Origin: Candidatus Heimdallarchaeota archaeon
Lineage (GTDB): Archaea; Asgardarchaeota; Heimdallarchaeia; Hodarchaeales; Hodarchaeaceae
Reading direction: 5' to 3'
Assembly (NCBI GenBank): GCA_011364965.1
Contig: RDOB01000010.1
Coordinates: 1 to 59,656, forward strand
Length of the DNA stretch: 59,656 nucleotides
Positions 1 to 59,656 of the stretch are shown in pieces. A model generated the notes under the pieces. That model saw nothing but the letters and a program-made list of their open reading frames with translations. It did not search any database and was not told the origin of the DNA. Numbering within the stretch: position 1 is the stretch's first letter; every line of letters starts with the position of its first letter. A program made the position numbers and the translations under genes.

Positions 1-338
1 TTCCCCGTTCCCTTGCGGAAAACGCAGGAATGGATCCCATTGATGTTCTTGTTGAATTAAGAGCTGCACACGATAAGGGCAATAAAAATTCTGGTATCGA
101 TGTAAATACTGGAAAAACCGTTGATGCACTTCAAACAGGCATCATCGAACCTTTACGAGTAAAACGCCAAGCTCTACGCTCTGCACGAGAAGCTGCTGAA
201 TTGGTTCTTCGAATCGACGATGTTATACAAAGCAAAGGTATGTCAGGAGGAGAAGGTGGAATGCCTCCACCAGGTATGGGTGGAATGCCTCCAGGTATGG
301 GTGGTATGGGCGGTATGCCCCCAGGTATGGGAATGTAG
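1..338 (+). CDS. ths: Thermosome (group II chaperonin) subunit, 3' part; runs in from the window edge
   Basis: Frame is open from nt 3 ([14 protein letters not shown]...EPLRVKRQA...LVLRIDDVI) and ends in a GGM-rich tail. Confidence 0.95.
255..335 (+). repeat. Coding repeat (PPGMGGM-type tail) of the chaperonin
   Basis: ccaggtatggg occurs three times; encodes [27 protein letters not shown]. Confidence 0.85.
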
Positions 339-349
339 GAGGAATCAAA

Positions 350-1978
350 ATGAGTTTACAAGGTACACCTGTTCTAATACTTAAAGAAGATTCCCAAAGG
401 ACTACTGGGAAGGACGCAATTAGCAGTAATATCGCTGCAGCGAGAGTAATCTCAGAAGCAATTCGTTCTGCACTTGGTCCTAAGGGTATGGATAAAATGC
501 TCTTAGATTCGTTTGGTGATGTAGTTATCACAAATGATGGAGCTACTATTCTCAAAGAAATTGACATTGCTCATCCAATCGGTAAAATGATGGTTGAACT
601 TTCCAAAATGCAAGATCAAGAAGTTGGTGATGGAACTACCACTGTTGTAATCTTGGCAGGGGAATTTCTCCAAAAAGCGGGAGAGTTATTCTCTGCTGAT
701 AAAATTCATCCCACTATTCTTGTTGAAGGTTTCCGTGTAGCTACCGAGAAAGCAATTGAATTTCTTAATGAAATGGCTATCGATGTTGATATTAAAGATG
801 AAACATTATTGACTCAGGTTGTAAATACTACAATGGGGTCAAAAATTGTTTCTCGTTCTAGTAATATGCTCGCTAAAATTGTGATTGACGCGGTGAAAAG
901 TATTAATCCTGGTAAAGGAAAAATCGACATCGAGGACATTAAAGTTGAAAAGAAAGAAGGCGAAGACATCGAATCTACTATTCTTGTAAAAGGTATTGTC
1001 CTAGACAAGGAAGTTGTACACGCTGGAATGCCTAAAACCCTCAAAAACCCCAAAATCGCCCTAATTTCTGAAGCTTTTGAAGTTTCAAAGACTGAATTTG
1101 ATTCTGAACTTAGTATCTCTGATCCTTCGAAAATTCAAGAATTCCTTGATCGGGAAACTGATATGATCAAGAGATTGGTTGATAAAACAATTGAATCGGG
1201 AGCTAACGTTGTCATTGCACAGAAAGGAATTGATGATGTAGCTCAACACCTTATGGCTAAAAAGAAAATCATGGCAATCCGTCGGGTCAAAAAATCTGAC
1301 ATGGAGAAACTTGCTAAAGCTACTGGTGCTAAAATTGTCAGCAAGATTTCAGACTTAAATGCTGATGACTTAGGAACTGCAGGAATCGTACGTGAAACGA
1401 AAGTGGGCGATGATGACATGGTTTTCGTTGAGGATTGTCCCCTTGCAAAATCTGTTACCATTTTAGTCCGTGGAGGAACTGAATTAGTAGTAGATGAGGC
1501 AGAGCGATCCATTCATGATGCTATCTGTGTTGTCCGTAATGTTTTTGAAGATAAAAAAGTAGTTCCAGGTGGCGGTGCACCCGAAGCTTATGTCTCTCGA
1601 AAACTACGCAAATTTGCCGAGTCACTTGTGGGTCGCGAACAACTAGCCGTTTTGGCTTTTGCTGAAGCATTAGAGGTAGTCCCAAGAACTCTTGCAGAAA
1701 ATGCAGGATTAGATCCAATCGATATCATTGTTGCTTTGCGCAATGAACACGAAGCTGGGAATACTAAGGCTGGTATTGATGTTCTTACTGGAAAAGTCAG
1801 AGATATGGACGATATTGTCGAACCTCTCCGTGTTAAAACACATGCCATCTCCGCAGCAAGTGAGAATGCTCAAATGATTCTAAGGATCGATGATATTATC
1901 GCCTCTAAAAAATCGGAAGCAGGACCTGGAGCTCCAGGTGGCCCTGGTGGCGATACGGGCGGCGATGACTTCGATTAA
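350..1978 (+). CDS. ths: Thermosome subunit (second paralog)
   Basis: [30 protein letters not shown] and LRIDDII motifs; AGGAGG SD upstream; acidic tail GGDDFD. Confidence 0.97.
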
Positions 1979-2030
1979 TCTCCCCCCCTTTTTATTTCCT
2001 TTTTTTTTATTGTAAAGCTTATTTTCGACT
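1979..2030 (+). terminator. Polypyrimidine/oligo-T terminator
   Basis: TCTCCCCCCCTTTTTATTTCCTTTTTTTTT directly after the thermosome stop codon. Confidence 0.7.
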
Positions 2031-2219
2031 CTTTTTTCTTTATAATAACCTTAAATCCATGTAGAAATTAGTTTTAAGGTAGTTTTGTCCAAAAACCCGT
2101 CCTGTTCCACTTTTATTGCAAAAAAATTATTATATCACAGACAATTTCTCCCTTTCATGTCCTGTAGAGTGAATTCTGTGGATACCTGTTTTTAATGAAA
2201 GAATTGGACTGAGTACCTA

Positions 2220-2552
2220 TTGCCATCCGCTAAACCAGATCAAATTATTTTAATCGGGCCTAAAATGCTCACAAGATTTGAATATGCCCGTATTTTAGGT
2301 GCTAGGGCGCTACAAATATCCATGGGAGCTCCCGTTTTAGTAGAATCTGATGAACAGAAAGCATCTGAGACCCAAGAAATCCTTCCAAAGGAGCAAGGGG
2401 ATCCATTATTAATTGCGGAGAAAGAAATTAAAAATCGCTTGCTTCCTATCCTAGTTCGCCGTTCTTTACCAAATGGACGTTATCAAGACATACCTTTAGC
2501 TTCGTTATTAAAACATGCTGGACGTAAGGGTGGAGAACTTATTAGAAATTAA
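2220..2552 (+). CDS. rpoK: RNA polymerase subunit K / Rpo6 (RPB6 family)
   Basis: [25 protein letters not shown] and DPLLIAEKE...[12 protein letters not shown]. Confidence 0.95.
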
Positions 2553-2694
2553 TGATAATTAAAAATATTGGAGGAGAAATGGTTTTCTTATAATTCCTCA
2601 ATATTATGCTCTAAATTCGAGAAATCTATTTATAATTTCGATTGGAAGATTCTCCGAATAGAAGCTTTTTATTAAATGATGAATTATTGCATAA

Positions 2695-3384
2695 TTGGAG
2701 GTTAATGAGATTCCTGACCCCTCTGATATTCAAAATCGCTATAAAGCTTTTGGGAAAAAGCTAGAGAAGAAAATAGAACATACTAGCTCTAAAGCTGATG
2801 AACTACTAAGTAAAGGCGCAATTAAGCATTCAACCACTAAATATTTGCCTGAGGATTTTTCTAATTACCTAATGAGTTTGAAAATCAAAACTGACCAATC
2901 AATTTCCATCCTACCAGAGAAATTCTTTAAGAAACCGATATTCTTCCATCGTGAGAAGTATTTTTCCCGTTTAGCTTCCGAATTGATAATTTCTGGATTA
3001 TCATATCAACGAGTGAATCTAAAACCATTAAAACTTGGTCTAATCGCAGAACTTTTTAATAAACATCGTCCGTGGTGGGATTTTCAGTTAAAAGATATTG
3101 AAAAGGCTTTGAATGTTCTCAAAAATGAAAAAATAATTCAAAAGACGAGTGAAGGATTCCTTTTCGAACCTATGAGTCTATCTATCGACATTCATGAATT
3201 TTTTTATATCGTTAACCAGCATCTGAACCCCTATGGGGAAATACCCATTAGATCCATCCATACATATATTCCTTGGAGTCAAGATAAAATCGAACAGATA
3301 ATTCGTACACTAAAAGCGAATAGTATTATCGTAGTAGACGATGCGCGGGATGTGCTTTATTTCCCTGAATATTCAAGAGGGTAA
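2695..3384 (+). CDS. ESCRT-II Vps22/Vps36-like (EAP30 domain) protein
   Basis: Colinear by eye with remembered SNF8/Vps22: RYKAFGKKL~KYKERGTVL, YFSRLASELI~FYYELGVQII, DIEKALNVLK~DLIRAIKKLK, PMSLSID~PAELNMD, PWSQDKIEQIIRTL~KWETERARQVLEHL, LYFP~YWLP; two winged helices. True start may be ATT at 2710. Confidence 0.75.
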   Translation: MEVNEIPDPSDIQNRYKAFGKKLEKKIEHTSSKADELLSKGAIKHSTTKYLPEDFSNYLMSLKIKTDQSISILPEKFFKKPIFFHREKYFSRLASELIISGLSYQRVNLKPLKLGLIAELFNKHRPWWDFQLKDIEKALNVLKNEKIIQKTSEGFLFEPMSLSIDIHEFFYIVNQHLNPYGEIPIRSIHTYIPWSQDKIEQIIRTLKANSIIVVDDARDVLYFPEYSRG

Positions 3385-3391
3385 ACTCAAA

Positions 3392-3688
3392 GTGGTATAT
3401 TTTACTCCTCCTAATTGTTTTAGCTTTTACGATAACAGAATTTTAATTTCTTGGTCAATCATCCAACCTCCAGAACTTCCTCCATTGAAGAATTTAACTT
3501 TCAGGATTAATTCAACCTCCACTCTTTCATTTATTCCACCTCAATCGGATTCTATTTCCTTACCTGAGTTAGATAATAATCATATCATTATTAATTGGGT
3601 AATTGAGAGACCTATGCAGCCAATAGAGGTTTGTATGTCTCTTGAATGTGATGTTACAACTGAAAAACATCATTTACGTGTTGAATAA
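3392..3688 (+). CDS. Small beta-rich (Ig-like?) hypothetical protein
   Basis: Track ORF 3341..3688; GTG at 3392 follows GAGGG and starts 7 nt after the EAP30 stop; alternating hydrophobic strands. Confidence 0.55.
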   Translation: MVYFTPPNCFSFYDNRILISWSIIQPPELPPLKNLTFRINSTSTLSFIPPQSDSISLPELDNNHIIINWVIERPMQPIEVCMSLECDVTTEKHHLRVE

Positions 3689-3814
3689 TAGAATAAACGT
3701 AAAGGAAAGGAAGATTGGGATGATATCAAAAAGCCATGATCAAACAAGATTAGTGCCGTCAGATTAAAATCGATCCTCAAAGATTTTAAAAAATCATTAG
3801 AAATAGACGTGTAC

Positions 3815-3827
3815 AAAGATTTTTATC
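3815..3827 (+). promoter_or_regulatory. BRE/TATA-like promoter of rps17e
   Basis: AAAGATTTTTATC about 30 nt before the ATG; similar AAG(N)TTTT(T)A motifs near 2662, 4168 and 5867. Confidence 0.5.
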
Positions 3828-3856
3828 GTTTTGATAACTAAAGGATATGAAATTCC

Positions 3857-4072
3857 ATGGGAAAGGTTCGAACATCTGCTGTAAAGGTAATAGCTCGGGA
3901 AATCTTGAGAGATTATGATAGATATTTATCCCCGGACTCATTTGAACACAATAAAGATATTCTATCCAAGGTCGTAATTGTTCATTCGAAACGCTTTAGG
4001 AATCAAATCGCAGGATATGTCACTCATCAGAAAAAGCTCCAAAAATTCAGAGACCTTTCTTATGAAGATTAA
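3857..4072 (+). CDS. rps17e: 30S ribosomal protein S17e
   Basis: MGKVRT..VK..AREI, FEHNK, SKRFRNQIAGYVTH. Confidence 0.96.
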   Translation: MGKVRTSAVKVIAREILRDYDRYLSPDSFEHNKDILSKVVIVHSKRFRNQIAGYVTHQKKLQKFRDLSYED

Positions 4073-4274
4073 TATATCTCATAGGAGTTGGATCCCTTAA
4101 TCCGACAGATTCTAAATTCGTTCTTTCGGTAATTCCATTTATCTAATTATTTTTAATTTATTATCAGAAGCTTTTAAACCAAGTCATAATCCTCTTCTTT
4201 TTGCATAAAAAAAAGCTCTTCCTTTGCGAGTCTTAACTGACCTTAGTCCATAATTAGCCTTTCAAGAATGCATA

Positions 4275-5021
4275 TTGGTGGTGTATTTAATAAACGGAGT
4301 TAAATCTGGTATTCCAGGCTTAGATAAACTCTTTAAATCTAATGAGTTTCCAAAAGGTCGTCAAATTCTTCTTATGGGACCTCCAGGGTCAGGAAAAACA
4401 GTTTTTGGTATCCAATTTCTTATTAATGGTGCTATTCACTCCGAAGAACCTGGAATTTTTATTACCTTTGATGATCTACCTCGTCATATCAGAGAAGATA
4501 TGAAATCGTTTGGTTGGAATTTAAAGCAGCTCGAAGTCGATTTTGATCCCCCCTTGCTAACGATGGTTGATGGGTTTTCTGCGCGAGTAGGATTGACAAC
4601 AGATGAACAATATACTATAAGAGCTAACCTCGATAGCTTACTTATGGTATTGACCGAAATCCTTGAAGAAACAGGGGCTACACGCGTATGTATTGACTCC
4701 TTATCTACTCTCAGCACGATCATTAAAGATCCAGTTCAAGTCCGGAAAGAGATTCTAACTATGGGAGCGATTCTCGGTGAACAAGGCTGTACAACCCTTC
4801 TAACAGCGGAACACGGAGAATGGGGAGTAGAAGAATATTCTTCACAAGGAATCATAAGATTAAGTTACGACGAGCTTCCAAGCGGTGAGTTTCGGAGAGC
4901 AATATTGATTCAAAAGATGCGAGGGTGCGAGCATGAATTTGGATGGCGTGAATTTCGCCTCACTAAAGATGGTATCAAGATATTCCCCGACCGAACCGTA
5001 GGACGAGGTCATTTGAAATGA
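4275..5021 (+). CDS. KaiC/RAD55-like single-domain RecA-family ATPase
   Basis: SGIPGLD, Walker A GPPGSGKT, Walker B VCIDSLS, KMRG; possible start ATA at 4290. Confidence 0.9.
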   Translation: MVVYLINGVKSGIPGLDKLFKSNEFPKGRQILLMGPPGSGKTVFGIQFLINGAIHSEEPGIFITFDDLPRHIREDMKSFGWNLKQLEVDFDPPLLTMVDGFSARVGLTTDEQYTIRANLDSLLMVLTEILEETGATRVCIDSLSTLSTIIKDPVQVRKEILTMGAILGEQGCTTLLTAEHGEWGVEEYSSQGIIRLSYDELPSGEFRRAILIQKMRGCEHEFGWREFRLTKDGIKIFPDRTVGRGHLK

Positions 5022-5194
5022 AAGACGCTCCTCTTGGGGTTTTAATTAAGATTAACAGCATTAAGGAACGATGCGGGAAATGTAATAAGGCTCTCACTCT
5101 CGAAACATACCTTGATCCACTCACAGAGAAGCGTTCTTATAGAATTTTATGTGATAACTGTAAGATTATTCTAGCTCCGGGTGATGATTTTTGA
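5018..5194 (+). CDS. 58-aa zinc-ribbon protein (not in the ORF track)
   Basis: MKDAPLGVLIKINSIKERCGKCNKALTLETYLDPLTEKRSYRILCDNCKIILAPGDDF; two CxxC; ATGA overlap with the upstream stop and TTGA overlap with the downstream start. Confidence 0.8.
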   Translation: MKDAPLGVLIKINSIKERCGKCNKALTLETYLDPLTEKRSYRILCDNCKIILAPGDDF

Positions 5195-5799
5195 TTGTGA
5201 TTCCGCTTGATGATATAAAATTCACATGTCAACAAAGTGGAAAATGTTGCTGTAATCCCAATATTTTGGTAACTTTAACCTATATGGATCTTTCTCGCCT
5301 TTATAGATTATTCGAGAATGATTTTCACCAAACTTTGAGGAGAATCACATTTTATCGTTTCAAAAAAAAAGATATTTCTCCAGATCTTTTAAAGAAGGTG
5401 GTCTTACACCCTATTCACAGCTCGCAAGGATATATAGTTCCAAGTTTAAAAAAACATGAAAATGGGGTGTGTACATTCTATTTCAAACCCAATTGTTCAA
5501 TTCATTCTGATCGTCCACTTGCTTGTAAGAATTATCCTATTGCATTTGATGTCAAAAATGACCAATTATATTGCATTTGGGCCAAAAATGCAAAATCTAC
5601 GTGTGCAGGTATAGGAATTGGAAACTTAATTCCTTTAAATGATCTCGAAAAGCAAGGCAGATATTTCCTAGAAGAAACAGAGAAACATAATCTGATTATT
5701 TCTGAAATTAACCATGAAGAATCTAAAGGAAAACCTCTTTCAGCTAGGGAAGCTCTCTGGATTCTCATTGCTTATGGTGAAAAACAGAGAAAGCTTTGA
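5191..5799 (+). CDS. YkgJ-family cysteine-cluster (putative Fe-S/Zn) protein
   Basis: FTCQQSGKCC, CTFY...CSIHSDRPLACKNYP, CAGIG. Confidence 0.85.
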   Translation: MIVIPLDDIKFTCQQSGKCCCNPNILVTLTYMDLSRLYRLFENDFHQTLRRITFYRFKKKDISPDLLKKVVLHPIHSSQGYIVPSLKKHENGVCTFYFKPNCSIHSDRPLACKNYPIAFDVKNDQLYCIWAKNAKSTCAGIGIGNLIPLNDLEKQGRYFLEETEKHNLIISEINHEESKGKPLSAREALWILIAYGEKQRKL

Positions 5800-5921
5800 A
5801 GCTTATCGAGGATTTACTTCCCGACTTAATAACCACTATTTTGTATTTATATTGATTATACCTACTGAAGGATTTTTATATGGGAATTTCTAGTTATACC
5901 TGCGTCAAATAACGAGGTTAA

Positions 5922-7586
5922 GTGAGATTCAGGATGAAAGATTACTCAAATTTATCTAAATGGGGAAACAGAGTCTCTGAACATACGAAACTGACTCCAC
6001 ATCTGCGGAAGTTCTTTTTCACTAGCATAGGAATGGATCCAGATGGGGGAAAAAAAGAATATGTCCATCATGCAGTCTTGGAGGATTATAAAAAAGAACC
6101 TAATCTTCCAAAGGAGTTCTTAGATTCTTTAAACAATTTTCTTAATCATGATCAAGTTATAGATGATTTTGGGATCAGACTCCAGAATTCTTTTGGACGA
6201 TCTTATCTTGATCTTCTACAAACCAGGCTCATGGATTTTCCAGCAGTAGCAGAACTTGTATTATATCCAAATAATCATGAAGATGTTAAAAAGATAGTAC
6301 AAAAAGCTAATGAATATAATATAAGAGTTTTTACAAGAGCTGGAGGTTCAAGCGTCACCCAAGGAGTTCAGCCTATTAAAGGATCAATTGTGGTCAACAT
6401 TACACGTATGAACAAAATTCTATCAATAAATTATGAGTCTCTGTGGGTAAAAACCCAAACTGGAATCATGGGACCAAAATTGGAGGAAGAATTGAACCAA
6501 GTTGGCTTAACACTTGGACATTTCCCCCAATCGTGGGAATTTTCTTGTGTCGGAGGATGGGTAGTTACTAGAGGAGCAGGTCAAAATTCTACATTATATG
6601 GAAAAATTGAAGATATGGTGATGGGAGGTAAGATGGTCACGGGAGCTGGAGACACTCTTGTTGTAAAAACTGCACCTGCTCGCGCTACTGGCCCTGAACT
6701 CACTCATATTATTTCAGGATCAGAAGGTGCTTTGGGAATTTTAACTGAAGTAGTCTTACGCGTGTGGAAACAACCAAAAATCATGAAAACATCTGGGTTC
6801 TTATTTAAATCCTTTGAAGACGGATTACTTGCGTTTCGTGAGTTGGTACAGGCAGGATATCGACCTGCAGTACTAAGATTGACAGATGCTGAAGAAACTA
6901 ATTATAATATCCAAGCATCTAATTTGATGAAAGATCCCCCATCAGAATCCTTTCTCACTAAGCATCTTCTTAATTTTCTTTTGAAGAGAGGTTATACTTA
7001 TGATTCGAGGGCAATGGCGATTTTGATTTTTGAAGGGGAAGCTGACCTAGTAAAACTTACCCAGAAAAAAGCGAAATTTTTTGCTAAACAGCATGGGGGA
7101 TTTAATTTATATTCAATTCCAGGAAAAAAATGGATAGAAACCCGATTTGAAACTCCTTTCTTACGAGATCCAATGGTTGATTATGGTATGTTAGTTGAGA
7201 CTTTTGAGACTAGTACAACTTGGGATAATGTAACCCATGTCTATAATAGAATTCGAGAAGCCCTTCAGTCAGAATCATCAGTAATTATGTCTCATGGAAG
7301 TCATTTTTATCAAAATGGATTAAACTTATACTTTACTCTCATTACCGCCCAAGAATCTGGAAATGAGATCGCACAGTTTTATCGGATTAAACAAAAAGTA
7401 TTAGATACGTTAATTGAATGTAATGCAACAATCAGTCATCATCACGGAATAGGAAGCTCATTTCGCCCATGGCTTTCTAAAGAAATAGGAATGGAAGGAA
7501 TAAAAATACTAAAATCGTTAAAAGAATCCTTGGATCCTAATCATATCATGAACCCAGGCGTTTTAATAACTCAAGAAGGTAATTAA
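5922..7586 (+). CDS. FAD-linked oxidase, alkyl-dihydroxyacetonephosphate synthase (AGPS/ADAS)-like
   Basis: GGSSV, GHFPQSWEFSCVGGWVVTRGAGQ..YGKIEDMV, GSEGALGI, ISHHHGIG, LDPNHIMNPG. Confidence 0.85.
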   Translation: MRFRMKDYSNLSKWGNRVSEHTKLTPHLRKFFFTSIGMDPDGGKKEYVHHAVLEDYKKEPNLPKEFLDSLNNFLNHDQVIDDFGIRLQNSFGRSYLDLLQTRLMDFPAVAELVLYPNNHEDVKKIVQKANEYNIRVFTRAGGSSVTQGVQPIKGSIVVNITRMNKILSINYESLWVKTQTGIMGPKLEEELNQVGLTLGHFPQSWEFSCVGGWVVTRGAGQNSTLYGKIEDMVMGGKMVTGAGDTLVVKTAPARATGPELTHIISGSEGALGILTEVVLRVWKQPKIMKTSGFLFKSFEDGLLAFRELVQAGYRPAVLRLTDAEETNYNIQASNLMKDPPSESFLTKHLLNFLLKRGYTYDSRAMAILIFEGEADLVKLTQKKAKFFAKQHGGFNLYSIPGKKWIETRFETPFLRDPMVDYGMLVETFETSTTWDNVTHVYNRIREALQSESSVIMSHGSHFYQNGLNLYFTLITAQESGNEIAQFYRIKQKVLDTLIECNATISHHHGIGSSFRPWLSKEIGMEGIKILKSLKESLDPNHIMNPGVLITQEGN

Positions 7587-7592
7587 ACTCGA

Positions 7593-9236
7593 TCATGCCT
7601 TCCACACAAGCGAATTTTTGTAAATTTGAATTTCTTCTTGTAACTTTTTCGTATCCCAGCCTAAAATCCTTGCCATTTGATTTGCTACAGTGTCAACGCA
7701 ATCTAGACCTTGATTAGCCGATAATTGGATCTGAGTTCTTCTCAACATAATATCATTAAGTGTTCGAGCTTTTTCTATTTCAATCATATAGTTTATTTCT
7801 GCTAAAATATATGACCGGTTTTCTGCGATTCGTTTACTTAATTCAGGAGACTCATTAATCTTTTCACAAATACGTGAGTAGTTTTTCCCATATACTAGGA
7901 GATGGGTTGCCACATCTTGGGGTAATTCGTGACGAATAGTCATATTTTCGATTGCAACAATAGTCCAATCCTCCCAATTTTTTCTCGAAGTAGAAACCCA
8001 GCCAAAAAGGGGTACTTTATCTGTAACACATTTATTTTTCTTATTAAAGAATTTATCGAGACGATCCACTAATTCTTTTGCCATAGCACGATAGGTTGTA
8101 TATTTACCTCCAGCTATTGCCATTACATTGGGCTTAAGTTCATAGATTTCATGTTTTCGAGAAACATCACTCTCAGATTTGGCATCAACAGGAAGAATTA
8201 AAGGTCTTAGACCTGAATAAGCACTCAATATATCCTCTTCCTTCAGAGTACCTGGAAATATCGTATTTATTGCCTGAATTAGGTACTCGATATCCTCTGT
8301 TTGAACAGGAATATAATCGAAATCTCCAGTATAATCAGTATCAGTTGTCCCTATCAGCAAATATTCGCCAAATGGAACCAAAAAAATGATTCTTCCATCT
8401 TCTACTGGAGCTACAACTGCGTAATCTTTATTATAGAATCTTTGTGTTATTATATGAATCCCTTTTGTTGGTCGAACTCGTTGGGTAGCTGTGGAATCAA
8501 AATTCTTAATTAATTCATCTGTCCAGTGTCCACAGCTTAATACGATGGATTTAGCCTTGATTTGAAATTCGATATTATTATCAAGCTTATCTCTTACAAG
8601 TACAGAATACATATTATCACTATTCTCCTTGAATGAACTAGCTTCGCAGTAGTTCATCACAACTGCGCCATGCTCTTCTGCAGATAGAATAATATCAAGT
8701 GTTAATCTAGCGTCATCCATTTGTCCATCCCCATAAAGTGCTACACCCTGAAAATTTTCTTCACGTACAGGTGAAGGTAAAAGAGCCCTAGCTTTCTCTG
8801 GTCCAATTATTTTGTGAAATGTATAGTTCCTAAAGTTTGCTAATATATCGTACAACCACATGGCTAATCGAATATTAAACTTATTTGTTTTATAATCTGA
8901 ATGAAGTGGAATTAGAAATTTTAAAGGACGGGTTGCGTGTGGAGCCATCTCTAGTATTTTTTTACGTTCAATCGATGCTTCTCTAACAAGTCCAAACTCT
9001 TTTTGCGCAACATATCTAAGACCTGCATGTACTAACTTTGAAGAACCACTACTTGTTCCAGATGCAAAGTCATTTTTCTCAATCAAACCAACCGAATACC
9101 CCCGGAGTATTGCATCGCGAGCTATACCAGCGCCAGTTATACCCCCGCCAACTATTAAAACATCAAAAACTTCGCTCTTTAACCTATAAATCCCTTCATT
9201 GCGAGTTTCCATTGCATTTTGCTGTTCTAATGACAT
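7593..9236 (-). CDS. glpD: FAD-dependent glycerol-3-phosphate dehydrogenase
   Basis: GGGITGAG, DFASGTSSGSSKLVHAGLRY, DGQMDDAR, GTTD, GLRPL, GGKYTTYR, RRTQ; ATG at 9236 preferred over 9257. Confidence 0.93.
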   Translation of the reverse strand: MSLEQQNAMETRNEGIYRLKSEVFDVLIVGGGITGAGIARDAILRGYSVGLIEKNDFASGTSSGSSKLVHAGLRYVAQKEFGLVREASIERKKILEMAPHATRPLKFLIPLHSDYKTNKFNIRLAMWLYDILANFRNYTFHKIIGPEKARALLPSPVREENFQGVALYGDGQMDDARLTLDIILSAEEHGAVVMNYCEASSFKENSDNMYSVLVRDKLDNNIEFQIKAKSIVLSCGHWTDELIKNFDSTATQRVRPTKGIHIITQRFYNKDYAVVAPVEDGRIIFLVPFGEYLLIGTTDTDYTGDFDYIPVQTEDIEYLIQAINTIFPGTLKEEDILSAYSGLRPLILPVDAKSESDVSRKHEIYELKPNVMAIAGGKYTTYRAMAKELVDRLDKFFNKKNKCVTDKVPLFGWVSTSRKNWEDWTIVAIENMTIRHELPQDVATHLLVYGKNYSRICEKINESPELSKRIAENRSYILAEINYMIEIEKARTLNDIMLRRTQIQLSANQGLDCVDTVANQMARILGWDTKKLQEEIQIYKNSLVWKA

Positions 9237-9256
9237 TATTATCACATATCTTCTCA

Positions 9257-10009
9257 TTACATCAATTTAATATTGTAAAAATCCAGTGCATTCTTTGTAG
9301 TAACTTTTTCAACTTCCTTGAAGGTTATTTCTTTTAATTTTGCTATTTCATTAATTGCATATTTGACATTTGCAGGTTCATTTCTTTGGCCCATTATTGG
9401 ACTAAGATAAGGAGTGTCTGTTTCAACTACTAAATTGTCTAAAGGGGCAGTTCGTGCTATCTTTCGGTGATTTTTTCTTTTAATTACAGCTGTTGGTATT
9501 GATATCAACCACCCAAGGTCAATGACTCTCTTTACTTCCTCAAGATTCCCAGCGAAACAATGCATAAGTACGGGAACTCTTACATTTTCTTCTAGAATAT
9601 CAATACAATCTGTTTCTGCTTTTCGAGAATGGATGACAATAGGTTTTTTTATCTCATTGGCAAGGTTAATGTATTCAATGAAGTGCTGTTTCTGTTTATC
9701 CTGCCAAGAGGGATCATGGACCCAATAATGATCGAGTCCAACTTCTCCTACCGCGATAAGAGAGGTTACTTCACGAAGGGATTGTATGGTCTCCTTAGTC
9801 TTCATCGTTTTAATTCTAGAGGGAGCTGCTCCCAAAGTTGTGAAGATATAATTAGGAAAACGCTTTTCAAGCTCCAAAGCTGGCTTAAGATGGGCTGGTT
9901 CAATAGCTGAATTAACTATAGCTCGAACACCAGCATTTTGAGCATTTTGAACTAATTCGATTATATTATCAACAAAATCTGGTAGTAAATGGGCATGAGA
10001 GTCAATCAT
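9257..10009 (-). CDS. tatD: TatD-family hydrolase
   Basis: DSHAH, GEVGLD, HSR, HCF, ETDTPY, RNEP. Confidence 0.95.
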   Translation of the reverse strand: MIDSHAHLLPDFVDNIIELVQNAQNAGVRAIVNSAIEPAHLKPALELEKRFPNYIFTTLGAAPSRIKTMKTKETIQSLREVTSLIAVGEVGLDHYWVHDPSWQDKQKQHFIEYINLANEIKKPIVIHSRKAETDCIDILEENVRVPVLMHCFAGNLEEVKRVIDLGWLISIPTAVIKRKNHRKIARTAPLDNLVVETDTPYLSPIMGQRNEPANVKYAINEIAKLKEITFKEVEKVTTKNALDFYNIKLM

Positions 10010-10102
10010 TAATAAGAACCGTCTGTTTCATGTGTAAGTGCTTGATTTAGCGAATAAAAAAAAAATCTTTTGAATAATAGGAAATTATTGAGGTTTATCT
10101 TC

Positions 10103-11293
10103 TTGAAAATTATAGATTTGGTACGTGAAAATCAGAAAAGCCGGTTAAACTCTCTAAATATGATTGCATCAGAGAATGTGTTGAGTCCTAATGTTAAAGA
10201 AGCCTTGGCCACTTTAAATGCACGATACCATGCAGAATTTTATGCTGGAACAGAAATTTTTCAGACAATATACAATGAAACATCAGAACTGGCAAAGAAA
10301 GTGTTTAAATCTAATGAAGCATTAATTAGTCCATTATCTGGTAATATGGCGGTTATAGCAACACTATTTGCTTATTCAAGTCCAGGAGATAAGGTTGCTA
10401 TTCTACCACTAGTTCCAGCAGGAGGGTATCCATTTCGTCTAGAATACTTCAATAGAAAACGAATAGATATTCCATTTAAAATTGAAGATTTCAATATAGA
10501 TGAAAATAAATGCATCGAAATATTGGAAAAGGAAAAACCACGTTTAGTTTTTCTTGGTTCATCCTTAATTCTATTTCCTCAACCTATTAGCTCAATTACA
10601 GAAATAGTTCATAGTTATGGGGGGAAAGTCGCGTATGATGGTTCCCATGTACTGGGTTTAATAGCAGGAGGGCAATTCCAAGCCCCATTGAACGATCAAG
10701 TCGATTTATTAATTGGATCTACACATAAATCCTTTCCAGGACCTCAGGGAGGGATTATTCTCTCCAATAATCCTATTGAACCTGAATTAGAGGAAACAAT
10801 TGGAATAGATCCTCTCAAAGGCATTGTATTAGTAGATAATATTCATAATTCCCGAATTGCAGCATTAGGAGTAGCACTTGAGGAATTTCTATCTTATGGA
10901 AAAGACTATGCAAAACAGGTAGTAGCCAACTCTAAAGCACTTGCTTATTCTCTCGATTCTAATAATATTGAGCTTTTAGGAAAAATAAAGGGATTTTCAG
11001 AATCACACCAGGTTCTAATGAAAATCAGGAATTTTAGTGAAGGTGCAGAACTTCGTGACCTGTTATTTAGATTTAGAATTATTACTGACGCTGCTATGCG
11101 GTTTGGTACCGCAGAATTGACAAGACGCGGATTTGAAGAAGATCAAATGAGAAAAGTGGGAGAAATAATTGCAGAAATCCTAAATAATGCTGCAAAATTT
11201 AAATCTTCATCTGTTGATGGGAATTTGCATACAATTCATCAAAAGATCGAAATATTGATTAATCAGCAAATGGAGGTGACTAGTCAAGAATAA
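10103..11293 (+). CDS. glyA: Serine hydroxymethyltransferase
   Basis: IASEN, YDGSHVLGLIAGG, STHKSFPGPQGG (PLP Lys), RFGTAELTRRG; TTG at 10103 follows a GAGGT SD. Confidence 0.92.
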   Translation: MKIIDLVRENQKSRLNSLNMIASENVLSPNVKEALATLNARYHAEFYAGTEIFQTIYNETSELAKKVFKSNEALISPLSGNMAVIATLFAYSSPGDKVAILPLVPAGGYPFRLEYFNRKRIDIPFKIEDFNIDENKCIEILEKEKPRLVFLGSSLILFPQPISSITEIVHSYGGKVAYDGSHVLGLIAGGQFQAPLNDQVDLLIGSTHKSFPGPQGGIILSNNPIEPELEETIGIDPLKGIVLVDNIHNSRIAALGVALEEFLSYGKDYAKQVVANSKALAYSLDSNNIELLGKIKGFSESHQVLMKIRNFSEGAELRDLLFRFRIITDAAMRFGTAELTRRGFEEDQMRKVGEIIAEILNNAAKFKSSSVDGNLHTIHQKIEILINQQMEVTSQE

Positions 11294-11399
11294 GATTTCG
11301 CATTCATCTTAACTAATAAAAAGCCTAAAAGCTCAAAAAAACAAGGCAACTTGTTTACTAGATTTCGAAATAATGCCATTCCAGTAGGATTGACTTGAT

Positions 11400-12449
11400 A
11401 TGGACGAATCAGAATTACGCGCTCTTATCCGGCAATATGCTATTGAAGCAAAGCTAGACCAAGGTGAAGCTTCATTAACTGCAGTTTTAAAGCGTCTATT
11501 AGCAGAAAATCCAGATTTACAAACACAAATTCGATCATCTATTCCTCTGGTGAAAGAGGAAATAAATAATGCAAATATAATGGATGATGATGAATTAGAA
11601 GAATTTGGCGGAGTGGATGTTGACACAGATGAGTCTAGTGAATATGAAACTCTAGAAACTCTTGTTGTCCAACGTATTCAAGAAGCAGATGAATTAAAAG
11701 GCAATGTAATCGCATTAATTATTTACGGTTCTTATGCCAAACGTCTACATGTGGTAGGAGAGAGTGATATTAATTTTGTTGTTATTTTAAGTTCTAAAGC
11801 CTCAGAAGCTGTGATTGAAGCTGCTATTGCAAAAATTAATCATATTGCTGAGGAATTAGTTACTCCAGAAGTTGCTCACATCTTCGATCTCATGATTCTA
11901 AAAGAGGAGGATTTGAACAATCTCATTGAAAATTTCGGACCAGTTTTTACCTATATTCATATACTATATGCTCAATCTGGCGAATTGAAACTTGGAGAAA
12001 ATATCTTTACAAAAATTAAGGTCACAGATGAACAAATTCGAGAATCTGCAAAATTATTGATCTTAGAATCCATTGCTCAAATAGATGAAATCATTCGTGC
12101 AGCCCAAGAAGAAGGGGAAGAAAATGGGGAAGAAGAAGCTCTTCCAGAGGATGAATTGAATTTTCTTATCGGGCCTTTAATCATCGATATTACTTTCGCC
12201 CTAGCCTGCTACAATGTTGGAACTAAGGCTTCATCTTTAGATTTGGTAAAACCTGATATCCATTTGGATGAGATTCGACAGGTATACGATCCTGAGGGGC
12301 ACTTTAAGGATTATTATACCGTTTTTGAACAAGCCCACGCTTTCAAACTAGGAATTAAATATCCAGATTCCCAGAACTTTTTAGAGAAAAGCTTTGAGTA
12401 TATTAAAAAGGTTGTTGAGTACACAGGGTTGCAAGAACCATCAAAATAA
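11400..12449 (+). CDS. Fusion of an archaeal GluRS N-terminal-like domain, a Pol-beta-type nucleotidyltransferase and a helical C-domain
   Basis: N-terminus IRQYAI...GEA..TAV...LAENPDL...IPLV; NTase motif IIYGSYA...ESDINFVV; very acidic. Confidence 0.65.
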   Translation: MDESELRALIRQYAIEAKLDQGEASLTAVLKRLLAENPDLQTQIRSSIPLVKEEINNANIMDDDELEEFGGVDVDTDESSEYETLETLVVQRIQEADELKGNVIALIIYGSYAKRLHVVGESDINFVVILSSKASEAVIEAAIAKINHIAEELVTPEVAHIFDLMILKEEDLNNLIENFGPVFTYIHILYAQSGELKLGENIFTKIKVTDEQIRESAKLLILESIAQIDEIIRAAQEEGEENGEEEALPEDELNFLIGPLIIDITFALACYNVGTKASSLDLVKPDIHLDEIRQVYDPEGHFKDYYTVFEQAHAFKLGIKYPDSQNFLEKSFEYIKKVVEYTGLQEPSK

Positions 12450-12452
12450 TCA

Positions 12453-13040
12453 TTAATTCTTCAATGCTTTCAAATCAATCTTCAATTGAACAATAAATGA
12501 GAATTCGGATTCATACTTACTTAATTGGGAGTATGCAACGCCTTCAAAACTATTAACTTCAAATTGATTTAGTAAAAATCTGGCATTATAATCATAAGTT
12601 TGGATTAACAGATCTGTAATATCAGCAATTCGAGCAATTTTATATTCGATACTTCCATCATCAGTAATTAACTTCTTAAATTCACATTTGTATTCGATAG
12701 GAAATTTCTCAAGAAGGTTTCTTACTGCCCCATTATTGATGTCAACCTTAATCTCATCAGCTTTGGTTTTTCCAACAATATTTTCGAGACTTTTATCTAT
12801 ATCAAGGAATTCAGATTCGTGAAAGTCATGAAACAGCGCAATTAAAGTGGCTTTATTAACATCGACTGGTTCTGATTGCGTATGAAGCGAGTTTTCTGTA
12901 ATTGCAAAGATGTATGCCAAAACAGCAACAGCCCATGAATGATCCGCTAAGGATTCAATAGAAGATACTGGTACTCCAGCACGGATCCATCCTTGCCTGA
13001 GTAGATGCTTCATTAGTATAATATTTCTAAAGAGATTCAA
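12453..13040 (-). CDS. HD-domain hydrolase (YfbR/HDDC2 5'-deoxynucleotidase-like)
   Basis: RQGW, ESLADHS, FHDFHE, ADITD. Confidence 0.88.
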   Translation of the reverse strand: MNLFRNIILMKHLLRQGWIRAGVPVSSIESLADHSWAVAVLAYIFAITENSLHTQSEPVDVNKATLIALFHDFHESEFLDIDKSLENIVGKTKADEIKVDINNGAVRNLLEKFPIEYKCEFKKLITDDGSIEYKIARIADITDLLIQTYDYNARFLLNQFEVNSFEGVAYSQLSKYESEFSFIVQLKIDLKALKN

Positions 13041-13134
13041 TTTCCATCACAAACAAGAATAGTATTGAATGCGATTGGATATTACCATGAAGAATTGATA
13101 AATTCTCCCTACCCTCAATTAATGTGGTATGTAA

Positions 13135-13425
13135 TTAAGTTTTGGCGTAAACACTTACGCGTCGATTTGAATAAGCTTTTTTGATGATTTTCTTTTTCAC
13201 TAGATCATCTAGTAAACTACGAGCCACTGAAACACGAATGTCTCTACGACTAGCTATTTCTTGAGGGGTGACAACTATAGATTTTCTTTTAGAATAATCT
13301 TTTTCTAATTCCTTCAGCAGTTCATTGTACTCGTCACCTACTAATAGATTGCGCTCATAGCTCGTATATTCAAAGATACGTCCCCATCGACGCTTCTTAC
13401 GAACTTTCCGGTCAGATGTGCTCAT
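13135..13425 (-). CDS. rps25e: 30S ribosomal protein S25e
   Basis: KKRRW, VTPQEIA...IRVSVARSLLDDLVKKKII...VY; ATG at 13425 after GAGGT. Confidence 0.88.
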   Translation of the reverse strand: MSTSDRKVRKKRRWGRIFEYTSYERNLLVGDEYNELLKELEKDYSKRKSIVVTPQEIASRRDIRVSVARSLLDDLVKKKIIKKAYSNRRVSVYAKT

Positions 13426-13738
13426 ATGGTTATACCTCAAATACTCAGATACTAAAAATATCCTTATTTACCCCTTTTATCAAGTCGTTTATGATCTTTT
13501 TCGTGACTTATTTTCGACCCGAATTCTAAGAACTTAATAAAATGATTATTACCTCTCTCATGGGAAATGTCAAAATGTTCAGTAAATGTAGATTAAATCG
13601 ATTCTCAGCTTGAGCTATTCGCTCTGATATTATGTAATCTCTTTAAAGAAGTATTTAATAAAAATCTAAATGAAAAAAATTCGTCTAATTCAAGAGAAAA
13701 GGCATTGATCAATTATAAGCTTAAGGAGTAGGCATTAA

Positions 13739-14449
13739 ATGATTGGTACACTAATTAATTGCGGTACAGTTATTATTGGCTCTATTATCGGTCTAACATT
13801 AGGACGTTTCTATACCGAGGATATGAAAACCATTACTATTAAAAGTATTGGACTTTTAACTCTTGTCATAGGGATTGATATGGTTTTGTCGTCAGGAAGA
13901 GCATTAGGAGCGTGGGAATTTCTTACAATAATGTTTTCCTTAATACTTGGAGGAATATCTGGAGTATTACTTAATATAGAGGGAAATCTTGAAAAATTCG
14001 GATCATGGTTAAAAGAAAGAGCAAAAAGTCAAGAAACTTCATTTATTGAGGGATTTGTGGTTGCTTCAATAATCTTTGAAACCGGTCCAATGGCTATTTT
14101 GGGTTCAATAAATGATGGCCTTCAGGGCGACCTTACTCTCCTTTTGATTAAATCAGGATTAGATGGTATAATGTCAATCGCATTAGCCTCAACATTCGGA
14201 GTTGGTGTTATTTTCAGTATTATCTCGGTTGCACTATATCAAGGAAGTATTACGTTGTTTGCAATATTATTTGGGGCAGTATTACCAGAGATTGTGATTA
14301 TCATGATACGAATTGTTGGAGGAATTTTGATACTAGGCCTTGGAGTAAGAATTCTCGAATTACAAGATATTCCCATAGGTAATATGATCCCAGCAATATT
14401 TTGGGCAATCCCCATCACTATTCTTGTTGATTTCCTCATGCTATGGTAA
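13739..14449 (+). CDS. DUF554-family membrane protein
   Basis: MIGTLIN...GSIIG, GPMAILGSINDGL, KSGLDG, YQGSIT. Confidence 0.9.
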   Translation: MIGTLINCGTVIIGSIIGLTLGRFYTEDMKTITIKSIGLLTLVIGIDMVLSSGRALGAWEFLTIMFSLILGGISGVLLNIEGNLEKFGSWLKERAKSQETSFIEGFVVASIIFETGPMAILGSINDGLQGDLTLLLIKSGLDGIMSIALASTFGVGVIFSIISVALYQGSITLFAILFGAVLPEIVIIMIRIVGGILILGLGVRILELQDIPIGNMIPAIFWAIPITILVDFLMLW

Positions 14450-14583
14450 TCAGGGGATGAACTCGCACTCTCTTACACAAGATATTTATCTTCTCCAATA
14501 CTTCCTAGTCATTTACTTTATTTAGCCTAGAATCTCTAACTCTAAAAAATGAATTGAGGAGAATGGGTTATAAGGTGAACTTG

Positions 14584-17223
14584 ATGCTAATTATATACCC
14601 CAAAAATATGAAATTTATTTTCTTTGTATTTCTTTTATCTTTGACTGCATTCACTAATATCAGTTTTGCAGAAAGTAATCCTCAACAATCAACTTCTTTG
14701 CTTTATCTACATGATGAATCTTACAGCTTTTTAGCAAATCATTTTGCCATTGACAAACAATTTTCACTCGATATTCAATCCCGCTGCCCTTCATCCATCT
14801 CAAGCTATGAAGGTATTATCCTTATTGATTATGTGCCTTCTTCAGTCGAAATGATTCGTTTAGAGTCCTTTGTTCAATCAGGAGGGGGGATATTTCTATT
14901 TGTTGGCCCCAGTTTAACTAATAATGCCTCATTTCTTCAACTCCTCAATTTAACAACCTCATCGATGGGCCAAGTTGTCGATCACAGAATCCTTCCCACG
15001 ATTTCTAAAGTTGAAAGTCCATTAACAAATCTGATTGAATGGAATTCTGTCCCAGTCATTTATAATTCTACCAGATTCGGTTTGAATTCAAATGTACGCA
15101 TCATTGTTGATGATAAAGAAAACAATGCTTTAATATTTGAATCAACAGATAATAACGTTGTAGTTATAACCATTTGGCCAGAAGAAATTCACAACGCAGA
15201 ATTTATTCAATGGCCATATTTCAATTACCTAATTTTTCTTTCAGAAATGCAAATCAAAGGTGTTAGTGACGAAAGAATACCCATTTATGCGGATTGGGCT
15301 TATTCACCAGTCCCTCATCTCTCTGATACAATATTTATCGGAATAGGAGTTATTATTACATCTTTAATAACTTTAATAGGCTTTATTTCTGCAAGGAAAT
15401 ATTCTCGGTCGAATATTATCCGACAAGAAGACCTGGAGGCGATGTCTGAACAGATTTCAGTTAATAATGAGTGGGAAGAAGTGGGAATGCACCGGCAGAT
15501 ATCAGGCTTTTTAGTACAGTTATTCATCGGAATGTTAATAATTCTTCCCAATGCTATTATGACTTCGTTAGTCTTTCCGCTAATCATTCTCCCCTCTCCC
15601 CAAGCTGCAGGTTTTTATGACTTCACACTACGGTTTTTTGAAGCATTATGGCTTATTTTCGACCTTGGAACTGCGACTGTATTAGTGAAATTTTTTTCTG
15701 AACATCGAGTAGAGCGACCACAAAGGGCAATTCGATATGTACAAATTTTCATTTGGTACCAAATGATCTCTGGTATTATGCAACTCTTTTTAATCTCTTT
15801 TCTAGGTTCCTTTATTTTTCCTAGAACCTTTTTAGCCCACATGTCTTGGGTTTTTGTTACACATGCCTTCTTTCAATGGCCAGCTTTCTTTATCGTTTTC
15901 ATGTTGTTATTTCGAGCAATGAATCGCATAGATTTTCATCAAATACTAAATATTTTACTCTATGGCGTATTCAATATCACTCTACAATATTTAGTTATAG
16001 TAATTTTCAGGGTAGTACTAGGTACTAATATAATCTTCGGAGATTCACTAGCGGGAGCAATTGGTTATTCTGTTGGAAACTATGCCGTCCGTTTAGCTAC
16101 TTTTGCTGTTGGATTATGGATGTTTAAACGATTAGGATTCTCTGTGAAAAATCTTTTCCGAGTCGACTTTTCTTGGATCGAGCTAAAAGAATCATTGACA
16201 TTCGGCATCAAATGGGCATTTGGGAATATGTGGGTACCTCTAGGATGGTTTCTTCAAGTTTTTCTACTAGCGATGTTTCTTCCGAATTATACAGAGCAAC
16301 AGGGCTTTTTTTCGATTGCATTCGGATTCGCTGGAATAGTTCAACTAGTAGGATTATTTGCAGAATCAATGTTAGGAGGAGTCTCTGAAGCATACCACTC
16401 AAAGAGAAAGGTATTGACACAATACTATGCTGTTACATCTTTAAAATGGGCAGCATTCTTTGATTTTTTCTTTGTTGCTGTATTGATGGCAATTGGTCCT
16501 CGATTTATACTTGGCGGTGCAGGAGAAGAATGGAGTGGGGCTGCAATTCTGATCCCTTTCATCCTTATTTTTCACGCGTTTGGTTACCTTAGTTGGTTAG
16601 GTGATTGGATGTTTGCAGGTAGTGATCGACCAGGATGGGCTGCTATTAGCTGGATAATCGAACAAGGAGTTAGAGCTGGATTACTACTAATTTTCATTCC
16701 ACAATACCAGTTCTTTGCAGATACATTCAATTCCCCTCTAGTTGGAATCATGTTCGCATATATTCCAGCCCTCATCATCAAAGATATCTATATGTGGTGG
16801 GGAATTAGGAAATCAGCATACTTCAAGTTCAAATGGAAAGATCTAGCATACCCTGGAATTGTTGCTCCAATTTTAACAGCTTTTATAACCTATGGCATAA
16901 CAGAGATTTTAAGTTCTTTTATCTGGCAAGGTGAGATTATAACCTCAGTAATTATACTCTTATTGGGCACTTTTCCAATGATTTATCTTCATAGCTTTAT
17001 ATATGGCTTCCTAGGAGGATTTGATAAGAATACATTAGCAGAATTTCGGAAAGCAGCTTATATGTCAAGCGGAATCTCAATTTTATCACGATTATTGTAT
17101 AAAGCAGCAGTTTTAGGAACCAAAATTTCACCTCTTCACGATCGCTTCCCCATTTCCATTTATGAAGAAGCTGCTGAAGAAGCAAAGACTCTAACTCAAG
17201 AGAAAAAGGTGCTAGTAATATAG
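14584..17223 (+). CDS. Large membrane protein: exported GATase/GIFT-like domain fused to a MOP (Wzx/MurJ/MATE-like) flippase domain
   Basis: Signal peptide; LESFVQSGGGIFLFVG; then about 13-14 TM segments with DLGTATVLVKFFSE and ESLTFG; start 14584 (AGGTGA SD) or 14608. Confidence 0.65.
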   Translation: MLIIYPKNMKFIFFVFLLSLTAFTNISFAESNPQQSTSLLYLHDESYSFLANHFAIDKQFSLDIQSRCPSSISSYEGIILIDYVPSSVEMIRLESFVQSGGGIFLFVGPSLTNNASFLQLLNLTTSSMGQVVDHRILPTISKVESPLTNLIEWNSVPVIYNSTRFGLNSNVRIIVDDKENNALIFESTDNNVVVITIWPEEIHNAEFIQWPYFNYLIFLSEMQIKGVSDERIPIYADWAYSPVPHLSDTIFIGIGVIITSLITLIGFISARKYSRSNIIRQEDLEAMSEQISVNNEWEEVGMHRQISGFLVQLFIGMLIILPNAIMTSLVFPLIILPSPQAAGFYDFTLRFFEALWLIFDLGTATVLVKFFSEHRVERPQRAIRYVQIFIWYQMISGIMQLFLISFLGSFIFPRTFLAHMSWVFVTHAFFQWPAFFIVFMLLFRAMNRIDFHQILNILLYGVFNITLQYLVIVIFRVVLGTNIIFGDSLAGAIGYSVGNYAVRLATFAVGLWMFKRLGFSVKNLFRVDFSWIELKESLTFGIKWAFGNMWVPLGWFLQVFLLAMFLPNYTEQQGFFSIAFGFAGIVQLVGLFAESMLGGVSEAYHSKRKVLTQYYAVTSLKWAAFFDFFFVAVLMAIGPRFILGGAGEEWSGAAILIPFILIFHAFGYLSWLGDWMFAGSDRPGWAAISWIIEQGVRAGLLLIFIPQYQFFADTFNSPLVGIMFAYIPALIIKDIYMWWGIRKSAYFKFKWKDLAYPGIVAPILTAFITYGITEILSSFIWQGEIITSVIILLLGTFPMIYLHSFIYGFLGGFDKNTLAEFRKAAYMSSGISILSRLLYKAAVLGTKISPLHDRFPISIYEEAAEEAKTLTQEKKVLVI

Positions 17224-17249
17224 CACCACTTTTTTCAATAAAAACTTCC

Positions 17250-18167
17250 TCAAAGGGAAGTTTCAATGATTTTTGTTATTCCTTGGGCAACGAAACCGAT
17301 TACACCAATCCCCATTGAAAATTTTAATATTTTCTTAACCTTGGATGCACTTTTTATTATTTCTTGTTCTGATACACTATACATCAGATAAGCAGAATAA
17401 AAAATGAAAGATATAATCAAAAAAATTGCGAAGATAAAAATAGGAGATGTATAGTAGCCAAGAAGAATTGGAATTGGCACAATAAAGATCATGGAAAATA
17501 ATACCACAAAACCAATATTTCTTGCGGGTTTTATGCCGTATAAAAGGGCTAAAGATTTAACATCTTTTAATTCATCCCCTCGAACATCTTCAATATCTTT
17601 AATGATCTCTCTCCCAAGGTTAATAAGAAAAGCAAATGAGGCTGGAAACAAGAAAGTTTCAAAACTTTGAGTCAAAATTCCTCCAAAAAGAAATGGAATC
17701 GCCACTAATATAGCCACAACCACGTTTCCTAAGAATCCAGTGCGTTTAAATAATGCAGCATAAAAATAAAGTAATAATCCACCAAAAATGGCAAGTAAGA
17801 AGGAGGGAATCGGTATATTTGGAATAAAAAGTGTAATAGAGGTACCTATGACAAAAAGAATAATAGCAAACGTCCGAGCTTCTTTTAACGATAACATACC
17901 TGCAGGAAGAGGACGATGGGGAGTATTTATTTTATCAATTTCTATATCATAAACATCATTAATTGTATAACCCCCCATTGCAAGTAGAGATGTTGTTAAA
18001 CAACCTATTATAATTCCTAAGATTTGGGCTTCGTTTAAAGGGCTAGAGAGAGCAGCAATTGCCCCTATCAATACAGTGAACCCAGAAAGTGTCCCATTTA
18101 TTGGCCGAACAATTAAGAAATATCCCCGTAGACGTGTTGAGAGCCCTAGCTGTTCTTTTATTGTCAT
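17250..18167 (-). CDS. UbiA-family digeranylgeranylglyceryl-phosphate synthase
   Basis: RPIN, INDVYDIEIDKINTPHRPLPAG, LGNVVVA, REIIKDIEDVRGD. Confidence 0.9.
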   Translation of the reverse strand: MTIKEQLGLSTRLRGYFLIVRPINGTLSGFTVLIGAIAALSSPLNEAQILGIIIGCLTTSLLAMGGYTINDVYDIEIDKINTPHRPLPAGMLSLKEARTFAIILFVIGTSITLFIPNIPIPSFLLAIFGGLLLYFYAALFKRTGFLGNVVVAILVAIPFLFGGILTQSFETFLFPASFAFLINLGREIIKDIEDVRGDELKDVKSLALLYGIKPARNIGFVVLFSMIFIVPIPILLGYYTSPIFIFAIFLIISFIFYSAYLMYSVSEQEIIKSASKVKKILKFSMGIGVIGFVAQGITKIIETSL

Positions 18168-18316
18168 TGGTTTTTATTCTCCATTAATTTGAGAGAGAAA
18201 AGTGCGATCCACTAAAAGTTTTCTAGATTTATTCGTTTATCTCTAGATTAGATAAAAATCTCTCCTTTTCTGAAAACTTTTTTAGAAGTGAAACTCCTCA
18301 AAGAAATACTTTGTAA

Positions 18317-19081
18317 TTAATCTAAGGTCATATAATAATAGGAAAACAAGTTTGTAAAATTTAATTTCGAATAAAAAGACTTAGCAGCAACATTCTCATT
18401 TACAACTTGTAAATAGCAGGTATGGGCTCCATTTATGGAACCCCACTCGATTACTTTTTGTAAAAGAGCAGTTGCAACTCCCATTCGTCTGTAATCCTCT
18501 TTCACTACTAAATCTAAAATACCAACGTATCCCCGTTCTAAAACTGCCAATACTACTCCAATATCTTTGCTATTTTGACTTGCTAAAAAGAATTGCTTAG
18601 GTAGAATGATCCTATCAATAATTCGAGCATAATTTTCGACAAAAGAAGCACCTTGATAATTTGAGCATGAAACAAAAGTTGAATACCAGTCTTTGGTTCG
18701 TATTGAGGATGATTGCAAGTATATCTCTTCAGAAACAGCCGTAATAATGACCCGATTAATATTGGTGCTCATTACATCGGTTATGTTATTTTTTTGATAA
18801 TTTCTAGATTTTAAATGTGAAGTTAAATTAGATGGAGCAGTATAATCTGGTATCATAAACCGTGAGGGTAAATGTTGACTTGAATAAGCAAATTCAACTT
18901 TTGATATGTCTAGATCTATATCAGTACCGCTATATTGCAACGGAAGAACAGAATTTGCTCTATTAGTTACACCTTCTGAAAGTCGTAGAACCCAACCATT
19001 TAGAAGATGAGTATATAGAGGAGGCCAAGCATTGTTTGAAAGCTCTTGGTAAAGAATAATGATTTTTTTTGGATCAATCAT
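18317..19081 (-). CDS. GNAT acetyltransferase
   Basis: GWVLR...TNRANSV; YRRMGVA; YLQVVNENVAA..FY.KLNF. Confidence 0.88.
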   Translation of the reverse strand: MIDPKKIIILYQELSNNAWPPLYTHLLNGWVLRLSEGVTNRANSVLPLQYSGTDIDLDISKVEFAYSSQHLPSRFMIPDYTAPSNLTSHLKSRNYQKNNITDVMSTNINRVIITAVSEEIYLQSSSIRTKDWYSTFVSCSNYQGASFVENYARIIDRIILPKQFFLASQNSKDIGVVLAVLERGYVGILDLVVKEDYRRMGVATALLQKVIEWGSINGAHTCYLQVVNENVAAKSFYSKLNFTNLFSYYYMTLD

Positions 19082-19107
19082 ATTTGGGAACCAAAATACG
19101 GATTGAA

Positions 19108-19130
19108 TTTAAAAAAAAGGGAGGAGAGAG
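19108..19130 (-). terminator. Polypyrimidine/oligo-T terminator
   Basis: Minus strand CTCTCTCCTCCCTTTTTTTT after the stomatin stop. Confidence 0.65.
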
Positions 19131-19131
19131 T

Positions 19132-20025
19132 TTATTCTCCTTCGGGTTCTTTAGGTTTTTTCTCAGATGGGATCGGTTTAACACCATAAACACCGACTGG
19201 CGGGAGACCTAGGCTACCTGAATCTCCACCTATTGAACCTGCATTAAAACCAGCAATTGGAATATTGGCTGGAATCAACATAATCGTAGCTCCACCTTCT
19301 GTTGCAGCCTCAAAGAGCAGGTTGATCCAACGAAGCTCCATAGCATGGGGGGATGTTGCATATTTTTCTGCAGCTTCAATCATACCCATAGCAGCTTCCT
19401 TTTCAGCTTGTGCTAGTGTAATACGAGCACGGCGTTCTCTTTCAGCCTCAGCTTGTCGCGAGATAGCCTCTTGAAGACGACCTGGTACAACAACATCTCG
19501 AATTTCTACTGAAATAATTTTAATACCCCATTCCTCGGTCTTATGGTCAACTAATTCCTGCATATGATGAGCGATCTTTTCTCGGTCCGCTAGAACCTCG
19601 TCCAGCTCCACTTGACCAGTAACCTCACGTAATGTCGTTTGAGCGACCCATTGAGTGGCGGCAGCGTACTGTTCAACCTCTAAAATTGTCTTTTCCGTGT
19701 CTACTACACGGAAAAAAAGAACTGCATCAATTGAAACAGGGACATTATCGCGGGTTAAACTCTGTTCAGACCTGAAAGAATAGGTCTGGATACGAGTACT
19801 TATGATTGTAGGAATACGGTCTATCCCAGGTAAAATAAAGAAGAGACCTGGCCCTTTCAGCCCAATATAGCGACCCAAACGGAGAACTGGAGCACGTTCC
19901 CACTCCTTAACTATGCGTATACCTGATAGAAGGTAAATCACCAAAAATATGAGGCCTATAAAACCTAGAATTCCCAAAAAGCCTAAATCTGCAGCACTTT
20001 GGGCAAAAAAGCTCATTAAATTCAT
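19132..20025 (-). CDS. SPFH/band-7 stomatin-like protein
   Basis: N-terminal TM, EWERA..RLGR, TRDNV, AQTTLR, EWGIKI..VEIRD, QAEAERERRA. Confidence 0.95.
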   Translation of the reverse strand: MNLMSFFAQSAADLGFLGILGFIGLIFLVIYLLSGIRIVKEWERAPVLRLGRYIGLKGPGLFFILPGIDRIPTIISTRIQTYSFRSEQSLTRDNVPVSIDAVLFFRVVDTEKTILEVEQYAAATQWVAQTTLREVTGQVELDEVLADREKIAHHMQELVDHKTEEWGIKIISVEIRDVVVPGRLQEAISRQAEAERERRARITLAQAEKEAAMGMIEAAEKYATSPHAMELRWINLLFEAATEGGATIMLIPANIPIAGFNAGSIGGDSGSLGLPPVGVYGVKPIPSEKKPKEPEGE

Positions 20026-20052
20026 TAATATCCTTTCCTTATCGTCTCTTGA

Positions 20053-20070
20053 AGTTTAATATATTAAACT
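20053..20070. promoter_or_regulatory. Perfect 18-bp palindrome over the TATA region of the stomatin gene
   Basis: AGTTTAATATATTAAACT, 28-45 nt upstream of the ATG at 20025. Confidence 0.45.
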
Positions 20071-20355
20071 AAGCTCTTACGAACTTGTACCTTTTTAAAC
20101 TAGTAGGTAGTGGAATCCCCTCCTTGAATATTTATAAGAATAATTCCGTTAGAAAGGTTAGTTAGAGAAGATATTTCCCAGCTCGTCTGAAGCTTCCTTA
20201 TGCTTTCCCAGTTTTCTTTAGATCTTAAGGAATCTTCTTGAGAGAGATTTTTAATCCCGTTTTTAAATTCAAATTGCATCAAAAACAAGAATTTTCCTAT
20301 TTAAGCTTCAAAAGAGAAATCTCTTAACCTGATTTAATTTGTAAGTAGGATCAAT

Positions 20356-20640
20356 AAAAATGAAAGGTATGCAGGAGGAGTAGGGGGTATAGATAGTGAC
20401 TTTTTAATAGTCTGCGATTATTTTGAAAGTATAATGATCTTTCCAATCCCCACTTTCATTGATAGTGGAGAATTAAATTAGATTAAAATCATAGATGATT
20501 TTTTTTATTGTAGATGGTTTTGATGGTCTCCAGATAATTGATAAATCTGATATGAATGAAATTTTCAAAAATGTATAGATAGTGATCCTTCTTCCAATCT
20601 TGTGTACCTTGGAAGAGCAGAAAGTGGGATCAAAAAATAA
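20356..20640 (+). pseudogene. Decayed LVIVD-repeat (beta-propeller) protein remnant
   Basis: Fragments DSDFLIVCDYFESIMIF; DSGELN*IKIIDDF / FIVDGFDGLQIIDKSD; SNLVYLGRAESGIK, broken by stops and frameshifts. Confidence 0.6.
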
Positions 20641-20799
20641 AATATACGTTCAGACCTAAAGAAAGGACTATTTTATGTTCAAATTCCTTAAATGATTTTA
20701 ATTTATAGAAGAAAATTGAAATAAAAATGATTGTAGTTCTTTTATAGATTTAACGAAACAATCTTCAAGTTAGATACCGAAATCATTAGAGCGGATAGA

Positions 20800-21207
20800 A
20801 TGTCATTTGTGAAATTTATTGTTGAATTTTCTATTATCGGACAATCCTCTGTTGGACGGGCCACTTTTCAAAGGAAATTTGCACCGAAAACGGTTTCTTT
20901 ATTACGATTTCAACTTCGAAAACCAATTCAATCACGGATTGTAGTTCGTGATGGGGAGGTTGCCATTCCTTTTAAAATTGGTCGTGCAGGACCTGAAAAT
21001 TCTATTCAAGATGTTAAACGGGGGCAAATAGTTTATTGGACTCAAAGTCAAGTATTAATTATTATCTTAAACGATAAAACTATGGAGTATCCAGTCAACT
21101 TAGTAGGTCATGCAGATGAATTGGGCTTTTTTGATCAATTAAGAATTGGAAAATCAATTAAATTGGAGAAAGTGGAACCAGCAATTGATGAAGAAGATTA
21201 CCTATAA
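20800..21207 (+). CDS. Cyclophilin-like fold protein (DUF369/TM1367-like)
   Basis: APKTV, EN...DVKRGQIVYW, YPVNLVG. Confidence 0.75.
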   Translation: MSFVKFIVEFSIIGQSSVGRATFQRKFAPKTVSLLRFQLRKPIQSRIVVRDGEVAIPFKIGRAGPENSIQDVKRGQIVYWTQSQVLIIILNDKTMEYPVNLVGHADELGFFDQLRIGKSIKLEKVEPAIDEEDYL

Positions 21208-21232
21208 CAGATCGTTACAATTATAAGTTACT

Positions 21233-21964
21233 TCATTGACCAAAAAAGAGTCTATCAGCCAAGCGTGCTGGCAAACCAGCATTAAGAATGTCACGAGCAA
21301 CTTCCCGTATGTCATATTCAGCCCTAATCCAATCTAGCTTTAAATTTGAATCCGTATTAATCTCCACTATGCCAGCAGATGCTCTCGGATTATTATCCCT
21401 GGGTTGTCCTACCGATCCAGGATTGAAAATTACTTTTCCTGCCTCATTCTGATAAATTAAGGGAATATGAGTATGTCCGACTAACATAATATGGTTTGCA
21501 CCAATCATGTCAAGTAGTTCATCCTTACGTTTCTTAGGATCATCTGGATAAATGTAATCTGTCAAATGTTCTTTGGGAGATGCATGAGTAATATAAAATT
21601 TCACCCCCCTCTCCTCTATCTCAACTTTCTCATTCTTGGTTAATAGTGAAAGGAAAGTTTTTGAATAAGTAGATAATTGATCAAAGGTCCAGAGTACTGC
21701 ATCTTTAGCAGCAAGATTAAAACCATTTGCGTTACCTGCGGCGCAAGCTACATCATGATTTCCGATTACGGAAACATCGAAAGTCTCTGCAATCTTTATC
21801 ATTTCATTAGGATGGGGGCCATATCCTACAAGATCTCCCAAACACACGGTATAATCAATGTTTGACCCATACAATTCATTAATCTTGTCTCGCACCGCAT
21901 AGTAAGCTGTAACATTACTATGCAGATCAGCTAGTAATAAGATTCTTAGAGGACGGGTACTCAT
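21233..21964 (-). CDS. Calcineurin-like metallophosphoesterase (YfcE/MJ0912-like)
   Basis: DLHSN, GDLVGYG, GNHD, GHTH, NPGSVGQPRD. Confidence 0.93.
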   Translation of the reverse strand: MSTRPLRILLLADLHSNVTAYYAVRDKINELYGSNIDYTVCLGDLVGYGPHPNEMIKIAETFDVSVIGNHDVACAAGNANGFNLAAKDAVLWTFDQLSTYSKTFLSLLTKNEKVEIEERGVKFYITHASPKEHLTDYIYPDDPKKRKDELLDMIGANHIMLVGHTHIPLIYQNEAGKVIFNPGSVGQPRDNNPRASAGIVEINTDSNLKLDWIRAEYDIREVARDILNAGLPARLADRLFFGQ

Positions 21965-22005
21965 GATATCAATACCTTGAGGAATTTTAGATGTCTTCCT
22001 TTCCC

Positions 22006-22030
22006 AAAAAAGGAAAAGAAGAAGAAGAAG
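22006..22030 (-). terminator. Polypyrimidine terminator after the proteasome alpha gene
   Basis: Minus strand CTTCTTCTTCTTCTTTTCCTTTTTT. Confidence 0.55.
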
Positions 22031-22693
22031 TTAATCTGTTGTTAGAATACGAATTTCGACTTCCTTTTCTGTAAGAGAATCTTTTTTACCCAGAGCAGTG
22101 GTCATTATCTCCAGTACCATCTTCTTAGCAGATTCAACATCAAGTCCAGGCTTATATTGTTTTCGTAATGCATCAATAACCCGTTCATTCCCGCTCCCAG
22201 CTGCGTATGCATTAACTGCAAAGTATGATCCTCCATTGTCAACAAAATATAATTCTGACTCTTTATCGATAGGACTGAAGCCAGCTAATAGTATGGCAGT
22301 TCCAAAAGGCCTGAGACCACCAGTAATAGTATGTCGGGCCATCAAATCGCCTAAACGGGCCGCTAGTGCTCGTACAGAAATTTTTTCTCCATAAACTAAT
22401 CGATGTTGCTGAGCTACTATTCTTGCTTGTCCAATTAGGAGATTAGAGTCAGTTGATAAGCCAGCAGCAACAATATAGAGATTATTATCAATTTCTTGAA
22501 TTTTATCTGGTCTAACTACTAGAGGGTCAAAAAGTGTCTCTCCTGCAAGAAGAATTGTCTTCTCATCAAGAACTAATCCAACTGCTGCAGCACCACGCTC
22601 TGAAGCTTTACGAGCATAGGATAATTGTACTAATTCACCATCAGGTGACCAAATTGCTGCACTTTTATCATAAGGAATACGTGAATCATACAT
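22031..22693 (-). CDS. psmA: 20S proteasome alpha subunit (divergent paralog)
   Basis: YDKSAAIWSPDGELVQLSYA, KIQEID, GGLRPFG; ATG at 22693 after GAGGTG. Confidence 0.92.
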   Translation of the reverse strand: MYDSRIPYDKSAAIWSPDGELVQLSYARKASERGAAAVGLVLDEKTILLAGETLFDPLVVRPDKIQEIDNNLYIVAAGLSTDSNLLIGQARIVAQQHRLVYGEKISVRALAARLGDLMARHTITGGLRPFGTAILLAGFSPIDKESELYFVDNGGSYFAVNAYAAGSGNERVIDALRKQYKPGLDVESAKKMVLEIMTTALGKKDSLTEKEVEIRILTTD

Positions 22694-22704
22694 TTTTTTA
22701 CACC

Positions 22705-23355
22705 TCACAACTCCACATGAAATTCTTCAGAATCTTTCTCTGTTATTATAATGCCATCAATGCCATTTCCAGTGGCTGTGTCTCTCCCAATGGCTGTTTT
22801 CAACGATGTGATAGCGATTTCTTTGGCTTTTTCCTTGGGAAGATCATCTTTCCAATTGGATTCTAATATAGCCATCGCAAGGAGAGTTCCTGACCCGATT
22901 GCCATATAATCTTCCTCAGAAAGAGAACCACTTGGATCGAGGACATAAACATGACTTCCACGACGGTCAACCCCTCCAACAAGGAGTTGTACCCACCAAG
23001 GTTGATATCGACGATAAGAACCATGTATAATTGCTGCTAACAGACTTGATGCAACCTTGACGCTCGGACGAAAATTATTTTCAAGTTGGTAAAGTCGTAG
23101 TTCGCTTTGCATGATATCAATTAATGATTGGGCATCAGATACTAATCCTGCGATGCCTATGCCGGTATATTCATTAAGCTTATGAACCTTTTTTGCATGT
23201 GTACTTGCAATGAATGTTCCCATGGAAGCACGTCTATCTGCTGCGATGATCACGCCACCAGCAAATTTTAGAGCGACACCTGTCGTACCCACGACAGGGG
23301 GAATTTGAGTTGGATCTTTTCCACTATTAAATAACGGATTTGTGGGATAATTCAT
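22705..23355 (-). CDS. psmB: 20S proteasome beta subunit
   Basis: Propeptide then G|TT, AADRRAS, KKV, GLVSDAQ, GSG, RDTATG. Confidence 0.95.
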   Translation of the reverse strand: MNYPTNPLFNSGKDPTQIPPVVGTTGVALKFAGGVIIAADRRASMGTFIASTHAKKVHKLNEYTGIGIAGLVSDAQSLIDIMQSELRLYQLENNFRPSVKVASSLLAAIIHGSYRRYQPWWVQLLVGGVDRRGSHVYVLDPSGSLSEEDYMAIGSGTLLAMAILESNWKDDLPKEKAKEIAITSLKTAIGRDTATGNGIDGIIITEKDSEEFHVEL

Positions 23356-23554
23356 AGTTATTTTCTCCTAAAATTCAGTTTTAAGATGATTTGTAAAAGT
23401 TTTCTTTCATATGAGCTCTTTACAATATACTAATATTATGACTAGGTAGAAAAGTTTTAGGTCACAATGTACCCTTTTCTTCGCCATATCCTCCTAATGC
23501 TTAAACCAGCAGAATTTCTATTATTTCGAATTATAATATCAAAATAATCTTTAA

Positions 23555-26500
23555 TTATAATTCGATATAAAGGGCGGGTTTCATAGGTTGGGCACGTGAC
23601 GCACGATTCATTGGATCTTTGACATCTTCACTTTCAGCAACATAATATTCTACTGGACAGGCGAAAATCTTCTTGAGATATTCTATGCAACCTGTGATCG
23701 CTTGTTTTTCTTTTTCAGAACCTATAAATGTTTTTCTAAATATTTTTGCATCTCCACGAATGGATTTCAATTCTTTAGCTATTTCAGACATCTTAGGCTG
23801 AAATTGGGGGCTTTTTTTCAATTCAGACATAACTGTTCCCATATTGAAAGCCCCCTCGCCAATTATTTCTGCGATTGCTTTATAAAGAAACTGTTTCCAT
23901 TCAGGTGCAATAAAAATTGATATTTTTGAAGCATCTGAACGTTTTAATCCCAAAATTGAACGAGCATCTTCAATTAAGTCGCTTATAAAATCTAATTGGT
24001 GATGTAGAATATCTGCATCTGCTGGAACTTCTATTTTGGGGAGTAAGCGGAGAGAACAGAACTCATTTTTTCCTAATTTTTCATTTAATTCTTCGCACAT
24101 ATGAGGTATTAAAGGACTTAAAATTACAATCCAAGAATCTATAATTTCCTGTAATGCAGCCATCCTTTCCTCTTCTACAATACCTTCTGAAGACTTATAA
24201 TATTGTTCTACTTCCTTTAATATTAAGTGAAAACCACTGGATACATATTCTCGCCCATTATATGCTTCTAAATACATTATTGCGTCATTCAAATGCTGTA
24301 AACATGTCGCAATGAAAGCACGAGTCATGAATGATGCTTTTTCTATGTCAAATTTCTTGGTGTCTTTAATACTTATGATTTCATTTGCTATATTCCAAAA
24401 CTTACGTAAGCGTGCGACAGAAGTAGCAATACCTTCCTCAGTCCAATTTAAAACTGTATCAGCAGATCCTGCAGCTACAAGGTAGAAGCGTGTAACATCA
24501 ACTGAATATTGTTTAGGTAGATGAGCAATTGGAATGATATTTCCTGCAGATTTTGACATCTTTTCACCCTCACGTATTAATAGTTCATTTAAGGAGAAGC
24601 ATTTTAACCAATATTTCTCTGGAAATATTGCCACATGATGGAATATAGCAAACGATAAGTGATTACCTATATGTGCAATTGCGGTGTGCCTCAAATCATT
24701 TGGATACCAGTACTCAAACTCGTTTTTCATTGCTGATAGTATATCAGGATTGATTCCAGTCTTCTGGGCAACTTTTACTTTGCTACCCCGACTTAAAAAG
24801 ACATAATCAAAGAATTCGGGAATTAATTGGGCTGCAGTAATCTTATTTTGCTTAATATGAGGAATAATTGTATAAAAAGCCATGTATATGACACTATCAC
24901 TCAAAGATTCTATAATCCAGCCTTGCCCCTTGGTTAAAGGAAATTCAGTTCCCAAGCCCCGCTTCCGAACGCAAGGACGCTTATTTAGCCAATCAAAAGT
25001 GCTCTCGAAGGAACGTCTATATTTAACAGGAACAATTTCCATATTGTCTAATGCTCGTTTAGCCTTCAATTTCCACTTGTTGTCTCCATAATTCAAAAAA
25101 TACTGATCTGGTAATACAGCAACGATTATTTTTCCACCCGATCTGGAAATTGCCTTTCTAGATGCCTCATAAAATGAATCAGCGCGTCCTTCAGCCTTTA
25201 ATGCTATTGCAACCTCTTCTTTAGCTTCCTCAACCTTTAGCCCAGCAAATTCTTCAGTATTATCCATCATAATTCCATTATAGAATTCAGTGGAATAAAT
25301 TTCTTGTGTGGCTTCTTCTAATTTCTCTATTTCGTTTTGATTCGTTATTTCCATTTGCTCTACGATTTCTACTGCAGGAAATTCGCCATACTCATCAACT
25401 GAAATCAAGGCGATGGGTTTCAATGCTTTTACTTTCTCTTTTAGACCATCATATTGTTCTATAGAAGAATTATCCTCTTGTAAATCGCGAAGCGCGATGT
25501 AATCATAAGGAGCATGTGCAGGTACTGAATACACTACTCCAGTTGCATGATCAGGGTCAACAAAGGTCGCAGGAAGAATAGGTAAAGGCCGGTTAGGAAC
25601 ACGTGGGGCAAAAGCTTCTTTACCAATCAACTTAGAACCTTGAAATTTTTCTAGAATCTTTATCCTGTGGTTTTGATGTTCCAATTTTTCAGCTGCCTCG
25701 ATAGATATAATCCAAGTCTCTTCATCATCAACCTCTACGCGACAGTAGGTTGCAGTTGGATGTAGCCAAATATTTGTTGCTCCGTATATCGTTTCTGGAC
25801 GGAAGGTTCCCGCTATCAAATAAGCATTTTCTAAAGCAAATTTCAAGGCCACAAAATCTTGAACTTCTACTTTATCAACATCTGCGTCCTTTATATCGTC
25901 TTCCCCTACAGCATTTTCTTCTTTTAAACACCATAAAATAGGATGTTCTCCTTGTACGATATATTTTTTCTTTATTAAGTGGTTATATTGCCATTCGATG
26001 AATTTGTTATATTCCACATCACCGGTTGTGAATTGTCTATGAACATCTAAACTATAACCCATGGCACGAAAATCGCTAATCATATTATTCGCAAAATACA
26101 TTGCCACATTGATGGGTTCAACAAAGGATTTGATGATTTCGTTAATTTTCTTGGGATTTGTCTCATAAATACTCACATAATCTTTATAAATATCAATAGT
26201 TTTCTTGTTACCTTCTCTTATCTTAGCAGAGACGGAGAGAACAGGAGTGCCAGTGATATGGAATGCCATTGGCCATAATGTATTATAACCTTGTTGTCTT
26301 TTAAAACGGGTAAAAACATCACCTAAAGTATAGGTTCGGGCGTGGCCAACATGAAGTGCACCGCTTGCATAAGGATAGGGAATTGTGACGAAATATTTTG
26401 GTCTTGCAGGATCTACTATTCCCTTAAAAATATCTTTTTCTTCCCATTTATTTTGCCATTTCCGTTCTATGGATCTTAAAACCGTAAAAAAGTCTTCCAT
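23555..26500 (-). CDS. leuS: Leucyl-tRNA synthetase (archaeal/eukaryal type)
   Basis: PYPYASGALHVGH, TFRPET, SVPAHAPYD editing motif, ESLSDS, KMSKS; possible CTG start at 26521. Confidence 0.97.
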   Translation of the reverse strand: MEDFFTVLRSIERKWQNKWEEKDIFKGIVDPARPKYFVTIPYPYASGALHVGHARTYTLGDVFTRFKRQQGYNTLWPMAFHITGTPVLSVSAKIREGNKKTIDIYKDYVSIYETNPKKINEIIKSFVEPINVAMYFANNMISDFRAMGYSLDVHRQFTTGDVEYNKFIEWQYNHLIKKKYIVQGEHPILWCLKEENAVGEDDIKDADVDKVEVQDFVALKFALENAYLIAGTFRPETIYGATNIWLHPTATYCRVEVDDEETWIISIEAAEKLEHQNHRIKILEKFQGSKLIGKEAFAPRVPNRPLPILPATFVDPDHATGVVYSVPAHAPYDYIALRDLQEDNSSIEQYDGLKEKVKALKPIALISVDEYGEFPAVEIVEQMEITNQNEIEKLEEATQEIYSTEFYNGIMMDNTEEFAGLKVEEAKEEVAIALKAEGRADSFYEASRKAISRSGGKIIVAVLPDQYFLNYGDNKWKLKAKRALDNMEIVPVKYRRSFESTFDWLNKRPCVRKRGLGTEFPLTKGQGWIIESLSDSVIYMAFYTIIPHIKQNKITAAQLIPEFFDYVFLSRGSKVKVAQKTGINPDILSAMKNEFEYWYPNDLRHTAIAHIGNHLSFAIFHHVAIFPEKYWLKCFSLNELLIREGEKMSKSAGNIIPIAHLPKQYSVDVTRFYLVAAGSADTVLNWTEEGIATSVARLRKFWNIANEIISIKDTKKFDIEKASFMTRAFIATCLQHLNDAIMYLEAYNGREYVSSGFHLILKEVEQYYKSSEGIVEEERMAALQEIIDSWIVILSPLIPHMCEELNEKLGKNEFCSLRLLPKIEVPADADILHHQLDFISDLIEDARSILGLKRSDASKISIFIAPEWKQFLYKAIAEIIGEGAFNMGTVMSELKKSPQFQPKMSEIAKELKSIRGDAKIFRKTFIGSEKEKQAITGCIEYLKKIFACPVEYYVAESEDVKDPMNRASRAQPMKPALYIEL

Positions 26501-26820
26501 TGATTGTTGTTGCTCACTCAGCGGGATTCACCACTATTAAATTGTTTTTTCGATCAATTGATATCTGCTTCGGGAAATCTTGAAACTTTCCTCTAGCAAT
26601 ACAAAATTTAAGAATAAGACTGGCTAAAACAGTGAGAAAACGTCCTCTTTGAGTAAAATAAGGAAATTCATCTACTGAGAACGTAATTCCTCATGAGTTT
26701 AACCTCATTTCCAAGGTTACATATTTGAACTTATAAAGATTTGGAAAATAATCTTAACCCATCTTACCTCATAATAGTAAGAAAGAATGGACATGTAATA
26801 CTGAAAATAAATCAAGATTT

Positions 26821-26850
26821 AAAAAAAAAACTGAAAAAGGAGAGGGAGGG
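26821..26850 (-). terminator. Polypyrimidine/oligo-T terminator
   Basis: Minus strand CCCTCCCTCTCCTTTTTCAGTTTTTTTTTT downstream of the wHTH gene. Confidence 0.6.
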
Positions 26851-26867
26851 CAATTATTATCAATATC

Positions 26868-27509
26868 TTAGTTAGCTTCTGGTCCTGTTTCCTCAGTAAA
26901 GGCCAAGTAGATATTATACTCGATTAATATGTGTTGAATGATATGTAAAAATTTTCTTATCGCGTTTTGCGATACATTTCTAGAAGATACAAGAATTTGA
27001 TCAGATGAGATTGCTGAAATTAATATACGAGATCCATCTTCTGCATGTATCCATTCTAATCGTCCTTCTCCATTTGAATAATAATGACCAATAAATCGAT
27101 AGTAGCTAAAGTATTTTCCCGCTAGTTTTTCAGTTAGCTGCTGTACTGGTAAATCGTTTTCTTTTCGTGTAGCAATAAAATTCTGTTGAGTATGAATACT
27201 ATCTGAAACAGATCGACGAGAAAAAGCTTTTTGTTTTTCATAATAATCTTTTAGATAATCATAATAATTAGAATCTAGTGTATAACCCCCGTCTTGATGT
27301 CGTTCAATAAGCTGATCCTCTTGGAGTCGTTCCAAGGCACGAGTAAGCTTTTGTTGATGAACATCTTTTAACACTCGCCTCAGTCCATTAAAACGAAAGG
27401 CATAGGATTTCTCTCGAGTTGAAAATTCTGAAAGTACTGTTTCTTCGAGCTGAGATCTATAGGAAAGATAATCGGGGATTGTTTCTTTCTCCGTTTGTTC
27501 AGTACTCAT
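26868..27509 (-). CDS. Winged-helix (HxlR-like) protein with an alpha/beta C-domain
   Basis: FRFNGLRRVLKDVHQQKLTRALERLQEDQLIER...GGYTL. Confidence 0.7.
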   Translation of the reverse strand: MSTEQTEKETIPDYLSYRSQLEETVLSEFSTREKSYAFRFNGLRRVLKDVHQQKLTRALERLQEDQLIERHQDGGYTLDSNYYDYLKDYYEKQKAFSRRSVSDSIHTQQNFIATRKENDLPVQQLTEKLAGKYFSYYRFIGHYYSNGEGRLEWIHAEDGSRILISAISSDQILVSSRNVSQNAIRKFLHIIQHILIEYNIYLAFTEETGPEAN

Positions 27510-27595
27510 TCTAACTCCTCACTTCAGGTGTAATCATGTTTTGATTTAATACTTCTCATACGAGTAACTTATTTATTTCATAAAAAATTGTTGAA

Positions 27596-27630
27596 AGGGG
27601 AGGAAGATTAAAGCTATTCATTTCTCCCCT
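27596..27630 (-). terminator. Hairpin after hsp20
   Basis: AGGGGAG...CTCCCCT stem followed by T-rich sequence on the minus strand. Confidence 0.45.
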
Positions 27631-28211
27631 TATTCAATGTCTACTTTGAATTTTTTGGTCTTTTTTTCTGTTTCTTTCTTCGCACGGATTTCTAGTACAC
27701 CATTCTTAATTGAGCTTTTGGTGCTTTTTGGAATAATCCTTGAAGGGAGATTAATGGATTTGTTCAGCTCTTTTCCACGATCAGCTTTTCCTGTTAAATG
27801 AATTTGTGTTCCGTCTTCAGTAACCTCGATATTGAGATCCTGCTTAGTAAAACCAGGAAGTTCGACAATGATTGAAAGATTTTCTTCCTCATTAATGAAA
27901 TCCACAGTATTATCTTGTTGGAATTCCCTAGATTCTAATTGAGGAGTTGAAAAATTCATGAAGGGATTCTCCACTGGTGGAAGTCCTTTTTGAGAACGAA
28001 AATCATTGATATTTCCCCATTGACGTACTTCTGGTTGATAATTGGTCTCAGGACCAATTTTCACTGAGTATCCATAGGTTATGGGTTCACCCTCTACATA
28101 TTTCGAGGAATTAGATCCTCTTAGCTGATTAAATTCTTCTTCAAAGGATCTAAAGAAGTTATCAAAGTTGAAACCCCAAATATCGTCTATAAATCGTCTT
28201 TTATCGTTCAT
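27630..28211 (-). CDS. hsp20: Small heat shock protein (Hsp20)
   Basis: YGYSVKIGP...PEVRQWGN (archaeal sHsp), ELPG, KNGVLEI, C-terminal VDI; ATG at 28211 after AGGTGA. Confidence 0.93.
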   Translation of the reverse strand: MNDKRRFIDDIWGFNFDNFFRSFEEEFNQLRGSNSSKYVEGEPITYGYSVKIGPETNYQPEVRQWGNINDFRSQKGLPPVENPFMNFSTPQLESREFQQDNTVDFINEEENLSIIVELPGFTKQDLNIEVTEDGTQIHLTGKADRGKELNKSINLPSRIIPKSTKSSIKNGVLEIRAKKETEKKTKKFKVDIE

Positions 28212-28280
28212 ATTAATCACCTTTGAGTGGTATTTTCAATCATTACATTAATTCTCATTGCTTTTAAATTTTTCGATTAT

Positions 28281-28311
28281 GTGAATAAAATAGAAAAGCG
28301 TGAATAAAATA
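28281..28311. promoter_or_regulatory. Direct repeat in the hsp20/uppP divergent promoter
   Basis: GTGAATAAAATA at 28281 and 28300. Confidence 0.4.
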
Positions 28312-28455
28312 ATTCTAATAACTCTTCTAGGTTATTTCTTGTATTTTCATTTAAATTTCATTAAATTCACAATTGAAACCTTTTGTTTTGACTCACTATC
28401 AAAACAACAATAATATTATTCTGGATTACAAAATTCCTTTGGAGACGAACTCAAT

Positions 28456-29313
28456 ATGGTAGATGTCTTTCAAACAATAATCTTTTCCATTCTTCAAGGT
28501 ATTATTGAATGGCTACCAATTTCATCAGAAGGTCAACTTTCTTTATTTTTTATAAATGTAATCGGAATGTCAGAACTTGAAGCTATCACACTTGCAATAT
28601 TATTACATCTAGGAACCATGATTTCAGTTATATGGGTTTTCAGAGCAGATTTCATTGATATGTTGGATCTAAGGAACAATATGACAAGATTTACTATTGT
28701 AGCAACATTTGGAACTGCGATATCTGCTGTCCCAATTGTGTTCTTTCTTAAGGATTTTTGGGAGGAATGGACCGCTTTGCTCCCGATTGATACCTCTTTT
28801 CTATTCACGGTTTTAATTGGCTTGTTTCTTATCTTTACTGGGTTTATTTTATCCAAGCAACCAAAGCAAGGATCTCGAGAAATCAATTTATTAACTCAAG
28901 ATGAACTTATCCAAATTGGCTTTTTTGTTGGATTAGCACAAGGATTTTCTGCATTGCCTGGTATAAGTCGTAGTGGAATGACCATCACGACACTTTTATT
29001 TTTTGGATTAATTCAGAAAGATGCTCTTAAAACTAGTTTCATAATTTCGGTTCCTGCTGTACTTGGAGCTACTGGTCTAGAATTTCTTTTAACTGGATTT
29101 ACATTGCAATCAAACTCATTATTGATCGGCGCGATTACATATCCATATGAATTGCTAATTTTCACGATTTTGCTGACTGCTATTGTTGGGGTACTAACTA
29201 TGGAAGGATTACTTAAGCTAAAGTCACTCCCATATGATAAATTTTGTATAGGATTTGGAACCTTTACTGTAGTGGTAGCGATATTTCTAAATATATTGAT
29301 AATAATTTTTTAG
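28456..29313 (+). CDS. uppP: Undecaprenyl/polyprenyl-diphosphate phosphatase (BacA)
   Basis: LQGIIEWLPISSEG, LHLGT, PGISRSG.T, SFIISVPA. Confidence 0.93.
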   Translation: MVDVFQTIIFSILQGIIEWLPISSEGQLSLFFINVIGMSELEAITLAILLHLGTMISVIWVFRADFIDMLDLRNNMTRFTIVATFGTAISAVPIVFFLKDFWEEWTALLPIDTSFLFTVLIGLFLIFTGFILSKQPKQGSREINLLTQDELIQIGFFVGLAQGFSALPGISRSGMTITTLLFFGLIQKDALKTSFIISVPAVLGATGLEFLLTGFTLQSNSLLIGAITYPYELLIFTILLTAIVGVLTMEGLLKLKSLPYDKFCIGFGTFTVVVAIFLNILIIIF

Positions 29314-29324
29314 AGGAATAAAAA

Positions 29325-30689
29325 ATGACGTTATTTCCTACTCATATTAGCTTAGAGGGCTTACTTTTATGGATTATTCTCTCACCAAAAGACAAAGAAT
29401 ATTTTAAAGAAAATAAAAGTTTCTTTTGGTTGATTATTTTCTTTTCTATTCTCCCAGACTTCGATATATTCTTAGGAATACATAGAGGAATTTCTCACTC
29501 TCTGTTCTCGCCACTTTTATTAATCATTGGTGGAACTATGATTTATATTTACTTTAAATATGGTAATATTGATGCTGAAGGAGCAAATAGCCAAAAATCA
29601 AAAGATTTTTCATCTGAAAGGTTGTATTGGGGAAAAATCATCTTATTTTGTGGCCTCCTTTGGATTGTTCATATATTTTTAGATCTGGAATATCCCCTGG
29701 CAATTTTTTACCCATTATCGGATCGCTTATATCAAATGAATTTTTTAATTTTAATTAAAATGATTCCTTGGTTTTTTCTACCCATAGGGTTCTCAGGGAT
29801 TGGATTTGACATATCTAGTATTTCATATCTTAGAGGGATCACGACTTATTTCATCAATTTATCAGTCGAAAAAAGAGTGGAAATATATGGAACTGAACCA
29901 GTTTCGTTATTGATTGACAATTATTTCATTCATTTTCTTTTATTCGTAATCTTTCTTTTCATAGTAGCACATCCGATGATCCCAGAGTTGAATTATAAAA
30001 GATTGAGTACCAAAATTAATTTAAATCGGCCAGATGGCATTATATTTGGATTGGGCTTTATATTAATCATTAATGGTTTACTTATGGGCCCAATGATCGG
30101 ACCAAGCATAAGAACAACGGATTCAATAACGACAACCTTTCAAGTTTCGGAAGAAAAATTCTCGCCACTTGTAGCAATAACATACGAGACAACGAACTAT
30201 CTACTTCAACCAAATGCTCTTGAAACGGTTCACGCATCATTAATAACAGAACAGAGTCCTTTTTTTAATACCAGCCTAATTTTAACAAATAAGGATAACT
30301 ACAATGAATTTGTTGCGGAGATCTCGTCTATATTCAAAAATTATCCACCAAATACGAGTGAAAATATTGTTAGCTTTGAATCAGCATATGTGATTAGTAG
30401 AAACAAAGTGGTAAATACTTCGTTAGAAAATAATCATTCTCTTCAAAATGTGAAAAATCTATACTCAATGCTTCCAAGAGGATCTTATGCAATTGTAGGA
30501 ATAGTTGAAGATTGGAATTCTAGCTTATTGCTTAATGGAACGATCCAATCTGCTGTTGTTCAATTAAAGCTAGAAGTAACCTCAAATAGAGAAACGATTT
30601 ACATTTTAGGAATCGTTTGTAGTCTTGTAGGAATAGTCATAGCATTCTTTTCGTTTAAGGTTAATAATAAAAAGTTAAAATCCAGTTGA
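29325..30689 (+). CDS. YdjM/DUF457-like membrane metal-dependent hydrolase with an extracytoplasmic domain
   Basis: TH, LPDFD, HRGISHS, HIFLD; multiple TM segments and a C-terminal anchor. Confidence 0.75.
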   Translation: MTLFPTHISLEGLLLWIILSPKDKEYFKENKSFFWLIIFFSILPDFDIFLGIHRGISHSLFSPLLLIIGGTMIYIYFKYGNIDAEGANSQKSKDFSSERLYWGKIILFCGLLWIVHIFLDLEYPLAIFYPLSDRLYQMNFLILIKMIPWFFLPIGFSGIGFDISSISYLRGITTYFINLSVEKRVEIYGTEPVSLLIDNYFIHFLLFVIFLFIVAHPMIPELNYKRLSTKINLNRPDGIIFGLGFILIINGLLMGPMIGPSIRTTDSITTTFQVSEEKFSPLVAITYETTNYLLQPNALETVHASLITEQSPFFNTSLILTNKDNYNEFVAEISSIFKNYPPNTSENIVSFESAYVISRNKVVNTSLENNHSLQNVKNLYSMLPRGSYAIVGIVEDWNSSLLLNGTIQSAVVQLKLEVTSNRETIYILGIVCSLVGIVIAFFSFKVNNKKLKSS

Positions 30690-30735
30690 ATTCTCAATCT
30701 TGCTTCTTAATATTTTCTAACAGGAGTCCAAAAAA

Positions 30736-30924
30736 TTGCCATCATACCGTTGTCAGGGTTGTGGAAAGGTCGTTAAACCGATTCCTAAACATTGTGGTCA
30801 AGATATGGTCGTAGGAGAGGTGAACGGAATTCCAAGTTTAATCTGTGCAGTAAATGGGGAAAATTGTCACACTGAACCCTTACCAAAATGCTGTTCAATG
30901 CCAGGATACACTAGGTGGATCTGA
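30736..30924 (+). CDS. Small Cys-rich protein with tandem desulforedoxin-like metal sites
   Basis: YRCQGCG...PKHCGQDM and LIC...C...PKCC; AGGAG SD before TTG. Confidence 0.7.
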   Translation: MPSYRCQGCGKVVKPIPKHCGQDMVVGEVNGIPSLICAVNGENCHTEPLPKCCSMPGYTRWI

Positions 30925-30937
30925 AGGTTTTTTCTAT

Positions 30938-32155
30938 CTACCGAATGATTATATCAAGAATTTTTAAAAATGGTATTGCTAGATTCAGTTTCCAAGGAAC
31001 GTTACAATGCACTATGGAATCAATATCTGATGGACGTAAGCGATTCATATACCATTGAAGACGACTATCTTTTCCTGAAGCAATTTGATCAAAGAAGTTT
31101 CTCACTTTATATGATTTTGTAAGCATCTCTAATAACTGCTTTTTCCAGAGATCTTCGTAGATTGACAAGGAGGAGTTATCTCTCAACTTCTTAGATATAA
31201 CATCTGCAGCTATTCTACCAGCTACCATTGAAGGAGGAATACCACCTCCCACACTTGATACTACTTGACACGCTGCATCTCCTATTAGTATTGTTTGCTT
31301 TTCTTCATTAACGGTCTTTTCAAAAGGTACTCCTACAGGGACTGCGCCTGCAATAGTATGTTTAATAGTTGCATTTTTTAGAAACGTACTCGTGATAGGA
31401 TGGTTTTCAATCACATTCTTCAATGCTATGGAAACATTCATCTTTCCTTTAAGCATAGGTAATCTGATTCCAGCTCCAACATTAGCTGTAGTCTCGCTTT
31501 TAGGAATAATCCATGAATAAGCGCCTGGCGCATATTTTTCCCCGAAGTACATTTGAATGTTTGTTGAGTCGTAGTTTTCTGAATCAATATTAGTCATAAA
31601 ATGCTGTTTAACAATGGCATAGTTGTCAGAAGATCTTTTTTCCGCCAACCCAGTCCACGAAGCAACTCTAGAATTTACTCCATCACAACCAATTATTATT
31701 TTAGGGTGAATATCAATCAGTTCCTTTCCTTCTTTTGAAACATGAACAATGTGGCCATTCATATTAATTGCACAGGCTGAAGACCAGACTTTTCCTCCTT
31801 TATCAACCCCTTGTTTGATTAAATCTGCATTCCAGTCTCCTCTATTAATTGTGTATCCATCAAAAGGAGTTGTAATTATTTTTCCCTCGGGAGAGAAAAA
31901 AGAAATTCGATTTGTATGTGTACTTACATAATCCTCCTTAAAGGTAAAGATCTTGTCCACTTCGGGTACTTTAGGTATTAATCGTTTCATTTCCTCTGGA
32001 GAAGGTATAAACTCCCCACATTGAACAGGAAAACCTGGTCTTGATTTATGATCGATAGCTAAGATCAAGAATTCGGATCCAACGCGCTTTGTCAATTCAG
32101 AAAAGACTGTTGCTCCTGCAGGCCCTAATCCTATAATTAGAACATCAACATACAA
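30938..32155 (-). CDS. Geranylgeranyl reductase family flavoprotein
   Basis: GLGPAG, PVQCGE, DGVNS, PGAYSWIIPK, ANVG, GDAA, GGGI. Confidence 0.9.
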   Translation of the reverse strand: MYVDVLIIGLGPAGATVFSELTKRVGSEFLILAIDHKSRPGFPVQCGEFIPSPEEMKRLIPKVPEVDKIFTFKEDYVSTHTNRISFFSPEGKIITTPFDGYTINRGDWNADLIKQGVDKGGKVWSSACAINMNGHIVHVSKEGKELIDIHPKIIIGCDGVNSRVASWTGLAEKRSSDNYAIVKQHFMTNIDSENYDSTNIQMYFGEKYAPGAYSWIIPKSETTANVGAGIRLPMLKGKMNVSIALKNVIENHPITSTFLKNATIKHTIAGAVPVGVPFEKTVNEEKQTILIGDAACQVVSSVGGGIPPSMVAGRIAADVISKKLRDNSSLSIYEDLWKKQLLEMLTKSYKVRNFFDQIASGKDSRLQWYMNRLRPSDIDSIVHCNVPWKLNLAIPFLKILDIIIR

Positions 32156-32174
32156 AGGATAGTACCACTTTATA

Positions 32175-33722
32175 CTAAGATCCGAATAAATGTTTAGCTG
32201 AATTCAACGCAAAATCAATAAAGGGGGTCGGGAAGATCCCGATCACAATTATCAGAAGTACAGCACCTGCTATTACTACCTGATAAGACAGTGGTATACT
32301 AAATGGTGTGACACGATCCACTGGAACCGCTGAAACTGCTTCTTCTTCAATCGGTTTATCTATAATCATGAGCTTTATGACCCTGATATAATAAAATATC
32401 GAAATGGCACTGTTAATAATTCCAATAACAGCTAACCAGATTAAATCTGCATATATTGCAGCAAAAAACAGGAGAAGTTTTGAAACAAAACCTGCTAATG
32501 GTGGGACTCCCATCAAGCTCAAGAGGGCTATTGACATTCCAAACGCTAGCCAGGGATGCTTTTTTCTCAACCCAGCATAATCCGATATTCTCTCAGACTT
32601 GAAAGAATATGCAACCACTATTACAACTGTAAACGCCACAATTTTCATTAATGCATGAGTTAATACATGTAATTCTGCAGATGCTACAGCAAATTCCTGA
32701 GCAGTGAAACTCAAATTAAAATCAAAGGATGGACTTGGGGTGCCAGCTACAGCAGCTAAAGCAATGAGAAGATAACCAGCATGAGCAATACTTGAATATG
32801 CGAGCATTCTTTTGATGTTTTCTTGAACAAGAGCAACAACATTCCCTAGAGTCATCGTCAAGACAGCAAGAAGCGCAAATAGAATACCCCAAATGGCATC
32901 TAGTTCGATTAAGCTACCAACAATTAAACGAAAAACAGCTGCAAATCCCATAGCTTTTGATCCTGCAGCTAAAAAAGTAGTTATTGTCGTTGGAGTTCCT
33001 TGATATACATCCACAGCCCATGCATGGAATGGTACGGCTGCAATTTTGTAACCAAACCCAACTAGTAGAAACATAAGTGCAAGAAGATGCAGTGGAGTAT
33101 AATTGGTAGTTAAAGCAAATTCAGTTATTACTGCTTCAAAACTTGTTGTTCCAACTATTCCATAAATCAATGAAATTCCAAATAATATGAAGGCTGAAGA
33201 CATAGCACCAATTAAGAAGAATTTCAATGCACTTTCACTTGTTTCAGGCCTAGATTTTTGATAAGCAGCTAACGCATATGCAGGAAGGCTTCCCAATTCC
33301 CATGATATAAAGAGGGTTAGTAAATCATTTGATGCAGCTACGAGCATCATTCCTATTGTAGAAAACATGAGAAGGGCATAATATACTCCCAATGTTTTCT
33401 CTGAACCCATATAATCAATGCTGGAAGCAGCTACGAATAGTAGTACCAAAATAAAGATCATGGCAAAGAATTTATAGAAATCATCTATTACTAATAAACC
33501 AGATGCTGCTGTAACGTCTGTAATATCAGAAGGATTTCCAAATAAGTGAATGATATCAGATCCGATGCTTGTTGTTATGCTAAATAAAGCCAGAAGACTA
33601 CCAAGTATTGTAATAATACCAAGTAACCACTTTCCTCTTCCAATAGCTTCGATTACCAAACATAACCCAATTGTTCCAAAGATCACCAAAAATGGCATGA
33701 GAATTGTCGCGATATCACTCAT
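32175..33722 (-). CDS. nuoN: Complex I subunit N
   Basis: SWELGSLPAY, ESALKFF, KIAAVPFHAW, KRMLAYSSIAHAGY, GVPPLAGF. Confidence 0.95.
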   Translation of the reverse strand: MSDIATILMPFLVIFGTIGLCLVIEAIGRGKWLLGIITILGSLLALFSITTSIGSDIIHLFGNPSDITDVTAASGLLVIDDFYKFFAMIFILVLLFVAASSIDYMGSEKTLGVYYALLMFSTIGMMLVAASNDLLTLFISWELGSLPAYALAAYQKSRPETSESALKFFLIGAMSSAFILFGISLIYGIVGTTSFEAVITEFALTTNYTPLHLLALMFLLVGFGYKIAAVPFHAWAVDVYQGTPTTITTFLAAGSKAMGFAAVFRLIVGSLIELDAIWGILFALLAVLTMTLGNVVALVQENIKRMLAYSSIAHAGYLLIALAAVAGTPSPSFDFNLSFTAQEFAVASAELHVLTHALMKIVAFTVVIVVAYSFKSERISDYAGLRKKHPWLAFGMSIALLSLMGVPPLAGFVSKLLLFFAAIYADLIWLAVIGIINSAISIFYYIRVIKLMIIDKPIEEEAVSAVPVDRVTPFSIPLSYQVVIAGAVLLIIVIGIFPTPFIDFALNSAKHLFGS

Positions 33723-33743
33723 TTTGTCTCACCTGCTATATAT

Positions 33744-35342
33744 CTAGATAAATTGTGTTCCAAAGAAATTTGTTGCTGTTGTCATTAAATCTAATAAGAG
33801 AGAAGGAAAAATTCCCAATAATAACACGAAAAAGCACAAAAATGCAATTGTAAGATATTGTGATAAATGGCTTATATCGTGAGCATGTTCTAATTCAGGA
33901 TTAACATCTCCAAATACAGTTCGTTGTAGCATCCATAGATAATAAGCTGCAGTGAAAATAATTCCTAGTACACCAATCATTGCAAGAAAAAGGCCAGTCA
34001 CTCCTATATTAAGACCTGGAATTACTTGACCTTCCCAATTAAATAATGCTACAAAGGCCAAAAGCTCAGACCAAAATCCAGCTAAACCAGGTAATCCAGC
34101 ACTTGCAAAAGATCCGAATACTAATACACCTGCAGTCAATGGCATCTTCTTCGCGAAACCCTTCAATTTGGGAATATCACGAGTATGTGCAGAATGGCCA
34201 ATCGTCCCGGCTAAAAAGAACATTAATGGAGAAATAATACCATGTGCAATCTGCATATACATTGCACCAGCGAATCCTTCAGGAGTTTGTGTGGCAACAC
34301 CGAGTAAAACAATGCCCATGTGGCCAACAGAGGAATATGCAACAAGAGATTTCATGTCAACTTGACGAAGTGCAACCCATGAACCATACAAGAGGGAAAT
34401 AAGCCCAATTATAGCTATTAACCATGCAAATTCAGCCATTGCTTCAGGAAGCAACCAACCACTTACTCGAAGTAGTCCATAACCACCCATTTTCAGTAAA
34501 AGCCCCGCAAGTATCATTGAACCAGGTGTTGGGGCTTCAACATGCGCTAATGGTAACCAAGTATGGAAAGGAACACTGGGTACTTTCACAATAAATCCAA
34601 ATAGCAATGCAAGGAAAACTAAGAGGATAAAGGGACCAGTTCCAAAATCTAATTGGCTTAAAATATTAAATGAAAAGCTACCGCCTAATGTTCCTCGGAT
34701 ATTAGCTGACTCTAGCCATATACCGATAATTCCTAGTAACATTACTAGAGATGCAACATGTGTATAAATAAAGAAATAAATGGCCGCATACTCGCGTTTT
34801 TCACCACCCCAGATCCCTATAAGGAAAAACATTGGTACTAAGACAAGTTCCCAAGCAATATAGAAGATGATGAAATCTGTTGCAACAAAAGTCCCGATTA
34901 CTCCGGTTTCTAAAAGCATGAGCATAGCATAATATGCTGGTTGTCGATTTTCTATGTCTTTGAACGATGCCAAGACAGCTACTAGGAAGATGAAACCAGC
35001 CAATAACACTAATGGAAGACTTAGCCCATCAATGCCAAGGGAATAATTCATTCCTACAGCATCAATCCAAACTATTTCTTCTACAAGTGTAAATCCGCCA
35101 GAGGCTAGCGTGGTTCTATCTGCATGTAAGCTTGCGGGAAGAAAGGAACTATTTTCAAACATTAACCATGCAAAGACCGCGAGAATCATAACTAGGCCGC
35201 TTATAATTAAGGCAAAATATTTAGAAAACTCATTCCGTATTCTACCCACTAACCATGTTGGAAATGCTGCCAAAATAGGCAACAGAAAGATTAGAGTTAG
35301 GATTCCTATTTCTAGGTCACCGAAACTAAATAGTGTTACCAT
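33744..35342 (-). CDS. nuoM: Complex I subunit M
   Basis: GIDGLS, WELVLVPM, PFHTWLPLAHVEAP, LLKMGGYG, AYSSVGHMG, GLPGLAGFWSE. Confidence 0.95.
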   Translation of the reverse strand: MVTLFSFGDLEIGILTLIFLLPILAAFPTWLVGRIRNEFSKYFALIISGLVMILAVFAWLMFENSSFLPASLHADRTTLASGGFTLVEEIVWIDAVGMNYSLGIDGLSLPLVLLAGFIFLVAVLASFKDIENRQPAYYAMLMLLETGVIGTFVATDFIIFYIAWELVLVPMFFLIGIWGGEKREYAAIYFFIYTHVASLVMLLGIIGIWLESANIRGTLGGSFSFNILSQLDFGTGPFILLVFLALLFGFIVKVPSVPFHTWLPLAHVEAPTPGSMILAGLLLKMGGYGLLRVSGWLLPEAMAEFAWLIAIIGLISLLYGSWVALRQVDMKSLVAYSSVGHMGIVLLGVATQTPEGFAGAMYMQIAHGIISPLMFFLAGTIGHSAHTRDIPKLKGFAKKMPLTAGVLVFGSFASAGLPGLAGFWSELLAFVALFNWEGQVIPGLNIGVTGLFLAMIGVLGIIFTAAYYLWMLQRTVFGDVNPELEHAHDISHLSQYLTIAFLCFFVLLLGIFPSLLLDLMTTATNFFGTQFI

Positions 35343-35365
35343 GTGTCTTCAACCTTCTTTTTTTA

Positions 35366-37612
35366 TTAGAGGGGAGATACCCCTGCAATGATGATCATTA
35401 CTAATATTATTGAAATTGCTCCCACGAGAGTGTATAAAGCATAATTCTCAACTACCCCAGTCTGAATTCTTCTTAAATACGTTCCAGATTTCATCACATT
35501 ACGAGCAGTTCTTCGAATAATTCCATGATCTATTATTCGTTCGTCAGTTTGTTTCGCGAGCCCACATAATGCGACTGAAGCTCTGGCTGTAAGTTGTACA
35601 ATTCTATCAATAACTTGTTCATCCCACCATTTTGAAACTCCACAGAGCTCATATCCAATTAGACCTACAGTTCGTACTGCTTGGTCAAAAATATTTCTTT
35701 CAATCCAAAACATACCAGCACAGTAGCCAGAGTCCACAGCATAGACAAATTTGAGATATAAATCATCGATATAGTATCCTTTCTCTAAAATTCGTTGTAA
35801 ACCCCGTCCTAAAGGAGAAATCTTAATAGATCGTATAATGGATCGAAAAACTCTTTGTGAATTAGTGATGATGTCTGGGTTTTTCACCTCAAATTTAAAT
35901 GAAGGGTCTCCTTTATGAAAGATTGCAATAGCATTCGAGCGTGGATAATAAAGCATATAAGCTAATCCTATTCCTAAAATAGCAAGTAAAATTGATGTTA
36001 AACCTACCATCCAGTTGAAGGGCAATGCATGAACCCCAGGTTCAAGCCATCCAACCAATAGATGCTCAAATGATAAATCTGGTATAAATATTCCAATTGT
36101 GAAGTAAGCTGTCAAAATTAGAGAAAGAATTGCTAAAACCCATAGAGGGATAGTCATCCAACGATCAGATTCATGAATATGATGACCTTGCAATCGATTA
36201 CTTCCTAAAAATACTAAAAACCATAGTCTAAAGATATAAAATGCAGTTAAAAAAGCAGTAATTACAGTTGACAACCAAACAAGCAAGATAAGTTGATCGT
36301 GAAGAAGTGAAAAACCAGAATGCAATCCTCGTTCGAGTGCATGTAAAATAATTGCATCTTTACTGAAAAAGCCATTCCCTAATCCCGCTAAAGATAATGA
36401 ACCAATCAACATAACTTTCCATGTATCTGGCATTTTTTGTTTTAATCCACCCATTTCCCTTATATCTTGAGTCCCAGATCCGTGAATCACCGAACCAGCA
36501 GATAAGAAAAGTAGAGCTTTAAAAATTCCATGATTGATTATATGGAATACAGCTACTGCCATTCCTCCCACTCCCAAACCGACAGTCATATAACCCAACT
36601 GACTAATAGTAGAATATGCCAATATACCCTTAATATCAGTTTGTACCAAGGCAATTGTTCCTGATAAAATTGCAGTAAAGCCTCCAATTAGTGCTATAAT
36701 CAATAACGCATTCCCATTTCCTACTTCATTTGCATGTTCAAATATAAAATAACTTCTTGCAATTAGAAAAATACCAGCTTTAACCATAGTAGCAGAATGG
36801 ATTAAGCAGCTCACGGTTGTTGGACCTGCCATAGCATCGGGGAGCCAAACATGTAAAGGAAATTGAGCTGATTTTCCCACCGCCCCTCCAAAGATCAAAA
36901 CAGCTATGAGTACAAATAACATTGGATCTATATGCAATAACCCCTCTTCCAATAGGTGTCGAATTTCCAAGAAATCAAATGTATGAGCTTCTAAGTATAA
37001 TAGAATAATTCCTACAAAAAGGAATACATCTCCCACCTTCGTGGTGAGAAACGCCTTTTTAGCAGCGGACGCAGGATGGGGTTGTCCTTCAGGAACAGTT
37101 TCTTTATCATAAAAATATCCGATGAGTAAATAGGAACAGACTCCCATGATTTCCCAGAAGAGAAATAATTGAACCATATTAGGAGAAAAGCACAATCCAA
37201 GCATTGCTGCAGCAAACATGTTTATTTCAGCATAATAACGAACTGAACCCTCATGAGCCATGTAGCTTCTACTATAAATAACAACAAGGAAAGCTACAAG
37301 AGCAACCATTAAACTAACTAAAGAGGAGAGGGGATCGACAAGGATACCAATTTCAATTTCAATATTGCCAACTGAAAGCCATTCAAAGGCATTCTTGTAT
37401 GTTACATCTTCAACAGGATTTCCTAGGAATAGATGGAGTAATAACTCGCCTGATACAATTAATGTTAAAATAAAACTTACTCCTAATGAAACCAATGCAA
37501 TTAAATTACTGTGTGCTTTCTTATCGATATATTTACCAAAAAAGATAGTAAAAAATGCAGCTAGAATGGGAATAAGGGGAATTAAAAACGCAAGATCACT
37601 AAATATTAACAC
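35366..37612 (-). CDS. nuoL: Complex I subunit L with an elongated lateral helix
   Basis: WEIMGVCSY, GKSAQFPLHVWLPDAMAGPT, HSATMV, AYSTISQLG, QTG; GTG at 37612 after GGAGAG. Confidence 0.95.
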   Translation of the reverse strand: MLIFSDLAFLIPLIPILAAFFTIFFGKYIDKKAHSNLIALVSLGVSFILTLIVSGELLLHLFLGNPVEDVTYKNAFEWLSVGNIEIEIGILVDPLSSLVSLMVALVAFLVVIYSRSYMAHEGSVRYYAEINMFAAAMLGLCFSPNMVQLFLFWEIMGVCSYLLIGYFYDKETVPEGQPHPASAAKKAFLTTKVGDVFLFVGIILLYLEAHTFDFLEIRHLLEEGLLHIDPMLFVLIAVLIFGGAVGKSAQFPLHVWLPDAMAGPTTVSCLIHSATMVKAGIFLIARSYFIFEHANEVGNGNALLIIALIGGFTAILSGTIALVQTDIKGILAYSTISQLGYMTVGLGVGGMAVAVFHIINHGIFKALLFLSAGSVIHGSGTQDIREMGGLKQKMPDTWKVMLIGSLSLAGLGNGFFSKDAIILHALERGLHSGFSLLHDQLILLVWLSTVITAFLTAFYIFRLWFLVFLGSNRLQGHHIHESDRWMTIPLWVLAILSLILTAYFTIGIFIPDLSFEHLLVGWLEPGVHALPFNWMVGLTSILLAILGIGLAYMLYYPRSNAIAIFHKGDPSFKFEVKNPDIITNSQRVFRSIIRSIKISPLGRGLQRILEKGYYIDDLYLKFVYAVDSGYCAGMFWIERNIFDQAVRTVGLIGYELCGVSKWWDEQVIDRIVQLTARASVALCGLAKQTDERIIDHGIIRRTARNVMKSGTYLRRIQTGVVENYALYTLVGAISIILVMIIIAGVSPL

Positions 37613-37631
37613 TATATAATACTCTCCTTTT

Positions 37632-37943
37632 TCAACCTCGTAATTCAACGAAATCAGTTGCTTCAACTGTTCCGTGCATTCGATTTATAGCTAAAATAAT
37701 CCCAAGCCCGACTGCAGCCTCTGCAGCAGCTATGGCAATACTGATAATCACTGCTACATGTCCTGTAACAAAACTAGTGTCATTGTACAAGGCAAATATA
37801 GCAAAATTAATGTTTGCTGAATTTAGCATGATTTCTATTGCAATCAACATTCGTATTGCTGATTGGGATTTAATAAATCCAGCAAAACCTACAAGAAATA
37901 ATAATAGGGCGAGAACTATAAATATCCAAGGTGCAATATTCAT
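37632..37943 (-). CDS. nuoK: Complex I subunit K
   Basis: IEIMLNSANIN, IAAAEAAVGL. Confidence 0.95.
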   Translation of the reverse strand: MNIAPWIFIVLALLLFLVGFAGFIKSQSAIRMLIAIEIMLNSANINFAIFALYNDTSFVTGHVAVIISIAIAAAEAAVGLGIILAINRMHGTVEATDFVELRG

Positions 37944-38503
37944 AGATCTTCAACCTCCTTTTTTACCAAGTATACTGCTCCAAGCATGGTCGCTAATAGC
38001 AAAATACCGAGTATGAGGATCGTTCCACCATGAACAGTAAATAATTGGATGGATAAAGATTCAATAAGTAAAGCAGGGTCAATTGGTCGTATAGATTCTG
38101 TTTGGCCAATCCAAAAAGTGGCACTTACCTGTAAAATGATGTAAACAGCAATGAAAAATAGGATAAATGCACCTGCAAAACTTAAACGCCAATCCAGTAG
38201 TTTATATTTTGTTGGTTTTTCAAACATCGAGTCTTTACCTGATAAAGAAATTGCAAATAGCATTAAAACCGTGATACCACCAGCGTAAACAATCAATTGA
38301 ACCACTAATAATAATGCAGACTCTGCATATAGGAGGAAAATCATTGCTATTCCCAGCAAACAAAAGATTAACCATAAAACAGCATGATACACACTTTTTA
38401 CTGAAACAGCGAGATATGCTGACACCACAGTATAAATACTCAAGATTAAGAAAACTAAAAATTCTAAAGTCTCAAATAATATTGGGGGAAAAAGATAAGC
38501 CAT
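37940..38503 (-). CDS. nuoJ: Complex I subunit J
   Basis: QLIVYAGGITVLMLFA; five TM segments. Confidence 0.93.
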   Translation of the reverse strand: MAYLFPPILFETLEFLVFLILSIYTVVSAYLAVSVKSVYHAVLWLIFCLLGIAMIFLLYAESALLLVVQLIVYAGGITVLMLFAISLSGKDSMFEKPTKYKLLDWRLSFAGAFILFFIAVYIILQVSATFWIGQTESIRPIDPALLIESLSIQLFTVHGGTILILGILLLATMLGAVYLVKKEVEDL

Positions 38504-38506
38504 AAT

Positions 38507-39133
38507 CTAGTCCTCCGTCTGCTCCTCAGTCTTTTCCACTTTAGGAAGTGGTTCCTCATCAATTTTTCCATATTTCTTCTCATACTCTTTCCATTGCTTC
38601 TGATATTCTTCTGGATAATATAATTGGTACACTTTATAGAGATCACGATAAGAAAAATGGAGATTTTCCTTTAGTGAAGTAGCAGCATCAAATCCAGGAG
38701 TATGATGAAGAGCATCAAAATTGCACGCCTCAACACAAAAACCGCAATACAAGCACCTTCCAATAAAAATCTCTGGGTGCTCTAATGGTCTATCTTTCTT
38801 CCAATGGGGAGGAGCTGGTTCAACAATCTTCATTTCAATGCACTTATTGGGACAAATCCGTGCACAAGCTTTACATCCCACACAATTCAAAGCATTAAGT
38901 GCTATCAATCCACGAGCATTAGGAGATATATGGGGAGTATTTTCAAAAACATCAGAGAAGGTTAAGTCACGATCTAAGATAGTTTGCCCTTTTTTTGCCA
39001 ATTCTTCAGGAAAATAGACAGTGTTTCTGTTTCTACGATCTCCATCAGGCATCGTAATTGGTTTTTTGAGTAGGAGCTTTCCTACAAAGGTTAATGGCCT
39101 TGTTATTAAAAAACTCGGAATTATACGTACCAT
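38507..39133 (-). CDS. nuoI: Complex I subunit I (2x[4Fe-4S])
   Basis: CVGCKACARICP and CLYCGFCVEAC; ATG at 39133. Confidence 0.93.
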   Translation of the reverse strand: MVRIIPSFLITRPLTFVGKLLLKKPITMPDGDRRNRNTVYFPEELAKKGQTILDRDLTFSDVFENTPHISPNARGLIALNALNCVGCKACARICPNKCIEMKIVEPAPPHWKKDRPLEHPEIFIGRCLYCGFCVEACNFDALHHTPGFDAATSLKENLHFSYRDLYKVYQLYYPEEYQKQWKEYEKKYGKIDEEPLPKVEKTEEQTED

Positions 39134-39134
39134 T

Positions 39135-40343
39135 TTAATACACCCCAAATAAGGAAGGATTTGAAATAAATAGAATTACAACGACAATAATGTTCAAAAC
39201 AGCAAGTGGAATGAGCCTCTTCCAACCAATGTTTAACAATTGGTCTACCCGAACTCTTGGTAATGCTCCTCGTACCCATATGAAGAGAAATATAAACAAC
39301 CATAGTTTTACTATGAAAATAATGTTCGGTAATAGAGGTAAATTATCAATCCATTCTCTCGGGATGAAAGGTAGGTAAGATCCAGCCCAGAATATTGAAA
39401 CACCAATAAAAGCTCCGATCAACAATATGAAATATTCTGTAGCCATTGACATCATGTATCGAAAACCTGTAAGCTCAGTACGCCATCCCATGACTAATTC
39501 AGCTTCAGCTTCAGGAATATCAAATGGAATTCTTTCAGTTTCAGCTGCTAGCGCAACCATAAATACAATAAATCCAATTGGCATCAATATAGCGAATGGA
39601 AGATGGAAAGGGGTTAATGTTTGCTGAGCTGCTATGTCAACTAATGAGAAGGAATTTGTTACTATGACCACAGCGCCAACAGAAAAGATTAAAGGAATCT
39701 CATATGATATCAATTGTGCTGCAGACCTAAATGCTCCAATTAATGAATATTTATTATTCGATGACCATCCAGTTATAAGAACTCCAACTGGATATAGGGA
39801 GAACAGTGCAAATATTAACAAAAATCCAACAGCGGGATCTGCTACTACAGCACTTCCCCCTAAGGGGAGTAAACCTCCTAAAATGAATGGGGGAGCAACA
39901 ACAAACGCGAAGTAACCAATGTTAAACGGAAACTTATCAGCTTTTTCAGGAACTATATCTTCCTTTGAAAAGAATTTCAAGAATTCAGCTATATTTTGTA
40001 ACAATCCAAACTTCCAAGTTCTGCCAAAGAAGTGTCCATAATTAAAATCGATAAATGTCGGTCCACGTCTAGCCATCATTCGTGCTACTAGCTTCCTCTC
40101 AAACCAAATCAACATTATAGTATTCACTATGAGGAAAATGAGAATGGTAGTCATTTCTAATGTATCTATAAGTGTAGAGCGAATAGAGGGTTGAAATTCG
40201 ACCTCAAAATGAAGGAACTGTTCAGGTTCTGCCAATCCAATAAGTCCTAGTACTCCACCAATTGTTTTAATAAGAGGAGTAAGAATCCCTGCCACTAATT
40301 GTAATAAAAAGTCAACCAGACCATCATATATTCCATAACCCAT
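39135..40343 (-). CDS. nuoH: Complex I subunit H
   Basis: ERKL..RM..R.GP, SNNKYS, RSAAQLISYE, RIPFDIPEAEAEL, PRVRVDQ; ATG at 40343 after AGGTGA. Confidence 0.95.
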   Translation of the reverse strand: MGYGIYDGLVDFLLQLVAGILTPLIKTIGGVLGLIGLAEPEQFLHFEVEFQPSIRSTLIDTLEMTTILIFLIVNTIMLIWFERKLVARMMARRGPTFIDFNYGHFFGRTWKFGLLQNIAEFLKFFSKEDIVPEKADKFPFNIGYFAFVVAPPFILGGLLPLGGSAVVADPAVGFLLIFALFSLYPVGVLITGWSSNNKYSLIGAFRSAAQLISYEIPLIFSVGAVVIVTNSFSLVDIAAQQTLTPFHLPFAILMPIGFIVFMVALAAETERIPFDIPEAEAELVMGWRTELTGFRYMMSMATEYFILLIGAFIGVSIFWAGSYLPFIPREWIDNLPLLPNIIFIVKLWLFIFLFIWVRGALPRVRVDQLLNIGWKRLIPLAVLNIIVVVILFISNPSLFGVY

Positions 40344-40352
40344 TGGTTTCAC

Positions 40353-41441
40353 CTACCTGTCAATTTCTCCCATGCATAAATCCATACTCGCGACTATTGG
40401 AGGAATATCAGCTACTTTGGCCCCTTTCAATAAATGAGCTGATGCATAGAGATTATTATAAGCAGGGGACCTTATCTTTATCCGATATGGGATTCTATCA
40501 TCATTTCCTACAATGTAATACCCTGCTTCACCTCGAGGATCCTCTGTTCTGAAATAGATTTCTCCTTTGGGTAATTTTCTTGGAGCCTTCTTACTGATCT
40601 CACCCTCTTTAGGTATTTGATCTAAAGCTTGACGAATAATCTGCGTTGATTGTTGCATTTCCTCCATTCGAATCTGGAAACGAGCATAACAATCTCCAGC
40701 TTTCTGTACTGGAATCTTGAAATCAAGTTCATCGTATACAAGATATGGTTCAATTTTACGAAGATCTCCTTGCACTCCAGAAGCTCGAAGAACTGGCCCC
40801 GTAGTTCCCAAATCAAATGCATTTGCTTTACTTAAAATTCCTACTTTTTTACTACGCATCATAAATACTTTGGAATCATCACACATATCTTTATACTCAT
40901 GAATTTTTTTATCTAAATAATATGTTAATCTACGCGCATCTTCTAAAAATCCTTTGGGAAAATCATGCTTTAATCCGCCTGGTCGGAAAAAATTGTACAT
41001 CATTCTCGACCCAGTTACGTGTTCTAGTATATCAAGAACATACTCTCTCTCACGATAAGGAATTACAAGCATAGTTAAAACTCCCAAATCCCCTGCATAT
41101 GCAGAAAGCCATGTGAAATGGGATGCAATCCTTTGAAGCTCCAAAAGAATAACACGCATATACTGGACCCGCTTACTTACCTCTAAATCTAATAATTTCT
41201 CAATTGCCATTATGTACGTTCCTTCCCAAGACATTGCGGACACATAACAAAGACGATCTGCTAAAGGTTGAAAAACATCATAAGGTCGAGATTCAGCCAT
41301 TTTTTCGATCATTCGGAAAATGTAACCAATCATTATTTCTGAATCAATTACCTTCTCTCCGGCTGTTCGAACCTTCAATGTCCATAAACCATGGTTAACT
41401 GGATGTTGTGGGCCCATATGAATATACATTTGTTCACTCAT
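40353..41441 (-). CDS. nuoD: Complex I subunit D (quinone-binding; no complete NiFe ligand set)
   Basis: GPQHPVNHG, DRLCY, ELQRIASH, EDPRGE, DLCMGEIDR; ATG at 41441 after AGGAG. Confidence 0.93.
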   Translation of the reverse strand: MSEQMYIHMGPQHPVNHGLWTLKVRTAGEKVIDSEIMIGYIFRMIEKMAESRPYDVFQPLADRLCYVSAMSWEGTYIMAIEKLLDLEVSKRVQYMRVILLELQRIASHFTWLSAYAGDLGVLTMLVIPYREREYVLDILEHVTGSRMMYNFFRPGGLKHDFPKGFLEDARRLTYYLDKKIHEYKDMCDDSKVFMMRSKKVGILSKANAFDLGTTGPVLRASGVQGDLRKIEPYLVYDELDFKIPVQKAGDCYARFQIRMEEMQQSTQIIRQALDQIPKEGEISKKAPRKLPKGEIYFRTEDPRGEAGYYIVGNDDRIPYRIKIRSPAYNNLYASAHLLKGAKVADIPPIVASMDLCMGEIDR

Positions 41442-41454
41442 TTCGTGAATTCTC

Positions 41455-41964
41455 CTATTTTTTGGTAGAGTTATATGAATAGGGTTTATCGGGTAATTTA
41501 TACGCTCTACGCATGGGATACAGTTCTGAGATATGCTTGTGATCCATTTCATCCCATTCTTCAGGGAGAAGTAGTCGTTTTAGATTAGGATGGTTTTCAA
41601 TCTTAATGCCAAATAAATCATAAATCTCCCTTTCATGCCAATCAGCTGAAGTATATAGATTAATTATGGAGGGAATGCTTGGATTATCTCTATCTTCTAA
41701 CTTAACGTGAACTTGGATTAATGTGGAGTCTCCATCCCATCGATCAAAGAAATAAATGACTTCAAAATGCGTTTCCCAATCTAATCCAGAAATTGCCTCA
41801 CAAGAAGGAAATACTAACTTATCACGAATGTACTGCACAATTTCAAGCAAATCGTGAGGGCTTACATGTACTTTAATTCGATTAGTACCATAAATTGATG
41901 ATTCGTGGAGTTTATTACCAAAGTGTTTCTTAATTTCTAATAAATGAAACTGAGCAGAAGTCAT
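41455..41964 (-). CDS. nuoC: Complex I subunit C
   Basis: ADWHEREIYDLFGI..ENHP.LKRLLLP. Confidence 0.95.
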   Translation of the reverse strand: MTSAQFHLLEIKKHFGNKLHESSIYGTNRIKVHVSPHDLLEIVQYIRDKLVFPSCEAISGLDWETHFEVIYFFDRWDGDSTLIQVHVKLEDRDNPSIPSIINLYTSADWHEREIYDLFGIKIENHPNLKRLLLPEEWDEMDHKHISELYPMRRAYKLPDKPYSYNSTKK

Positions 41965-42593
41965 TTTTTCTCCTCCTGAGGTAAGCTTTTCATCCGTATT
42001 CTATAATCGAATACTGGAGTCTCTCGGTTGTAAAATTCTCGCTCTTCAGACCGAAGAGGTTCAGGCACATAAATTTTATCGGCCTTGATTTTTTCCTGTA
42101 AACGATGAATTCCAGCCCACATCGCTTCAGGACGGGGAGGACACCCTGGAACATATATATCTACTGGAATCACTTGATCTGTTCCTTCAAGTATCGTAGG
42201 GGCTTGCCAAAATGGTCCACCACTGATCGCACACTCTCCTGTTGCAAAAACCCACTTAGGCGCAGGCATTTGATCATAGACATCTCTTAAGCGAGAAGCA
42301 AATTTTACGGATACAGGGCCATTAATCCAAAGGACATCACAATGTCGAGGGCTAGCACGAGCAAGAATTCCAATTCGTTCTGTATCGTATCTGGAGGCCA
42401 TTGTTGCTGCCATTTCTATCGCGCAGCATTTCATTCCTAAAAACACAGGATATATACTACATCTTTGAGCCCAATTTCTTAACCAATTGATCATTGTTGC
42501 AACAAAGTTCCTACTTGTTGCTAAAACCACATTGGGCATTGGTTCATAAATTTCTAGCTTGCCAAGAGCATTTAAATCTTCTAATGACGCCAT
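41961..42593 (-). CDS. nuoB: Complex I subunit B
   Basis: CCAIEM, SPRH, YDQMPAPKWV, GECA.SGG, DIYVPGCPPRPE. Confidence 0.95.
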   Translation of the reverse strand: MASLEDLNALGKLEIYEPMPNVVLATSRNFVATMINWLRNWAQRCSIYPVFLGMKCCAIEMAATMASRYDTERIGILARASPRHCDVLWINGPVSVKFASRLRDVYDQMPAPKWVFATGECAISGGPFWQAPTILEGTDQVIPVDIYVPGCPPRPEAMWAGIHRLQEKIKADKIYVPEPLRSEEREFYNRETPVFDYRIRMKSLPQEEKK

Positions 42594-42596
42594 TCT

Positions 42597-42965
42597 TCAC
42601 ACCCACGACATTGTTCCTTTTTTTATCCAGAAAAATAATCCAGTAAAGAGAAAACCAGCAAAGCCGCCCATCACAATCATCGTTGTATAAACTGGATCAA
42701 ATACTCGAAAAGCATAAGCCCAGAGTAAAAATAATATTGATAGAATGTCGAAAACTACGAAAACAATTGCAAATGTGAAGAATTGAACATTAAACTTGAC
42801 TTGAGCATCCCCGATCGGTTTTTCTCCACACTCATAAGTGGTCGAGGCACGTTTCAAGCGTGGGATATTTGGAGCCATTATATACTGAATAACTTTGATT
42901 GCGATTGGACTTGCTAACCCTGCGACTAGAAAGATCCCCAAATGAGTAATCTCAACATCATACAT
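42597..42965 (-). CDS. nuoA: Complex I subunit A
   Basis: YECGE, FVVFD, three TM segments. Confidence 0.93.
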   Translation of the reverse strand: MYDVEITHLGIFLVAGLASPIAIKVIQYIMAPNIPRLKRASTTYECGEKPIGDAQVKFNVQFFTFAIVFVVFDILSILFLLWAYAFRVFDPVYTTMIVMGGFAGFLFTGLFFWIKKGTMSWV

Positions 42966-43210
42966 ATTAATATCCCAACAAATAAGTTTAATGAAAGTAT
43001 CTGGTAAAATAGATCACTTACACATCATTTTACAATAATTAATATTAGACAACCCTCGCAAAAAAGGCTGATATTAATATTTTTTCTCATCAGCTTTAAC
43101 TAATATGTAGATAATGTAGTTATTTAGTAGTAACAATAGTGATTTGCTACTCAGTAAACATTGTATACGATATTATTTTTAATATGACTGATTATTTTTA
43201 GAATGATATT

Positions 43211-44662
43211 ATGGTAAAATCTCTATTTGTAATTCCCCCAACTGAAGAAGAAGAGGGAAATGCATCTACAAAATATCAATTAGGGTTTCTCAATTTTACC
43301 GCTCCTCCGTTAGGGCTTGCCTATATTGCTGCAGTTTTAGAAGAGCATGGTTTCTCTAAAATAAAAATATTGGATTGTCACGCGCTCAATTTTAGTGAAG
43401 ATGAATATAGAAGTTATATTAAACGATATCAACCAGACTTTTTAGGGATCCAATCGTTAACACCGAATTTTTTTGCTAGTTTGAGAGCAGCCAGAATTGC
43501 TAAAGAAGAAAAAGTACCAATTGTTGCTTTAGGAGGATATCATCCTACAGCTATGCCTGATGAATCGCTAGAACTTTCTAATGGAAACGTGGATATTGTA
43601 TTCAGGGGAGAAGCAGAATATTCGATATTAGAATTTTTGAATCTGTATGAAAAAGGAAAAAATTGGGAGAAAGTAAACGGAATATCATATAAAATTAATG
43701 GTGACATAATTCATAACCCAAATGCTCCGCTTATCAGAGATCTTGATAGTTTACCGCTTCCAGCTCGTCATCTTTTACCCATGGATAAGTACAAGATATT
43801 TGGTTCCGCATTCCCAGCAACCTCTATCATCACGAGTAGAGGATGCCCCTACGGGTGTGATTTTTGCAGTGTGTCAGCTTTTTATGGACAGAAGTGGCGC
43901 CCTAGGTCTCCAGAAAAGATAGCAGAGGAGATCCGATTTCTTAGGGAAGAGATGAATCTGAAAGCTACAGCATTTGTAGATGATCTCTTTTTTATCTCAA
44001 AAAAACGTGTAAAGCTACTATCACGTGAGCTATCGAAAATTAAAGATATTTATTGGGGTGCTACAACACGTGCAGATTCAGGAGACCTCGAATCACTGAA
44101 TTTAATGAGGCAAGCGGGCTGTCGACTAGTTTTTATAGGTGTGGAGTCTGGTAACCAACAAATACTCGATAATATTCATAAAGACACTACTATGATCCAA
44201 ATTGAGCATTATTTCGACAACATAAAAAAAGCTCGGATGGATTCACTTGCATCATTATCCTTTGGATTTCCAGGAGAAACAAAACAAACCATGGAGAGTA
44301 CTATTAATTGGGTGATCCATCGATTAAACCCTTCTTTGGCATTATTCACACTTGCAACCCCATATCCTGGAACTGATTTTTATCGCAAAATGATTGAGCA
44401 AAACAAAATTATAGAACACGATTATAGTAAATATAATCTATTCAATCCCATTATGGAATTATCTGGGATGTCAAGAGAAGAGATGAAAGACTTAACAAAA
44501 TCAGCGTACAAAAGATTCTATCTCAGACCAAGAAAGATTATTCAGAATACTGTTCGGGAACTTAGATATTCAATGGAAAGCTATGGGTTTCAACAATTTC
44601 TCTATAATGGACAAGTCTTTGCCAAAGGGATTATCAATTTAAGAATCTTAAGCTCGATGTAA
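43211..44662 (+). CDS. B12-binding (class B) radical SAM protein
   Basis: PPLGLAYIAA, GGYHPT, GEAE, TSRGCPYGCDFC, GVESG, TPYPGT. Confidence 0.92.
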   Translation: MVKSLFVIPPTEEEEGNASTKYQLGFLNFTAPPLGLAYIAAVLEEHGFSKIKILDCHALNFSEDEYRSYIKRYQPDFLGIQSLTPNFFASLRAARIAKEEKVPIVALGGYHPTAMPDESLELSNGNVDIVFRGEAEYSILEFLNLYEKGKNWEKVNGISYKINGDIIHNPNAPLIRDLDSLPLPARHLLPMDKYKIFGSAFPATSIITSRGCPYGCDFCSVSAFYGQKWRPRSPEKIAEEIRFLREEMNLKATAFVDDLFFISKKRVKLLSRELSKIKDIYWGATTRADSGDLESLNLMRQAGCRLVFIGVESGNQQILDNIHKDTTMIQIEHYFDNIKKARMDSLASLSFGFPGETKQTMESTINWVIHRLNPSLALFTLATPYPGTDFYRKMIEQNKIIEHDYSKYNLFNPIMELSGMSREEMKDLTKSAYKRFYLRPRKIIQNTVRELRYSMESYGFQQFLYNGQVFAKGIINLRILSSM

Positions 44663-44861
44663 GACTGATAATTTTTGCATAATAAACAAGAAATAACGAA
44701 ATAAAAACCCCCTATCTGTGCGTTATATAGCTTTAGTCAATGAGCAATAGTTAAATAGGTAAAGTACAATTATTACCCGATTCATCCTATTCTGATATCT
44801 TCATTTGCTAATTTCTGACAAAAAAAACAGAGTGGGTACAACTGAAGGTGTATGGGTACAA

Positions 44862-45449
44862 GTGAAGGAACTGGAAGAATATATTCTAAAAGCAAAAGCC
44901 CTAAAACAACAAAGAGAATATAAAAAAGCTATTGAATTATTGAACAAAGCTCATGAGATGGGAGTAAAAAATAACGCTGTTGAAGACCTAGTGGATGTGC
45001 ATAACCAATTAATTCTGCTTCATTATCAAAATAATGACCCAGAGAGGTTTCAGAAGTCGTTTAATTTTGCTCGAACTTTAGCTCTCAAAATTAATTATAA
45101 TAGGGGCCTAGTTGAGGCATATATGAATAAAGCATGGATCGAAACCGATAACCAGAACTTTATAGAAGCAATTACCCATGCTACCCAAGCTTTGTCTATC
45201 GATGAAATTTTAGAAAATGCAAATGCGTTCACAACTGCTTTGTACATTATATCGGAAGCTAACTACAAAGCAGGTGATTTTAAAATGGGAGAGAAGTACA
45301 AAAAGTTATACCAACAGAAGCTAATGGAATTAACAACTACAGAAGAAGAGATGCTGCGAAGTATTCAAGGTCTTGGCGAGGGAATAACAAAAGAAGAAGA
45401 CCTTGACGCACGAGTTCGACAAGCCTTAGAGGAATTGGATTCCTTCTAA
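44862..45449 (+). CDS. TPR/alpha-solenoid protein (similar to an Rpn6 segment)
   Basis: About 40-aa helical repeats; GTG at 44862 preferred over 44805. Confidence 0.65.
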   Translation: MKELEEYILKAKALKQQREYKKAIELLNKAHEMGVKNNAVEDLVDVHNQLILLHYQNNDPERFQKSFNFARTLALKINYNRGLVEAYMNKAWIETDNQNFIEAITHATQALSIDEILENANAFTTALYIISEANYKAGDFKMGEKYKKLYQQKLMELTTTEEEMLRSIQGLGEGITKEEDLDARVRQALEELDSF

Positions 45450-45563
45450 GTTCCACGCTTTCTTCTATTAACCGTTTGATAATCAAAATACATTAATCCT
45501 GTACAAATTACTCTATTATCAATTGTAAATTGTATGAATCCCCTCTCTTTTCAGGTTTTTTAA

Positions 45564-46739
45564 ATGATAATGACTTCTCAGATCTTTCCTCAATCAGAAA
45601 TCAAACAACGTCTTCAGGAACTACAATCAAATCTTCAATCAAGACAAATTGATGGCGCCCTCCTATTGTCTACCCCAGAATTGTATTATTATTCAGGCTT
45701 TGGAACAGATGGAATTCTCTATATCCCAGCAGAGGGTAATCCTACTCATTTCATTAAAAGGAACCTAAATTTGGGAAAAGAAATCTCTATGATTGAAGAT
45801 ATTCGACTCCTTGTTAAATTTTCAGATTTATTCGATATTCTGGAGGATTTTAAAACTTCAAAGCTAGCCATTGAAGCAGATATCCTTCCTTTTTCCCTAG
45901 TGAATCGAATTGTTTTAAAGAATTATGAAATAATTGATGGAAGCCAATTATTCCGTGAGATTAGATCAAAGAAAAGCGAATTTGAAATTAAGCTATTAGA
46001 AACTGCAGCAAAGCTAGTTGATGACTCCTTTGAATATTGTTGTGAGATTGCTAAACCTGAGACTAGAGAAATTGAACTTGCAGCAAACTTGGATAGTTGG
46101 TTATTGAAAAATGGACACAATGGATTTATAACAACTAGATCTTTTAATTCAGCGTTGTTAAATTATTCCTATGTTATCTCTAGCTATTCATCAGTTCTTA
46201 ATATCCGTTTTACTCCAATTTCTGGTTATGGCTTATCAACAAAATACCCCTATGGTCCATCATCTCAAAAATTAGGAACTAGACCTTTTTTTGTAGATAC
46301 CTGTGGTAACTATCAAGGGTACATTTCTGATACAACACGGAGTTTTATTTGCGGAAAATTTGATGAGATCACAATGAATCAAATACATTCTCTTCAAGAA
46401 ATCAAAAAATTCATAGTAAAGAACTTAAAACCTGGAAAAAACGCAGGAGAACTATATATAGAAGTATTTAAACTAGCAGAGGAATTAGAAATACTTGATC
46501 AGTTTATGGGATCGAGAAATGACCATTCAGTTTTTCTTGGACATGGAGTAGGCCTTGAATTAGATGAACTCCCTGTTATTTATGCGAAGGGTCCAATTCT
46601 CGAGAAAGGGAATGTAATTGCATGTGAACCCAAATTCTACGTTGAAAATCAGAAAGTATTAGGGATAGAAGACACCATAGCAATTAAAGAAACCCAAGCA
46701 GATATATTATCAAAAGCACCTGATTTTTTCGAGATCTAA
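45564..46739 (+). CDS. M24 Xaa-Pro peptidase family protein
   Basis: Creatinase-like N-domain; D..G...GYISD, HGVGL, EP, IED metal ligands. Confidence 0.9.
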   Translation: MIMTSQIFPQSEIKQRLQELQSNLQSRQIDGALLLSTPELYYYSGFGTDGILYIPAEGNPTHFIKRNLNLGKEISMIEDIRLLVKFSDLFDILEDFKTSKLAIEADILPFSLVNRIVLKNYEIIDGSQLFREIRSKKSEFEIKLLETAAKLVDDSFEYCCEIAKPETREIELAANLDSWLLKNGHNGFITTRSFNSALLNYSYVISSYSSVLNIRFTPISGYGLSTKYPYGPSSQKLGTRPFFVDTCGNYQGYISDTTRSFICGKFDEITMNQIHSLQEIKKFIVKNLKPGKNAGELYIEVFKLAEELEILDQFMGSRNDHSVFLGHGVGLELDELPVIYAKGPILEKGNVIACEPKFYVENQKVLGIEDTIAIKETQADILSKAPDFFEI

Positions 46740-46752
46740 GATGTGAAAAATA

Positions 46753-48030
46753 ATGGGTACATCCTCCTCTTCTCTAAAATCAATTTTTTTAGATTTATAT
46801 ATAAAACCTGTTCTATTATCCATAGCTTTCTACCAGATAATTGCTACAGGTACCTTTACAGCTCAGCAGATTCTTCTAGCAGCCTATTTAGATGAATTAG
46901 GTTATTTAGAGAATTATAGCATATTAAGTGGGTTGATCTTATCGATCTTCTTTGTTTTCTGGTTTTTTTTAGGTCCGCTTTGTGGTACTCTAAGTGACAA
47001 ACATGGAAGAAAATCACTCTTAATGAGCTCAAATCTAATTTCTGCCATAAGTTTTACTGGATTTGTTCTCTCCCCTCACCCCCTAACTCTCTTTTTTATG
47101 AATGCTTTACTTGGGATCGGAGTTTCACTTCGAATAGGTTCTATAGTAGCAATATGGGTACAAAAAACTCCAAAAGAAAGAATAGGAGAATCAATGGCTT
47201 ATATCAATATAATTATTGGGATTGGAGGAATTGGAGCAACACTAGCAGCGTTTTATCTTTGGGCTTCTATTAAAGAATTATCTTTTATGGTATTTGCAGT
47301 ACTTTTAGTAATATCAGTGCTTCCTGTAATATTCATTAAAGATGATGGTGAATATTCTCCCTTTACTTTATCTGAAACATTTAATTCGATTAAAAATGGA
47401 ATTCAGAATATAATCAACGATAATTTCTTTTTTTCTAAATCCATAATTCAAATATCAATTCATTGGATTGCCTTTTCTGTCATAATATCATTTGGAACTT
47501 TCCTTATACCGATTCTAGAACGAATAATAGAGGAAATTCCAGACTCCATTATAATTCCGCCATTTAATGGAATTTTCTTGGTAATCGGAGTCTCATTAGC
47601 TATTTTAGGAGGTTTAATTACTTGGGGACGGATCTCTGATAGTTGGGGTATTAAACCTGTATTGATTATTGGCTTTTTAGGAACTGGAGCATTAGTTATT
47701 GTTCTATTTCTAGTCTTTGAGTTGAATTTTGTGAGTTTATTGATTGAAGGATTTGCTAAAAATGATTTAATATGTTGGATAATTACTATATTAATACTTA
47801 TCTCTCTTTTTGCTGCAATATCAATAACCTCAACTCCAATGAGTTGGATCATACATTTAGTTGGAAATGACAACGTTGCGAAAGCTATGTCTTTGCGAAT
47901 GGCCTTCATTGGTCTGGGTACTATCATAGGTACGGCAATCGGAGGATTCATACTTGTTAACTCGGGCTTTAATGGCCTACTATTTGTCATTTTACTGTTT
48001 GTCTTGCTATCTAGCATTATATTAATTTGA
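46753..48030 (+). CDS. MFS transporter
   Basis: GTLSDKHGRK and GRISDSWGIK motif A; about 12 TM segments. Confidence 0.9.
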   Translation: MGTSSSSLKSIFLDLYIKPVLLSIAFYQIIATGTFTAQQILLAAYLDELGYLENYSILSGLILSIFFVFWFFLGPLCGTLSDKHGRKSLLMSSNLISAISFTGFVLSPHPLTLFFMNALLGIGVSLRIGSIVAIWVQKTPKERIGESMAYINIIIGIGGIGATLAAFYLWASIKELSFMVFAVLLVISVLPVIFIKDDGEYSPFTLSETFNSIKNGIQNIINDNFFFSKSIIQISIHWIAFSVIISFGTFLIPILERIIEEIPDSIIIPPFNGIFLVIGVSLAILGGLITWGRISDSWGIKPVLIIGFLGTGALVIVLFLVFELNFVSLLIEGFAKNDLICWIITILILISLFAAISITSTPMSWIIHLVGNDNVAKAMSLRMAFIGLGTIIGTAIGGFILVNSGFNGLLFVILLFVLLSSIILI

Positions 48031-48040
48031 AAAAAACCAA

Positions 48041-48661
48041 ATGAATCAAAATATATGGGATTTTTATATGAAATATAATGAAATTCTAGTGGAAGCTCTT
48101 GATGGAAAACCTCTGTATACCATTAACAAATATAAATTCATTCTAAATCCATTAACTGAACAGGTTCCAGCGACTTCCTCAAACCTATTAATGTCAGCCG
48201 CTGAAGCTTTTGTTAGACACATGAATATTACTGAATATGATAAATTATTAACAGAGGAAGATAAGGGAGGAATTTTGGTTGCTGCGGTGTCTTTACTTAC
48301 TAAACTTCCATTTGGTATGGCAAGATGGTATCCGAATACTCTGGCTAATCAAATAAGTTCTATCTTCACTTGTGAATATTTATCCCAGGGGGAGCTTTAT
48401 ATTTGTGGGATCGAATCAAAGGACCGTGTGTGTATAATTGACGACATTATTAGTACAGGTGGTACAATGATTGGCATGATTAAAGCTCTAAGAAAACTAG
48501 GGGCAATCATTCAAGATATTATAGTCTTAGGAGAAAAAGTAGAATACAACGGAGTAGAGAGGGTCTTTCAAGAAACTGGAATAAGAATTAAAACAATTTT
48601 TGAGATTTCAATAGCAGGAGAGGTATCTGAGGTATTGAATAAAGATATCCATTCAGAATAA
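48041..48661 (+). CDS. Purine phosphoribosyltransferase (archaeal Hpt/Apt-like)
   Basis: PRPP loop IIDDIISTGGT. Confidence 0.88.
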   Translation: MNQNIWDFYMKYNEILVEALDGKPLYTINKYKFILNPLTEQVPATSSNLLMSAAEAFVRHMNITEYDKLLTEEDKGGILVAAVSLLTKLPFGMARWYPNTLANQISSIFTCEYLSQGELYICGIESKDRVCIIDDIISTGGTMIGMIKALRKLGAIIQDIIVLGEKVEYNGVERVFQETGIRIKTIFEISIAGEVSEVLNKDIHSE

Positions 48662-48678
48662 CTTAACGTGGTATATCA

Positions 48679-50076
48679 ATGCATAATAAGGAAAAATGGT
48701 TTGGTAGCTCTGGAATTCGGGGTTCTTTTGACATTATTTCACCAGAATTTAGTCTAAAATTAGGATTAGCATTTAGCAAGATGTTTGACAATCCAAAAGC
48801 TGTTTATATTGGTTCTGATATTCGTTCTACTTCTCAAATATTGGTATCAGCCTTCGTGGCTGGATATACTACTAGATCAGGTCCTGTAAACTCCATCGGA
48901 TTATGTCCTACTCCAGTGCTCTCTTATCTCTCTGCAATTCAAGACGTATTAGGCGTAATGATAACTGCTTCTCATAATCCGCCTTCAAACAATGGGTTCA
49001 AATTTTTTCTTAAAGGAGCAGAATGTAGTTCAGATTTTGAAAACAAGGTAGAAATGGAGCTGCAAAAATTTCAGAATGAATCGGTTTATCTTACTGCTAA
49101 TTGGCTGGACTCACAAGAAATAAAATATCAGTCAAATAAATTTCCAATTGAACGTTATATTGACTATTTATTGTCGAAAGTTGCTGTTCATTCCTATAAA
49201 GGAAATGTTATTCTAGATTGTGCAAATAATGTTCCCAACCTTGTATCTCCATATGCTATTCGGAGAATTTGTACATCAGATGATCAAGTTATTCTTTTAA
49301 ATGAAACGCTCGATTTTAACTTCCCCGGAAGGCCTAGCGAGCCTACTTCCCAAAATCTTGAAGTATTGAAACGACATGTGAAGGAGATGGACAGTGAAAA
49401 TGTAATTGGTATAGCTCATGATGGCGATGGCGATCGCTTTGCTATTATTGATGAGCATGGGGATTTTATTGATTCAACAGCAGTTATAAATTTCTTTATT
49501 GATCATTTAAATTATACAAATCCTAATAAAAGGAAAATAATCTTAACTAGTGACTGTTCCAAACAAGCTTTTGATATTGCAAGGGAAAAAGGTGCAAAAG
49601 TTATCACAAGTGAAATAGGGAGAAATCGCGATTTCGTACATGATGATAATGTTCTATTTCTAGCGGAACCAAATAAACTCCTTTTCCCCGAACTTGGTAA
49701 ATGGATTGATGGTTTCTATCCAGTACTGAAACTAATTGAATATTGCCGGAATGAACCGATTTCAAAGGTTATGAAGAAATATAAGATGAGAAAAATAATG
49801 CGAAAAGCATTTAAATTCCCTATTGAAGAAAAAGCACGAATTGAAGGGCAAATTCAGAGTCTAACTGAACATTGGAGTAAAAAAATATCCAAAGTGGTCT
49901 TTTTTGATGGATTGAAGCTCTATTTCAAAGATAATTCAAACCTCCTCATTCGATTTTCAGGTACAGAGCCCAAAATTAAAGTTTACTTTGAATCAGATTC
50001 TGAGAATTCAAATGAAATATTACTCCAAAAGATTCAAAAAGAACTACATTTGACATCTAAAGGAATTGATTGTTAA
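48679..50076 (+). CDS. Alpha-D-phosphohexomutase family (PMM/GlmM/phosphopentomutase-like)
   Basis: FGSSGIRG, TASHNPP, DGDGDR, RFSGTEP. Confidence 0.9.
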   Translation: MHNKEKWFGSSGIRGSFDIISPEFSLKLGLAFSKMFDNPKAVYIGSDIRSTSQILVSAFVAGYTTRSGPVNSIGLCPTPVLSYLSAIQDVLGVMITASHNPPSNNGFKFFLKGAECSSDFENKVEMELQKFQNESVYLTANWLDSQEIKYQSNKFPIERYIDYLLSKVAVHSYKGNVILDCANNVPNLVSPYAIRRICTSDDQVILLNETLDFNFPGRPSEPTSQNLEVLKRHVKEMDSENVIGIAHDGDGDRFAIIDEHGDFIDSTAVINFFIDHLNYTNPNKRKIILTSDCSKQAFDIAREKGAKVITSEIGRNRDFVHDDNVLFLAEPNKLLFPELGKWIDGFYPVLKLIEYCRNEPISKVMKKYKMRKIMRKAFKFPIEEKARIEGQIQSLTEHWSKKISKVVFFDGLKLYFKDNSNLLIRFSGTEPKIKVYFESDSENSNEILLQKIQKELHLTSKGIDC

Positions 50077-50162
50077 TTTTGGTTTCAAAATTTTCTGAGA
50101 TTCTTAAGTACGCTGAAATCAGTTTATGTACTTAATGAAGAGATAAATAAACCCTTTTCAAC

Positions 50163-50897
50163 TTAGAAATTCTCAATCGTATGTATAGCACATTTGATCA
50201 TGCTATCGGTCCCATTGTCAAACAAAATTTTATTTTCTTTGACTCGATCTCCGATGTTTTGAGACCCATCAGCTAAATTTCCGTCAACAACAAGAATTGT
50301 TCCAACTTTTAGTCTTTTTACTGTTCCAAAAGTGAATAGAAGAGAAGATTCCATCTCTACAGAATTTGCGCCCGCATTTGCCCAGATTTTGTAGTAATTA
50401 GGATCTGGATTATAAAATACATCTGAAGTCCAGACAATTCCAGGGTAGTATGTGAATCCTTGAGAATCAGCTGATTTACATAATGCTAAGAATATTTCGG
50501 GGCTAGCTGCTGCAGGAAATTCAATTGGAGCTAAACTTAAAGAAGTCCTTTCATCTCTTATTGCAGCATATGGTATTATAACATCCCCAACTTTTATCCC
50601 AGATTGTAGCGCTCCACAAGACCCAATCCGAATTAAAATTTTTCCACCTGCTTGGTATACTTCTTCAAGTACTATTCCAGTTGAGGGACAACCCATTCCT
50701 GTAGTTATTATGGATACTGGAACTTGCTTATCTGGAGTATAACCGTTATAGGTAATTAATCCTCGGTTTTCAGCAACTTTTTCTGCATCTGTAAGATAAT
50801 TTGCTATTTTTACGACACGATCGGGATTTCCACATAAGAAACATTTCTTATTGACTTCTGATAATCGGATATGTGACTGTATTGGCTTTTCTTCCAT
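50163..50897 (-). CDS. Nucleoside (uridine/purine) phosphorylase
   Basis: GNPDR, TGMGCPS, RIGSCGAL, TSDVFY, VEMES. Confidence 0.92.
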   Translation of the reverse strand: MEEKPIQSHIRLSEVNKKCFLCGNPDRVVKIANYLTDAEKVAENRGLITYNGYTPDKQVPVSIITTGMGCPSTGIVLEEVYQAGGKILIRIGSCGALQSGIKVGDVIIPYAAIRDERTSLSLAPIEFPAAASPEIFLALCKSADSQGFTYYPGIVWTSDVFYNPDPNYYKIWANAGANSVEMESSLLFTFGTVKRLKVGTILVVDGNLADGSQNIGDRVKENKILFDNGTDSMIKCAIHTIENF

Positions 50898-51092
50898 TTT
50901 TTACACCTATTCAAAGGAATTGGAGGAGGATAATCAGTGAAAAATTTAATTTTTTATTGAATGAATAGACCCTCAGTGTTTCAGTTAATAAATTTGTGTT
51001 GATCAAGATATAGTATCTACCATTCAATCGTTAATTCTTTTTAAAAACGCAGAATTGATAAAGGAGGGAGAAAAAATAATAGAGGAGTGAAG

Positions 51093-53573
51093 TTAGCTTT
51101 TTCTTAATCGTGAATTTATCTCAAGCCGTTCAAGAGCCATTTTGATGGTATCCTTGACTTGAGTATTTTTCTCCATGTACTCCTCAAAGAATTTCTTCAC
51201 TTCTACTTCCCGTTCAAGTCCTGAGAGATAAATTACACTTGTGATAATTCTTTCATACAGTGTGAAATGCATTTTTTCTAGTTTTTCTCGATTTTCAAAG
51301 AACCATGGCCATAGGTCTTCAACAATTGCTAGATTACGAGAAGCATATATAATTGGAATAAATTTATTCTTTTCAGGAACGTGCTCAATGACATAGGAAA
51401 GCATTTTCTTCAATAATTCTTTGTCATTAAAACTTCCAAGTGCTCCTAAAATGTTGATTCTATCCTGCTCTTCGGTTTTGGGGGATTCAAACCGATTAAT
51501 AAACCAATTATATGAAGAATTGTCAAGGGAAGCTCCAAGTCTCATTACAATAGAAAGAATATCGGGATGGACTTCTTTTTCCTCTTTAAGGGACTGAAAC
51601 ATCTTCAATCCAAACGTATCTAGATTTTCATCACTAAATTTGTGTAGGGGCCACATTAATGCTGATCTCAGTAAAGAAGTAGTATGAATTTCATTTTCCT
51701 TTGGTTCATACCCAATTTCCTGGAGCTGTCCTGATAAAAGTTCAAAACCCTTTACACTTATTACTTCACGTTTCGATTCGATAATGTCATAAGCATGAGA
51801 GAGAGCCCCAGCTATCTCAACTAGAGGTAAATATTCAGTTTCAGATTTGAAGTAATCAAGGAAATAGATATAGGCTCCAATTGGACAATCTCCTCTACGA
51901 ACAAAAGCATAAAAGTCAGTCAAAAGACCATACCTATCCTTTGCGGAAAGAATTTTCTTCTGAGCAAGTTCACCTAGACATTTGAGATTTTCATCATCAT
52001 ATTTTACACGGTAAAACCCAGTTTGATCTATATTCAGTTTAAAGCAGACAGTATTAGAAGGTACCGATATTTTAATTGTTTTATCTTTAAATAGAATTTT
52101 TTCTTGAGTCACCTGATTTTCAATATCGAAAAAACTAATCGTTACGGGGATAAGCCAAGTTTGGTCACTTTGAAAGGGATTATAGGTAAAACGTTGTTGA
52201 GTTAATATTAACTCATCCCCATTCCGCGTAGCTTCAATGAATGGATAACCCGCCTGATGCACCCAGCTAGTCATTAAGGCTTTGAATGGTTCATTCGTTG
52301 CTTCTTCAAAAGCTTCCCAGCAATTATCTGAAGTGGCACATGCGAAAGCATATTTATTCAAAAAGTGATTAATACCTTTCTTAAAGGCATCTTCACCTAA
52401 ATATCCACGTACCATCTGAAGGATTGCAGCTCCTTTGTTATATATAATTGGAGCTGTAGCAGCAGTGATTTTGATGGCTTCACCTTCTCCAGTCAGCTCA
52501 ATCGGAAAAGTTTCAATTAGTGAATCACGTTCAAACGCACCCACGACTTCTCCACCCAAGAATTGATCCCAGATATTCCATTCAGGATGATAATGATCTG
52601 CAATCGCATACCCAAATAATGTAGCAAAACTTTCATTAAGCCAAATGTATTTCCAATCAAGGGGACTAACTAAATTGCCAAACCACATATGAGCAATTTC
52701 GTGAGAGATGATTTCAGCAATTCCTTCAATTCCAGCTGATGAAGTGATCCCTGGATAAACCAATAATAGATTCTCTCGATAGGTAACCGCTCCATAGTTC
52801 TCCATAGCTCCAAATGCAAAATCGCTCACAGCAATTTGATCCATTTTGCCTATTGGATATTTAATTCCAGTGTAAGTCTCGCCAAATATCACAGCTTTTT
52901 TACTGAAGTCCAAACCAAACTGTCCATATTGTGTTTTCCCGGGAGTAGTAGCTAAACGGTAAACACGGTTATCATGTTTATCCTCAATATATTCCCATTC
53001 GCCAATGCCAAAGAATAGAAGATAGGTTGACATTTTGGGTGTGGTTTCGAAAATAACTAATTTTTTATCACCTTCTAATTCCTTTTCTTCCTTTAGCAAA
53101 GTATTTGCAATCGCAGTTAGGTCTTTGTCTATAACAAATTCAATATCAAAAGTAGCTTTCTTGGAAGGATGATCAAAACAGGGGAAAGCTTGTCTTGCAT
53201 AGGTCTCTTCGAATTGCGTTACAGCAACATATCTCGTTTGATTTTCAATTTGATATTTACTGCGATAGAAGCCAACTAGACCACTATTGATCTCTCCAAT
53301 ATACTCAATCTTAAGCTTAATCTGCCCTTTTCTTTCATCTGGTAAAGTTATAGTGATCTCCTGCTCTTTGGGACATACAGAAAATGATACTTCGGTATAT
53401 TTACTTGAATCTTCAATCGAACAACTCCAGATTGCAAGTTTATGAGCATTTAATTTGATTTCAGAGATAGGACTCTCGCTTTCAATCTGAATTTCAGCTC
53501 TTCCATCAAACTTAAATGATGTTAAATTTGGTTCTAGGTGAATTGTATAATGTATTGCATTAATTAGGGTCAT
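51093..53573 (-). CDS. M1 aminopeptidase (tricorn factor/PSA-like)
   Basis: TQFE, ARQAFPCFD, GAMEN, HEIAH-x18-E, YNKG. Confidence 0.95.
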   Translation of the reverse strand: MTLINAIHYTIHLEPNLTSFKFDGRAEIQIESESPISEIKLNAHKLAIWSCSIEDSSKYTEVSFSVCPKEQEITITLPDERKGQIKLKIEYIGEINSGLVGFYRSKYQIENQTRYVAVTQFEETYARQAFPCFDHPSKKATFDIEFVIDKDLTAIANTLLKEEKELEGDKKLVIFETTPKMSTYLLFFGIGEWEYIEDKHDNRVYRLATTPGKTQYGQFGLDFSKKAVIFGETYTGIKYPIGKMDQIAVSDFAFGAMENYGAVTYRENLLLVYPGITSSAGIEGIAEIISHEIAHMWFGNLVSPLDWKYIWLNESFATLFGYAIADHYHPEWNIWDQFLGGEVVGAFERDSLIETFPIELTGEGEAIKITAATAPIIYNKGAAILQMVRGYLGEDAFKKGINHFLNKYAFACATSDNCWEAFEEATNEPFKALMTSWVHQAGYPFIEATRNGDELILTQQRFTYNPFQSDQTWLIPVTISFFDIENQVTQEKILFKDKTIKISVPSNTVCFKLNIDQTGFYRVKYDDENLKCLGELAQKKILSAKDRYGLLTDFYAFVRRGDCPIGAYIYFLDYFKSETEYLPLVEIAGALSHAYDIIESKREVISVKGFELLSGQLQEIGYEPKENEIHTTSLLRSALMWPLHKFSDENLDTFGLKMFQSLKEEKEVHPDILSIVMRLGASLDNSSYNWFINRFESPKTEEQDRINILGALGSFNDKELLKKMLSYVIEHVPEKNKFIPIIYASRNLAIVEDLWPWFFENREKLEKMHFTLYERIITSVIYLSGLEREVEVKKFFEEYMEKNTQVKDTIKMALERLEINSRLRKS

Positions 53574-53709
53574 ATTTACTCACTAGACGAATAGGTAATT
53601 TTGATGTGGGTATTTAAGATAATAAAAAATAAAAATTTAAGAGCATTTTTAAATTGAACTTTGGTGGTATAAGAAAAACCAAAATTTCAAGGATTTTACA
53701 CGCCATGCC

Positions 53710-54723
53710 TCATGATTTTCTTTTTGTCTTAATCAAATTCTGTCCTCTCATCCATTCCACAGTCTTTTCAACTCCAATTTCAAAGTTTTCTTTTGGCTTA
53801 AATCCCAAAACTGCTTTTGCTTTAGTATTTAGATAATTTCTATTTGTAGTTATTTTTTTTATCGCGTTTGGAACATATGGATATCCAAAACCTCGAAATA
53901 CATAAAAACGCCAAAATATTGGCCAAATTAATTGGAGAAGAAATATAGGTATAAATGAGATGAAAATCGGATTTCTTCTTCCTAGCTTTTTAGTAATTGT
54001 CAGAAAGATTTCTCGATATGTTTGAGGTTCGTCAGAAGCAAGAATAAATATCTCCCCGATAGATTGGTCTGGATTAGTTAATACCTTAAAAAATCCATCA
54101 ACAATGTCGTCTATATAAGTAAAATGAACGTCAGTTTTTGATGAAATTGGTATAATTTTATTTAAAATTGTACGATCTAAAGATTCAATAATCTCCCTGA
54201 ATACATAATTATCACCAGGTCCATAAACCCCAGTTGGTCGAACAATCGTTACAGGGAAATTTTTCTCCCTTTTCAGTTTAAGTAATGCCTTTTCTGCCTC
54301 CATTTTGCTTCTTCCATACGCTTCATCGGGATTATATTCCGATTCTTCCGTTCCATCTATTACTTGTCCGAGTGCTTCCGAGGAAGAACAATAGATGAAG
54401 TGCTTTACCCCAGATTTCATACATGCCTCTGCGAGAGCGATTGTTGATTCCACATTCTGAATATAGAGCGATTCCCATGAAGCACGAAAATTAAAATTGG
54501 CAGCAAAATGAACCACTGTATCCATTCCTGTTACTGCAGTAACGAAAGTTGATTGGTTCGTTAAATCAAATTCGATTAGCTCAACATTTAGTTCTTCTAG
54601 TTCTTGAGTCATTGAGGTTACACGATATGTGCAATACAGCTTGTAACCAAGATTTTGTTGAATTAAGTGCTTTACAAAAGATTTTCCGATAAAACCTGTA
54701 GCTCCGGTTATTAGAACGTTCAT
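53710..54723 (-). CDS. NAD-dependent epimerase/dehydratase (extended SDR)
   Basis: TGATGFIG, SS, YGRSK, RPTGVYGP. Confidence 0.9.
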   Translation of the reverse strand: MNVLITGATGFIGKSFVKHLIQQNLGYKLYCTYRVTSMTQELEELNVELIEFDLTNQSTFVTAVTGMDTVVHFAANFNFRASWESLYIQNVESTIALAEACMKSGVKHFIYCSSSEALGQVIDGTEESEYNPDEAYGRSKMEAEKALLKLKREKNFPVTIVRPTGVYGPGDNYVFREIIESLDRTILNKIIPISSKTDVHFTYIDDIVDGFFKVLTNPDQSIGEIFILASDEPQTYREIFLTITKKLGRRNPIFISFIPIFLLQLIWPIFWRFYVFRGFGYPYVPNAIKKITTNRNYLNTKAKAVLGFKPKENFEIGVEKTVEWMRGQNLIKTKRKS

Positions 54724-54828
54724 TTTAACCAATGGGAATTTTTTTAGAAGATCTCAAAGGTTTTTTTACAAGCATTACTTTAGTAGCATTCAAGGTTTTT
54801 TGAAGCAATTTCAAACAAATGGATTATT

Positions 54829-55986
54829 ATGAAATCTATTGGCTTAATCATCAATCCCATTGCTGGTATGGGAGGAAAGGTTGGTTTAAAAGGAACCGAT
54901 GGGATTGATATACAAGAAGAGGCTATCAAAAGAGGAGCAGTTCCCATTGCACCAAGTCGTACTAAAAGATTGATTCAGGAACTCGTAAAATTCCCAGAAA
55001 TCAACGAATTAGAGTTTTTAGTTCCAGAAGGGATTATGGGTGAGAACACCCTAAAAACCATTTCAGGCAACTTTAGATGGAAAGTTATTAACCAATTATC
55101 GATTCCAATTAGTACAAGCAGAATAGATACAATTAATGCTGCTAAAGTCTTAAAACGGTACAGAGTTGATTTAATTATCTTCGTAGGAGGAGATGGAACT
55201 GCAAGAGATATCATTGATGCTGTAGGGGATAATTTTCCTGTTCTTGGAATTCCTTCGGGTGTGAAAATGCATTCAGGAGTATTTGTACAAGGAATTGATA
55301 AAGGAGTCCAGCTAATTCGTCAATTTATCAGAGATAGAATTCAGTTTGTCACAACAGAGATAATTGATTTAGATGAAAGTGCTTTTCGTGATAATAGAAT
55401 AAATACGAAAATATATGGTATAGGCCTTGTACCGAGCAACCTAAGATTTATGCAGGTAAGTAAATCAGTTAGTACGCACCAAGATTTGATATCAGAAAAC
55501 ATGGAGGCGATTATGCAATCTTTCAAGAAAACAATTTCTCAAGACAGGTTATATATACTTGGCGCGGGTTCAACGCTGAAAATGCTAGCAAAAGCATTTG
55601 GAGACAATGTTTATGATCAAAAAACACTCCTAGGTATTGATCTTATACTAAATAACATGATTATAGCAAAAGATGTCTCAGAAAATGACATTTTACTCGC
55701 ATTGAAGAAATATAAATATGATTCAGTAAAAATCATTGTTACTCCCATTGGAGGGCAAGGCTTTATTTTTGGGAGAGGTAACCAACAACTTAGCGCTAAA
55801 ATAATTAAAGATATAGGTATAAATAATATTGAAATTGTCGCTACGCAGTCAAAAATTCAAAATCTCCCCAAAAAACGTTTATTTGTTGATACAGGGTCAA
55901 AAAATCTTGATAAAAAGCTCTTTGGTTATATGAAGGTTCTTATAGATTTTGATATGTACATTATGATAAAAATTGAACCAGTTTAA
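54829..55986 (+). CDS. ATP-NAD kinase family protein (COG3199-like)
   Basis: NPIAGMGG.VGLKGTDG, GGDGTARD, GVKMHSG, GQGFIFGRGNQQ. Confidence 0.9.
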   Translation: MKSIGLIINPIAGMGGKVGLKGTDGIDIQEEAIKRGAVPIAPSRTKRLIQELVKFPEINELEFLVPEGIMGENTLKTISGNFRWKVINQLSIPISTSRIDTINAAKVLKRYRVDLIIFVGGDGTARDIIDAVGDNFPVLGIPSGVKMHSGVFVQGIDKGVQLIRQFIRDRIQFVTTEIIDLDESAFRDNRINTKIYGIGLVPSNLRFMQVSKSVSTHQDLISENMEAIMQSFKKTISQDRLYILGAGSTLKMLAKAFGDNVYDQKTLLGIDLILNNMIIAKDVSENDILLALKKYKYDSVKIIVTPIGGQGFIFGRGNQQLSAKIIKDIGINNIEIVATQSKIQNLPKKRLFVDTGSKNLDKKLFGYMKVLIDFDMYIMIKIEPV

Positions 55987-55989
55987 AAT

Positions 55990-56679
55990 CTAAATTTCAA
56001 TCCTTTCTAATACATCCTTTACATCTATGGGTAATGAAAATATTTCCATACTTTGCTGTTCTATATTTTCTGCTTCAGCTAGTTCAGATGCCATTCTATT
56101 GTAAAGTTCCCTAATCAACTCCAGATTCCCATTCGTTTCTGGATACTTGGGATTAATATTGCAGCATCCCCCAGGGAGGATTGAAAGATCATAAAAACCC
56201 CATTTTTTGGATAAATTTGTTACTTCGTCTTTATTATATCCAAGCAAAGGACGTAAAGTCAATATATTCACTTTTGAGTTCACAATGGAAAGATTAGTTA
56301 ATGTTTGGCTTGCCTGTTCTCCTAATATCTCCCCTGTAATAATTACTTTTGCTCCAATTTGATGGGCATATTTCTGGGCTTTCACAAACATCTGAAGCCT
56401 ACAAAAAAGGCAAGTTTGCCTGATATCTCTACCTTTTAAATTATTTAGAATTTTTTCTTGGCTTTTTCCGTGTTTAATGATTGCTAAGGTGACGGAATAG
56501 TCCGAATTGTTTCTAGAAAAAGTATTCGTGATTTTTACAACTTTTTCAAGAGTACCCAATGAATGGAAGGGAAAATTATGATAATGAAGAAAATATGGAA
56601 TAAAGCCGTTAAAAACTGCAATCTGAGCTGCTACGGGACTATCAATTCCACCAGAGATCAAACAAACTGCTTTCTCCAT
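55990..56679 (-). CDS. ThiI-like PP-loop sulfurtransferase, catalytic domain only (no THUMP)
   Basis: SGGIDSPVA, CLFCR, TGE.LG..ASQT, RPL, GGCC. Confidence 0.82.
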   Translation of the reverse strand: MEKAVCLISGGIDSPVAAQIAVFNGFIPYFLHYHNFPFHSLGTLEKVVKITNTFSRNNSDYSVTLAIIKHGKSQEKILNNLKGRDIRQTCLFCRLQMFVKAQKYAHQIGAKVIITGEILGEQASQTLTNLSIVNSKVNILTLRPLLGYNKDEVTNLSKKWGFYDLSILPGGCCNINPKYPETNGNLELIRELYNRMASELAEAENIEQQSMEIFSLPIDVKDVLERIEI

Positions 56680-56808
56680 ATTTAACACTAATTTAGAGAT
56701 TATGAATTAAAATTTACTAGTTTTCTATTCAAAAAATGAAAAAGTGAAAATAAAAATGAATTAGTACTCTTTAGCTCAGTTAACAGATTTAATCTAAAGG
56801 GAATAATA

Positions 56809-57108
56809 TTGACTCATTTTAAATGGGATATTAATCAGTGTGCAGATAATCCTCAACGGTGGTACATAATACTCGAAAAAGCACGACTCCCAAGAATTAA
56901 GAACATTGAAGAGACTTTAGTGGCACAAAAGTATCAAATTCTTGCCAAAACCCCTTATCTACGAGTTTTCAGATCCGAAGATTTTCGATTAACATGGCAT
57001 GTTAAGGGTTTTATTCAAGTTGATGTTTATAATACCGAACTTAATGAATCCCAGCAAATCGAACAGCTTATTAAAGGAGTGCTTAATGATTTAGAGGGAA
57101 GGTCTTAA
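56809..57108 (+). CDS. Hypothetical protein resembling the TBP-like C-terminal domain of MoeB/ThiF-type enzymes
   Basis: N-terminal Cys; TPYLRVF...RLTW..KG.IQV pattern. Confidence 0.5.
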   Translation: MTHFKWDINQCADNPQRWYIILEKARLPRIKNIEETLVAQKYQILAKTPYLRVFRSEDFRLTWHVKGFIQVDVYNTELNESQQIEQLIKGVLNDLEGRS

Positions 57109-57157
57109 GAAAAGTAAAAGCAGTTAGAAAATCACAAGGACAAGCCGGTGGAATTCT

Positions 57158-57634
57158 TTGGTAATAAAGCAGTTAGAAATAACAACGAAGACAACCAAAT
57201 ACCATTTTCCTTTAGATCGATATTATTACACCCAAGATCCTGGTCATATATGGTTTAAACCAGTTCAAAACAAGTATTTTGAAGTAGGTTATGATGATTT
57301 TGGCCAACAACAAGGGCCAATCCTTCATATCCGCACACGTGCATCTGGAAAGGAATATCCACAAGGTAAAGCTTTTGGAACCGTAGAAACAAATAAATTT
57401 ATTGGGCCGCAACGCCTTCCATTAACTGCCATATTGATAGAGACCAATAAATCAGTATTAGAAAAACCAGGATTGATAAATGAAAATCCATACTTCCACT
57501 GGGTTGTTAGGATACAACCAACCAAATTTGAAGACGAAATTAACTCTCCTGATATTATAGCGATTGGTGATAAGACAAAACTACGAGAATATATCATTTC
57601 AGAAGTCGAACGCTATGAAGACTCTGTTACATGA
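57158..57634 (+). CDS. gcvH: Glycine cleavage H-like lipoyl carrier
   Basis: HIW, VGYDDF, FGTVETNK (lipoyl Lys), INENPY..W. Confidence 0.85.
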   Translation: MVIKQLEITTKTTKYHFPLDRYYYTQDPGHIWFKPVQNKYFEVGYDDFGQQQGPILHIRTRASGKEYPQGKAFGTVETNKFIGPQRLPLTAILIETNKSVLEKPGLINENPYFHWVVRIQPTKFEDEINSPDIIAIGDKTKLREYIISEVERYEDSVT

Positions 57635-57890
57635 AATATAAATAAAGCTTTAAGTTCAGACTTAGAAATTCTCTTAAAATTCTTAATGCAACACCTACCG
57701 CAATGGAAAGTTATATTTACCTTTCAGAATTTTGTTAATATAACATAATGTAGAAAAAATCCATGTGATGCGATTGCTTTAATTGAGCTTTTTGTCAAAA
57801 ATTTCTCTAGTAAGTTTTTTAAGTAAGCTAAGTGAAATGTTATATCGTAAGGATTTTTGTCGTCTTAAAAATAAAAATAATAATTGGGGA

Positions 57891-58025
57891 ATGAAACCAA
57901 TGGACCTTATAACGATAATACTAACGGTCATCACCTTCGGTATCATTATCTTACTTGGAGGTTTTTTAATCATCGGGATCCTTATACTTGCGTATTTGGC
58001 CCTCACAGGGAGCCGATGGGATTAA
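57891..58025 (+). CDS. Small single-pass membrane protein (~44 aa)
   Basis: MKPMDLITIILTVITFGIIILLGGFLIIGILILAYLALTGSRWD. Confidence 0.5.
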   Translation: MKPMDLITIILTVITFGIIILLGGFLIIGILILAYLALTGSRWD

Positions 58026-58034
58026 TTTCCCATC

Positions 58035-58529
58035 TCATTTTACTTCATTTGTATAGATTGCATGATTATTCTCTGTTTCAGAGATTTTAATGGTCATTTT
58101 CGAAATTTTTTCGGGAAATGCTTGCTTCAATCTATTAACGAGTCTTTTATGCATGTAGATAGCCAGATTTTCAGATGTGGTTTTATCTAGCCCTTCCAAA
58201 ATACTAACATCCTGTTTTGGAAATGAATACTCTTTTTCGCCATATAATACTTTCCAGTTTTTTCCATCAGCAGTTGGAGCAATCTGAATTTGAGCTGAGT
58301 CTTTAGGTAATAGAACTTTTTGATTCAAAGGTGAAATCTCTTCTCTAATAATTTGATTTAATAGCTTAAAATCAATAGAATTTGTAGCTACTGGAGACTG
58401 ATACTCTAAAAGCACCTCAACTTGATAATTATGTCCGTGTAACCTCTCACATTTTCCATAACCTGGGAGAAAATGGCTTGCAGAAAAGCTATTTCTCTTA
58501 TCAGTAAATTGCTGTCTTAAAATAGGCAT
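58035..58529 (-). CDS. queD: 6-pyruvoyl/6-carboxy-tetrahydropterin synthase
   Basis: FSASH, CERLHGHNY, IDF, TSENLA, SET. Confidence 0.9.
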   Translation of the reverse strand: MPILRQQFTDKRNSFSASHFLPGYGKCERLHGHNYQVEVLLEYQSPVATNSIDFKLLNQIIREEISPLNQKVLLPKDSAQIQIAPTADGKNWKVLYGEKEYSFPKQDVSILEGLDKTTSENLAIYMHKRLVNRLKQAFPEKISKMTIKISETENNHAIYTNEVK

Positions 58530-58753
58530 TGAAATCCTCTTCTGGCATTAATTGTATAATACTTAGCATTTATAACACAATTGGAAGTAATAAATCTTGA
58601 ATGTTGTGTTTGATATCGATGGGGATTAGTTACTGCTTTGACATAATACTTCTATTTTACTGTTTTTCTTTATAAACTCCTTAGAAGTTTTTCCCAAATT
58701 AATAAGCAGTATTACGAGGCATTTCAGGAGGGATCATTCTGACTCTTGAAGGA

Positions 58754-59656
58754 ATGCCTTCTCCACGAGAACTCTCGGAGATGATTGTAAATGCTCAATA
58801 TACGCCAAATTCTCCGAATGTAGATGAATGCGTGAACGAGCTCTTAGCATATCTTAGTTCTAGAATGCGTTCTTTTCCTCGTAAAACTGCAGAAGCTCAA
58901 ATCCGAGCCACTATTCGATTGATGGAAACCAAAGATGAGAGGGAAGCTGAAGAGAAAGAAAAGAACCTGAAAAAGAAGAACGAGATCCTTTCTTTTGCTC
59001 GTTTATATCTTATTCATCTCCATGATCTCAATTCTCGTAAAACTCAACTTAGCTACGAGCTACAGATTCATTTTAAGATATCAGCGGCAAGAGCTGAGAA
59101 AATAGCTCAGATCGTTCTCGATGAATTCGATAGAATCTATTCATTCGCAATTAACCATATTCCTCAATATTTTGATACTGCAGCACTTATCAATCCGGAT
59201 GAATTGAAAGAGGCAATTCTCAGAAACTTTTCTATTGAGGAGAGAGTTGCAGGAACTATCGCTCACAAAGCTATCCGAGAATATCAAGAAGCTACGAATA
59301 CTACTCCCGAATTTCAAACTTATGAAATCACTGAATCACAAAAAATTATCTCAAAACCCGTCGTTGAAAAAACGGAAGAAGTTTCCTTAGACAACGCTGT
59401 TAGTACACCCGAATCCTTAGAGGAAATTGAGAAAAAGAAGGAAATCGGAAAGCCCGTAGACAAGATTCGGAAACCTCCAGTGATTTTAAAATCACTTCAG
59501 CTCAAATACATTGACATTATCAAAATTTGTGAAGGGAAAGGAGCGAACGTAAAACAGATACGTAGACTAACCAAAACTGCAAATTCCACTATTGCGGACA
59601 GAGTGAAACGATTAATTGAATGGGGTTACCTCTACCAAGAACCCAACGTTTACCCG
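58754..59656 (+). CDS. Hypothetical protein with a winged helix at the end of the visible part; runs off the window (not in the ORF track)
   Basis: At least 301 open codons, MPSPRELSEM...GANVKQIRRLTKTANSTIADRVKRLIEWGYLYQEP; possible CTG start at 58739 after AGGAGG. Confidence 0.8.
   Translation, partial: MPSPRELSEMIVNAQYTPNSPNVDECVNELLAYLSSRMRSFPRKTAEAQIRATIRLMETKDEREAEEKEKNLKKKNEILSFARLYLIHLHDLNSRKTQLSYELQIHFKISAARAEKIAQIVLDEFDRIYSFAINHIPQYFDTAALINPDELKEAILRNFSIEERVAGTIAHKAIREYQEATNTTPEFQTYEITESQKIISKPVVEKTEEVSLDNAVSTPESLEEIEKKKEIGKPVDKIRKPPVILKSLQLKYIDIIKICEGKGANVKQIRRLTKTANSTIADRVKRLIEWGYLYQEPNVYP

Follow-up and report, generated by a model that had tools for sequence, protein, structure and literature searches.

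Does a lengthened lateral helix in complex I mark an enzyme with additional proton pumps? The number of pump modules sets the protons moved per electron pair, which is a basic parameter of cell energetics. The question is raised by a nuoL gene of a Candidatus Heimdallarchaeota archaeon (Heimdallarchaeia, Hodarchaeaceae; GCA_011364965.1, contig RDOB01000010.1), found in an analyzed stretch of 59,656 nt that is called the window here. Heimdallarchaeia are the Asgard class with the closest known archaeal relatives of eukaryotes. A first-pass annotation of the window described a triplicated lateral helix in NuoL beside a single nuoM and read the combination as a candidate for extra pumps, an interpretation that is partly supported by the results below. 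The annotation drew on 2M complexes, in which the lateral helix has an insertion and the complex one extra NuoM. The association of a 26-aa insertion with an additional pump subunit is stated in papers citing the 2M description (10.1101/2021.11.15.468770, identical to PMC9040806; PMC6606698; PMC7117926).

A headless complex I operon

The NuoL of the window belongs to a complex I of the headless, 11-subunit kind (NDH-1 / Fpo-like), which lacks NuoEFG. All eleven genes of the operon nuoABCDHIJKLMN were assigned by Pfam, with nuoL located between nuoK and nuoM (Table 1), and the Pfam assignments of the operon genes include no nuoE, nuoF or nuoG. Many 2M clusters likewise lack part of the NADH module, according to papers citing the 2M description. 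The operon is flanked by a radical-SAM gene and a GGR-like gene, and the soluble-type geranylgeranyl-reductase-like gene after nuoN is the only conserved operon neighbor. Ferredoxin has been proposed as the donor for complexes of Heimdallarchaeia in a preprint that models Asgard Complex I-like clusters and does not mention the helix (10.1101/2024.07.04.601786). Nothing on an extended helix in Asgard complex I was found in the literature searched.

NuoL matches PF00662 (Proton_antipo_N, E 2.6e-14) and PF00361 (Proton_antipo_M, E 2.6e-70). The true start is likely the GTG at 37612, which is preceded by a Shine-Dalgarno-like site, AAAGGAGAG, and gives a 748-aa protein. The open frame extends to a TTG at 37666, and all residue numbers are counted from this TTG (766-aa reading). 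The core fold and the order of TM15, lateral helix and TM16 are those of canonical NuoL, Nqo12, ND5 and NdhF (3rko, 7z7s, 4he8, 6hum_F), and the YxDxLY head motif and the QTG junction are common to both. TM15 aligns with the end of the core (E. coli NuoL residue 511, T. thermophilus NuoL residue 512), and the tail aligns to NdhF 578-651.

Table 1. Genes of the nuo operon and segments of the NuoL tail, with positions in the window.
Feature	Position	Strand	Basis
nuoN	32175..33722	(-)	PF00361
nuoM, sole M-type gene	33744..35342	(-)	PF00361 + PF01059; genome-wide count
nuoL coding sequence	35366..37612	(-)	PF00662 + PF00361; best PDB match NdhF 6hum_F, E 6.7e-108
nuoA, B, C, D, H, I, J, K, remainder of the 11-gene operon	37632..42965	(-)	Pfam assignments
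TM15, distal anchor of the lateral helix (residues 552-573)	35948..36013	(-)	AF2 helix 552-573
Asgard-specific ~32-aa insertion after TM15 (residues 574-610)	35837..35947	(-)	absent from E. coli, P0056, P0057 (alignment)
Start of lateral helix and head motif including YYIDDLY (residues 611-648)	35723..35836	(-)	aligns with E. coli ~524-556
Module 1 (residues 649-674), extra relative to canonical NuoL	35645..35722	(-)	
Module 2 (residues 675-700), extra relative to canonical NuoL	35567..35644	(-)	
Module 3 (residues 701-726), counterpart of the single canonical module	35489..35566	(-)	aligns with T. elongatus NdhF module
Junction motif ending in QTG (residues 727-737)	35456..35488	(-)	
TM16, proximal anchor (residues 738-766)	35369..35455	(-)	AF2 helix 738-763

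Tandem duplication of the helix module

Between YYIDD and QTG, NuoL carries three 26-aa modules in tandem. YYIDDLY begins at residue 631 (codon 35776) and QTG at residue 735 (codon 35464). The Cys codons leading the modules fall at 35722, 35644 and 35566 with a spacing of exactly 78 nt, and the span from Asp634 to Gln735 is 102 aa, which reproduces the coordinates and counts of the first-pass annotation. Canonical proteins with one module have an Asp-to-Gln span of 46 aa (E. coli NuoL) to 49 aa (T. elongatus NdhF) in the alignments, compared to about 48-50 aa as originally claimed. The net insertion amounts to 53-56 aa, or about two modules, and the triplication of the helix is thereby confirmed. 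The NuoL tail after TM15 is ~95 aa longer than in canonical NuoL, and not 52, because the ~32-aa insertion after TM15 adds to the module insertion. This additional segment is Asgard-specific and missing from the canonical chains. It contains a predicted beta-hairpin at residues 580-593 (AF2 strands 580-583 and 590-593, pLDDT 82-91). The 26-aa quantum and its place in the helix are the same as for the insertion in 2M NuoL, as the latter is described in the citing papers.

Tandem duplication of a 26-residue docking module within the lateral helix lengthened this helix from one module to three. In pairwise comparison the modules share few identical residues (5/26, 8/26 and 3/26), and no repeat among the modules is detectable at the DNA level (pairwise identity 24-33 of 78 nt). 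At the profile level the modules are related, well above background. Profiles built from 48 clade homologues and compared by hhalign match module 1 to module 2 with a score of 33.5 (probability 96%) and module 2 to module 3 with 29.6 (95%); the score of 7.7 for module 1 against module 3 is not significant. As a control, 285 other 26-residue NuoL windows were compared with the modules, reaching a maximum of 16.9 and a mean of 6.5.

This duplication happened long ago, and purifying selection acts on length as well as sequence. The span is exactly 102 aa in 52/52 clade homologues. Mean top-residue frequencies across 48 homologues are 0.76 for module 1, 0.79 for module 2 and 0.89 for module 3; the extra modules 1 and 2 are conserved at the average level of the protein, and module 3 equals the catalytic core. 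Equivalent positions are kept in every module (Cys1, Trp6, Asp/Glu8, Val/Ile11, Asp13, Val16 and Arg17), which suggests equivalent, specific partners. At the junction, R732, Q735, T736 and Y742 are nearly invariant and G737 is invariant among 60 NuoL-like proteins with 0 to 3 modules. Two relatives have in addition a 73-aa stub gene that consists of the end of module 3, QTG and TM16. The stub is under purifying selection, with a dN/dS of 0.14 at a dS of 0.54 (stub versus stub only).

Helix path and pump-gene number

AF2 predicts a continuous helix at residues 633-697, a break at 698-715, a helix at 716-734 and TM16 at 738-763, with low confidence for the break (pLDDT 40-60 in a monomer model). 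The model superimposes on E. coli NuoL with a Z of 45.5 and an rmsd of 2.0 Å over 550 residues (model 23-653 on chain 1-561). Modules 1 and 2 are predicted to lie in one straight helix along the canonical path, extending past its end. By simple arithmetic at 1.5 Å per residue, the long helix would overshoot the canonical end by ~27 Å and the returning helix would measure ~28 Å. The first-pass annotation had named a hairpin fold-back of the extra units as an outcome that speaks against extra pumps. Such a hairpin of modules 1 and 2 is not predicted, as AF2 places both in the continuous helix.

Complex prediction of the tail (residues 634-766) with NuoN, NuoK and NuoJ gave a score of 0.33, compared to 0.00 for the best of 3 controls and 0.00 with NuoN replaced. 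Three runs share at least 76% of contacts, and the partner pLDDT is at least 65. The mark applied to the score is passed by 58/80 solved complexes and 2/110 mismatched pairs, and passes at a score of 0.60 or below comprise only 7 of the 80 solved complexes and both passing mismatches. The prediction lends weak support to docking of the tail with NuoN/K/J, and the pass may reflect memory because a like complex has been solved. A search of the two-module profile against solved chains returned no match over more than one module. Alternative placements were rejected. A second docking site on the N-terminal extension of NuoH was considered, but this extension, although hydrophobic here, is not conserved in the genomes G010 or G015. 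A strap to the heel, with TM16 located beyond NuoH, is less likely given the canonical junction motif and the stub gene, and it cannot hold for five-module forms.

The operon encodes only L, M and N as antiporter-like genes according to Pfam, as the first-pass annotation had stated. There is no second nuoM in the operon or in the relatives L011, L012 and L028-L030 (one M and one N), and none elsewhere in the window genome (87% complete) or in the closed 4.9-Mb genome G010. The latter belongs to the same genus, encodes a three-module NuoL and has three PF00361 genes in all (L, M and N). By comparison, 2M complexes as described by the citing papers combine one insertion with a second nuoM, whereas the window NuoL has two insertions with no further pump gene either in its operon or in the closed genome of its relative. 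The annotation had suggested that unlinked nuoM/mrpD paralogues join the arm. Such paralogues would fill the two extra slots, and the window genome does have five PF00361 genes, namely L, M, N and two on another contig. However, these two are part of a complete, separate [NiFe]-hydrogenase-type cluster, adjoined by HycI, HypC and HypF, which has its own L with zero modules, fitting one partner. Of the 18 other genus genomes searched for PF00361, 17 have no such genes beyond L, M and N other than hydrogenase-type ones, the 18th has no match, and none has an orphan M-type gene. Together with the gene count in G010, this contradicts the involvement of unlinked paralogues for the genomes searched and makes it very improbable.

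A correspondence of helix length and gene number in the Asgard class, a survey of which the first-pass annotation had proposed, holds for some clusters and fails for others. Clusters with zero modules and two pump genes (six clusters), one and three (G022) or two and four (G025) fit the rule that modules plus two equal pump genes. Clusters with two modules and three genes or three modules and three genes are off the rule. Two genus genomes encode tandem nuoL paralogues of 2 and 3 modules beside single M and N genes, and the 2-module paralogue corresponds to the 3-module one minus exactly one module, with a hybrid in place of modules 2 and 3. Two modules also accompany L-M-N in a sister family; G027 and P0056 show this combination. 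A hidden pump in the nuoL-nuoM gap of G027 was rejected, as the gap contains unrelated opposite-strand genes and an HTH regulator. The bacterial operons of P0062 and P0114 encode 3 modules with only M and N. P0106, P0193, P0068 and P0143 lie on contigs too short for pump-gene counts and were left out. Unit number varying at a 1:1:1 stoichiometry, another outcome that the annotation had set against extra pumps, is therefore found at the gene level only (tandem paralogues, sister family and bacterial operons). Other proteins have up to 5 modules, some with nearly identical recent copies. Spans are quantized across unrelated lineages (22-23, 46-49, 74-77, 101-103, 127 and 153 aa), and the step of ~39 Å is the width of one pump subunit.

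In Ca. Manganitrophaceae, the canonical nuoA-N clusters Complex_I_1 and Complex_I_2 have an HL insertion in NuoL, which the authors consider possible intermediates toward extra pumps (10.1101/2021.11.15.468770). An insertion alone hence does not imply an extra pump. These clusters are bacterial and have one insertion, compared here by description, whereas the window NuoL has two. Complex_I_3 of the same family is proposed to have five pumps, all of them encoded (two MrpD-like, two NuoM and one NuoN; 10.1101/2021.11.15.468770), and is the only five-pump proposal found in the literature. Its clamp helix is lengthened beyond the usual as in the window NuoL, but it encodes five pump subunits and the window genome three for this complex.

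Clamp, ruler or docking platform

We suggest, with a probability of about 0.5, that the lengthened helix is a surplus clamp on a three-pump arm rather than a ruler for extra NuoM copies. The enzyme would contain one L, one M and one N. Distal TM15 as well as proximal module 3, QTG junction and TM16 would dock canonically, beside NuoN/K/J, given the conserved junction and TM16, the core-level conservation of module 3 and the retained 73-aa stub gene. In the likeliest geometry, modules 1 and 2 would run straight past NuoN and over the NuoK/J/A region, the chain would break at around residues 698-715, and module 3 would return to put TM16 at its usual site. The ~80 Å of extra helix would then provide a larger strap footprint and no extra pumps, and the H+/e- ratio would remain that of a three-pump arm. 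A surplus clamp is favored because extra pump genes are absent from the genus genomes searched, and because module number is uncoupled from gene number in G027, P0056, P0062 and P0114. The HL insertions in canonical clusters and the tolerance of E. coli for most insertions in the lateral helix (PMC3274701) point in the same direction.

Several features argue against a surplus clamp. A surplus loop should tolerate indels, yet the span does not vary among the 52 homologues, and conservation of the same positions in each module suggests specific partners. The span lengths are quantized in steps of one pump subunit, and helix length tracks pump-gene number in several clusters of the class. The overshoot-and-return geometry also depends on the part of the monomer model predicted at a pLDDT of 40-60. 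Helix length might instead act as a ruler that sets the number of pumps between NuoL and the TM16 anchor, with a single NuoM (or NuoN) product being reused. We consider this less likely than a surplus clamp and hold it only tentatively. The specific arrangement in which three modules hold four subunits between NuoL and the anchor, with three copies of NuoM (L-M-M-M-N, five pumps), is likewise doubtful. A ruler would account for the invariant length and the per-module conservation, and modules plus two equal the antiporter-like genes where these are explicit (the six zero-module clusters, G022, E. coli and G025). Citing papers state the same relation for 2M complexes and for the Manganitrophaceae cluster with five pumps (10.1101/2021.11.15.468770). 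Steps of 26 aa are seen repeatedly in independent lineages, the 2- and 3-module paralogues differ by exactly one module, both helix ends appear canonically anchored, and AF2 extends modules 1 and 2 as one straight helix along and beyond the canonical path. Each electron pair also provides more free energy in a headless complex fed by ferredoxin than in one fed by NADH, and a homomeric stage would solve the chicken-and-egg problem of 2M evolution.

To our knowledge, each position has its own gene in all characterized members of the family, and a single antiporter-like product at several positions would be without precedent. Under a ruler, proteins with four to five modules and very recent expansions of the repeat would call for six or seven pumps, which we estimate to be thermodynamically hard to drive. 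Shine-Dalgarno-like sites and start-region folding energies of nuoL, nuoM and nuoN gave no stronger signal for nuoM, although this test is weak. The extra modules could also form a docking platform for a second complex I (a dimer), another respiratory complex, an unlinked membrane protein or a lipid surface. The modules are conserved, yet the operon encodes no partner, and five-module forms exceed any path along a three-pump arm and NuoK/J/A/H, both of which would fit such a platform. We regard it as improbable, as no candidate partner emerged and the sole conserved neighbor is the reductase-like gene of soluble type. The amphipathicity and hydrophobic moment of the modules are moderate throughout the tail and uninformative in this regard.

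A 26-aa lengthening of the NuoL clamp in published 2M complexes is read as the signature of an extra pump, and here two such modules occur with three pump genes, as the closed genome G010 demonstrates. Should this signature prove unreliable, extra pumps claimed from annotation would have to be treated with caution. If helix length does act as a ruler, the archaeal clade closest to eukaryotes would have a five-pump complex I that moves up to 6 H+ per 2 e-. By swapping NuoL, relatives that encode both a 2- and a 3-module nuoL in tandem could then alternate between arms of four and five pumps and shift their H+/e- ratio. This would be the first case of homomeric reuse of an antiporter-like subunit and a missing intermediate in 2M evolution. 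One product filling several positions would amount to a new assembly principle for the enzyme family. The mismatch of modules and pump genes also occurs in bacteria, and multi-module proteins reach five modules, which makes the question a general one.

The nuo operon and its long lateral helix

On the minus strand of the window lies a nuo operon of 11 genes, without nuoEFG (see table). Close NuoL homologues are labelled Heimdallarchaeota, Hodarchaeales or Kariarchaeaceae. The start of nuoL is likely GTG 37612, giving a 748-aa protein. A Shine-Dalgarno-like site lies 9 nt upstream of this codon, which also fits the consensus N-terminus of the homologues better than TTG 37666, where a start would overlap nuoK by 35 nt. 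The geranylgeranyl-reductase-like gene following nuoN may be a member of the operon.

Coordinates of nuo genes, predicted NuoL elements (residues counted from TTG 37666) and loci in related genomes
Feature	Location	Strand	Remark
nuoA	42597-42965	-	
nuoB	41961-42593	-	
nuoC	41455-41964	-	
nuoD	40353-41552	-	
nuoH	39135-40352	-	
nuoI	38507-39148	-	
nuoJ	37940-38503	-	
nuoK	37632-37943	-	
nuoL	35366-37666	-	open frame read from TTG
nuoM	33744-35342	-	
nuoN	32175-33722	-	
geranylgeranyl-reductase-like flavoprotein gene	30938-32155	-	starts 19 nt past nuoN
same gene, closed relative G010	L011:8781-10013		after nuoN
TM15 (distal anchor)	552-573		AlphaFold2 model
strands	580-583, 590-593		AlphaFold2 model
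helices	599-616, 618-628		AlphaFold2 model
single continuous helix	633-697		AlphaFold2 model; pLDDT drops from 80 to 60
low-confidence segment	698-715		AlphaFold2 model
helix	716-734		AlphaFold2 model
TM16 (proximal anchor)	738-763		AlphaFold2 model
hydrogenase-type complex-I-like cluster	L007:4379-12868		own genome, contig C9, ~354-363 kb
G025 complex-I-like cluster	L014:8594-15042		antiporter-like gene order M-L-M-N
73-aa stub genes (G008, G014)	L028:11046-11267; L029:9951-10172	-	
tandem full nuoL pairs (G008, G014)	L026:1747-3915, 4352-6601; L027:6001-8163, 8564-10822		away from other nuo genes

The lateral (clamp) helix of NuoL contains three tandem 26-aa modules, of which module 3 is the counterpart of the single canonical one. 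The Cys codons at 35722, 35644 and 35566 reported in the first-pass annotation are present, as is its 102-aa span from the Asp of the YYIDD head motif to the Gln of the QTG junction (Asp634 to Gln735). The equivalent span is 46 aa in E. coli NuoL and 49 aa in aligned T. elongatus NdhF. Between modules of the window NuoL just 3-8 of 26 residues are identical, and the DNA likeness is at chance level. Profiles of the modules from 48 homologues match with scores of 33.5 (module 1 versus 2) and 29.6 (module 2 versus 3), against a maximum of 16.9 among 285 other NuoL windows used as a control. The modules stem from tandem duplication in the distant past. Asgard NuoL forms also share an extra insertion of ~32 aa behind TM15, where a beta-hairpin is predicted.

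The span is exactly 102 aa in all 52 clade homologues, with total lengths of 739-775 aa among full-length sequences. Mean top-residue frequency is 0.76, 0.79 and 0.89 for modules 1, 2 and 3, compared with 0.80 for the whole of NuoL and 0.89 for the catalytic core, and the conserved positions coincide across all three modules. The three-module tail occurs in 20 of 21 other genomes of the GTDB genus and, at the same similarity, in none of 61 class genomes outside the genus. The extra helix length is under selection.

Predicted path and ends of the helix

An AlphaFold2 model of NuoL from 60 sequences (mean pLDDT 83, pTM 0.82) superposes with residues 23-653 on E. coli NuoL chain 1-561 (rmsd 2.0 Å, Z 45.5), and up to residue 674 on cyanobacterial NdhF (chain 623, rmsd 3.0 Å). 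In the model the long helix thus keeps to the canonical path and then runs on. The model predicts no hairpin of modules 1 and 2, and no solved chain was found to match the two-module profile across more than one module.

NuoL forms with 0 to 3 modules share a conserved junction motif and TM16. Two genomes of the genus, G008 and G014, have lost the operon nuoL by a deletion leaving a 73-aa gene, which runs from the last part of module 3 through QTG and TM16. Between the two stubs dN/dS is 0.14 at a dS of 0.54, i.e. purifying selection, hence the stub is a working gene. Both genomes also encode a tandem nuoL pair, one with 3 modules and one with 2, exactly one module apart via a module 2/3 hybrid. 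A complex prediction of the NuoL tail (634-766) with NuoN, K and J scored 0.33, compared with 0.00 for the best of 3 controls and 0.00 with NuoN replaced; runs agreed in at least 76% of contacts, with partner pLDDT of at least 65. The same mark was attained by 58 of the 80 solved complexes and by 2 of the 110 mismatched pairs; with scores of 0.60 or less, only 7 of the 80 solved complexes attained it, together with both passing mismatches. The pass may be memory, since a like complex is already solved, and it only hints at docking of the tail with NuoN, K and J. We infer that both ends of the lateral helix dock canonically.

The single-contig genome G015 keeps a three-module nuoL; its nuoM is truncated to 383 aa, matching PF00361 over positions 1-198 only (L012:9758-10909, minus strand), and its nuoN lies ~2.6 Mb from the operon (L013:6823-8391, minus strand). 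Its membrane arm is rearranged or damaged. The nuoL of G006 is broken immediately ahead of the head motif into pieces of 621 aa and 131 aa (L030:7842-9707, 9741-10136), probably by a frameshift or assembly error, because the near-identical P0012 is an unbroken protein of 764 aa.

Helix length and number of pump genes

The window's own genome (87% complete) encodes five antiporter-like PF00361 genes, three being nuoL, nuoM and nuoN. The remaining two belong to a group-4 [NiFe]-hydrogenase-type cluster on a different contig, adjoined by HycI/HypF/HypC. This cluster encodes A, B, C, D (with a NiFe-hydrogenase N-terminal match), H, I, a split J, K, L' (648 aa) and M' (511 aa); L' has a span of 22 aa, i.e. 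no module, and a single partner pump. G010, a closed genome of 4.9 Mb from the same genus, encodes a 757-aa NuoL with a span of 102 aa and three PF00361 genes in total. An orphan M-type gene was found in none of the 18 other genus genomes searched. These counts lead us to reject, for the genomes searched, the earlier proposal that unlinked paralogues join the arm.

For some of the class, helix length and pump number go together; elsewhere they do not. Six clusters combine zero modules with two pump genes, G022 has one module with three, and G025, a closed genome from another family of the class, has two modules (span 74 aa) with four and is an Asgard cluster obeying the 2M rule. Two modules accompany only L-M-N in G027 and actinobacterial P0056, as do three in the window's genus. 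Helix insertions are also present in NuoL of canonical clusters according to a published comparison (10.1101/2021.11.15.468770). A search of the two-module profile against 1.84 billion representatives retrieved 568 proteins at E <= 0.001. Spans in unrelated lineages are 101-103, 127 and 153 aa, i.e. 26-aa steps, and the overall series is 23 + 26n with up to five modules. The mismatch between modules and pump genes extends to other archaea and to bacteria. Among the proteins retrieved, two bacterial ones whose gene context could be used, P0062 (nuoABCDHIJK-L-M-N, then an ATP synthase operon) and P0114 (K-L-M-N, then an unrelated gene), combine three modules with two partner genes only. Five modules (span 153 aa) occur in the NuoL tails of P0120 (338 aa) and P0063, a 271-aa metagenomic fragment whose four nearly identical modules indicate a very recent 78-nt repeat expansion.

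Possible roles of the extra modules

The three-module clamp helix is real, ancient and length-locked, and no extra pump genes accompany it. We favour, with a probability of about one half, an arm of three pumps whose clamp is longer than needed, possibly with the long helix overshooting NuoN and module 3 turning back to the usual anchor. Two points favour this surplus clamp: all characterised family members known to us encode each position separately, and many lineages show no coupling of length to gene number. That the extra modules instead form a platform for another partner seems improbable. The helix might also act as a ruler, with NuoM repeated under the extra modules. We regard such a ruler as less likely than the surplus clamp; it accounts better for the 26-aa quantum, the strict 102-aa length and the equivalent conservation across modules. 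If true, it would represent a new assembly principle.
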